DNA of 64,000 bases from the human T2T-CHM13v2.0 reference genome, Homo sapiens. Below, in pieces: positions 1 through 64,000 of this stretch (positions within the stretch are counted from its first letter, which is position 1; every line of letters begins with the position of its first letter). The stretch lies in the NCBI RefSeq assembly GCF_009914755.1, contig NC_060928.1; one strand, given 5' to 3'. Below the pieces are notes generated by a model, which was given only the letters and a program-made list of their open reading frames with translations, was not told the DNA's origin and made no database searches. The position numbers were made by a program, and so were the translations under genes.

Positions 1-3000
1 CCTCACCAATAAAGAAAGACATTCTGACCTTGAATGACGTTAATACTCATAATAATAAACCATATAAACTAGGAGATGGCCTTAACAGTTCCAGAGAAAA
101 TCCTAACATGTCTAGAGATGATGGTACCTTATTAATTGCTAATTCCTCTACCATTATGAAGTCGGTTGCCCCTTTCATTCATTCTCAAGCAACAAACTTG
201 GTGAAAAAGAACTCTTTGGCAGAGGTCCCAAAACTTGTTTTTATAATAAGGCTACCCCAGAAGCTTTGACAATAGCCATCATCACTGTCTCTCAAGGAAA
301 TGACACCATATTTTATATCCCAATAAATGAATTGGAAAACTTTTTCAAAGAAGATATAATATTGAACTATGAAGCAGTTTCCCAAAATGAGGTAAGCATT
401 ATGGTAGAAGAAGAAGACACACTTGAAAAAGGAAATGTCAGGGATTATATTTATGCTATACCTATTGCAGGTGACAATGTTCCTAAAGGTAACAACTTGT
501 CAGCTGAACAGTATTCTATCAACTGTAATACATATGACTCCACTACATTCAGAGGAACAACCAAAGGCAGAGCTGACCGACCTGAATTTGAGAATTCTTC
601 ATCATCTTATAAGGCTGAAATCTCAAAACCTCTACTTGGAAAATTTACTCCCAAAGTTCAAAGAAAAGTGATTGTAAGAAATAGCAATAGCGGTTCTGAT
701 CATGATACATCCTTTGGTGGTGATATACTTTATCCAATAATGAAAGAAAATGTCCCAGAAGGATATATCTATTCTCCTGAAAGAGACTTTACCATTACAA
801 CATCAGATTTTAGTATTCCAATGAAAAATAATGTAAATCCTGCTCTGGAAGGTACTGCATTACTCAGTAAAGGAACTTTCAGCAATCATTATTCATCCTA
901 TACTGATGAGCAAAGTGATCCAGCAACAGGAAAAGACAAAATTGCTACAGGTATCATAACAAACTCTCATACAGGCATCATACCTGTGACTTCCTTCACT
1001 ACTGTTCCTTCTAAAGACATAAATAAGGAAAACTATTACCATATATCTGAAACAGGCACTCCTCTCTCACTGGAATATGAAAACAAAATAAGAGATGATT
1101 CCCTTATTTTTCAGCTTGGGACTACTCTGGCAAAGGAAAATAATGTGGATAATATGGATTTGGTCATCATGGAACCTGATGAAAGTAGCTCTGAATATAT
1201 TTCAAATAAGTATGTCTTTGAAATAGAAAATGAAGAAAATAGCCCTATTGTAAATGCTATTTCATTTACACATGAACCCAGTAGATTTCTATCACATATA
1301 CCCTTCTCCAATCATGAGGCCTCAAGGAGTCTTCTGTATCAAATAACTCACCCTGAGTTTGAAACTAAAGAAAAATACCAAACCATTATTATTAAAGAAG
1401 AAAGCTCTGACTCTAGTATTGTTGCCTCTTCTTTCAAAGATTATACCAAAAACTTCAACACTCAGCATCCGAAAACCATGGCTCCTTCCCTAATTGATGC
1501 AGGTGAGACTTCTTTTCCTGAGTTTCTAGAAAGAACATCTGCAGGAAAGGACACTCTAAGTGCAGATGATGCCACCATCATTTTCCCTGAAGTTTCTGGT
1601 TTAGAAAATGAAAAAATCAAGTATTTCTTTGTACCTCACATGGAGACAATTGTTACCATGGGAGAGGGCAGGACATTGGGTGCTATCCCTACTGATCATA
1701 GTGTGGTGACTACCCCCATAAAAACTCAAGGTCATTTCTACAGGAAAGGCATTTCATCCAATATTCCTGACACAGCTGCCCTGCAGTTGGCAGACATCAT
1801 CACACTGGAGAAATCCAAACTCAATGAAGATGAAATGGATTTAGCTGAAGTGACCCCTTCAAAGGATCATGATAACCCATTGGCTCAGGTTGTTGCCTAC
1901 CAAGTGGGGACTATCTCTGATGTCAGTAAAATTACCAACAGTATAATCAAAGCAAATTCAATTACTTCTCTTAATCTGGTTAATGACACCAAAATGCCAC
2001 CAAAGGCCAGCATTGTTTCACTTAATGCCCCTGCCTTTGAGTCTGACAGCAATGACAATAATGTCACTACCATGCCTAAGGTAGATGGTGTCAGCTCCAT
2101 AAAATTAAGATTTCTATTAATTCCCTATCAAAAAGTAACTAGAATGGCACTTCCTCTTGGTGAAAATGATGAATCTTTATCTGATACACTGGTGACATTA
2201 GAGGTATCAGAGCCACTGGGAGAACACTCTACCATCACCAACCAAAACTGGGAAATCACCAAAGCACAAAGTGCCTTTCAGCCTTTTCCCATGGTCTTTC
2301 CTATTCCTCTGGTAGATCCTGCTACTTTTTCAGAGAAACCCATAAATGTAGCCACTGACATACCTACCACTGAAAATGAGGTCATTAATGATAAAACTAA
2401 CACCAGGGTCTTTTCACCTAATATGGTCCTTCAACCTGTAATCCACAAAAATGAAGGAATAAATAAAACTCCTAACTATGATGTAAATCAAGCAGTTATT
2501 AAATTTTCTGCAAAAGAAATTGCTACTGCAGGAACTAAGGCTAATGCATTCCTCAATAGCAATAAGGCTGTTGCAGAAGATGAATTCTATATTTCTGAAG
2601 CCAATATTCCAGTGAACTTAAGAGATATAAATGCAGTGGGAGTTGATCCTTTCATCCTTAAGCCTGATGCGGCTTCTGCTGAACAGAAAGCACCTGAAAA
2701 TTCCAAAGAAACATTTTACCTTGCTTCCACAATGAGCACAACAAAGCAGACAAAGATCAGGGTTAGGGGCTCATTTTCTCTTGATAATGATTACTTAGAG
2801 AGGTCCATCACAAACTCTTATGATAAAGTGTATCAACTACCCCTGAAATCAACTCTTTTGCCCACTAATTTTATTGAAATCTATAATTCTGAACTTGCTT
2901 CAGCACTCATTATAGGAGAGAGCAACATAATGACTGATGACTTTATCATATCTAATGATATAATTGGTCTATCTGACGAAGAAACCATTTCACCTGACAA

Positions 3001-6000
3001 TGTCATCTTTATTGAAAACATGAACAACATAAATGTAAAGAGATATGTAGCTTCTGTAGAAAAAGATAATGTAACTCCATATGAAGTAATTTCTTTCACA
3101 AATGACTTGTCAGCAGAGCCAGATGTGTTTTTTCCAACAGGGAAAAACAATCCAAATAATATGGATCTAATTACCACTGGGCTCGATGATGGTTCTCTGG
3201 ACTATGTGTCAGAGAGAAATGCATTTTATATTGGAAAAGAAGGAAAGAGCCCCAAATCAAAAATACCTACCTTTGCTCAAGACAAAAATCTACAGAGTAT
3301 TTGGATCTCATACTCCCTTATCTACTGCACATGTCACTGAGAATCCATTGAAAGGAAATCCTGCAGAACTCAAAACTAAACAAAAATACCAAATGTTGAG
3401 CTCCAGAGAAGTAAACCCTGATTCTGACAAAGGTTATTTCTTTCTCAAAGATTATATTGCCAAGCCCTATGGAAAGTCACCCAGAATGATGATTCACCCC
3501 CTAGTAGATGAAAATAGAAATTTTTCTTCAAAGTTTTCAGATGATAAAACTCTGGAAGGCAACAGCCCAAGTGGAAGCGACATCATGATTATTCTTCATG
3601 ATGGTAAATAGATTGAACATATTCACATTCCAGATCCAGGAGCAATGGTAACCAGAGGAGAAAGCAGGACATTGCCAAGTGAAATCACTGATCTCACCAT
3701 GAGCTCAACTCCAGTCGTAAACAGAGACCACTCCTACAGGAGAAACACCTCATCCACTGCTTTTAACATCCTGAGGAGAGCCAAAGCCACCATGTCACCC
3801 AACTCTGAGTATCATAAGAATAAAACTTTCAAGGCAGAGAGTTACCATTCATAGGATGTCACTATTCCTTCAGTTGCATTTAATGTCAACCTTGATAATG
3901 AACTTCCCTTTGTTGATGAAGATTCTGAAGCTAAAAAACACAAGGACTCAACATCTTCTTCACTGATGGAAACGACTCACACTATGGCTGATACTACTCC
4001 TTTTTTCCATGAGAACAGTTATGAAGGGAGTGATTATATGCAATCTGATGAATACAATGTATTGTCTAGAGAATTCCCCTTTCTACAAGCAACTGAAAGT
4101 GTAATCCTCAGCCCTAATGCCTTTACTGACAATTCTGTCCTAATGAGAGATAACTCCTTGGCTGACTCTTCAGTGTCAATATCAGTAGTATCAGAGGCAG
4201 TGACCGAATACCTTGATGTCATTAATGGAACTGATATTTCAGAAAATCAGGTCCTTAAAATTCAAACAGACCTTCAGCCCCACTCCTCGGACCCAATTAT
4301 TCCTTCTACAAGTTCAACAACTATTAACAGGAATTCAACAAATGGTGATGTTGATTCATTATCCACTGTGAAGAGAGAAACTGTTGGGATTTCTAAATTT
4401 AAGACAGATGCTCATTCTTTGGGTATAATTATGAGAATACTTTCACCCAAACAAATGCACCCTTTCCCTTCCAAAATAAAAGAAATGGCTAAGCACTCTG
4501 TTGAGGAAGACACAGCTTCTAAATTCAACCTAAGTGATGTTACAAATGTAACAATCATCATTCCAACTTTGGAAAAAGCACTTCCTTTAACCTTTGAGAC
4601 CAGCACACTTCGGAAGAGCAATAACAGTGAGGAGGAGGAAGTTATTATTTCTGAAGCAGACAATATTTTTTTAGGAAATTCAAGTACTTTGAAAGATAAT
4701 TTTTTCACTGGTAAATTTAATATTTCTGCTGGACCCAAACTTCTTCCCAACTTAAAAATAATCTTTTCTGCTGATCCCACCATGTCTATGGAGAAGACTT
4801 TAAAGCTTAAGTCTAACAACTTTGCTCCTCCAGATAAAGACACAGGCTCAGAAGTTTTGTTCCATAATTCTTCCACTGGATCACACGGCCAAGCATGGAA
4901 ATCAACCCTTTCTCCTTCTGGTTTCACATCAACAGTGAGGTCATCTAAATATTCAGAACTTGATCCATTTGTCAAAATGAAAAATGATGCTACAACAAAG
5001 ACTAATAATTTTCCATTTGAGGAAAGAAATACTTCAACTCATAAAATCATCATTTCACCTGGTACCAATACTCCAACAACAGGAACACTGAATACTATTT
5101 TTAGTAAAAGATTTCCACACAGAAACTTTGCAGAGAAAGATACAATCCTATTACAGAAAACATATTAGATATTACTTTAGGTGAAAATATTCCAAATAAT
5201 GACCATGTAATAATCACTGTGCTTGATGACAGAGCTTTTGAGAATGTCACAAATGAATATGTCCTGGAACAACAGGAGAGAAAATACAACCCTATTATTA
5301 AAAAAAACTCCTCTCACTTACAACCTCAAACTATTTGGATCTCATGCATTCTACTCTAGTGCTGATGCCTCTGGACATCTATCTCAAGGAGCCCTAACTG
5401 TGACCAATACTAAAGACATACTGCAAAATTTGGTGTCTAGAGAAGAGCACAACAGTTCTGACCTTGATGATATTGTTCTCAAAATTTCCACTGGCAATTT
5501 GAGTTTTGAGGCTCCCAGCTCTATGACTCATCCCCTAACTCACACAAGTGAGAATTGTTACAAATTTCTAGGTAAAACCATTCTGGGCAGGGACACCCTA
5601 AGAGAATTTATATCATCACCATTGTCCCTGAAGACAAAAAGATGGAGTACACCCTTGTTCCAGACCCAGGAATAACAGCAACCATGGAAGAGGGAAGGAT
5701 GTTCCCAGATGAAACCATGGATCCCATTGTGATCCACTCTCCATCAAAAAATAAAAACCTGTTCTACAGGAAAGCCATTTCATCTGCTATTTATAAAACT
5801 GATATTCAACAAAGAGCAAAAAAATCTTACCATTCAGAGTAAACAATGTTGGAGGGAAAATTAATGTGACAGACATGACACACTCACAGGACACCAATTT
5901 TCCTTTGGCTGAGTTCATTGTCACTCTGATAGTGAACTTCCCTTCATTGATGAAGATACTGAAGTTTTAAATAGCAGAGCTTCAATCTCTCACCTATAAA

Positions 6001-9000
6001 TGCAATCCTTACTGTGGATGATACTATTCTTCTCTTCACTGAGGGTGGTTATGAAGAAGGTAATTCTAGCCCACCTGGAGAACACAATGTTAGGTCTACA
6101 GGATTCTTAGCTCTACAAATTCCTGGAAAAGCCATACTAATTCCTAAACTATCAATGGAAAACCTTGAAATATCTGGCCCAGTAACTAACAAATAACCCC
6201 TTGATTAATTATTCAATTGCATGGTCAGAGATGCTTGAGACAATGATTGAATATGCTAATTTTATTAAAGGTAGTGATATTTTCATTACAAACCAAATGG
6301 ACTTCAAGCCTCACTCCTTGGCCTCAACTAAATTTCCAACTGCAGACAATTCTACAAACAATGAATTTGATTCACCATCTTCTGTAAACAGAGAAACTAC
6401 CAACATTCCTAAAACTGAAACAGATGAAACATATTCTGAACTTCAGAGAATAATAAAAGCCTTTTCTCCTACAAGAATCTCTCAGCATAGGATCTATAAA
6501 GAAAGGAAAATAACCAATCCCTCTGATCAAGACGATCCAGCTGCTAAATTTGATATAAGTCACATTACAAATACAACAGATCTCAGTCTAGCTATGGAGA
6601 AACCCCTTCCCTCAGTTACTGAGCTTAATAGCCTCTCCACAAGTGACAACAATGTGAAAAAGAAAGTTTATATTTCTGAAGCAGGTAATTTTCTTCCAAA
6701 CGATGCAAGTACATTGAAAGATAATTCTTTCCCTGTTAAATTTGATGTTACTTTTGCTAAATCTGATACATCCCAATTTAAAAGGAATCTCTTCAATTGA
6801 TTCCATATTAACTTTTCCAGAAGTATCTAGGTCTAATGATCAAAGCTCTTCTCCTGAAGTCACTACCAAAGAAGGGACCATTATAGACACTCCCACTGGA
6901 ACTTATGGCCTACCATGGAAATCAACTCTTCTTCCTTCTAATTTCACAACATTAACGAGTTCTTCTAAGGACTGTGAATTTAATCCAGTTATCAAAATGA
7001 AAAAAGACACCACAACAACTAATAACAATATTACACCTGGAGAAAGGAATTCTTCATCTGACAAATTCAAACTTTCACCTGCTACCATTATTTCAACAAA
7101 AGGTATGAAAAATATTATTTATAATAGTAGATATGGGGACAAGACATTTATAGAGAAAGATATATCAATTGAAGTAGTTCCTTTTATAGAAAACATTTCA
7201 AAAGAGACAAATGACACCCCTTTGGCAGATGGAAATATTCCAAATAATGAGAATATGATAACTATTATGCCTGTTGACAGTGCCCTTGAATATGATGAAG
7301 ATAATGATGTCTTTGCACCAGTGGAGAAAAGAAGTGTTCTCCTTATAGAAGAGACCATAGTCACTAATAATTCCAATGCACTTGAGTCCCATGAATTCTA
7401 TGCCGGTGCTGCAGCCTCTGAAACTTTTTCTCAAGGAACTCCAATTGATATCAGTACCAGAAAAAAACACCAAATCTTGATCTTCAAAGAGGAAAATCCT
7501 AACAATGATATTACTGTTCTCAAAGGTTCTACTGCCAATTTTAACACCAAGACTCCAAGGTTCATGATTTATTCTCTAACTGATCCAAGTTGGAATTTTT
7601 TTGCCTGAATTTCTAGATGAAATAAATCTGAAAAATCATCCTCTAATTGGAGACAACACCATCGTCATTCTCCCTAAAAGCAAAAAAATGAAGTACCCTC
7701 TTGTTTTAGAACTAGAACTAATGTCAACAATGGGAGAGAGCAAGATGTTCACAGCTGATTCCATTGATCCTGTCATGATCACCATTCCTACAGAATACAG
7801 GGACCTGTTCAATAGGAAAGATTTCACCTGCTTTTTATAACAGTGTTGCCCCAAATGTAGCAAAGGCCACCATATCGGCCAGATTTGATCCAAATAAACT
7901 GAAAACAAATTTGGCAGATGCACTCCATTCACAGAGCAGCATTATTCCTTTGATTGAGGTCAATGTCATTCCTGATGACAATCTGTCCTTCATCAGTAAA
8001 GATACTAAAGAGGCAAACAACAGAGCTTCAATTATTTTTACATCTATGAATGAGCCAACCAGCACTGTGGTGGATTTCACTGTTCCTTCCACTGAAGGCA
8101 GTTATGTGAGTGGTGATTTTATGTTACCTGGAGAAGATAATGTTAAGTCTAGAGGATTCCAATCTCTGCTGAGAACCAACATGCTCCTTCCTGATTCCTT
8201 AAATGAAAATCCAGAAACCCCTGGCCTAATGAGAGATAACTCCTTTTCTGAATCTTCAATAACTAGGTCAGAAGAGTTAGAAAGAGCAACTGAATATGTT
8301 GGTGCCATTAATGGAGGCAATGTCCCAGAGAAGCAGGTTATAATAACTCAAACCAACATTCATTCCTATCCCTTGGCTTGGCAAGTTTCTCCAATTGAAT
8401 CCACATTTTCAAATAATCCCACAGATAGTGAAATTAACTTTTCTTTCTCTGTGAATGGAAATACTCCTGGAAATTATGAAACTGAGACTGATGAAATATA
8501 TTCCAAATCTCAAAGAGCAATAGAGAAAGCCTTTTCCCAGATAAAAGAGTCTCAAAATAGTGTCTACAAGATAAGAAAAATAGCTAATCTTTCTGATCAA
8601 GAAGATCCAGCTACTATGTTTAAATTAAGTCACTTTACAAATACAACAGTTCTCATTCCAGCTATATGGAAAATCCCTCCTTCAGCAACCAAGCTCAATC
8701 TTCTCTCCAACAGTGACAGTGATGTTGATGAAGAATTCCATATGTCTGAAGCAGGAAACTCATTTTCAGAAGATACCAGCAAACTAAAAGATGATTCTTT
8801 CACTGTGGAATTTGATGATACTTCTTTCAAATCTCAAGCACCTCCCAATTTAAAAGGAATCTCCTCAGTTTATTCCACATCAACTCTTTCAGAAGCATCT
8901 AGACCTAATGATCAAAGCTCTGCCTTTCATATTAGAGTCTCTAACACAGGCAGGTCCAGCACAAACACTCCAGCAAGATTACATGGCCTGCAATGGAGAC

Positions 9001-12000
9001 CAACTCTTCCTTCTGATTTCACAACATCCATGGATGCTCCCATATATTATGAACTCACTCCTGTTACCATCATGGGAAAAGATATCACAAAGAAGATTGA
9101 TTATAGCTTTCTACCTGAGGAAACAATTATTCCATCTGACCAAGTTATCATTTTGCCTATTACCATTACCTCTGAAAACTCCATGGCAAGCACTTTTAAA
9201 GAGAACATATTTAAGCACAAAGATTTTATAGACAGTGAGCAAGCTGCTGAGTATGAAAAAAATTATTTTATAAAAGACATTTCAGAAAGGATGGATGATA
9301 TTTCTTCGGAAGGCAAAATCACTCCAGCATATGTGGATGATATAATTACTACGTCTGATGACAGTGGTTCTGAATATGTCTCAGATAACTCTGTCTTGGA
9401 ATTAGAGGATAAAGCAAATAATTCCTTTATAAAAATGAGTACACTCAGATATTCCCCTAAGATGCATAGGTCTCAAGCACTATATACCACAGTGGCTGCT
9501 TCAGATAGTCTCTCTAAAGCAACATCATCAGAGTTCGAAGCTAAAGAAAAGTACCAAGCTATAATTCCTAAATAGAAAAACAAGAACTTTGACATCGAGG
9601 CCATTCTTTTCAAAGATCCCTATGCCAATGTCAAAACCAAAGCTCATAGACCCACAACTCACTTCCTAACCAATGCAAGTGAGAAGGCTTCTAGATTTTA
9701 TGACAAAACATCTGTCAAAAAAAGGCACCATAAATGGTGATGATGACATCATAATTCCCTCTGAATGCTCTGACTTTGGAAATAAAATAATTGAGTATTC
9801 CATTTTTTCATACGTGAAACCTGTAGTTGACAACAGAAAATTCACAACTGATACTACTAATCATGCTATCAAAAGTAGTTATAACTTGTTCAGGAAAAAC
9901 ATATCACCTGCCATTTATAAGACATTTACACCCAGTAGGGCAGACACTATCACATCCAGTATACCTGATTTTGCTGAAGATGAAACAAGTGTAGCTGCAG
10001 CATCTGATTGAAGGTTTAGTGGTTTTCCTTTAGCTTAGCTTTCTAGTGATGACATTTCCAATATGGATGAAAACCCAGCTCTTACTTTTTCTCCTTTGAG
10101 AAAGATGTCGTCCATTAAACCAAATGTTCCTGCTATCTCCACTGAGGACAGAAATAACATGGCCTTTCTAGCCTTCCATCAGAGAGTGTCATGTCTCTAA
10201 AACCTACGTCTGTTGGAGTACCTGAAACTCTCATCTTAACTGCTAATTCTCGTACTAAAGACACTGCAGCTCCCAGACTTGCAAAAAGTGAAAACTTACA
10301 TCATCATCCAACAATGTTAATTTCAACAGCATCGGAGCCTATGCCAACATATTTCGCTTACTTTAAGGAAGGTATTATCTCAGGAAGGCAAAACATTAAA
10401 AGTCAAATTGTTCTGAATGCTCTTCCATTGGTCTGTATTGTTCTCCAAGCTGCTTCCACTGACTCTTCAGACAATACTGGAGATGTCAAACCTAACACAT
10501 CTGCTACTCTTATTACCAGGTACAAAATTTTTGATATTGATGCCTCTGCCATTTGAAATTCAGAACCTAAGAAAACAAGCACCAAGTTTTCTGCTTTTGT
10601 TCCTAATGAATATGATGATCCGAATTTCTATCACACAAGAGAAATAGCTAAAGCTTCTACAGAGAAAAACACAGCTAGTGAATTTTAAGTCAATCACCTT
10701 ATAAATGTAAATATAATAACAGGAAATGATCTAGTTATCCAGATGGAAACAAACTCTATACAAAATGGCATTTTTAAAGCCTGTTTCTAAGGACTCTTTT
10801 CCTAGTCAAGTATCCCTGAAAAATCATAGATGTGCCAAATGACCTTCCTGGGGTTTTATTAAGAAATCTTCCTTTATTAGCAGTTTTCATGTTTTCACTT
10901 AAATGTAAGGAATATACTCTGGAACACATGTCAATAGATATAAATTTAATACTTTCCTTGGAAAAGACAAAATGTTTCAATTAGTGTAATAGATACTCCA
11001 ACAATGGAAGAAATTACTATTCAGATTAAATAAAACTTATCTATAGAATCTGATTCTTTGTCCTTTAGTCAGATAATGTCTTCAATGGGAATGATCGTTT
11101 GGTCAAAAATGAGTATATTATTATGTATTCCCTGGAGCACATAACTTCAGTTTCATCCTCAAGAGTGCTAAAATTCCTGCAGTTCCACCAGGATTTTCAC
11201 CATATGCTTTCTTCTCTTTGATGGATGACACATAGTCAATCTGAAGTGTTCTTTTGAAGGGCAATGTTTTAGAAAACATAGATAATGTGAATAGCATTCC
11301 CCTTAGAGAAGGAATAATTATGCTGCAATCAATGTGATCCTACCTCACAGCTATACTAGTGGAAGCAGAGTTAATGTGATCACAAAATTAATGCCTGAAA
11401 TTAAAGACTATTTGACAAATTAATATCAATGAAGATGATGTAATTATTTAAACTGACATATCTAATTGGAGATGAAGCGCTCATAAAAGTAAACATTTTA
11501 TAGCTTATTCCAACTCTCTTCATCATAACAAATACCTAGTCTTACAAGATATCTTCCAGCAAATATACAGCTAACCTCACCATCTTTTCTTTTCCTTTTT
11601 GTACACACAAAAAAAAACTTCACCAAAGTAGGTACCAAATCTTCTGTTTACAGCATGCTTTATTCTGAATTAAGCTTTATAAAAACTAAATGATAGGGGA
11701 CAAAAATAGAGGTTAAGAAAATCCTCCCACTAAGTAAGCTTACTGAGAGAATGACTGTCCCTGTGGCATTCTTTACTGGCCCAGGAACTGATGGTATTTC
11801 TGTTTAGAAACATATTTTTATAGAGAATTATGATATATCTGCAACCAGGCTAATCGTCTAAGACAGAAAGCTGAAAACTTTGAAGTTGAGTCCATATTTA
11901 ATAAATAATAACTATTTGTCCTTGAGATGGAACCCACTATTCAGGCTGATGTTGCTGCCCTTTCTCAGATTTAGTTGTGTCTGAGTATGAAAATTCAATT

Positions 12001-12385
12001 TCTTCTAACAACACTGGAAAAAGACTCATTCTAGCATTAACACTAAACTGCAATCTGCTTTCATTTAATTAGCTAAACCTTAAGGTTGATAACACAAGGA
12101 TGTTTGATACAATTAACGTTATTATTAAAAATACTCCCTCTGAAATTGAGAATATAATTCTTAAAAATAATGCAGTTATCCACATCTTGATTCTTGTTTC
12201 TGGGTGAATTTTGACACATGACACCAGCTCCCTGCCACTGACAACCCTCCCTGTCTTCTGGGTTAAAATAACAGCCTGCAGAAAAAACATTCCTAAAACA
12301 ATTTTAACCTACAAAACTTGAGACTCTCACTATTACTCAAGTAAATTCAAGAAGAAGTAAGAAATACAATGAAAAAGAGAACACT
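1..12385 (+). pseudogene. Decayed giant single-exon ORF, Ser/Thr/Asp/Glu-rich, made of diverged ~2.04-kb tandem modules; starts upstream of the window
   Basis: Chain of same-strand ORFs (30-269, 266-3340 [1024 aa], 3186-3611, 3966-5168, 5223-5675, 6201-6800, 6742-7608, 7911-9575, 9673-10011, 10191-10556) broken by frameshifts and stops. Motifs recur at ~2 kb spacing. No recognisable transposon inside. The 10.6-12.4 kb part is more decayed and less certain. Confidence 0.75.
266..3340 (+). CDS. 1024-codon open segment of the giant S/T/acidic relic ORF (translation unproven)
   Basis: 3 kb stop-free frame in AT-rich DNA; low-complexity, CABS1-like composition; first in-frame ATG near 401; ends through an apparent frameshift near 3285. 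Confidence 0.45.
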   Translation: MTIAIITVSQGNDTIFYIPINELENFFKEDIILNYEAVSQNEVSIMVEEEDTLEKGNVRDYIYAIPIAGDNVPKGNNLSAEQYSINCNTYDSTTFRGTTKGRADRPEFENSSSSYKAEISKPLLGKFTPKVQRKVIVRNSNSGSDHDTSFGGDILYPIMKENVPEGYIYSPERDFTITTSDFSIPMKNNVNPALEGTALLSKGTFSNHYSSYTDEQSDPATGKDKIATGIITNSHTGIIPVTSFTTVPSKDINKENYYHISETGTPLSLEYENKIRDDSLIFQLGTTLAKENNVDNMDLVIMEPDESSSEYISNKYVFEIENEENSPIVNAISFTHEPSRFLSHIPFSNHEASRSLLYQITHPEFETKEKYQTIIIKEESSDSSIVASSFKDYTKNFNTQHPKTMAPSLIDAGETSFPEFLERTSAGKDTLSADDATIIFPEVSGLENEKIKYFFVPHMETIVTMGEGRTLGAIPTDHSVVTTPIKTQGHFYRKGISSNIPDTAALQLADIITLEKSKLNEDEMDLAEVTPSKDHDNPLAQVVAYQVGTISDVSKITNSIIKANSITSLNLVNDTKMPPKASIVSLNAPAFESDSNDNNVTTMPKVDGVSSIKLRFLLIPYQKVTRMALPLGENDESLSDTLVTLEVSEPLGEHSTITNQNWEITKAQSAFQPFPMVFPIPLVDPATFSEKPINVATDIPTTENEVINDKTNTRVFSPNMVLQPVIHKNEGINKTPNYDVNQAVIKFSAKEIATAGTKANAFLNSNKAVAEDEFYISEANIPVNLRDINAVGVDPFILKPDAASAEQKAPENSKETFYLASTMSTTKQTKIRVRGSFSLDNDYLERSITNSYDKVYQLPLKSTLLPTNFIEIYNSELASALIIGESNIMTDDFIISNDIIGLSDEETISPDNVIFIENMNNINVKRYVASVEKDNVTPYEVISFTNDLSAEPDVFFPTGKNNPNNMDLITTGLDDGSLDYVSERNAFYIGKEGKSPKSKIPTFAQDKNLQSIWISYSLIYCTCH

Positions 12386-12674
12386 AAAGACCCAAACAGG
12401 AGCAGTGGTTCTCCCAGCACGCAGCTGGAGATCTGAGAACGGGCAGACTGCCTCCTCAAGTGGGTCCCTGACCCCTGACCCCCGAGCAGCCTAACTGGGA
12501 GGCACCCCCCAGCAGGGGCACACTGACACCTCACATGGCAGTGTATTCCAACAGACCTGCAGCTGAGGGTCCTGTCTGTTAGAAGGAAAACTAACAACCA
12601 GAAAGGACATCTACACCGAAAACCCATCTGTACATCACCATCATCAAAGACCAAAAGTAGATAAAACCACAAAG

Positions 12675-13691
12675 ATGGGGAAAAAACAGAACAGAAAAAC
12701 TGGAAACTCTAAAACGCAGAGCGCCTCTCCTCCTCCAAAGGAACGCAGTTCCTCACCAGCAACAGAACAAAGCTGGATGGAGAATGATTTTGACGAGCTG
12801 AGAGAAGAAGGCTTCAGACGATCAAATTACTCTGAGCTACGGGAGGACATTCAAACCAAAGGCAAAGAAGTTGAAAACTTTGAAAAAAATTTAGAAGAAT
12901 GTATAACTAGAATAACCAATACAGAGAAGTGCTTAAAGGAGCTGATGGAGCTGAAAACCAAGGCTCGAGAACTACGTGAAGAATGCAGAAGCCTCAGGAG
13001 CCGATGCGATCAACTGGAAGAAAGGGTATCAGCAATGGAAGATGAAATGAATGAAATGAAGCGAGAAGGGAAGTTTAGAGAAAAAAGAATAAAAAGAAAT
13101 GAGCAAAGCCTCCAAGAAATATGGGACTATGTGAAAAGACCAAATCTACGTCTGATTGGTGTACCTGAAAGTGATGTGGAGAATGGAACCAAGTTGGAAA
13201 ACACTCTGCAGGATATTATCCAGGAGAACTTCCCCAATCTAGCAAGGCAGGCCAACGTTCAGATTCAGGAAATACAGAGAACGCCACAAAGATACTCCTC
13301 GAGAAGAGCAACTCCAAGACACATAATTGTCAGATTCACCAAAGTTGAAATGAAGGAAAAAATGTTAAGGGCAGCCAGAAAGAAAGGTCGGGTTACCCTC
13401 AAAGGAAAGCCCATCAGACTAACAGCGGATCTCTCGGCAGAAACCCTACAAGCCAGAAGAGAGTGGGGGCCAATATTCAACATTCTTAAAGAAAAGAATT
13501 TTCAACCCAGAATTTCATATCCAGCCAAACTAAGCTTCATAAGTGAAGGAGAAATAAAATACTTTATAGACAAGCAAATGCTGAGAGATTTTGTCACCAC
13601 CAGGCCTGCCCTAAAAGAGCTCCTGAAGGAAGCGCTAAACATGGAAAGGAACAACCGGTACCAGCCGCTGCAAAATCATGCCAAAATGTAA
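12675..13691 (+). CDS. L1 ORF1p (338 aa, open; REKG motif reads RKKG)
   Basis: Translation matches L1HS ORF1p MGKKQNRK...QNHAKM. Confidence 0.95.
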   Translation: MGKKQNRKTGNSKTQSASPPPKERSSSPATEQSWMENDFDELREEGFRRSNYSELREDIQTKGKEVENFEKNLEECITRITNTEKCLKELMELKTKARELREECRSLRSRCDQLEERVSAMEDEMNEMKREGKFREKRIKRNEQSLQEIWDYVKRPNLRLIGVPESDVENGTKLENTLQDIIQENFPNLARQANVQIQEIQRTPQRYSSRRATPRHIIVRFTKVEMKEKMLRAARKKGRVTLKGKPIRLTADLSAETLQARREWGPIFNILKEKNFQPRISYPAKLSFISEGEIKYFIDKQMLRDFVTTRPALKELLKEALNMERNNRYQPLQNHAKM

Positions 13692-13730
13692 AGACCATCG
13701 AGACTAGGAAGAAACTGCATCAACTAATGA

Positions 13731-17582
<3,852 letters not shown>

Positions 17583-18512
17583 ACAATGAGATCACATGGA
17601 CACAGGAAGGGGAATATCACACTCTGGGGACTGTGGTGGGGTTGGGGGAGGGGGGAGGGATAGTATTGGGAGATATACCTAATGCTAGATGACACATTAG
17701 TGGGTGCAGCGCACCAGCATGGCACATGTATACATATGTAACTAACCTGCACAATGTGCACATGTACCCTAAAACTTAGAGTATAATAAAAAAAATAAAA
17801 TAAAATAAAATAAAAATAAATGAAAAAAAAAAAAAAACAAAAAACAAAAAAAGAAAAAAAAAAAAAAAAAAGACCCAAACAGGCCAATAACTATTAGTTA
17901 TTATCTCTACTGAAAAAGTGGGACTTCCTGTTATGAATAAGGGAACTAACTGAATTCCCTGCTACCTAATTACCTTCTGTAGCTATACTTACTGACAAAA
18001 ACACCATTAATTTTTTTAGATACCAATTTTTTTTAATACTATGAATCTTAAGGGAAAATGGCTTCACCTCAAAAATACTCTGTTACTTGCTTGGAAGATA
18101 GACGACTTTAAGCTGATGCTGATAAACTTGTGGCTTCCAAAGTTTTCCTTACTAATTCTAAACCCAAAAGGTGCCTGGCAGTCTCTGCTATGTCTGTTTC
18201 AAGTAACCCTAGCTCTATATCAGGAGACATTTTCCTTATAAACAGAAACATGGTAAATCTTAAGTTCCCTGCAATTGAAATGCTTGGCTGTGAATTTGAT
18301 TTCATAATCAGAGCGGACTCTATAGTCTTTTCATTCAATATTCCTGCAATTAGATAACCAATCGCAGCCTAGAAACAACCTCCAAGGAGACCCAGTGACA
18401 TTGCTCCCATAGTTGATGCAACAATCACCATGATGACCCAAGCTTTAATCACTCTGATGAACACTGCTCTCCTGCCTAGAGATACCACTGAGTCCAGAAG
18501 CAAGACCTGTGA

Positions 18513-19724
<1,212 letters not shown>

Positions 19725-19843
19725 AAGCAACAAAAGGGATACCATGTAGAATTGTGCAATAGTCTAGCCAGCTAGCCTTAACATCTAAGAAATTTTTCCA
19801 ACAAGCAAAAACCTTTAGAAATGAAAGAATGTGGGCATTTAAG

Positions 19844-20463
19844 GCAAGTATTCGACTCAATAAATGCAGATGCTTAGGACTACAGGTCATGTAACAGATT
19901 TACGGAAACTTAGAAAAAAAAACCGCAGTGTAAGGGTCCCCCTAGTATCACAAAGTTTCAATATTCTAACAATTACTTAATGTAAAATTTTTCGTCCTAG
20001 CCTTCAGGGAGTATGAAGACAGAGCAATGTAGGGGCTCATTTCTACAACATTTAATGATGCATATCATTTAGTTAACAGTCAATATTATACTTAAGTGAG
20101 AATTAAGGATATGAAGAGAAGCAAATTAACCTCTCCAAAACATTACCATAGCCTAAAAAGTTCTCCCAAAATGCTTGTTCTAAGCAATTTTTTCATTAGT
20201 ATTTCATCAGTGATTCTCTTCTATTTAAAAAATTTTTAATCCTCATATAAGAATTAAGACAATTCAGTAATTGTTTAGCACCCACATGTAAGATACATAA
20301 GATTTATGATAGGGTTCTTGGCACATTGTTAGATACAAACTAAAGCAAAATGATATTTTACAAATATGCATATTTGTCAGAAAAATGTTCTGTAAACATA
20401 TACATCAATTTAATTTTCTTTCTGTTAAAATGTGTTTTCTGAATTTTTGTCCATGTTTTCCAG
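19844..20463 (+). other. CABS1: Probable CABS1 3'UTR intron (GC-AG type)
   Basis: AAG|GCAAGT donor at 19844; pyrimidine tract and CCAG| acceptor at 20463; AATAAA 125 nt further downstream. Confidence 0.6.
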
Positions 20464-20588
20464 GTCTTAAACACTGAATATCACACTCTTCTTATGACTC
20501 TTGTTAGCGATTCAAGGACATAAATCTTCATTCTTTTCTGGCACAGACTACTTAAATGGGTCTGTTTTCACTTTGCTCATTTTTCTTC

Positions 20589-20594
20589 AATAAA
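20589..20594 (+). terminator. CABS1 polyadenylation signal
   Basis: AATAAA followed by a GT-rich downstream element (gtgtgtaggtgtgttt). Confidence 0.65.
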
Positions 20595-23500
20595 TCTTTT
20601 TGGCAAGCAACTGATTTACTGTGTGTAGGTGTGTTTGATATTCTACTACAGACTTCTCAAATTAGGAGAAATAAAGAGAAATGAAAATTCATTGTTTGTT
20701 TAAAGAATAATATAGCTCTAATCCCCAGAAGTAAAATTATTCTATAGAGATTCATAATTGTATTACACTAAAAAAAGAAATAAGAACAATGCCAAAACAC
20801 CAAGTGAATGAAAGATATTATGTACGGGGGGTTTGTATAGGGATTTGCACCATTAGATAAACTATAGACTAGAATAATCACAACAGTGTGTTAAAACCCA
20901 GAAACAAATTACGAAACAAAAATTTGTTATACAGTGAAGTGGACTTCAAAAACATGGGATATAATAGTTAATCTTACTTGAACAATCAGTATTTGGGAAA
21001 AAAATATGTTGGAATAATAAACAAATTTTTAAATTCTTTTTAAGACCATACTTTAAAATAAATTCTACATGGATTAAATACTTTAATGTAAAAACTAAAA
21101 CCATACAAAAACTTAGGAGGAAATGTACCTGTATATCTATCCAAATGGACCTGAGAAATGTAAGCATATATGAAAAGGTGATAAGAAGATTGATAGGTTT
21201 GACACCATGAATAGTTAAAATTCTGAAACAAAGAAAATTAACATAAAATTAAAAAGTAAATAACTAATTTTATTTTACATAGCAGTGAAAAGATTACTAT
21301 CATTTTTCTATAAAAGTTTCTACAAAGTATTTTAAATGAACAGTAGAAATTAACATAATTCATGAAACACAAATTGTTAATGAACATGTGAAAAATATTC
21401 AATAGACATATTCAAAAAATTAAAATAAAGCTAGTACACATCAGTTTTAGCCATTTGAGGATTGACAGTGATTATTGTACATATTCATTGTTGACTCATT
21501 TTCCAAACTTTCTCCAAATTTCTCCAGCCTTTCTGGAAGGCTGGAAGCCAATTTGGCAATACATGTAGCAAGCATTTTAAAAATTGGAAGTTTTGGCCCA
21601 GTTATTTTACATATTTTACATATTTTAGCCCTGAGAATTTTCCTAAGAATCAGAAATTATTAAAGTTCCAGCAGTTATTGAGCTCTGACTACTGGTCAGC
21701 ATAGTTGTGTTTATATTTAGAATAACATTTGATCCTCATGATACCCTAGAAGGAGAAACATTACTATTCTCATTTTAGTGATAAGGAAACAGAAAAGCTA
21801 CTCAACATGCACCAAGCTTCAAAGTTAATATGTAGCAAAGAACGCTTCTAACCCAGGCAGTCTTCATCCAGAACCCATGCTCTTTTAATCACTATACTGT
21901 ATGGGCCCTCAGATTTAAATACAAGAATGTTGGCAAACTCTTACACTGAAGAATGTGATTTTACATGTTCATAAGGGAAAAACACTGAAAACAATCTACA
22001 ATTGTAGTCACATGTAATTAATTACACTTCTGTATACCCATATGAAGCCATAGCTTGCATCTTTTAAAATGGTTCTAAGGAAGAATATTTAATCAAATGG
22101 ATGATATTTTCATACAACTCTAAGCAAATTTACACAGTGGTATGTATGCAATATACACATGCACACACATACACACGCAAGCAGAATGTCTGGATTACAT
22201 ATATCACAATATATAATCTCTAGGAAGGACTGCAGGTGATTTTGTTTCATTCTCTGTGCTTTCGTGCGTTTTTAAATGCTCTCCAATCATCCAGAACATA
22301 AACTGTACACAGGAGAGGATGAATGTTTGTCAACCCCATTAACTAGAAAACCTGGAAGCCAAGCTAAATCTTTCACTCTTACTTGCTTCCCATACCCAAT
22401 TAAAATATTACAAGTATTTTGAGTGTTCCCTATGTATCAGACACTACTTTATTTTTCATTTACAAGGCATGTATATGCACCAACTATGTTCCAAGCACCA
22501 TGAAAGTGTTTTGAGACACTGTAGTGAATCAAATGACACCATCCCTGCCTTCATGGAAATTAATCTACCATAAAAGACAAATTTTAGACAATCTCAAATA
22601 ATCACACAGGAAGAAATGACTACATGCAAAATATGGTGGGTGTTTCAAAGAAAAAACAAAAGATTATAATTGCAGATTTCACATACATTTAAGGCCAAGA
22701 AATTGTCTCTGAGGGGGTAGGATTTAAGCTAAAATATTGAAAAATGTGGAGAGATAAGGAAACAACATCTCCAAATCCTTGAGGCTAGATTTTTCAAGGA
22801 TATGAACAGACACGGTATCAGCTGGAACATAAGATGAAACTGGAAAGGTAGGAAAGAGAGAAATTATACAGTACTTGTTAAACATCCTGGATCTTATCTG
22901 TTTGGAAGATATTAAAGGTTTTAATCATTTTATCCTCAAAACAGTCTTAGTACTGAGAGCACTGCCTAGCTGAAAAGCATCATTATTTTGTAAACTCCAA
23001 CTATACTTCTTTCAAGGGCTTTGTTTAGGAAAATAACTTGATAGTCCCCTTTGCTTGGAGGAGATGAGGCTCTGAGGCATAAACCAAACTGCAACAGTTA
23101 AACAATTAAAAAGATAATGTGCTGTACAATACAAGTTAACAGAATTTGGGGCTAGGGCTTAGAAATAACAAGAAGAACAGCACACTGGCAATTGGTTAGA
23201 GTCCAGGAAGATGAGTGTCCAGTGAGATTCCTGGTGGTCAATGAACATTTTTCCAAGAAAGCGTGCCTAATTATGTGTTTTACCTTGCGCCATTTCAAAG
23301 CAAAGTTTCTCCTTGCCCTGAAATTTGATTAAACGTCTGTAAGACACAAGGTCTTAAATATGCACTTCTTGAAAAAATAAAGAAATATAGGAGGCAAAGA
23401 AGAAACAGATAAGTAATTAGAGAATGAATATGAGACAGTCTTTCTTCCCAAATATTCTAAATAGTGATGACCTGAGAAAGGAGTGATGGGCATACAGTGA

Positions 23501-24240
23501 GTAGACATTTAGAATAGTCACATTTCACAGATAACCAAAGTGAAACAGAAAAGTCACTGGCCCCAGATAACGATGCTAGTAAGTAACAAAGCTCAGCTCC
23601 AGAGACTTGAGTGGCTCCAAAATTCAAGTTCAAATCACACTGCTTTGTGTGAACTGTTGAATAATGAATCATTCCATCTCTTTATCATAACCCTTCCCCT
23701 TGATCCATTCCTGTTGCCACTGCTTTGGTTAAGGCTAATGGCTGTCTTGTAGCTGGTCATCTCACCTCTGGTCTTGTATTTAGCAAATTAATTAAGCCCC
23801 ACAGCACTCATCTCTAAACCGTTTTGCTCACTCCCTGTTCCCACATGCCTTGCCACAGTCATGAAGAATAAGCACATGAACCAGTCAGAGCAAAGGGGAC
23901 AAGAGGAAGTGCTTTGGGGAGACTCTGGGGAATAAGTTTCTGAAGGAAACTTCTGTCTAAAGACATTTAGGGCCGGGAGCTGCTAGAATCACCTTGGATG
24001 ACAAGGAGACAGGTTGCTTGACAGTAAAGTGAACACTGAGGATATTAGAGACAAGAAATATAAATATGAAATAATAAAAGAATGTGAGACTAGTCACATC
24101 CTGTAGCAAGCCTAACTAGTCTGCTTATTTACCTGAGACAATGCATTTTCTAATTAAACAAGTTTGGGTTATGTTTTTTGTTGTTTGAAACCAACACACC
24201 TTAAAAACTGACAACCCAAGTTATTTCAAGTCCCTGTGTC

Positions 24241-24243
24241 TAT

Positions 24244-24282
<39 letters not shown>

Positions 24283-24383
24283 TTTGGTAGAGACAGGGTC
24301 TTGCCCTCTTGCCTGGAATGGTCTCAAACTACTGGCCTCAAGCAACCCTCCCACCACAGCCTCCCTAAGTGCTGAGATTATAG
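24241..24383 (-). mobile_element. Alu monomer (FLAM-like) with (ATTT)n tail
   Basis: gtagagacagggtcttg...ctggcctcaagcaaccctccc...gattatag. Confidence 0.8.
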
Positions 24384-25749
24384 TGCCTGCTGTTCTCCCA
24401 GTGCCACAGTCTCATGTGGTAAATATCGTCTTTCATATTCACCTCACATGCTATCTTCTTTAACCACCCCTCGGTATGATTACCTGTTGTGTATCTCACT
24501 ATATACATTCTTTAATCACACTACCTATAATATTTCATTGTATTTACTTGATAAAAGATCCTCCTGTGTCACAAGATAATCCTACCCATAGTTTCCTCTG
24601 ACACATATATCTCTGTCCAAAGTTCCCTCTGTCCTAGTGTAACCCCTGTTTATAATCCCCACTGTACCCCTTCCCTACAGATAACCTTACCCTGGGGCAC
24701 AGCACTCTCCTCCAAGTCACAGGGAGCTTCTGACCACAAAAAGAGAGGGAGAGAAGCCAATCTTAAGAGGCAAAGACTCCTGACCATGAAGAAAGAACGT
24801 TACCCTGAGGAGATTCCCAAAGTTAAACTAGCTCTACATGAGGATGCATTAAAGAACACTCATAACTTCAAGGCACCAAGAACAGTGGGAAATTAAGCCA
24901 GTGTCTTTGTAGTATATGTGCTTCCACCAATTCTACCTATTGCAAATTAGGAGTAAACAAAGGATACATGAATTACATTTTGAGTCTATGGCCTTTATTT
25001 TCATTACAGCACTACTGGTGTGTTGTTTTACTTTTCTCACATGTATTTCAAACATAAGAGAAGGCTGAATTAAAATTGGCATTTCCCTTCCCTCAAATTT
25101 CTCCTCTTCTAATATTCTCCATCTCAGCAAAAGGCACTATCTTCACAGTTGTCCAAGCCAGAAACTGGGGATCAGCCTTCACTTCCCTCTCATTCTCCAT
25201 ACCTAACAAATACAAAGTTTTTACCGTGGCATTCTAAATACAGCAGAAATCCATTTGCCCTCCTTGCCACTGCCATTTCTTTATCCAAATCTCTATCAAG
25301 CAAAAGTGGAAGTTTATTACACAAATATATCATATCACTTCCACCTCCTAATTCAAAAAATTATCCAGTGACTTTCCACCAACTTTAGGATGAACTCCAA
25401 AATCTTTACGATATTCATCAGAGTCACCACAATGGAAACCCTGCTTATCTATGCAGCCTTGTAATATGCTACTATCAGTTTCTGTTCTGAAATTTCAACT
25501 ATATAGATCTCATTTTGATCATCCTTAGAACATAAAGTTATGTCTTGTATCAGGATCACCGAATGTGCTATGCTCTCCCTGAAAAATTCTGTAACTCACC
25601 TTTTAAAGTACACCTAAATGTCACTTGGTCAGTTATATCCTCCCTGGACCCTAAATTTATATAAGCCCCTGTATTCTTCTGTCATATATTATTCACAGTA
25701 CACTATACCTTGCTTTATGTAGCATCCATAATTATTTCAATTGCATGTT

Positions 25750-26210
25750 ATATTACTTTTTTCACACTACTGTAACAAAGTGCCGCAAACTGGGTGGTTA
25801 ACAACAAGAGAAATCTATATCCCCCACAGTTCTGGGGTATATAAGTTGAAATCAAGGTGTTAGCAGGACCATGTTCTCTCTGCAGTTTCTAGGGGATTTT
25901 TTTCTTGTGTTTCTTCCTAGCTTCTGGGAACCAACTGCTGGCAATCCTTGGCATTCCTTGGTTTGTAAACAGGTCATTCCACTCTCTGCCTCCTTGTCAC
26001 ATGAGGTTCTCCTTTGTGACTCCATGTCAAGATGTCTCTCTATTTATAAGTACACCAGTCATTGGATTAGGCTCATCCTAATCCATTATGACCTCATCTT
26101 AACTTGATTACATCTGAAAAGACACCATTTCCAAATTTGGGGTCTCACAATTACTGGGGGTTAGGACTTCAGCATATTTTGCGGGGGAGGACATAATTTA
26201 ACCCATAACC
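25750..26210. mobile_element. MaLR (MLT1-type) LTR
   Basis: Typical MLT1 phrases (gaaatcaaggtgttagcagg; tggattaggctcatcctaatccattatgacctcatcttaacttgattacatctg); ends approximate. Confidence 0.7.
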
Positions 26211-26777
26211 TGGTTAATGCTTATTTTCCCTCCCAGACTGTATATCTGATAATTAGGATGATCACATCATTTGTTATGAAAACCAGAACGTTTTTGAGAC
26301 TGAAAGAGACAATATAATAATGACTCCAAAACAACAGCTGTAAACCAGAATGTCCTAATAGAGCTATCCACACTGTATTCAAAGCAAAGAAACCAGATAC
26401 TATTGTTCACTGCTCAATTCTGAGAGCTTGGAACACAATAGATGCTCAATAAACATCTGTTAAATAAATGAATAAAATGTACCAGTAAATGAGGAAATGA
26501 TGTTTTCATTTATTAAACTGAATGCTCTCAGAAGAGAGATGGTCTGTACTAGATGCTTAGAATTGAATACCAGTTGGCCAAGACAAAAAGGAGCTCGCTG
26601 GTTGCAAGCTGTGAAAAGGGGAAGGTCAAAAACACAGAAGCATGAAGGCACTTGGTGTTATTAATAACTATGAAGTAAGCACAATGGGTCTGAGTATAAA
26701 TCATAACAAATAGATTGTAAGTGATATTACAGCTTTACAAGCAAATCAGAAATATAATCAAATTGTATCAGACCATG

Positions 26778-27157
26778 CATATTAGGCAGGATTCTCCAGA
26801 GAAACAGAACCAAATGGGATATATAGAAAGAGTGAAAAAGCCAGGCTGGGAATTCAGGCAAGAGTTGCTATGGCAGTATTGAGTCTGAAATCCACAGGGG
26901 AGGCCAGCAAGCAGAAAACTCAGAAAGAGTTCTGTGTTACATTCTTGAGGCACAATTTCTTCTTTTCCAGGAAACCTCAGTCTTTGCTCTTAAGGCCTCC
27001 AACTAATTAGATAAGGTCTACCCCCATTATGAAGGGTAATCTGTTTTACTTAAAGTCAACTGATTGTAAATGTCACAGTAACACCTAGACTAGTGGTTGA
27101 CCAGACAATAGGGCATCATAGCCTAGCCTAGTTGACACAGAAAATTAACCAATCACA
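26778..27157. mobile_element. MLT2-type (ERVL) LTR
   Basis: ggattctccagagaaacagaacca start and agttgacacagaaaattaacc end. Confidence 0.65.
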
Positions 27158-28697
27158 TCTTGTGTAGCAATTTAGTGTTAAAACTTCATATAACTAACAG
27201 CTCATATTCCCTGAACTAGTTTCACTGAAATTAGAGTTTCAGGGTAAAATGCATTGATGCAATATTGGAATGAATTTCCTGGAGTCTTTAAATAAGAATA
27301 TATGTAAGAAGGGTTCATTCAGCTCTATTGTCATGGAGCTCTAGTAAACTCCTCTAAGGATAATGCTCTGTAACATGTTTTGGGAAATGCAGATATAGAC
27401 AATGGGAGGCAACCAAAGTTTTAAGCATTGGATTTGCATGTTAGATTGTATTTTAGAAAGATAATTTCGGTAAAAACGTAAAAGTTGGATGGGGTGATTG
27501 AGGAAACTAAAAACAGAGATACAACCAACTATGGCATTCATGTAAGAAAGAGAAAATAAAGCCCAAAAGAAGAGCAAGAATCAGTAAGAATAATTATCAA
27601 CATTTTAATATTTATCAAGGTATTCCAATCACACTGTTAAACAAAATGATGATGTAATAAAGCATGAGCTTAACTACACAGACTCCTCGACATGAACATT
27701 TTACGTTGAAATCTGAAAGCTCTGACCAGCCCTGTTAGGTATGGTAGGTGTTCCTAGCCAAGTTTTCTAAGCAAGAATCTTGTGTATTGGAATCCTGACA
27801 TTTTCTCTTAGTCTACAGAATTTTACATTAGAATCATTTGCAACAAAGGAAAGGAAAGAAAATTTATTTTTATATATGCATATATTTACTTGGTCAAAAG
27901 CATTATATTTCACCTAGATTAATGCCAGGAAATCTACTAATTGATAGAGCCACAAAAATGCCTAAGTCAGACTCTGTCTACAACTTATTCACCATAATGA
28001 TTAGCTAGAATGTCTCACAACAAAAGTTAAACATACATAAGAATATCTTGGTGCAGAGGAAAGAAAAAGCTGTGGAGAAAAAAAACTGGATTCAAATATT
28101 GGCTTTTGAAAATATGAGCAAGTTATTTATTTTCTCAAATTTCGGTGTCTTCCCATACAAAATTACCATCTATGAAAAAGCACACAGATATAGATCTACA
28201 TCCTGATTTATACTTTAGGTTGTTCTCATTGTTTTTAGTGATCCTAAAATAATTTTTAGAAAGTATGAGTAAACTGAAAATCCAGTAACCAAAGAGACGT
28301 TGCATCTAGTGCCCTCCAATTTACCTTTGGGATAAAAAGTCTAGAGGTCCTTCTCCGTTCTTTCATTCATCACAACATGAATTAATGCCAAGAGGATATA
28401 CCACTGTTAACAGCTAACTTGAAAGAAAAGCATTGAAAATCTGATTATCCACCAGTAGGTTTTCCAGATGATGTTTTTCTGTCTTTCTGGTAACAAACAA
28501 CATTTTCATGGAAATTAAAGCTTGCATCAAAGCAAATGTCAAACTACTACAATGCTCACATTTTGTATTGGTTAATAACTGTCACATTTCTTCTGAGCAA
28601 GGTTTCTTCTGTGATACAAAACTCTTGTGTAATAAAGAATTATTCTGAATCTAGTGGTAAAAGATGTATAGTAAGGGGTGTCAAAATGGTTCATTAG

Positions 28698-29154
<457 letters not shown>

Positions 29155-29720
29155 CCTTTTTCTCATTTTTATGTTAAGAAAATGTGAGAAAAGAGCCATT
29201 AATGTTTCAGTTGAGCTAATTTTATAATCTCTAAAAATTTACTTCAGCAATATTTTACTTTAAAAAGCCAAAAATGAACATCAAAGAAGCTATCATTTTC
29301 AAATACTTTCTCTCAGCTCAGAATACACATTAGCATATAATAGCCAAGCATTATATTATAAATAGCAGAGTACAGTTAAAAAGAAAGAAAACATTTTAAG
29401 CCTTGGGTTTCTGGTCAAGTTTCAATAATTATTGCTTTGCAGTAAAATGTTAAGTAATATCTGAAATGAAGGTAAGAGTGGATTCAATGTATCACATTTA
29501 AATTATAATGAATAAACCTTCACTTTTTCTAATACACAGATAATTAACCATGACGTTCCTGAAAAAAATGAAAAGGACAAATGTTAACTTTTAAAAATTA
29601 TATCTGTCCTTTTTTTGTTTCAGGAAATGATTTGGATTAACCCAGAGGCAAAGGCTAAAATAATAATAATAATATTTTGCTTCACAATATAGAAGGGATA
29701 AAGGAGAGAAAAAATAACCC

Positions 29721-29833
29721 TTTATAAGGCACGAATCACCTGTGCTCTTTCACTGAGCTTCCAGATTTCACAAGCTGAGGAAAGGCTGACATTGCTAGAC
29801 AAACAAAAAGAAGACCCCCTCATTACAGTATCT
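29721..29833 (+). promoter_or_regulatory. Candidate TATA box and non-coding exon 1 of the MUC7/SMR3-like gene
   Basis: TTTATAAG at 29721, about 100 nt loosely resembling SMR3A exon 1, possible donor CA|GTATCT at 29828. Confidence 0.35.
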
Positions 29834-31778
29834 TTTTTTTCTAATTTCAAAGGCTTAAAAATCCATTTTCTTTAGTCTTTGATTATTTGCAATTTCTAAT
29901 TAGTGGAAGTATCATGAAATCTCAGACTGCTTTCCACATAATTCCAACAGAAAAAAATGCATTTGAAAGGAAATACTGTAAACAGAAAAAAAATTGATAC
30001 TGATTTAATAAGTTCTCAGCCTACTAGTTTTATCCAATTTTAACAGTAAAATGGTAAGAATTTCAGGAAAAATGATAATGATAAAAATAGCCTGTCCTCC
30101 AGAATCTCAGAATCTTTAAAATGGCCCTTTCTAGACATAATGCCATATTTTAGTTTTGAACCTATAAAAATGAAAATGTTCTCAGTGGCAGAAAAATCAA
30201 TGTACTAAATGATGCAGGAAATCATTGGGCCTGATTTTATACTAGTTGATTGCCTCTATTTTATTTATCTCTTTTGTTACAAAGGGACCTACATATTAAT
30301 TTTGAAATGTGTCTCATATTTTGCTTGAGATTATGACTGTTTCATATGGAAGCAATACACTTGTTAATTTGGTTTTCTATTCTTATTTTTGGGGTATTGA
30401 AATCTGACCACTTCATCAATCAAAAAATATATCACCTTATTTTAAAAATTAGAAAAATAGGCCTCTGATAGGTTAGGTAATATGACCAGGATTTGGCAAC
30501 TAAAGCTCTTAGCTACTTTTCTTTGGGAGAAAAATGAATGTTAGCAAAAAAGAAAAAAGAGAGAGAGAGATTCATTATTGAAGTATCATGTGATTGCAAA
30601 ATTATGAAGAAATAATATTTTTATAATAGTCTTCAAATAATTACCATTTGAGATGGATTTGTTTTTTACATTTTGTTTGGATGAGAGAATTCAGAAGTAA
30701 TGATTGTATCAAAAAAATGAAAGTTTAACAGAAATACTAAATTTTAAGAGTTATTTGTTGATAATAAAATTAATGCTGATGGTAAAATTAAATGAGTATT
30801 TCATATTTCTAACAATATATGTATTTTAGGTTATGAGTTAACATTAAATTTTTCTGTCCAGTGTTTTAAGTATGTAAGGTGAAAATTAGAGTCAGAAGAT
30901 CATTTTAGTGGAAATTTCTTAGGCTTTTTGTGTGTTTAAATTATGATATCAATAGAATACCATAAATTTTTTTGAGAACAGAAAATCCACACATAAATTA
31001 CACAATCATCTCATATCTAACTTCATTTATGCTTACATTTTTCTGTCATCTATGTGGATAATTTACATATAGCATGATATTTAAACATTTACCTTATCAT
31101 TACAACATAAGCATTTTTCAAATTTCCACAAATTTGTATGATTATGAGTATTGATGATTATGAGCATTCATATTTTTAATTATGATTATGAGTATTCATA
31201 TTTTTAATTATCAGTAACACTGAAATGAACACAATTGGGTTTGTTCTATTGCTTAATTAGTTGAGGATGATATTTCCATAAATTAGGTTTTTAAGTTACA
31301 GGTATCAACATTTTCATGTTTATTTTGTGTATTGTTATACGGCTATTTAAAAAATTAGCTAAATTAATAGAACTAATGGTTGTGTAAAAGGTCACATACC
31401 TTACCACATTCTCAATCTTATTTTGGGTTTGCCTTCTTAAATAACTGTTTAGTAATCATAAAATAATAGATAAAAAGGTAGGCTCAATATTTGTTTTCTT
31501 GACAATTAAATGAGAAATTTTGTCAGGATTCTTCATTTACTTTATGTAGTGTTATTAGAATTCACTATTCTTAACCTTTGCTCCTATCTGTTGAACTCCA
31601 TGTTTTTCTTTTAAATTGTATGTTCTTCTTATGCCATAGATGTGATATATGCCATAGATATGCCATAATAGACATAAGTGTTTTTCCATTGGTTAAAATT
31701 TACCAAAAACAAATTTTTATTTCTTTTATTGTCTCATCACCAATGAAGCTGCTTGGTTCCAGAGGACCCAAAGACAAG

Positions 31779-34700
31779 ATGAAGGCTCTGATTTTGGTTG
31801 CAATCATTTTGATCTTTACTGCTTACCTCACAGTTATATAAAATATTTTACATATATTTATTTTCTTATTCAGTTCCTAATCATAAGGGGTACATTCAGT
31901 TCATTGTTTTATGCCAATGTAGCTTTATACTAAATGTACCCTGTTTTTATTTTATGTCTAATACCTTAATTTAAATTCCTCTATGATCTTTTGTTGACCT
32001 TAGAAAGCAATCTTAATATTTTTCTTTTCCCACATACTGATAGGTCTTTAGAATTCCAAACACATGTAAATTGGACATTGTAGTGTTGTGATTTTTAAGT
32101 TTTTAAGGTACTCTGATTCTACCTCTGCGGGAGCCCTCCTAAATAAAATTTAGTTCTTGGTGGACTCTCCAGAAAGAAAAAGCTGGGAAGAAGAAAACTG
32201 ATCATAAGAAACACTATAAAATGAATATGCAACCACATAAAGAATTCCACACGGATCAAATAAATTAAGAAAATCTAGACATGGTATTAACTTACAAGCA
32301 AGAGCATGTGCTTGCTATCCCATAATGTTTTTAGATTTGTTAACCTAACACCTGCACCTAAATAACATTATCTAGAGGATGAGAGGGACATTGTCTAAGA
32401 CTTACTGCTGCGAACATAATCCAGTATCATTTCATGAACAAACAGTGTCTTATGGGCACTGCTAATTATGGGAACTGCCTCTTCTTCTCCTTCCCCATGC
32501 TCAAATGCAGCCAGGATGATTTCCCATCCCATGAAAAACCCTCTTCCAGAACTTCTTTGGACCACTCATTTTTCTCTTCCATAAAAGACAGGTTGATTTT
32601 TTTTCTTACACCAACTTCATAAAGATGCTTGTAGTAGTAGCATAGTGGTCTCCAGGCTGGACACCTGAGTGAATGGTAGTTATAATGATAAAGGAAGCCA
32701 AATCTAGCAGTACTTGGCCACTGGAGACCAGGTGCCAACACACTCATGTGAATGTGGAGGAAAAGGAATCCTTCTGCTAAAAGGATTCAAGAAAAATACA
32801 TCATCCTTATTCCACAGACTGTGCACCCTTTAAACTGTTAGAATGTTGCTCATGCAATGATGACACCAGAAATTCTAAAACTGTATTTGATTCTATTCAT
32901 CCTAATGCAAACACATTTTGCCCTCATACCTGACTTACAATCACTACTCTTCCCAAAATGTCATACGTGCTCTGGATCTAATTTTTTAATGTTTGTGTTT
33001 TCCGTCTCATTTTAGTCTGTTGATGCGCATAAGAAAACACAAAGTAAGTTTTATTAAATTTCTAGTTATGTTTTTATATTTTCAATCATAATCAAAACTC
33101 ATTATGTCTGACAAGTTGATAAGGTACAAATATTTTATTTCCAACCAAAGAAAATGTTAAGAGACAGAGCCTGAATATCAAAGTTTAGGAGACAAATGGG
33201 AATAGTTGTGTAAGCACCAAAATCTTGCCTCAGTTCCCTGCCTCTTGATATGTATTAATCTGCAATGGGAGTAGGAAAACTTAGTTCATGAAATGCAATG
33301 CTTTCCTAGCTATCAGTTCCAAAATTAATATTTCTTTGTTCAATGTAGATATATTTTCCTTATACATGTTGATGGTTTTTTAAATAAGGCACATTTTCTA
33401 TGATCCTGCAAAAAAGCGAAAACTCTTTATTTTCTTAAACTCAGTGGTGTCCAGTAAAAAAGGGGAGAAAATCCAAAATCATCTGGAAAGACTTTTCAAA
33501 ATTCCAAATCCCTGTGTCCACCCTCTGCCATTTCTAATTGTCATAACCCCACCCCACGTCAGACTGGAGGTGGAATGAACAGAAGGATGTGTTACCTGAA
33601 AATACTTGTCATAACATCCTGTTAGATCCCCCTTCTCCTTTTTCCCCACAACCAGACATGTACTCTAAAGGAAGCCTTAAAACCAAAAAAAAAAAAAACC
33701 AAAAAAAGTTATCCTGCCTCTAATGCTGTGGAATATACGTTTCTAAGTTTAATGACCCAAATTGTTCTAACATTCAGAAGAAAAAAAAAAAATTCCAAAC
33801 CTGCCTTGAAAATTTCAGCAATGTACTTCTTCTCCATTCTCTTTTTTTCTCCACCCCTTCAGCTCCATCACCTTATAATTCTCAATGTGAAATAATTCTG
33901 AGAAATGGCCAGACACCTGTAACAGGATTGGTCTGACAACCTCCATTCAGTGAAACCTAGACCAATCTGTGAATATTCAATTTGTCTCAAACACTGATCA
34001 TTCCATAGTATCCCTGAAATCAGCTACTCACATCTACCTAACTGTTGGAGTTGTAAGTAGGGAAGACAGAAGCTGCAGAGTAGGATATTTTTCTCACTCA
34101 CTGATCACCGATTTATATTATTATATCACGTTTCCTTTTGATTGCCTAAAGGTAAATGTAGCCACATATACCAACGCATCAATTTGGGAAATATACATGA
34201 GATCTCACATCTACAGAGCAATAAAAATCTTGAAAAGGGTCAAGAGAAGAGAAAACAACATTGTTAGAATGTTAAAGCAGGCTTCTAGTTAAATTAATTT
34301 ATCCTAAAGGTTGAGTGGCTCCTGGGTCTTCCAGTAAAGATCTACGGGAGTATGAGATCTATTCAGTGAACAGACAACACTGTCAGAGTCACATGGCATG
34401 GGAGCACCAGAGCCCGAGGAATGAGTCTTCCCCCAGTAGTCCACACTATCAGACACTCCAAATTCAGTCTAAAAGATATTGGCATTAGGAATATGTACAA
34501 CACAAAAATAGATGAGAACTAATGCTTCATAGAGAGGAAGGTGAAGCATCATATTTGAACTTCAAGAATTAGCCTCTGCCAGTGAAGACGAAATGAGAGA
34601 ACTGAGTCTAATCAGAAATGCTCAGGGAATGTCATGTCAAAAGTCTGTAACTGAAACGAATTAAATCAAAGTGTCCTTTGTGTTATTTAATTAAGACTTT

Positions 34701-35841
34701 CACAGGGTAGAAATGCACCGACTCAAGGTAATTCCCGCTTTTAGTGTCTGTGATTCTGTGCAATGAGTCAGCCACATAGATTCATGGAATGTTTTATCAA
34801 TCTCATTGTATTTTCAGCTCTATGAAAGGGGACAATGAAAAGTTTGTCTTTATTCAGAGCAGTAAAATGCATTATACTTTTTTACAGGATGGAAATTAGA
34901 ACAGATTTCTCAACAAGTGCTCCACAAAACACTAAAACACTAGTATGAAGAAATGCTACAAACACACACACAAAATTTCCATGATTAAGTAAAATTGAGA
35001 AATATCGATATCCCTTGGATATTCTAAATATCCACTATATATTATGTTAACAATTGCAATAAGTCCTACAGTAAAGAAACATGTTTTACTTTACCCAAAA
35101 CCTTTCCAAAGTTATTTGGTCACCAAAATTTTCACAACATAATGCCTATGATGGAACGTATTTTGGAAAAACCTGTAATAAAACTATCAAACTTTGAGCA
35201 CAGTAGGGACACAGTTTACTTCATTTATATCTCACCCAAAATCATAATTAAAAATGCTGTATGAGGTGGGTATATTATTCTATCAACTTACTTATGAAAT
35301 GAATTTAGAATAATTGTATAAATGTAAATGGTAATATAAATACATATTTAAAGCTTGACTTTAGTTTATGCATCCCATCTGTGTAAAAACAATTATTTGC
35401 TTGTTTTGTGTTCTCTCTCTGAAATCTAGCCAAAGTTCTGAAAAGAATTTTAAACCACTGAAACAAAGTCCTGGAAAGCCAAACTACAAGCAGTTTATAA
35501 AATTTGAAACAGTTCCTGTGGTTCCCCTTGGTCTCCATCATCTCTTCCACCATCAAAGCCCTCATCACCCCAACCACCCACATTGTCCATCATCTGGACC
35601 TACACAACCACCTGAGAATGATGTAAACCCTAGTTCTCAAGCACTGCTAGCCACCTCTGCTCCTGCAACTGTTGTGGCCACCACGGCCACTCCCATTGCC
35701 TCTACCAGCAAAACTACAGGTGCCATTTCCAACACCACAGCTCCCAGCAGGCTCCAATCTGAGGCTGTCACAAACACTGCGGCAACTGAGTCTAACCCAG
35801 CTGAGGTGGCTGACACTGCCCTTGCCAACCAGCAACAATAG
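31779..35841 (+). pseudogene. MUC7/SMR3-like SCPP secreted protein (pseudo)gene: signal exon 31779-31832 and mature exon ~35425-35841
   Basis: ccag|aggacccaaagacaagATG MKALILVAIILIFTAYLT|GT mirrors SMR3A exon 2 (18 codons, phase 0). The downstream ORF is His/Pro-rich and then Thr/Ala/Ser-rich, and follows a pyrimidine tract. Confidence 0.7.
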
Positions 35842-36626
35842 TTTTAGTATATTCTGCAACTGTCTGAGACTACACTACCAAATCATGAGAAGATAAAAGC
35901 AAACCAAGAAAATGTTTTCCAAAATATTTTCTGAGTAACTTTGAGATGTGTCTGGCCACAATCAAAGAGAAAGATAAACAAATAGTTCCTAACTCTGGCA
36001 TATGAATTAGAAGCTCTTATTCCCCCTCTATTTCACAAACTACATTTGGTCTCCTTAAGTATAAGTCATATCTATAAACCTGATGCTGGCTGATTCCCAC
36101 AAAAGAAACACACAACTAAAGGATCACCAAATGTGCACAAGATTTTGCTTTTTTATCCCAGTTCTAAAATATGTTTTATTTTCCTGGAAAAGCTTACTTT
36201 TAATTAGGGTTTTCATAAATTAAAGTTAGTTTGGACTTCAATATTTATTAAATTTCACATAGTGCACATTCCACATAGGAAGTCTTCCTCACTCTTTCAG
36301 CATCCGCCAACAATAATAAGACAAAAAAGGAGTAAAGATTGTAGGAAATATTATAATTATCCTTGGGAATAGTAATATAAACAAAACCCAACCAATACAA
36401 GAGCTCTCTTGCTATAAACAATGACTGAATCACACACATCATGATATAACATGATCATTCAGAAACAATATCAAAGAAGTAGGAGATCATATATTCATCT
36501 TATTTTTGAATATAGCAGCTTCTAATTATAAATATAAATGGGAAGAATTATCCTAACTATAGAATGTAAAAATCACAATGATAGATGCCAACTGTTGAAC
36601 ACTTAGTTCAGATGTTGGAGCATTAA

Positions 36627-36941
<315 letters not shown>

Positions 36942-38855
36942 TTGAATCTAATTTAATACTCATATCAACCCTGTGAAACCAGTCTTGTGGACTTCTTTTT
37001 AAAGATGAGGGTACTGAGGCTATGAGAATTTATGTGACTTTCCAAAGACCACAAAGTCATAAATGGTAGACCAGTCTTCAAATTCACATCCATTTAACTC
37101 TAAAGTTGCAGCTTCTAATGTCCTACGCAGCATTTGGCTATTTTAAAACAATTCGAGAGGGTAGAGTTTATGTACCTTTAGTTAATGGCTCATGATATTT
37201 TGTTCTGTTTTTACAGATCCTGAAAAACTGAATATTGATATATTTGTGATCACCTTCTCTCAGCATTTTGTTTTAACAAAAATATAGGAAGAGGTATAAA
37301 AATACAGAGATATGATTATTTCTGTTTTTTCTTTCATCTTGCTACACCATAAAATCTTTCAAAGATAAACCTGATTTATGCATTTGATTATATGTGTATT
37401 GATCTCTTCTTTATTCCTGTAGAATGACAGTGCTAATACCAGCACATTTATCCTATCAAATGTTTCTGTAACACACAAAGTAGGTGTCAAAAAAAAGGAA
37501 ACTCTTCACAGACTAAAAAAAAAGGTGTTTAAAAACCACCCCATATAATGTTAATATATTACAAATCTTACAAATCAATTTTCTTTTTGATATAAAACAT
37601 AAGTACATGTAGTCATAATAAAACACATCTATAAACATACAATTATATTTTACATAAATGCACAATATAAAATTACACATATGAGAGCTACAAAAAAAGG
37701 TGAAGAAATGGCAGTCCTACTCTCAAAGGGATCATAGTCTAAGTGAGACATTTTCAAAAAGCACAGAAAAAAGTAAGTTAAATTCCCACAGATCTACAGA
37801 TATTCTTTCCCAATTGCTACTTCATCCACTAAAGAAGTATTTTCACCAGAGATTGTTTAACCAAAATGTTGTACCATCTCATATATCATTTCATCCAGTG
37901 ATATATTAATATTAGGTCAATATCTAGTTGATAAATTCACCCCCGTGATTTAGTAAAACTTACCTAGATTTAGGACAGGGAATATAAGAGTACAAATACA
38001 AGAGCATTATTCCTCACAACACAAGTTTTCCTGGATATTGATGGGTATGAAAAAAGAGGAGAGGAATAAGAAGGAAGAAGAGAAAAGTAGAATCATGTGA
38101 GAAACCTGAAGGAAAAAGAGCAAACAGCAGATTAAAAAGGGAGCATTCAGAGGTGAGAGAACTAAGAAACTTACATGAAAGCCAAGCAGAGAAAAAGGTT
38201 TCAGAAAGAGGGTTAAACACTTTAGAAGAGAGAGTAAGAAGGAAAATAAAAATAGAAGTATAAAGAGCAAATGCTTGGAAATGGCAAATGTTTGGAAATA
38301 AGAGTTTCATCTGTTGCCATTTCTCTCTTCAGATTTTCCTATAAGTCCTGTTTTTGCTATTCACCCATACTTCTTTGTCTCCTATCCCAGGTTCAGTGTT
38401 AATTAGGTACATCTCAATTTCCATTTCATTGCCTTGACTCACACATCTTTATCATTCTGAAAGAGCCTTCCAATTATCTCCACTTACCCTACTTGACTCA
38501 ATTACCAACTTCTTACTGAAATCTTACATGACTCATGGATATCAGCTTGACATTGCTCTGTCCTTCAGTCTTCATATCTAGACCATCAAAAGGATCTGTT
38601 GATTATGTCCCATGAAAATATCTTTATTCTGTCCACTTATCCATCCATAGCCCCTTTGCCACTACGCAAGTCTATCTGGACAACTGTAGTAACAGCCTTT
38701 TAACAGGTTTTTCTCTCTTAAGTTTCACTTGCTAAGATCCACTCTCCATACTGCTCTAGGGCTCAGAGTCGTCAAAATAAAAAATACTCTTCAGAGAACT
38801 CTATCTGAATAAGTGAATTAGGTACTGAAATAAGAAGTGATTTCTTCATCTAGAC

Positions 38856-39050
38856 TAGTGGTTTTTGGCTAGGGATGATTCTGTCCCCCAGGGGACATTT
38901 GGTAATGTTTGGAACATTTCTGGTCATCACAGCTGGGAAGATGCAATGGACACCTAGTGAGTAGAGGCCAGAAAGGCACAAAACAGATACCCACAACAAA
39001 GAATTACTTGACCCAAAGTATCGATAGTGCCAAGGCTGAGAAACCCTGCT
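38856..39050. mobile_element. MER20-like hAT DNA transposon
   Basis: ccccaggggacatttggtaatgtttgg ... gtgccaaggctgagaaaccctg. Confidence 0.75.
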
Positions 39051-39172
39051 CCAGACTATACTCAACTTTGTATTCTTCAAAAATAAGTGTTAAGGCATTG
39101 AGAACATCAAGTGTGATAGATTTACTGAATTATGGCCCAACTTTTCACACTTCCCTTTAAGAAAGTCCATTG

Positions 39173-39585
39173 ATTCCCAAATGTCCATCAATGATAGACT
39201 GAATTAAGAAAATGTGGCACATATATACCATGGAATACTATGCAGCCATAAAAAAGGATGAGTTCATGTCCTTTGCAGGGACATGGATGAAGCTGGAAAC
39301 CATCATTCTCAGCAAACTACCACAAGGACAGAAAACCAAACACCGCATGTTCTCACTCATAGGTGGGAATTGAAGAATGAGAACACTTGGACACAGGGTG
39401 GGGAACATCACACACTGGGGCCTGTCAGGGGGTGGGTGGCTGGGGGAGGGATAGCATTAGGAGAAATACCTAATGTAAATGATGAGATGATGGGTGCAGA
39501 AAACCAACATGGCACATGTATACCTACGTATCAAACTTGCATGTTGTGTACATGTACCCTGGGACTTAAAGTATAATAATAAAAA
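39173..39585 (+). mobile_element. L1PA 3' fragment inserted into an MLT1-like LTR
   Basis: ORF2 end, 3'UTR and A tail; 14-bp TSD AAGAAAGTCCATTG at 39159-39172 and 39586-39599. Confidence 0.92.
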
Positions 39586-41096
39586 AAGAAAGTCCATTGG
39601 TTGTATCCTCTTGCACTGTCTCTGGGCCTGACGATTGGTAATTTTTTTTTTTTTTACCAGGGGACAACACTACACTAATCAAACTTGAAAAAAGCAGAGG
39701 TTTGAAAAAACATTTGCACATTTCTGTTTTTTTTCTTTTGAACCCCTCACATCACCATGAAAACATGCCCAGACTAGCTTGAGGAAAGTAAAAGACATGT
39801 GGAAGACAGGTGAGCTGTCCCAGCCAAGGTCATCCTAGACCAATCAGCCCCCAGCCAATTCACCAGCTGAACACAGCACATAAGTAAGGCCAGATAAAAA
39901 TCAGTCAGGCCTGGCTAATCCAGGAAACCTGCCCAGTGATCACACTAGTATTTTTAGTAAGAAATACTCAACAATTGCCGTGTTAAGTCATCAAGTTTTG
40001 CAGTGGTTTGTCATGCAGAAATAGCTAACTGATACACTGAGAGATCCCAAAATCAATCTATATCTCAGGGTCCCATTATTTACCAATCAAGATCCTAAAA
40101 TGGGCATTGCAGATCTGCCTAGATTGAGCATAAATCTTTTCCAGAAATTTGCTGTTCTTGTGACTGAGTCCTAGTTCTGCTCTTCAGATGCTTCTGCCTT
40201 CACCTATAGGAAAGCATAGTTTATACCCATGCTCTGAGGAAGATTTCTTGGCCTTCACATCTATCCTTTAATAGCCTTTATTTATCTTCTTCCGAAAGCA
40301 ACAATTGCTCCCCAAAACAGCTTCCAGTTAAAACGAAAGAAATATTTTTCTTGTCTATTTTCCTCCTTTCAATTGGATTCTATTGGAATGTTTCTCAAAG
40401 AATACTTTATGAAACATCTGCACTGAAAGTATTTATGGTGCCTACTAACACTGCAATTTCCTGGGCCCTAACCTAAACCAAAATAATCAGAACCTCAGCC
40501 AATGGATCTTTGAATTTTTAGTTATCACCAACCTCCAGGTGGTTATTAAGCACATTAAGACTTAGCACAAATATGTGAGATCTTGAAGAGGCCCAATAAG
40601 AGATTAATGACAATGAAACTGAGGCATCAGGACTTCTTTGCTGAGGTTCTTCTAAGGTAAGGCCCCCTGAACAGATACAGCAACGTGTTCAAAAAGTCAT
40701 GTGTTTTTATAAAATTTGAAAAAGCAGGATATTTTAACTGCCATTGGCTAACATTGCTTTTTCTTAATTTTCCGATTTTTCCACGAGCACACCTCCCCTC
40801 ATATCAGGTGGACTTTGGATAGCTCTGACCATTTTGTATTCATGATTTCTCTTATAAGGTGGCCTTGCAGTGGTTGTAGGAATTTTCTAATCATAAAGCT
40901 GTATTGTTTTCCTTGTAGTCAGTGCCCAAATTATATAAGCTTCAGGTCTCTCTAAACCTAGATCTGCTTGTAATGGGGATGCCAGGGAGCTATTCAATTT
41001 AACTTTGTCATTTTACAAAGGAAGAAAATAAAGCTCCAAGAGATTAATGAACATTTCCAATGCCATGCTAGTAACAGATGGCAAAGTCAAACAGTA

Positions 41097-42182
41097 ACAA
41101 TACACTGTTTCCTCCTAAATATAAAGCTGTTATTTAAGGCATTTGTACTAACTTTTAGGTAATCCCTCATTATTTTTAATAGACTTCATTTTTAGAGTCC
41201 TTTATCATTTTTAAGTAATAAATTCATACCAGTAGACTGTATATAATTTTAGGAATAACTTTATTAAACAAGCCAGACATGATCTTACTACTAATTCTGC
41301 CCCTCTCCGATGTTCTTTCTTCATTTAAATAACTAAGACATTAACATCTTGCAGTTAGTTTGTATATTAAATGACAAAATAAATATACCATGGTTCACCA
41401 TATAATAAATGTATTACACTAATGGTTTAAAAAATTTTAAGTACTTGATGTAATTTACAGAGAAAACTTGTATATGACTAGATTTGTTTTTGTAAAAATA
41501 ATATTATGGCAAAGAAAATATATTTTTAGAATTGAGATGAATCCAGGAATATTCCCCAAAAGAGATTTTGAAAGGGGAACTGAATTTATGTGGTTACATG
41601 GATGAGGCTATCAATCTAGCAAAATTCTGATTAAAGGGCAATTGAATACTTGTTTACATTCACAAACTGGTGACATCCAGGTTATACTATAAAGACCACT
41701 TTCACATTTACTATAGAAAAATACACCTCCTGCTTAAAAACATTGGGAAATTTCCCCCATGGCTCTCAGTGGAAAAAAAAAAAAGCTACTTTTCTTGAGA
41801 AATTATCATGATTATATTTTATGGACATTGTAAATGTTTCATCTGATTTCTTCTTTTTATAACTTTGGCTACTTGGAAGCTCAAGGCAAATTTGTTGCCA
41901 ACTTTCAGAAAGTTTACAGACCTATGTGATGTGGGTTTCTTGCAGTATCCATACTGCACAAGTCAGAAAATAACTTTTCTTCAGTCTAAAAGCGCTATTG
42001 TTAATTACATTTCATCATGCTAGACTTCAATCCAAAAGAATACATATTCTCTCAGAGTTCAGTGGCATTATTGATATCCTACACAACAATATTTCCACAG
42101 AAATTTTTAAGGTAATCTGTAAACTCTAAAGCTTGATAAATATTCAAGGTGGCATTACCCCAGAAACCATATCACCTCCTTC
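41097..42182 (+). repeat. Segmental duplication, copy A (SMR3A upstream region)
   Basis: Collinear, highly similar to 62554-64000. Confidence 0.92.
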
Positions 42183-43109
42183 TGAATAATCTAGAAGAAG
42201 TACATACTTTCCATAGGTCCAAAGAAACTATCATTATTGTTCTATTTTAGGGGAAATGAGTGTAATACAATAGGAAAGCAGACTTCAAATATGTTGCTGC
42301 ATGACTCAACTTAAATCTGCTAGTCTACCTATATTAGGGAAATATTTTCCATCTGTCACATAAATCTCTGCACTAACAATAATTTTTCTTTACCGTCACT
42401 TTGAATTTTCTGGGACCAGAGACATTAGCTCCTTTAGGTATTGTTCTAGTAAGTACTCAGTCAAGATCTTTTAAAGCCATATAAGTTAATTAAAGATTAA
42501 CTGGAGTAACTGTTCCTTTTTCTTAACAGACGTGTGCTTCCATTTGTTTGTGTTCCTCAAATTCTTTGTTGGTCACAACCCACTCAGAAATTGTCCGTTG
42601 GTTTTGCCAGCGTTCATCCTAAGTCCCTCAGAGCCAGTGATCCATTACAATGTAGATCACACCTCGACTTCAAACATTTGGCTGATGAATATGTTGGCAT
42701 CAAAACAAGAAAGAAGAGACATTCATCTTTTGACACACTGAATTACTGTCAAAGAAAGAAGTGAAAATTTCTATGTTAATTAGGAATAGAACCATTTTCA
42801 CTGACGTTTGGGCATGTAATCATTCAGCAACATATTAAGGGCTAAGATTAGCAAACCAGGAATATATTGTATTACACTTAATTATGTCATCAGAATTTTT
42901 AAAGGCAGTGAAACTCCAACAAAGTAAATGAAATTAAGTACAGTCATTCAAAACTAACATCAACTCTGAAAGTGTGACTTCTTAATTTCTACATCACCTA
43001 TGACTCACAAAAATTTTAAAACACTAATCATTTAGATATGCTGTAACTTCAGCAACTTGCACTCTGTCTTACACCCACAGGTAGCTAATAAATGTTAGTA
43101 GGAAAGATA

Positions 43110-43204
43110 AAAGGAAAAGGGAAGGAAGGAAGGAAGGAAGGGAGGGAGAGAGGGAGGGAGGGAAAGGAAAGACGGAGGGAAAGGAAGGAAGGAAAGAAGG
43201 AAGG
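43110..43204 (+). repeat. (GGAA)n/(GGGA)n purine microsatellite
   Basis: Direct reading. Confidence 0.9.
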
Positions 43205-44241
43205 TCCTAATCTCCATGACTTAGAAATTATAAATATAAACATTTTAAATATATATTTTTAAATGAAGAAATTGAGACACAATAAGGCAAAATATCTTGT
43301 CTCATATAACCCAACAAGGAAGTATTGTTACTGTGCTTTGAAGTGGAATGAACTATTAAGTTCACTTGATTCATCTCTCTGATGTACTGTAACACAATGT
43401 TAGTAAAGTGTATGGTGATTGTTAAGATTAGGGAGGTAATATGGAATACTGGTTAAAAAAATCACTTAGGCCTTGAAGTGGGCTGACTTAAGGTCAAGTT
43501 CCGCTCAGCTAATTAGCATCTCTGTATAAAACTGAGATGATAATAGAACTCATTTTAACCTGCCACATGGAATATGCTAGAGGCTCAATAAATAATAGCT
43601 GTTATTATGATTATATAATAATGTATTAAAACGAGAGTATAAGATCATCCAGCATAGGAAAAATTATCCTCAGTGCCTAGATTTATCAAAAAGACAAGGC
43701 TATAAATTTCCATTAGACATCCACTTCAAAGTAAAAATATCTGTATAATTTTCCCATAATCAAATCTTTGCATGTCATCATATTTTCATTTAATTAAAAC
43801 TCTCAAGTTAATAACAGCAGGGACCACATGATTTTTAAAACACGGTTGTTCTCAGTTCTTCACTGACAAAAGGGAACTTCCTATAGAAAATACAAAAGAT
43901 GGCCCATTAAATAAAATAGAAAATACAAAAGATGGCCCATTAAAATTACTCGGGATAGAAAAAGTTGGTGCTTTTTCTTTAAAATAAAGAGGAAATGGTG
44001 CGCCACAGGCCCCAGATTGTTTCCCTGAAGTGAGAGGATATTATTTGTTGAATCTGTTTCCCCAGGAAACAACAAATATTGAACAGGTCAATGCTTTTCA
44101 GAAATGAGACCCAAAAAATGCGGAAAAAGACTGCCAAATTGGCAAGAACAACTTTCCTATCTTTGTTTGAAGAGCATCAGCCCAGAAGTTATTTTATTTC
44201 CAAGTAGCCTTTCTTTTACTGCCAACAGAAATCTTTTGCAA

Positions 44242-44355
44242 TATATAAGAACTGAAGTTTCTTGTCTCTTTTCACCTTTATTTTCTGTCTTTCAACTGGC
44301 AAGAGTCATTTTGACCAGCAGGTTAATCAACTCTAAGACAGATCCTCACGCAAAG
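44242..44355 (+). promoter_or_regulatory. SMR3A: SMR3A TATA box and non-coding exon 1
   Basis: TATATAA at 44242-44248; strong donor AAG|GTATGT at 44356. Confidence 0.75.
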
Positions 44356-45628
44356 GTATGTACCTGGAAATATTAACTGAAGAAATTTTTTCTCAGACTT
44401 TTCATGAGCTTTTTATAGGACATTCATTATCACCAAAAACATAAGCACCTTCACCTTATGTAAAATTGTAAGTCGTTTAACATATCAAATCTTGAAAAAT
44501 TATGTTATTCACATGTCAGAGTAAAGCATTCATGTTGGGCATTGAGGACAATTAGTCCACCCAAGTACACAATTGACTTTTCCCCTTGATGTTCCTTAAA
44601 GTTCTTGAAACTTCATAATGATAGATTATTCTCAGATGTACTCTAAAAGAGGGAATTGTTCCACAGTATATGTTTATTATTAGTTTTTCTTTTGTTTTTC
44701 AAACTTCTTATAAGAACGGATCCTGGGAAAAGTAATCCTTAAGGGAATAGCCACACCCACATACAATTGAATATCCAGTGAAATTTTGTCCATATGATTC
44801 TTTCAAAACTTGCGTTGTTCAGACAACACACTCAACCTATGTGCAGAGTTGACTGTCAGGAAGCCATTTGTACAATGGTGCATGGAGTTGCTTTCCCAGA
44901 ACTCAAGCTATCAGGTACTTGAAATATTTCACAAATTGTGAGCCAACTGTGAATAAAATATCTGGACTCCTCCATATTCTCTGACTTGGTCTTTGATCTA
45001 CCATATACGGATTTTTGGAAGCACTTTGAGACCACACATCACAGACTAAATTAATTTAGTAGAATGTTGTTAAAACTAGGAGATATATAATATGACTCTT
45101 TTTTTCTTACACTACATCAAACAGAGTGATTTCTTTCTTTTCCTTATTTTTGAGATATCCCAAGGAATTACACTAACATATGATCTAGTTAATATGTTAA
45201 TATTTCAAACCCAAGCCTATAGAAATCTATAAAACAATGTACCTGCTATTTAAAAATGCAAAAGTATTCAAATGTAAATAATTGTACATGTCAAAGTAGT
45301 TACCTCTAAAGGCAAAAACTGTAGTTACAAAAGCTTCTATTGTTCAATCATTTATGAACAACTCTTTGGCATTATCTCCAGTATCAGTTTACAAGTCAAA
45401 AATAAAAACTACTTCCACTATTTTGAAGTCAAATTTTATAAGCCTACTAATGTTGTCCCACAGTAATACTGAATCCAAAATAATGTTAGGCAAATTTCCT
45501 AAAAAGGCTACAGTAGTATATCTGTACTACATTATATCCATGTGTTGAGACATTTTAAATAGTACTTTTTAATAAAAAACAATCATACTGATCACCTATT
45601 GTGCTTACTTTCAGAGGCAACTGAAAGG

Positions 45629-50508
<4,880 letters not shown>

Positions 50509-50649
50509 ATACAGACAACTGCAACAGGTGCCACCACCCACAAAAGACAACACTACCCTCGTAACTACTGCTTCTACTACCCAAAAATAAGAATTTCAAC
50601 ACTACTTCCAAGAGACTTTTAGATAAAATCACTTCCATTTTTGGATGAG

Positions 50650-50655
50650 AATAAA
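50650..50655 (+). terminator. SMR3A polyadenylation signal
   Basis: First AATAAA after the stop codon. Confidence 0.7.
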
Positions 50656-51468
50656 GATTTCCAAAGCACTGAGCTTTTGGGAGAAATATCTTAGAAATTG
50701 TGAAACGATCCCCATGAACCTTTATATCAGTAGGGGAAAATAAAGAATTGAGCAACAATATGAAGTATCCACTGTTATCAGAGCCAATAGTTTACACCCC
50801 AGTTATGTCACCTAAATGAATATTAGTGCTAACAGAGCCTGGCCTTGTCCCATGAAGCCAAAAAAGTAAATTAAGGAAAAATGCAATGAGACACTTGGAC
50901 TTGAACCTTAGAGTTACAAAGTTAGAAGAGTAGGCAACAAGATGCCCTCTTCAGTATGGCAACCCATCATACAATTACAAAGCCCAAAATAAGTGTTAAT
51001 AGATACTAAAATGAAAGAATCTTAGCCCTTACCATAGCTTGCCCCATAAAAATTCCTGAGTACCATCTGATCACTGCTTATAAATAGTTGCAGAGAAGAA
51101 ACACCATTCTAGCAAACCTAAATATCTGAGATGTGAATCACAAGTCTTAGAGTTTGATATGAAAAAATCATTTTCTAAGCTAAGATAGAGATAGGAAATG
51201 GTTTCAGATAGCAATAAGAAGAAGCTGATGGCTGAGATTTCCAAGTTTCTACTGCATCTATTTGTTGATGTTTGAGTCAGAAGTATTATGATACGACTAT
51301 TTAGGAAATGGCCTCATGATGTCATGAGAGCTTTATCTTTCCATTCCATGTTTGACTTTTTTCTTCAGGACACTTAACTTTCCACATTGCCATCAAACAC
51401 TTATAAATTAAAACTTCTTAAGACACCTAAAGTAAGCACACAATTTTTATTTGTGTTTAATGCTCTCC

Positions 51469-51677
51469 TTTTTTTTTTCTTTCCATGGAAAGGGTCTCAC
51501 TCCCATCACCTAGGCTGAAGTACAATGACGCAATCACAACTCACTGTAGCCATGAATTCCTGAGCTCAGGAAATTCCACCTCAGCTTCCTAACTGGGATT
51601 ACAGGTGCATGCCACCACTCCTGGCTAATTCTTTTGTATTTTTAGCAGAGATGGGGTTTTGCTATGTTGCCTAGGCT
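51469..51677 (-). mobile_element. Old partial Alu (J/FRAM-like)
   Basis: agggtctcactc...gggattacaggtgcatgccaccac...gtatttttagcagagatgggg. Confidence 0.8.
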
Positions 51678-52279
51678 TCTCTTTCACTTTTGAGAACCTA
51701 CCAGGATACAGGGACTGTTTTAGTAGCAAAATAACAGCAATATTGAAGGTAGTCAAAGTAACTGTCTTCATGGAGCTTATATATAGTGAGATATTTTTTA
51801 AAAAGTAAACACATGTCAATAAAATGTAAGATGTGAGAGTGTTTTGAAAAGTAATGAACAATGCATAGGGAGACACTAAGTAGTGGTGACTGGCTGTTTT
51901 ATATAAGATAATAATGGAGAAGCTCTCTGATGAAGTGATATTTGAGGAATGACTTGAAGAATATTAAGAAGCAAGGTACTAAATGATCTAGAGAAAAAGC
52001 AACCATGTAAAGATCTGAAGCAGCAATAAATTTTGTGTATGAGAAGAGTCAACAAAAGTTAATGTGGTTCACACTCAGAAAAGAGGAGAGTGGAAGCAGA
52101 TGATATGAAGAAGGCAGAGAAAAACACATCATAAAGGGATTTAGATTTTGAACTTTATTCTACATGTTATGGGAAGTCATTGTAGCTTTAAATGAAGAAA
52201 TAATATTATGTGATTAACATTTTCAAAACTTCATCACTCTGGCTGCTCTATGGATAGAAAACTTAGAAGAGCAAGAGTG

Positions 52280-52392
52280 CTTAATACCTAGGTGATAGGT
52301 TGATAGATGCAGCAAACAACATGGCACACATTTACTTATGTAACAAACCTGCACATCCTTCACATGTATCCTGGAACTTCAAATAAAATAAA
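52280..52392 (+). mobile_element. Short L1PA 3' end inserted in L2-like sequence
   Basis: atggcacacatttacttatgtaacaaacctgcac; TSD AAGAGCAAGAGTG at 52267-52279 and 52393-52405. Confidence 0.85.
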
Positions 52393-53467
52393 AAGAGCAA
52401 GAGTGGTGGCTATTTCAGGAGTCCTGATGAGAGAAGAGGTGGTTTAGACTACGGAAAGATCAGCAGAGATTAAGCGAAGTGGTCAGCCACAATATACAGT
52501 TGAAAAAATATCCACAAATCTTTGATGAAGTACGGAATCTTGGGTTCTAGGAAAAATACATAATCTAGAAGCAACTCTGATAATTTTGGCCTAAACAACT
52601 GTGTCAATAATGGTGTCATTTAGTAAGTTAAAAAATGGGAAAAGATCAGGGTGTAAGGGCTTGGAATATCATAAATTCTGCATTGGCCATGTTAAGGTTG
52701 AGTTATCCGTTTAACTTCTGCATTATTGTATTGCTGTCATAACATGTTATCACCAAATTAAAAGCACAAAATAACAAATTATCTCACTAATCTATAGAAA
52801 GAATTTTGTTAATAGTATAGCTCAAATAGTTCCTCTGCTTAGAGTCTGGCAAGGCTACAATCAAGGTATTAATAGGGCTGCATGCCTTTTTGCAGACTCC
52901 AGGGAAAAATCTGCTTTGAGGCTCTTTTATCTCTCCTATATATCTCTTCTTCCTGACTCTTGTTTGGCTGCATCTCTCTGAATCTAGCCAGAAAAAAAAA
53001 ATTCACCTGTTTTTAAGATAAATTTCCTTTCCTTGATTATTTAATAAAAGATAGACTAGAGTAGATATGAAGTTTATTGCTTTGTTGTAAAAATTGGTGG
53101 CAATTCAATTGCTGGTAATGACAATGTCTAAGGGATTACTGTGAAAAAGGTTGGGATAAAATACAACAATGCTGGCTTTTCAAATCCAAATGTTGGAAGT
53201 AAGCAGGTCAAGGAATTAGGAGGCCATGGGTTGGATGAATCATTTATAGGGATGTTGAAGTCACCAAATGTGACAAATAAAGGGAGAAGACAGTGACCAA
53301 AGTGGTAGTCTTTTAAAAATGTCAAGTAGTGATCGGGCAGGAAGAAATAACTTCAATACAGAAGAGTAGTGGGGAGGCATAGCTTTTTTGAAGGTTCTTC
53401 AAAGTTGGAATGATGGAAAAGAGATGAGGTTTAGAAATAGCAATGAAGGCAAGGTCATCTACCTGAA

Positions 53468-55859
53468 CTTGGTGTTGCTACATCCATGTTATTTGTAACT
53501 GGAAGTGATGGATAACATCACAGTAGAATATAACTCTCAAAAGGCTTTCATTATGACATAAACATTACAAAGCAGTGCTATCAGTAAATGAAATAAGGAG
53601 TACCTAAACAGAAACAAGTTGCTGTGAATTACTCAACAAGGTCCTGTGTACTTAGCTGACATGTGGTGATGGGGTGAAAAGAATGAGTATGTGTGATTCT
53701 TCTTAATATTGTTATTTCACCCTGATTCAAGGTACAATTTTATTTTTATTTGCAAAATATCTGAGCCTCTAATTTGCATATTTATAAAGATGAGTGATCT
53801 ATACTTTTGCTCCCAAGCCCTGCAGAACAGAGTATGGAGAAAACACAACCACCTCCACCAAGTATTCTAGTACACATAGTGTACTTGAGATACAGACAAG
53901 GTTTGAGTTTTGCAATGTATTACTGCAAACACACAGAGAAGAAACTGAGAATATAGAGGCTCCTGCTGATGAATTTTCATGAGTTTGAGAGAGCAGTGTT
54001 GATGTTTGTAGATGGGGGAAGAAAGAGATTATACAGACCTCTGAGGATGACGGTCTGAATACAGGTGGATGAACTTAGAGACATGAAATCTTAGAGGAAA
54101 AAGATGAAGAAGTGTAAGACACAAGATTAGTCCTGATGGTCTCTTAGCGAAAAGTGGGTAATACATTTTCATTACATCTTCTCTCTCGGGATCATTCTGT
54201 CAGGATAAGAGGGTCTTAACAAAAGCACCCAAAGCTCAAAAACCCTCTATTTCAATGTTTTCTTAGTTTGTTTAACATTATTTACTGACCTCCATGTGCC
54301 ATGAACCATTATAGTTACCCGAAATAACTAAGTGATAAAACTAAAATCTTTGCCCTCCTGGAGCTTAAAGAATATCAAGGGGGAGAAGGTTATGTTTTTT
54401 CTGTCATTCCTGTGAAAAACCTTTATCTATTCAAGTTCACCTTGATATTATTTGATTGGCAAATGCTGAAATACCTATATTTTTGCTTTAACAGTTTTGG
54501 TGACTGCAGAGAAAGAAATATGTGATTATCATTCCATCTTTAGACAAACCTACTTCTCAAAGGTGTCTTGAAATTCATGAAAAATGTACATAATTAAAAC
54601 TATAATATCACCAAAAAGAGGATACAAGGAACACCAATATATAACCAGCCGGAAAAAAAAAATTATTTTTTAAATAATGCATAATTCTAAGTGTCTGCAT
54701 TTCCCTTGGAATGCATCACAAGTTTCACATAAGTCATGTGTAAATATCACAACAATGAGAGCTGAATCCCTTTAAAATAAGGCAAGTGCATGCCTGAAGC
54801 ACTTTCAACCTCTGACTAACATGAGAGATCAGGAAACAAGGAGTAGTTGTAAAAGGTCAATAGATAGCAGGTTTATTGGAAGGGGTGAATTATTAAAGTA
54901 AGCAAAAAAAAATACAAATAGGGTAGCAGAGGGTTTAATGTTTGAAACTGAGAGTTTGGAGGCCATGCAGAACCATTATCTGGAATTTGTTTCTCTCCCA
55001 AATGTCCTCTCTAGGTACTTTTAATTAAATATGCACATACATACACATCTATAACCACCACCTCACCTCATTACTTGCAGGCATTTTAACCAGCAAAGGT
55101 AGTATTTCTCCCATCTCATTGTAAGCACATATACTGCCCCAAATTTTCCCCTTACAAGAAAGCACCATCAAAAATCACCTCATCTTACAGTGTTTGGCAA
55201 ACACAGTTCCTGCACCAATATCTTTCTGTTGCTTTTCCAAGTCCCTTTGTAAAACTGCTAAACAATTGTTTCAAGTCCATTCTAATCCTTCATTCAATTT
55301 GTATGCGCTATCAACTAAATATCAGAACTTTACAGTCAATTTTGCATATAAAGTTAAACACACACAATCACTACCCTCAAATTGTTCATTAATCCTTTCT
55401 GGTCTGGCAGCCTGTCTGGACACACTACATATTTCTGCCATTTACTGCAGTATCCTATTTTATCCACCCCATCTCCTCTACACCATGAGCAATCAAACAG
55501 CAAAAGTATAGATCACTTGTTTTTATAAATATGCAAATTAGAGACTCCGATATTTTGCAAATAAAAATTAAATTAAATCTTGAACCAGGATGAAATAACA
55601 ATGTAAAGAAGACATCATGTATACCCATTCCTCTCACTCTACCACCACATGTCAGCTAAGTACACAGGACCTTGCTGAGTAATTCGCAAGGATAAAAAAT
55701 GATCTCACCTACCTTCCTATTTTGTACTTCTTATTTCATTTACTGATAGCACGGCTTTGTAATGTTTATGTCATAATGGCAGCCTTCTGAGGGCTATGTT
55801 CTACCGTGATGTCATCCATCACTGCCAATTACAAATACTATGGATGTAGCAATACCAAG
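53468..55859. repeat. Long inverted repeat: arms 53468-53811 and 55499-55859
   Basis: e.g. ggtcctgtgtacttagctgacatgtggtg versus caccacatgtcagctaagtacacaggacc; collinear over about 350 bp. Confidence 0.92.
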
Positions 55860-56389
55860 AAGGATGTTGCTTCAGAATGTCTCCTATGCACCCAAGAATC
55901 CCAAGTTGCAGATGAAGCATCATATCATTAAATATTGGGCTTAAGAAGCCTACAAATATCCAGAAAATTCTGTATGAATATAGATCAAGTGAACCCTTAA
56001 GGAAATATTTATTCTAAAGGGTCACTTTGAAGAAATATCCAATCTATCTGAGTATTCCTAAACTGAGAAAAGTAGTTTAACTATATAGAAATGTCAATTG
56101 TAGCAAAAACTCTATAATTTCAAAGGGGTATCTATCTCCCTATTCTTTCTGGACATACAGCCAGACTACATTTCTCAGCCTTCCTTGCAATTAGGCATCG
56201 CCATGTGCTGAATTTCAGCCAATGAAAGGAGAGAAGAACGTAATAGGAGTTACTTCTGAAACCGTGCCCCAAAGAGTTAAAGAAACCAGTAACTAACAGA
56301 AATTCTTGAGTTTGCTGGATGGTAGATGAGAAAAGAAACAAGTTGCTGAAACACTGAAACTCCCTCTGCTTAAGAGATAAAAGAACTGG

Positions 56390-56615
56390 AAGAAATCGGC
56401 TGGAACCAATATGGCCAAATGGAGTTTACACAGAACGAGCTTGCTGAGGTCACAACCTGAGTTTCCACTGCGTGTTGCATAGTAACTCCCCACAAATTTG
56501 CATATGGGACTCATGAGGAGGCATGAAGAGATAACTGTGTATGCCCAATGACTTTCCAGATCTCCCCTTTCCTTCCACAAATCACTGCTAATCCCAAAAT
56601 CCACCCACTAAACCT
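56390..56615 (+). mobile_element. ERV1-class LTR fragment (MER4/MER57-like)
   Basis: LTR-like text interrupted by the L1 poly-T; family assignment uncertain. Confidence 0.45.
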
Positions 56616-62178
<5,563 letters not shown>

Positions 62179-62180
62179 GA

Positions 62181-62313
62181 GCTAATGACAATCCCACCAC
62201 CCTTTGCTGACTCTCTTTTCGGACTCAGCCCGCCTGCACCCAGGTGAAATAAACAGCCCTGTTGCTCACACAAAGCCTGTTTGTTGGACTCTCTTCACAC
62301 GGAAGCGCGTGAC
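62181..62313 (+). mobile_element. 3' end of an HERV-H LTR7-family LTR
   Basis: ccctttgctgactctcttttcggactcagcccgcctgcacccaggtgaaataaacagcc...cacacggaagcgcgtgaca. Confidence 0.8.
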
Positions 62314-62553
62314 ATTTCTTGTATAATTTTTATACCAAATAAACCAAATTATGTCATTTTTGGACTTTAGGGAATCTGATATCGTAAAAGATTAATTAGG
62401 TCAGAAAAAGACATAATTTATAATTTGATTTTGGAATGTTTGTCAAATATCAAAAGTTTAAAACACCTGAAATCACAGTTCATTGTAAAATAAGTCATTC
62501 GTTTTACCAAAGTCAATTCTGGAACTGAGGTCTTTTCATTTCCATTTCAGGGA

Positions 62554-64000
<1,447 letters not shown>

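What the first reader, a model, noticed from the sequence alone, without database searches (positions are those of the whole stretch)
1..12385. Fossil giant exon: more than 12 kb of decayed + strand coding sequence upstream of CABS1
Seen: near-continuous same-strand ORFs of up to 1024, 554 and 400 aa, all S/T/D/E/N-rich and joined by frameshifts. Near 3285 the conserved FGSH motif moves to another frame. No recognisable Alu, MIR or L2 occurs in 12 kb, while the rest of the window is full of them; the only insertion is the youngest L1 class. Inference: this was a protein-coding exon of at least 3500 codons, under constraint until fairly recently. It would encode a giant disordered acidic or mucin-like protein in the SCPP cluster. 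I know of no annotated human gene here.
Basis: partly seen in the sequence, partly recalled or inferred. Interest (0 to 1): 0.9.

Follow-up and report, generated by a model that had tools for sequence, protein, structure and literature searches.

The report
Dead giant secretory gene beside CABS1
Just upstream of human CABS1 lie the broken remains of a huge, almost single-exon gene for a secreted protein that is still open in carnivores, bats, ruminants and a tree shrew, and that I could not find described in print.

Summary
Plus-strand open frames of at least 100 codons cover 74% of window 1-12385, against 3% in shuffles. The longest is 1065 codons; the longest in any shuffle was 175.

It is the relic of one giant coding exon. 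The exon runs from 1108 bases upstream of the window to about 11033. It follows an intact 18-codon signal-peptide exon with good splice sites.

A protein search found 21 relatives at 50-57% identity, and 17 of the 21 have 3,500-4,802 residues. Named species include wolverine, two bats, goat, ibex and tree shrew.

Against these guides the human copy carries about 18 frameshifts, about 8 stops and one deletion of about 745 codons. No second copy exists in the human genome. It is therefore a unitary pseudogene.

The protein has a signal peptide, a 1,500-residue N-terminal part, four and a half ancient repeats of about 690 residues, and almost no cysteine. It matches no Pfam or PDB family and is not related to CABS1.

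Lesion density suggests death roughly 15-45 million years ago, not recently. A tamarin copy is also frameshifted. A second fossil, of a mucin-like gene, lies 15-20 kb upstream.

The parts
1..11033 (+). Relic of the giant coding exon. It continues upstream of the window to window -1108 (C4:73654892). Before it lie a 522-nt intron and the signal-peptide exon at window -1704..-1631 (C4:73654296-73654369; coding part -1684..-1631).
   Evidence: Frameshift-aware alignment to P0004, P0005, P0012, P0017 and P0018; C-terminal end; signal exon and splice sites.
143..3340 (+). Longest surviving open frame (1065 codons, stop to stop). It covers the end of the N-terminal region and all of repeat unit R1.
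   Evidence: It is 57% identical over 1016 residues to P0004. The lesion-free stretch 235-3299 is longer than expected for 26 evenly scattered lesions (P about 0.015, post hoc).
1229..3226 (+). Repeat unit R1 (equivalent to P0004 residues 1543-2210).
   Evidence: Unit HMM; mapping to the window.
3236..5266 (+). Repeat unit R2. It starts at the frameshift at about 3272-3299 and carries stops at 3609 and 3852 and a frameshift at about 5119-5149.
5276..7314 (+). Repeat unit R3, the most decayed part, with frameshifts near 5300, 5610, 5811, 5924, 5985, 6190 and 6770.
7324..9398 (+). Repeat unit R4, with frameshifts near 7597 and 7817. It holds the 598-codon open frame 7779-9575.
9414..10712 (+). 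Partial fifth unit R5. Stops at 9573, 10009, 10036, 10554 and about 10680; frameshifts near 9716 and 10169.
10713..11033 (+). Unique C-terminal tail, badly decayed (frameshifts near 10761, 10832, 10883, 10900 and 10949). The likely ancestral stop is TAA 11031-11033, which overlaps an AATAAA.
11034..12395 (+). Flank with no coding homology to the relatives (former 3' flank or intergenic DNA).
   Evidence: No guide aligns past about 11114. GC falls to 0.32-0.33.
12396..17882 (+). Young L1 insertion downstream of the exon, flanked by the 15-base duplication AAAGACCCAAACAGG.
   Evidence: L1 ORF1 and ORF2 translations; 98-99% identity to other genomic copies; duplicated flanks; the hub's repeat mask.
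18478..20614 (+). CABS1, the neighbouring gene on the same strand. It shows no detectable relationship to the giant gene.
   Evidence: No BLAST hit at 1e-3. No hit to the unit HMM. phmmer best score 2.0 bits, against up to 4.4 for 20 shuffles. No CABS1 Pfam match in 5 full-length relatives.

Best explanation
Window 1-11033, together with 1.7 kb upstream of the window, is the unitary pseudogene of a giant secretory gene that lies between CSN3 and CABS1.

In mammals that keep the gene, a small exon encodes an 18-residue signal-peptide segment. It is spliced in phase 0 to one exon of about 12-14.4 kb, giving a secreted protein of about 3,900-4,800 residues. That protein has an N-terminal region of about 1,500 residues, four full repeats and one partial repeat of about 690 residues, and a short tail. 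It is acidic, rich in S/T/N/D/E/K/I and almost free of Cys and Trp.

The repeats arose before these mammals diverged. Since then the protein sequence has drifted fast: only 49-60% identity between orders. The reading frame has nevertheless stayed open. This suggests (inference) that selection acts on length and composition, as for other extracellular, poorly structured products of this locus in saliva, milk or on the tooth surface. The tissue and the function are not known.

In the human lineage the frame was lost and the exon has since decayed neutrally. It now carries about 18-21 frameshifts, about 8 premature stops and one deletion of about 745 codons. The first stop comes 70 codons into the big exon. 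No full-length product can be made. The absence of transposon insertions is a legacy of the exon's long coding past.

Shown: the homology, the lesions, the gene structure, the single-copy status and the repeat architecture. Inferred: secretion, disorder, the date of death and the function.
For: - Far more open frame than chance gives.
- 21 relatives at E <= 1e-3 with 50-57% identity; 17 of the 21 have 3,500-4,802 aa. Eight carry species names: Gulo gulo, Glossophaga mutica, Phyllostomus discolor, Capra hircus, Capra ibex, Tupaia chinensis, Cervus hanglu, Camelus ferus.
- Four unnamed contigs give uninterrupted ORFs of 4,553-4,802 codons with no internal gaps of 25 aa or more; the only gaps are at the N- or C-terminus.
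- Collinear alignment of human DNA to P0004 over 3,973 codons at 56.4% identity, with 18 frameshifts, 6 true in-frame stops plus 2 stops in inserted codons, and a 745-codon deletion. Four other guides give the same lesions.
- The human signal exon reads MKILVLTVTILNFVVYFL followed by GTAAGT, with a TTTCAG acceptor 20 nt before the ATG. It matches the Tupaia N-terminus at 16 of 17 residues. A polypyrimidine tract and TAG acceptor sit at the big exon. SMR3A exon 2 has the same 54-nt coding part and donor.
- P0004 and P0027 read straight from the signal peptide into the big exon. In human a 522-nt intron lies between the two, so those contigs are most simply spliced mRNA.
- All matches in the human genome fall inside this locus: 4 of 4 and 5 of 5.
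- Only 22 proteins among 1.84 billion representatives match at E <= 1e-3, and all look like pieces of the same gene.
- Each of 67 units from 20 proteins is closest to the same-numbered unit of P0004 (median 60% identity, against 35% for the next-best unit). The order is kept in 20 of 20 proteins.
- No interspersed repeats lie in the exon.
- A tamarin protein (P0047) and an unnamed 85%-identical ORF (P0046) end in the human's other reading frame. These are frameshifts of their own.
Against: - I had no DNA of the relatives, so there is no dN/dS estimate and no map of lesions on a tree.
- I could not check that the relatives lie between CSN3 and CABS1 in their own genomes.
- Named gene models may hide lesions behind invented introns. 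Tupaia lacks 178 residues that P0004 has.
- Identity of 49-60% between orders is close to what weak or no constraint on sequence would give. The case for function therefore rests on the preserved frame.
- No expression, proteomic or tissue data were available to me.
Disorder rests on one stored ESMFold model and a borderline composition test.
- S-x-E motifs, a hallmark of SCPP proteins, are not enriched: 30 observed against about 34 expected by my own arithmetic from the composition.
- The lesion-free 3,064-nt stretch (P about 0.015) is unexplained.
- Merged gene models (goat P0016; walrus LOC105757737 in Pajic et al. 2022) leave open that the exon can also belong to a longer transcript.
Confidence: 0.88

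Rival explanations
1. The human locus is not fully dead. Either the 1065-codon frame or the short frame made of the signal exon plus 70 codons (about 88 residues, ending at the TGA at window -898) is still expressed and useful.
For: The signal exon, its ATG and both splice sites are intact. The stretch 235-3299 is lesion-free more than expected (P about 0.015). P0001 stands for 40 member sequences at 90% identity or more. Two short 'ncbi' records, 97% and 89% identical, overlap the exon.
Against: The 1065-codon frame is cut off from the signal exon by 2 stops, 3 frameshifts and the big deletion. A tamarin copy and a second primate-like copy are frameshifted inside this stretch, so it is not conserved among primates. 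RefSeq annotates nothing here (hub table). The P value is post hoc.
Confidence: 0.05
2. The giant exon was never an independent gene. It was an internal exon of a still larger mucin gene that starts about 20 kb upstream (a K-rich part and a T/S-rich part) and may even run into CABS1, as in the walrus 7,112-aa 'mucin-17-like' model.
For: Goat model P0016 joins a T/S/A-rich N-terminus to the giant exon. Table S1 of Pajic et al. 2022 lists walrus LOC105757737 at 7,112 aa with a signal peptide and a CABS1 Pfam domain. That size fits mucin part + giant exon + CABS1. Human keeps a fossil of the mucin part on the same strand 15-20 kb upstream.
Against: The giant exon has its own conserved signal-peptide exon in human, Tupaia, two bats, ibex and deer, and in the contigs behind P0004 and P0027. 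P0004 and P0027 read from that exon straight into the big exon. About 13.6 kb of repeat-bearing DNA separates the two fossils in human. The giant exon ends in its own stop, about 1.9 kb before CABS1 once the L1 is removed. I could not see the walrus sequence beyond 400 letters.
Confidence: 0.1
3. The open frames are a by-product of base composition or of a repeated or transposable element, not of a gene.
For: The DNA is AT-rich (GC 0.32-0.40) and internally repetitive.
Against: Shuffles never exceeded 175 codons or 11% coverage. The - strand has only 16% coverage. The region is unmasked and matches none of the window's repeats. The human genome holds no other copy. Collinear relatives with open frames exist in other orders.
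Confidence: 0.01
4. The relic has been kept for a non-coding role, for example as a CABS1 or SCPP-locus regulatory region or a lncRNA. On this view its freedom from insertions reflects present constraint, not past constraint.
For: There are no insertions across about 13.8 kb in a repeat-rich neighbourhood. CABS1 starts about 1.9 kb downstream once the L1 is ignored.
Against: The hub lists no RefSeq functional elements. Lesion counts fit neutral decay. A 2.2-kb deletion and a 5.5-kb L1 next to the exon were tolerated. AT-rich DNA attracts few Alus (recalled).
Confidence: 0.05

Closest known systems
SCPP-locus secretory genes on 4q13 (caseins, ODAM, FDCSP, SMR3A/B, OPRPN, MUC7)
   Same: Chromosomal place and strand. 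A small exon carries a short 5'UTR and 54 nt that encode the signal peptide, ending in a phase-0 GTAAGT donor, as in SMR3A in this window. Nearly Cys-free, biased composition. Fast sequence turnover and lineage-specific loss, which papers read here describe for this locus (PMC12457735, passages).
   Different: Ten to fifty times larger. Built of repeats of about 690 residues. Not P/Q-rich (P 6.4%, Q 2.4%). S-x-E not enriched. No Pfam family of this locus matches. No detectable sequence similarity to CABS1.
Human CSN1S2A/B casein pseudogenes (unitary losses in the same cluster)
   Same: A secretory gene of the same cluster that is intact in other mammals and disabled in the human lineage. PMC12457735 (passage seen) dates those losses within primates.
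   Different: Those are small multi-exon genes that are annotated and published. This one is a relic of about 12 kb from a single exon, with no RefSeq annotation, and I found no paper on it.
'Orphan' lineage-specific mucins between CSN3 and AMTN (Pajic et al. 2022, PMC9417175)
   Same: Same interval. Large exon, signal peptide, S+T of about 21%. The walrus 'mucin-17-like' model of 7,112 aa in their table S1 probably contains this gene (inference from size and its CABS1 domain).
   Different: No short P/T/S tandem repeats. Units of about 690 residues that are only 25-40% alike. Not lineage-specific: found in four orders of Laurasiatheria and Scandentia, with a relic in primates. The main text of that paper does not mention CABS1, walrus or pseudogenes.
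CABS1 (the neighbouring gene)
   Same: Adjacent on the same strand, coding in one large exon, acidic and S/T/D/E-rich.
   Different: No signal peptide exon of this kind and no detectable homology. About 395 residues against about 4,800.
Giant single-exon proteins such as MUC16 or AHNAK (recalled, for scale only)
   Same: A coding exon of more than 10 kb built from long diverged repeats.
   Different: No sequence relationship was found: Pfam and PDB searches gave nothing. Different locus.

Membership tests
Unitary pseudogene | Intact orthologue in other species | tested here: met
   17 of 21 relatives have 3,500-4,802 aa. Four are uninterrupted ORFs of 4,553-4,802 codons. They are collinear with the human DNA.
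Unitary pseudogene | Disabling mutations in the species in question | tested here: met
   About 18 frameshifts, about 8 stops and one deletion of about 745 codons, consistent across 5 guides.
Unitary pseudogene | No functional paralogue or parent copy in the same genome, and not a processed copy | tested here: met
   All 4 of 4 and 5 of 5 matches in the T2T genome lie in this locus. The intron between the signal exon and the big exon is retained.
Unitary pseudogene | Same syntenic position as the intact orthologues | not testable with these tools
   No mammalian genomes other than human were available to me. The only indirect hint is that gene models in goat and walrus merge the gene with its neighbours in this interval.
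SCPP gene family (features recalled from the work of Kawasaki and Weiss) | Lies in the 4q13 SCPP cluster | tested here: met
   The hub table places it between CSN3 and CABS1.
SCPP gene family | Signal peptide plus the first residues of the mature protein on a small exon that ends in phase 0 | tested here: met
   54 coding nt, a GTAAGT donor after a complete codon, and the same layout as SMR3A exon 2.
SCPP gene family | S-x-E phosphorylation motifs, typically near the N-terminus | tested here: not met
   30 S-x-E in 4,802 residues, about what the composition predicts (about 34 by my arithmetic). No clear conserved S-x-E is seen at the mature N-terminus in the sequences.
SCPP gene family | Sequence similarity to another SCPP member | tested here: not met
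   No Pfam family above cut-off for 7 human frames and 5 relatives. 22 hits among 1.84 billion representatives, all of the same gene.
SCPP gene family | Intrinsically disordered product | tested here: inconclusive
   The ESM Atlas model of fragment P0035 has pLDDT 0.21 and pTM 0.13. Charge-hydropathy puts 30 of 95 windows on the disorder side. AlphaFold jobs were not accepted.
Mucin | Tandem P/T/S-rich repeats in one exon | tested here: not met
   TRF finds 0 arrays in 1-12500. P 6.4%, S+T 21.5%. Units of about 690 aa are 25-40% alike.
CABS1 family | Match to CABS1 sequence or to the Pfam CABS1 domain | tested here: not met

The most novel reading that the evidence does not exclude
The CSN3-CABS1 interval holds the remains of two large secretory genes that primates lost. 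One is a so far undescribed giant gene: about 4,000-4,800 residues from one exon of 12-14 kb, with five units of about 690 residues and no known domain. It is at least as old as the common ancestor of Laurasiatheria and Euarchontoglires and is still open in carnivores, bats, ruminants and tree shrew. The other is the K-rich, T/S-rich 'orphan mucin' that has been treated as lineage-specific. If so, the SCPP cluster had a much larger ancestral gene set than the published maps show, and the giant gene is a new mammalian protein family awaiting a tissue and a function.
Probability: 0.55. Interest if true: 0.7.

Novelty: new member of a known kind. Interest (0 to 1): 0.62.

Why it matters
The SCPP cluster is a textbook case of gene birth and loss tied to teeth, milk and saliva. 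Its published gene maps place nothing between CSN3 and CABS1 in the passages of PMC12457735 and PMC9417175 that I read.

A conserved frame of 14 kb there would be the largest gene of the cluster. It would add a new unitary human pseudogene, and it would probably have escaped screens that start from human or mouse gene sets (my inference; no rodent relative appeared).

The finding gives an easy, testable target. First, find where carnivores, ruminants or bats express a secreted protein of about 500 kDa (size estimated from about 4,800 residues). Second, ask what primates gave up when they lost it.

It also cautions that some 'lineage-specific' mucins of this interval may be old genes that were lost elsewhere.

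Tried and rejected
- CABS1 as a relative or source of the exon: rejected. No BLAST hit at 1e-3, no unit-HMM hit at E 10, and phmmer 2.0 bits against up to 4.4 for 20 shuffles.
- Tandem-repeat or satellite reading: rejected (TRF 0 rows).
- Known domains: none in Pfam above cut-off for 7 human frames or 5 relatives. The PDB profile search gave one hit at E 0.068, which is not meaningful.
- RGD or furin-type sites as functional clues: RGD occurs at non-conserved places in 3 of 6 proteins and is absent in the other 3. R-x-[KR]-R occurs at most once per protein. Dropped.
- AlphaFold of unit R1 with alignment A1: not accepted three times.
- ESM Atlas: three queries not held and one answered. Its structure hits all have TM below 0.31 and name no fold.
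- Literature: no hit for six locus tags or accessions of the relatives; 'casein gene cluster' + CABS1 gave 0 papers; SCPP + 'unitary pseudogene' gave 0 papers; CSN3 + CABS1 + uncharacterized gave 1 unrelated paper.
- Motif searches for the giant protein in the supplements of PMC9417175 found nothing. Those files are stored with sequences cut at 400 letters, so this says nothing either way.
- Dating from amino-acid identity to the tamarin fragment (79% over 170 aa): too few residues to separate neutrality from weak constraint.


Full report
**The observation**

Stop-to-stop frames on the + strand of window 1-12385 reach 1065, 598, 437 and 296 codons, with six more of 113-204 codons. Frames of at least 100 codons cover 74% of the + strand and 16% of the - strand. 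In 200 order-2 Markov shuffles the + strand coverage averaged 3% (highest 11%). The longest frame averaged 121 codons (highest 175). GC is only 0.32-0.40, so stops should be frequent.

TRF finds no tandem array. The region is internally repetitive at long range: 4474-7090 matches 6498-9168 at 65% identity, and the frames are 27-44% identical as proteins. None of the 20 repeat-masked stretches of the window matches window -1799..12395. The same queries give 90 non-self matches in the rest of the window and 52 in the 18.2 kb further upstream.

**Relatives**

A word-indexed search of 5.8 billion proteins with the 1065-aa frame gave two hits in the near-length class: the human ORF itself and P0002, a 1,560-aa open frame at 60% identity.

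In the longer class it gave 21 proteins at 50-57% identity, 17 of them with 3,500-4,802 residues. Eight carry names:
- Gulo gulo (4,090 aa)
- Glossophaga mutica (3,948 aa)
- Phyllostomus discolor LOC118499675 isoform X2 (3,928 aa)
- Capra hircus (4,321 aa)
- Capra ibex (4,137 aa)
- Tupaia chinensis (4,274 aa)
- Cervus hanglu (2,077 aa)
- Camelus ferus (1,959 aa, partial)

All are called uncharacterized or hypothetical. Four unnamed contigs give single uninterrupted ORFs of 4,553-4,802 codons whose only gaps of 25 aa or more lie at their N- or C-termini.

An exhaustive HMMER scan of 1.84 billion cluster representatives with one repeat unit found only 22 proteins at E <= 1e-3. All are pieces of the same gene. 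One, P0027, is 32-39% identical to 12 relatives compared, so it is a more distant orthologue. No rodent and no long primate protein appeared.

**Gene structure in human**

I fetched 20 kb upstream of the window and aligned human DNA to the full-length relative P0004 with a frameshift-aware dynamic programme of my own. Homology runs collinearly from window -1108 to about 10981, over 3,973 codons at 56.4% identity. Looser settings carry it to a TAA at 11031-11033 that overlaps an AATAAA.

P0004 residues 1-17 match a separate small exon at window -1684..-1634. That exon has:
- a TTTCAG acceptor
- 20 nt of leader
- an ATG
- 54 coding nt that read MKILVLTVTILNFVVYFL
- a GTAAGT donor after a complete codon

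A 522-nt intron with a polypyrimidine tract and a TAG acceptor then precedes the big exon. The exon matches Tupaia at 16 of 17 residues. SMR3A exon 2 in this window has the same 54-nt coding part and the same donor.

P0004 and P0027 read from the signal peptide straight into the big exon. Those contigs are therefore most simply spliced mRNA, which is indirect evidence of expression in some species (inference).

**Lesions**

With P0004 as guide the human copy has 18 frameshifts, near -672, -463, 235, 3299, 5119, 5300, 5617, 5811, 5924, 5989, 6191, 6771, 7594, 7817, 9714, 10169, 10761 and 10834.

In-frame stops lie at -898, 3609, 3852, 10009, 10036 and 10554. Two more stops sit in inserted codons near 9573 and 10680. 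A seventh stop reported at -1111 is the splice acceptor, not a lesion.

About 745 codons are missing (P0004 residues 162-911), with the junction near -677. Guides P0018 (Tupaia), P0005, P0012 and P0017 give the same picture: 15-19 frameshifts and the same stops within their span. The same deletion appears as one or two long runs with P0018 and P0017 and as fragmented runs over the same span with P0005 and P0012. Three more frameshifts appear in the tail under looser penalties.

The first stop comes 70 codons into the big exon.

**Single copy**

Searches of the T2T genome with P0002 and with the 598-aa frame found 4 of 4 and 5 of 5 matches inside this locus. The search tool warns that weak matches may be missed. 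With the intron retained, this is a unitary pseudogene, not a duplicated or processed one.

**The protein**

An HMM built from three units of P0004 and rebuilt from 64 units of 20 proteins has 695 positions. It finds full units at P0004 1543-2210, 2214-2882, 2886-3579 and 3583-4249, and a partial unit at 4255-4692. Only weak traces appear in residues 17-1540.

In 20 other proteins, each of 67 units is closest to the same-numbered unit of P0004. Median identity is 60%, against 35% for the next-best unit, and the order is kept in 20 of 20 proteins. The duplications therefore predate the divergence of these mammals, and there is no concerted evolution. Across units, 62 of 693 columns are at least 70% conserved, scattered as short motifs.

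Composition of P0004:
- S 11.4%, T 10.1%, N 8.0%, K 7.4%, I 7.1%, D 6.6%, P 6.4%, E 6.2%
- one Cys in 4,802 residues; W 0.2%
- D+E 613 against K+R 493
- S-x-E 30 and N-x-S/T 53

By my own arithmetic from this composition, neither motif count is above expectation.

Identity between orders is only 49-60%. The two phyllostomid bats are 87-88% identical, and goat and ibex 97-99%. The C-terminal 550 residues are absent from the bat and goat sequences.

No Pfam family passes its cut-off, and a profile search of PDB sequences finds nothing meaningful. CABS1 is not detectably related. The only structural evidence is the ESM Atlas's own model of fragment P0035, with pLDDT 0.21 and pTM 0.13. A crude charge-hydropathy test is borderline. 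AlphaFold was not available.

**When the gene died**

On the human reading path, 281-369 new stops are expected per unit of neutral divergence (kappa 4 or 2). So 6-8 stops imply d = 0.016-0.029. Eighteen frameshifts imply d = 0.013-0.030 for assumed indel-to-substitution ratios of 0.14-0.06. Poisson error widens both ranges.

Recalled human-lineage divergences are about 0.006 since chimpanzee, 0.017 since orangutan, 0.03 since macaque and 0.05 since marmoset. On these figures the loss is clearly older than the human-chimpanzee split and falls somewhere between the great-ape stem and the simian stem.

The shorter class of the protein search gave 8 hits at E <= 1e-10. They include:
- Saguinus oedipus P0047 (173 aa, 79-81% identical)
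- unnamed ORFs P0043 (402 aa, 89%), P0044 (240 aa, 87%, on a 3,838-nt contig) and P0046 (170 aa, 85%)

The tails of P0047 and P0046 read in the human's other frame. Those copies therefore have frameshifts of their own inside the stretch that is open in human. P0044 starts at the same codon as the human ORF although its contig is five times longer than the ORF. This is consistent with shared upstream lesions (weak inference). The gene is thus decayed in at least one New World monkey too.

**Surroundings**

- The L1 at 12396-17882 lies 1.4 kb past the exon's stop. It has a 15-base target-site duplication. Its 3' end is 98-99% identical to 39 other copies, so it is young. Without it, CABS1 would start about 1.9 kb after the giant gene.

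- Upstream, outside the window, L005 (C4:73636001-73646000) carries + strand frames of 160-230 aa rich in K. These are followed by T/S/A-rich frames of 459, 159, 110 and 114 aa between L005 positions 222 and 4639.

- By eye these upstream frames match the first 400 letters printed for walrus 'MUC17-like', and the printed letters of the seal and pig 'MUC5ac-like' and 'MUC19-like' entries, in sequence file S1 of Pajic et al. 2022 (PMC9417175). The T/S-rich N-terminus of goat P0016 also hits them (E 1e-5). This is a second fossil gene.

- Table S1 of that paper lists the walrus model at 7,112 aa with a signal peptide and a CABS1 domain. That size fits a merger of mucin, giant gene and CABS1. I could not verify this because stored sequences are cut.

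**Literature**

I saw passages of PMC12457735, which surveys the SCPP locus in 61 vertebrates. It calls CABS1 a conserved gene of unclear origin and says nothing of a gene next to it in those passages.

For PMC9417175 I saw passages, part 1 of supplementary file 2 (the tables), and search passages from both supplementary files. Its main text has no occurrence of CABS1, walrus, pseudogene or remnant.

I also saw passages of bioRxiv 10.1101/2025.11.10.687682, on shared human-chimpanzee polymorphisms between CABS1 and SMR3A.

Eight searches found no description of this gene (plus the finds above). The library holds only open-licence papers and preprints. Figures and PDF supplements could not be read, so a depiction in a figure cannot be excluded.

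**Verdict**

It belongs to a secretory gene of the SCPP locus that other mammals keep open. The human copy is dead. Its death is old rather than recent. The protein's tissue and function remain unknown.

Noticed in passing
L005:222-4639 (C4:73636222-73640640; window about -19779..-15361), + strand: A second fossil gene. K-rich frames of 160-230 aa are followed by T/S/A-rich frames of 459, 159, 110 and 114 aa. By eye they are homologous to the 'lineage-specific' SCPP-locus mucins of walrus, seal and pig printed from Pajic et al. 2022. The goat P0016 N-terminus also hits them (E 1e-5). This suggests that mucin is ancestral and was lost in primates.
   Followed up: partly
window 235-3299: A lesion-free stretch of 3,064 nt. 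It is longer than expected if 26 lesions were scattered evenly over the exon (P about 0.015 in 20,000 simulations, post hoc). Other primate-like copies are broken inside it.
   Followed up: partly
window 12396-17882: A 5.5-kb L1 with a long ORF1, an ORF2 broken by two stops, and a 15-base target-site duplication. Its 3' end is 98-99% identical to 39 other genomic copies. It sits between the giant gene's end and the CABS1 promoter.
   Followed up: partly
window 20615-44272 (between CABS1 and SMR3A): A 2026 preprint (bioRxiv 10.1101/2025.11.10.687682, passages seen) reports five linked polymorphisms shared by humans and chimpanzees within 822 bp of this interval. They are fine-mapped to a MUC7 eQTL. 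I did not locate them in the window.
   Followed up: no
P0048 (maps to window 191-472) and P0050 (window 1133-1270): Two short 'ncbi' records without names. They are 98% and 89% identical to the relic over 94 and 46 residues, with unrelated sequence at both ends. They could be chimeric clones or transcript fragments.
   Followed up: no
Relatives P0011-P0014, P0016, P0017 against P0004 residues 4194-4802: The bat and goat or ibex sequences stop after unit R4. Carnivore-like sequences go on through a partial fifth unit and a 110-residue tail. The C-terminal 550 residues therefore seem dispensable or lineage-specific.
   Followed up: partly
Table S1 of PMC9417175: walrus LOC105757737: A 7,112-aa 'mucin-17-like' model with a signal peptide and a CABS1 Pfam domain. 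It is probably a merger of three neighbouring genes, including the giant one. The goat model P0016 makes a similar merger.
   Followed up: partly
window 60544-61950, + strand: A 469-codon open frame inside the masked stretch 59838-62285, presumably an L1 ORF. Not examined.
   Followed up: no

What the first reader, a model, noticed from the sequence alone, without database searches (positions are those of the whole stretch)
29721..35935. Unannotated MUC7/SMR3-like salivary gene between CABS1 and SMR3A
Seen: exon 31763-31832 copies the architecture of SMR3A exon 2 (cag|agg...aagATG, 18-codon hydrophobic MKALILVAIILIFTAYLT, phase-0 GT). An ORF 3.6 kb downstream reads SSQS-SEKNF...LHHLFHHQSPHHPNHPH...TSAPATVVATTATPIASTSKTT: a cationic/His-rich segment followed by a PTS mucin-like segment. 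Joined, this gives a 22-aa signal (LT|SSQS, compare SMR3A FT|PGES) and a ~156-aa secreted protein. Its organisation recalls MUC7 (HHQSP, histatin-like N-terminus). A TATA/exon 1 candidate lies at 29721.
Basis: partly seen in the sequence, partly recalled or inferred. Interest (0 to 1): 0.85.

Follow-up and report, generated by a model that had tools for sequence, protein, structure and literature searches.

The report
Human relic of carnivore mucin gene
Between CABS1 and SMR3A the human genome still holds both coding exons of a small secreted-protein gene that is predicted as a gene in ferret, stoat, otter and raccoon dog, but the human copy lacks the splice site that joins them, so it is most likely a dead gene and not a new salivary protein.

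Summary
Exon 31763-31832 is an SCPP-type signal-peptide exon. The ORF ending at 35841 is a genuine coding exon. Six proteins in a 1.8-billion-protein library match it (E 5e-8 to 4e-4) and align end to end. Named relatives come from otter, stoat and raccoon dog. By eye they match the ferret "MUC_C1-like" gene that Pajic et al. 2022 listed as a ferret-only mucin without a precursor. The carnivore proteins find this ORF as their only human match. Their first 18 residues find exon 2.

The human copy looks broken. The carnivore exon 2/3 junction falls at 35425, where human has AA, not AG. The nearest AG (35428-9) shifts the frame to a stop after three codons. The exon 2 donor GTTATA scores below most random GTs.

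The locus is not MUC7- or SMR3-like in its mature part and has no PTS tandem repeats.

Verdict: an unannotated human ortholog, probably a unitary pseudogene. Interest is moderate.

The parts
29723..29728 (+). TATAAG, candidate TATA box of the putative promoter
   Evidence: Sequence. The spacing to a CTCTTTCAC element resembles SMR3A, but the alignment is not significant (36/500 and 52/500 shuffles reach it).
29752..29827 (+). Putative untranslated exon 1 (inferred, weak)
   Evidence: Placed by analogy with SMR3A exon 1. The donor ACA|GTATCT at 29828 sits at the 51st percentile of all window GTs. No ortholog evidence.
31763..31832 (+). Exon 2: 16 nt of 5'UTR plus an 18-codon signal peptide (CDS 31779-31832), phase 0
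   Evidence: CDS identity is 30/54 to exon 2 of SMR3A, of SMR3B and of MUC7, against 32/54 for SMR3A vs MUC7. It is the best six-frame match in the window to the first 18 residues of four orthologs (10-12 of 18; next best 8).
31833..31838 (+). Degenerate donor GTTATA of intron 2
   Evidence: 16th percentile of 2595 window GTs in an approximate PWM. The four paralog exon-2 donors, all GTAAGT, score at or above the 95th percentile.
35368..35370 (+). In-frame ATG inside intron 2, the only ATG in frame with the exon 3 ORF
   Evidence: The exon 3 reading itself contains no Met.
35423..35424 (+). Position of the ancestral intron 2 acceptor. It reads AA in this human sequence
   Evidence: The carnivore proteins switch from the exon 2 part to the exon 3 part exactly at the codon homologous to 35425. 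The human bases are AA. The polypyrimidine tract upstream is intact.
35428..35429 (+). First AG after the polypyrimidine tract. Using it shifts the frame and gives a stop at 35439-35441
   Evidence: 90th percentile of 4258 window AGs. The AG at 35434-5 also runs into that stop.
35444..35445 (+). Third AG, the only canonical acceptor that keeps the ORF frame. It would delete the first 7 residues
   Evidence: 55th percentile, no polypyrimidine tract directly upstream.
35425..35841 (+). Exon 3 coding homolog: 138 codons plus TAG, His-rich then T/S/A-rich, no frameshift or internal stop
   Evidence: Six library hits at E 5e-8 to 4e-4. Collinear alignment A1. Reciprocal best hit in the whole human genome, E 1e-14 and 1.6e-13. 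No tandem repeat inside the CDS.
36219..36224 (+). First ATTAAA downstream of the stop, a candidate poly(A) signal
   Evidence: There is no AATAAA between 35842 and 36700. Inferred only.

Best explanation
This is the human ortholog of a small three-exon SCPP-cluster gene. The same gene is predicted as protein-coding in Carnivora: ferret LOC101688609 'integumentary mucin C.1-like', plus stoat, otter and raccoon dog.

In carnivores (inferred from their protein sequences):
- Exon 2 supplies an 18-residue signal-peptide part.
- Exon 3 supplies a secreted protein with an acidic serine cluster (SSESSEE, S-x-E type), a His/Arg-rich middle and a T/S/A/P-rich tail.
- Mustelids have expanded the tail into short tandem repeats, which is why it was called a mucin.

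In human, both coding exons are still open but intron 2 can no longer be removed in frame:
- The acceptor position reads AA.
- The next AG, 5 nt downstream, puts a stop after three codons.
- The donor is far from consensus.

The locus is therefore most likely a unitary (unprocessed) pseudogene that makes no mature protein, whether or not it is still transcribed.

Shown: homology, orthology, exon anatomy and the absence of the AG. Inferred: that AA is the derived state, that the gene is not expressed, and the carnivore protein's biochemical role.
For: Homology and orthology:
- Six proteins match the exon 3 reading at E 5e-8 to 4e-4 and 38-61% identity. They align collinearly from the first residue to the NQQQ end.
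- Named members are from Lontra canadensis, Mustela erminea and Nyctereutes procyonoides.
- The ferret sequence printed in Pajic et al. 2022 sequence file S1 is, by eye, the same family.
- Raccoon dog P0002 and an unnamed member, P0005, hit only this ORF in the 3.1-Gb human assembly (E 1e-14 and 1.6e-13; next best 0.44 and 0.0012).
- The N-terminal 18-mers of four members find exon 2 at 31779 (10-12 of 18; next best 8).
- The paper places all 28 of its lineage-specific mucins, the ferret gene among them, between CSN3 and AMTN.

Breakage:
- The carnivore junction maps to 35425, which is preceded by AA.
- ORF-only relatives read K before the first Ser, as human does.
- The AGs at 35428-9 and 35434-5 both lead to a stop.
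- The exon 2 donor is at the 16th percentile of window GTs, against the 95th or higher for the four paralog exon-2 donors.
- The S-x-E cluster is reduced from SSESSEE to SSQSSEK.
- The RefSeq table supplied with the finding has no gene model here.
Against: - Both ORFs are intact. Exon 3 has 138 codons with no stop or frameshift and ends within 3 codons of the carnivore stops.
- Under a rough neutral model with recalled rates, this is expected with probability 0.16 at 3% lineage divergence and 0.02 at 6%. Either the loss is fairly recent or some constraint remains.
- One canonical AG (35444-5) keeps the frame.
- I could not see any ortholog DNA. That the ancestral state was AG, and that the ancestral donor was strong, are inferences from protein junctions and from paralogs.
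- The splice PWM uses recalled approximate frequencies.
- No expression or population data could be consulted.
- Only one human haplotype (T2T-CHM13) was read.
Confidence: 0.72

Rival explanations
1. The locus is a functional human gene. Exon 2 is spliced to the third AG (35444-5). The product is a secreted protein of about 149 residues that lacks the first seven residues of the ancestral mature part.
For: - That AG is in frame and the whole downstream ORF is intact.
- The exon 2 ATG and its hydrophobic core are intact.
- The intact ORFs are somewhat unexpected for an old pseudogene.
Against: - The third AG scores at the 55th percentile of window AGs, has a purine-rich run upstream, and lies behind two AGs that are closer to the polypyrimidine tract.
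- The donor is at the 16th percentile.
- This isoform would lose the S-x-E cluster.
- There is no RefSeq model in the supplied table.
Confidence: 0.12
2. A single-exon ORF is translated from the intronic ATG at 35368. Its first ~20 residues are the translated polypyrimidine tract and are hydrophobic, so they could act as a makeshift signal peptide.
For: The ATG is in frame, and the following residues are rich in I, L, F, C and V.
Against: - No promoter evidence inside intron 2.
- The hydrophobic run is the expected by-product of a pyrimidine tract.
- Orthologs use exon 2 instead.
- No signal-peptide predictor was available here.
Confidence: 0.04
3. The dead allele is only one human haplotype. 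The acceptor is polymorphic and an intact AG allele segregates in people.
For: - Only T2T-CHM13 was read.
- The CABS1-SMR3A interval carries old human-chimpanzee shared polymorphisms according to bioRxiv 10.1101/2025.11.10.687682 (passages).
Against: - The donor is also degenerate, so at least two lesions would have to be polymorphic together.
- By recalled coordinate offsets, the reported shared SNPs lie about 6.7-7.3 kb upstream of the acceptor, not at it.
Confidence: 0.05
4. The ORF and the signal-like exon are chance products of composition.
For: - 35634-35841 is open in several frames on both strands and is GC-richer than its surroundings.
- The signal-exon pattern turns up once in 10 of 30 shuffled windows.
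Against: Collinear orthologs, reciprocal best hits and the exon 2 match.
Confidence: 0.01

Closest known systems
Ferret LOC101688609 'integumentary mucin C.1-like' (Ferret_MUC_C1-like in Pajic et al. 2022, Sci Adv, PMC9417175), with its stoat (P0008), otter (P0003) and raccoon dog (P0002) counterparts
   Same: - 18-residue exon 2 part (12 of 18 identical to stoat and otter).
- The mature part is collinear from the Ser-rich start through the PPEN...SSQA block to the NQQQ end.
- No Pfam domain.
- Location in the CSN3-AMTN interval (paper passage).
   Different: - Mustelid proteins carry tandem copies of a short T/A/N-rich unit (6.5 x 25 bp in ferret, table S1; visible in P0003 and P0008). Human and raccoon dog have none.
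- Human lacks the AG acceptor and has a degenerate donor.
- Human has SSQSSEK where the others have SSESSEE-type clusters, and its His-rich segment is shorter.
SMR3A / SMR3B / OPRPN (PROL1), the neighbouring human genes
   Same: - Same strand and cluster, and the same three-exon plan.
- Exon 2 holds 14-16 nt of 5'UTR plus ATGAA and 17-18 codons, and ends in phase 0 after ...ACA.
- 30/54 exon 2 CDS identity to SMR3A and to SMR3B.
- The C-terminal T/S-rich part aligns weakly with the OPRPN tail (Smith-Waterman z 4.3, 0 of 500 global shuffles).
   Different: - No PROL5-SMR Pfam match, while SMR3A exon 3 scores 1.5e-11.
- hhalign finds nothing.
- No proline-rich PYGPGR-type repeats.
- No collinear DNA similarity.
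- With stricter scoring and local shuffles, the exon 2 DNA alignment is not significant.
MUC7
   Same: - Same cluster and exon plan.
- 30/54 exon 2 identity.
- His-rich segment before a T/S-rich segment, and a shared HHQSP pentamer.
   Different: - No 23-residue PTS tandem repeats.
- The N-terminal alignment score was reached by 7 of 500 shuffles, and the whole-exon score by 93 of 500.
- hhalign finds nothing.
- The human genome search with the ORF does not find MUC7.
Statherin and histatins (same 4q13 cluster). This comparison is recalled, not tested
   Same: An acidic Ser cluster directly after the signal peptide, followed by a basic/His-rich segment, as in the carnivore members (for the family; the statherin and histatin features are recalled).
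   Different: Those genes spread the mature part over several small exons (recalled). No sequence comparison was run here.

Membership tests
SCPP gene cluster family (P/Q-rich group, 4q13) | Location inside the cluster, same orientation as neighbours | tested here: met
   Lies between CABS1 and SMR3A on the + strand (supplied annotation).
SCPP gene cluster family (P/Q-rich group, 4q13) | Exon 2 carries the end of the 5'UTR and the signal peptide and ends in phase 0 (definition recalled from Kawasaki and co-workers) | tested here: met
   31763-31832: 16 nt UTR plus 18 codons, phase 0. Same layout as SMR3A, SMR3B, OPRPN and MUC7.
SCPP gene cluster family (P/Q-rich group, 4q13) | S-x-E phosphorylation motifs near the start of the mature protein (recalled definition) | tested here: inconclusive
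   Orthologs have SSESSEE-type clusters. Human keeps one S-x-E in SSQSSEK. Phosphorylation was not tested.
Carnivore MUC_C1-like orthogroup (ferret LOC101688609) | Collinear sequence similarity over signal part and mature part | tested here: met
   E 5e-8 to 4e-4, alignment A1, exon 2 match. The ferret sequence itself was compared by eye only.
Carnivore MUC_C1-like orthogroup (ferret LOC101688609) | Reciprocal best hit and shared genomic neighbourhood | tested here: met
   The only human match of P0002 and P0005. The ORF's only library matches are this family. Ferret gene stated to lie between CSN3 and AMTN (paper passage). Exact neighbours in carnivores were not seen.
Mucin (functional definition used by Pajic et al.) | Tandem exonic PTS-rich repeats | tested here: not met
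   TRF finds no repeat in 35425-35841. T+S is 23.9% overall and 29.5% in the last 78 residues.
PROL1/SMR3 family (Pfam PF15621 PROL5-SMR) | Match to the family profile | tested here: not met
   No hit for P0001 even at E 10, or for six relatives at E 1. The positive control, SMR3A exon 3, scored 1.5e-11.
MUC7 | Sequence similarity of the mature protein, with a histatin-like domain plus 23-residue repeats | tested here: not met
Intact human protein-coding gene | Canonical splice sites that join the coding exons in frame | tested here: not met
   AA at the ancestral acceptor. The first two AGs lead to stops. The donor is at the 16th percentile. One weak in-frame AG remains.
Intact human protein-coding gene | Transcription and translation | not testable with these tools
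   No RNA-seq, CAGE or proteome data available here.

The most novel reading that the evidence does not exclude
The carnivore 'lineage-specific' SCPP mucins are not carnivore inventions. They are old genes, shared at least by primates and carnivores, that the human lineage lost. This locus is the missing repeat-less precursor of the ferret MUC_C1-like mucin. A second, giant relic lies just upstream of CABS1 (see noticed in passing).

The boldest version is that the human copy is not fully dead. An intact-acceptor allele, the in-frame third AG or the intronic ATG would still yield a secreted His-rich glycoprotein. In that case the cluster of human-chimpanzee shared polymorphisms, which by recalled coordinates lies about 1-1.6 kb upstream of its TATA box, would mark balancing selection on its expression.
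Probability: 0.08. Interest if true: 0.75.

Novelty: new member of a known kind. Interest (0 to 1): 0.45.

Why it matters
- It adds an unannotated locus to one of the most studied human gene clusters (milk, enamel and saliva proteins).
- It gives the ferret MUC_C1-like 'orphan' mucin what the 2022 study did not report for it: a repeat-less counterpart outside mustelids. That fits the study's model, in which mucins arise when a secreted precursor gains T/S-rich repeats.
- It changes the reading from 'new in ferret' to 'old gene, lost or crippled in human'.
- It also offers a nearby candidate gene for the shared human-chimpanzee polymorphisms reported in this 'intergenic' interval. That link is only a lead.

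Tried and rejected
- DNA paralogy to neighbours. blastn of 28000-38000 against the rest of the window found only dispersed repeats outside the exons. Sensitive blastn against SMR3A, SMR3B, OPRPN and MUC7 gave no collinear hits. A permissive local alignment of exon 2 to SMR3A gave z 6.8, but stricter scoring with local shuffles gave z 0.0-1.6. I therefore rest exon 2 homology on anchored identities and on the orthologs.
- Exon 1 and promoter homology to SMR3A and SMR3B was not significant.
- Pfam found nothing for the ORF or for six relatives.
- The word-index protein search with the human ORF found nothing at near lengths (0 of 48 candidates). 'longer' and 'shorter' were not tried.
- hhalign of the family against exon 3 of OPRPN, MUC7 and SMR3A found nothing.
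- The profile search added only two more unnamed ORF fragments.
- Literature. Four searches and passages of PMC12457735 gave no mention of a gene or pseudogene between CABS1 and SMR3A in human. The figures and PDF supplements of those papers were not visible and might show one.
- The species behind P0004-P0007, P0009 and P0010 are unknown, so the spread of the family beyond Carnivora and human cannot be named.
Full report
**What is in the sequence**

The window is human T2T chr4:73,656,001-73,720,000.
- An acceptor cag|AGG opens an exon at 31763.
- The ATG is at 31779 and 18 hydrophobic codons follow.
- The exon closes at 31832 in phase 0, before GT.
- 3.6 kb downstream, a stop-to-stop ORF runs 35365-35841 (158 codons). 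From 35425 it reads as quoted: a Lys/His-rich first half, then a T/S/A/P-rich second half, 138 codons to a TAG.
- TATAAG sits at 29723.

**Is it more than chance**

Taken alone, the evidence is modest.
- The ORF is the 14th longest of 7741 in the window, behind L1, CABS1 and another ORF field.
- Its second half is GC-richer and is open in several frames.
- A signal-exon pattern was defined as AG, a short leader, ATGA[AG]N, then 14-19 uncharged and mostly hydrophobic codons, then GT. It occurs twice in the real window, here and in SMR3A. It occurred once in 10 of 30 shuffled windows.

**Architecture compared with the neighbours**

I fetched SMR3B, OPRPN and MUC7 from the same assembly and located their signal exons.
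- All four paralogs and the candidate share the layout: 14-16 nt of leader, ATGAA, 17-18 codons, phase 0.
- Candidate CDS identity is 30/54 to SMR3A, to SMR3B and to MUC7. That is about what SMR3A and MUC7 share with each other, 32/54.
- Nothing else aligns at the DNA level.
- A permissive alignment of exon 2 (z 6.8) did not survive stricter scoring with local shuffles.
- Exon 1 and promoter similarity to SMR3A and SMR3B is not significant.

**The mature part is not SMR3-, PROL1- or MUC7-like**
- There is no Pfam hit, while SMR3A exon 3 hits PROL5-SMR at 1.5e-11.
- The ORF finds only itself in the human genome (next best E 0.13).
- Smith-Waterman against MUC7's N-terminal part was reached by 7 of 500 shuffles, and against the whole exon by 93 of 500.
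- The best pairwise signal is with the T/S-rich tail of OPRPN (z 4.3, 0 of 500). Global shuffles do not control for local composition.
- hhalign of the family profile against exon 3 of OPRPN, MUC7 and SMR3A gives nothing.
- There is no tandem repeat in the CDS.

**Orthologs**
- The exhaustive HMMER search of 1.84 billion representatives returned six proteins at E 5e-8 to 4e-4 and 38-61% identity.
- Together with a stoat protein found later, they align with the human reading from its first residue to its NQQQ end.
- Three have names: otter ('transcription factor SOX-1-like', evidently a misnomer), stoat ('integumentary mucin C.1-like isoform X3') and raccoon dog (unnamed product). The rest are nameless ORF fragments on 1-4 kb contigs.
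- The sequence file of Pajic et al. 2022 (PMC9417175) prints 'Ferret_MUC_C1-like_218'. By eye it is the same protein as the stoat one.
- Their table S1 lists it as GeneID 101688609 with SignalP 0.94, a 21-residue signal peptide and no Pfam domain. It stands alone in its identity-by-descent group and has 6.5 copies of a 25-bp repeat.
- The paper says all 28 such mucins lie between CSN3 and AMTN. Sections 9 and 20, read in full, name no precursor for this one.

**Orthology tests**
- Raccoon dog P0002 and unnamed P0005 hit this ORF, and essentially nothing else, in the 3.1-Gb human assembly (E 1e-14 and 1.6e-13; next best 0.44 and 0.0012).
- The first 18 residues of four full-length members have their single best six-frame match in the window at 31779 (10-12 of 18; next best 8).

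**Why the human copy looks dead**
- In the full-length carnivore proteins, the 18-residue exon 2 part is followed directly by the residue homologous to human 35425.
- A canonical junction there needs AG at 35423-4. Human has AA.
- The ORF-only relatives that read through the intron end show Lys before the first Ser, as human does. Lys can be AAG or AAA, and I could not see their DNA.
- With the phase-0 donor, the first AG after the intact polypyrimidine tract (35428-9) gives three codons and a stop.
- The second AG (35434-5) gives one codon and the same stop.
- Only the third AG (35444-5) is in frame.
- I scored the sites with an approximate splice PWM built from recalled frequencies:

| Site | Percentile among window GTs or AGs |
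|---|---|
| Exon 2 donor ACA\|GTTATA | 16th of 2595 GTs |
| Four paralog exon-2 donors (GTAAGT) | 95th or higher |
| AG at 35428-9 | 90th of 4258 AGs |
| AG at 35444-5 | 55th |
| Five annotated acceptors | 97.6th or higher |

  (all)
The default product would be about 21 residues long.
- The S-x-E cluster at the start of the mature part is also eroded, from SSESSEE to SSQSSEK.

**What argues the other way**
- Both ORFs are intact, and the human stop is within three codons of the carnivore stops.
- A rough neutral model with recalled rates keeps both ORFs open with probability 0.39 at 1.5% lineage divergence. The figure falls to 0.16 at 3% and 0.02 at 6%.
- If this is a pseudogene, the loss is probably not ancient.
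- A weak in-frame AG and an in-frame intronic ATG (35368) leave small doors open.
- No expression, population or ortholog DNA data were available.

**How the gene probably works where it is intact (inferred)**

It encodes a secreted, disordered protein. An N-terminal acidic Ser cluster resembles the phosphorylated clusters of other SCPP proteins (recalled). A His/Arg-rich middle follows, then an O-glycosylatable tail. In mustelids the tail has been lengthened by tandem duplication of a short T/A/N-rich unit. Raccoon dog and human show the repeat-less form.

**Comparison with what is known, and novelty**

The locus is a member of the SCPP cluster by position and exon plan. It is the ortholog of the carnivore MUC_C1-like gene. 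It is not a member of the PROL5-SMR family or a MUC7 relative by any test I could run, and it is not a mucin by the repeat criterion.

Four literature searches and passages of the 2025 GBE paper on this cluster (PMC12457735) turned up no mention of it in human. The figures and PDF supplements of those papers were not visible to me.

I file it as a new member of a known kind, most likely a unitary pseudogene (confidence 0.72).

**Context worth following**
- A 2026 bioRxiv version (10.1101/2025.11.10.687682; passages only) reports five linked human-chimpanzee shared polymorphisms spanning 822 bp 'between CABS1 and SMR3A'. Two of them are at hg19 chr4:71,210,336 and 71,210,970.
- Using recalled hg19/hg38 gene coordinates, which reproduce the CABS1-SMR3A spacing of the window to within 15 bp, those two map to about window 28,100-28,800. 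That is roughly 1-1.6 kb upstream of the candidate TATA box. The mapping is unverified.
- The stretch upstream of CABS1 holds a much larger relic of another carnivore 'lineage-specific' mucin (see noticed in passing).

Noticed in passing
window 143-10553 (+), continuing upstream in L013 (G000:C4:73636001-73646000), about window -19616 to -15364: A field of very long ORFs lies on the + strand just upstream of CABS1. No gene is listed there in the supplied table.
- ORF lengths are 1065, 437, 153, 204, 296, 598 and 132 codons inside the window.
- Lys-rich and then T/S/A-rich ORFs in shifting frames lie upstream of the window.
- No Pfam hit for the four ORFs scanned.
- There are divergent internal repeats (BLASTP E 4e-10 and 2e-9).
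- There is no similarity to the CABS1 protein, and the region is unique in the genome.
- By eye, the Lys-rich ORFs are collinear with 'Walrus_MUC17-like_7112' and 'Ferret_MUC5ac-like_1384' printed in Pajic et al. 2022. Table S1 says the walrus model ends in a CABS1 Pfam domain.

This looks like a frameshifted relic, 30 kb or more, of a second carnivore 'lineage-specific' SCPP mucin. CABS1 might be its 3' part.
   Followed up: partly
about window 28,100-28,800 (mapping from hg19 by recalled offsets, unverified): bioRxiv 10.1101/2025.11.10.687682 reports five linked human-chimpanzee trans-species polymorphisms in the CABS1-SMR3A interval. They are assigned to a MUC7 skin eQTL and said not to lie in a known regulatory element. 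By my mapping they sit roughly 1-1.6 kb upstream of this locus's candidate promoter.
   Followed up: partly
window 50509-50660 (SMR3A 3'UTR): One frame of the SMR3A 3'UTR reads a T-rich stretch, and another frame then ends in ...LLDKITSIFG plus a stop. This matches the C-terminal tails of OPRPN (...FWQKLFAIFG) and of ferret SMR3A as printed in the Pajic supplement. Human SMR3A therefore seems to be truncated before an ancestral PTS-plus-IFG tail.
   Followed up: no
window 19844-19849: The annotated CABS1 intron begins with GCAAGT, a GC-AG intron, according to the supplied exon coordinates and the sequence.
   Followed up: no
window 35890-35931: Just after the stop of the relic ORF, one frame reads ...KANQENVFQNIF plus a stop. 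The same stretch is read in two of the unnamed relatives (P0006, P0009). It faintly recalls the F-x-x-(L/I)-x-x-IF(G) tail of the PROL1/SMR3 family. This is a lead for distant common ancestry and was not tested.
   Followed up: no
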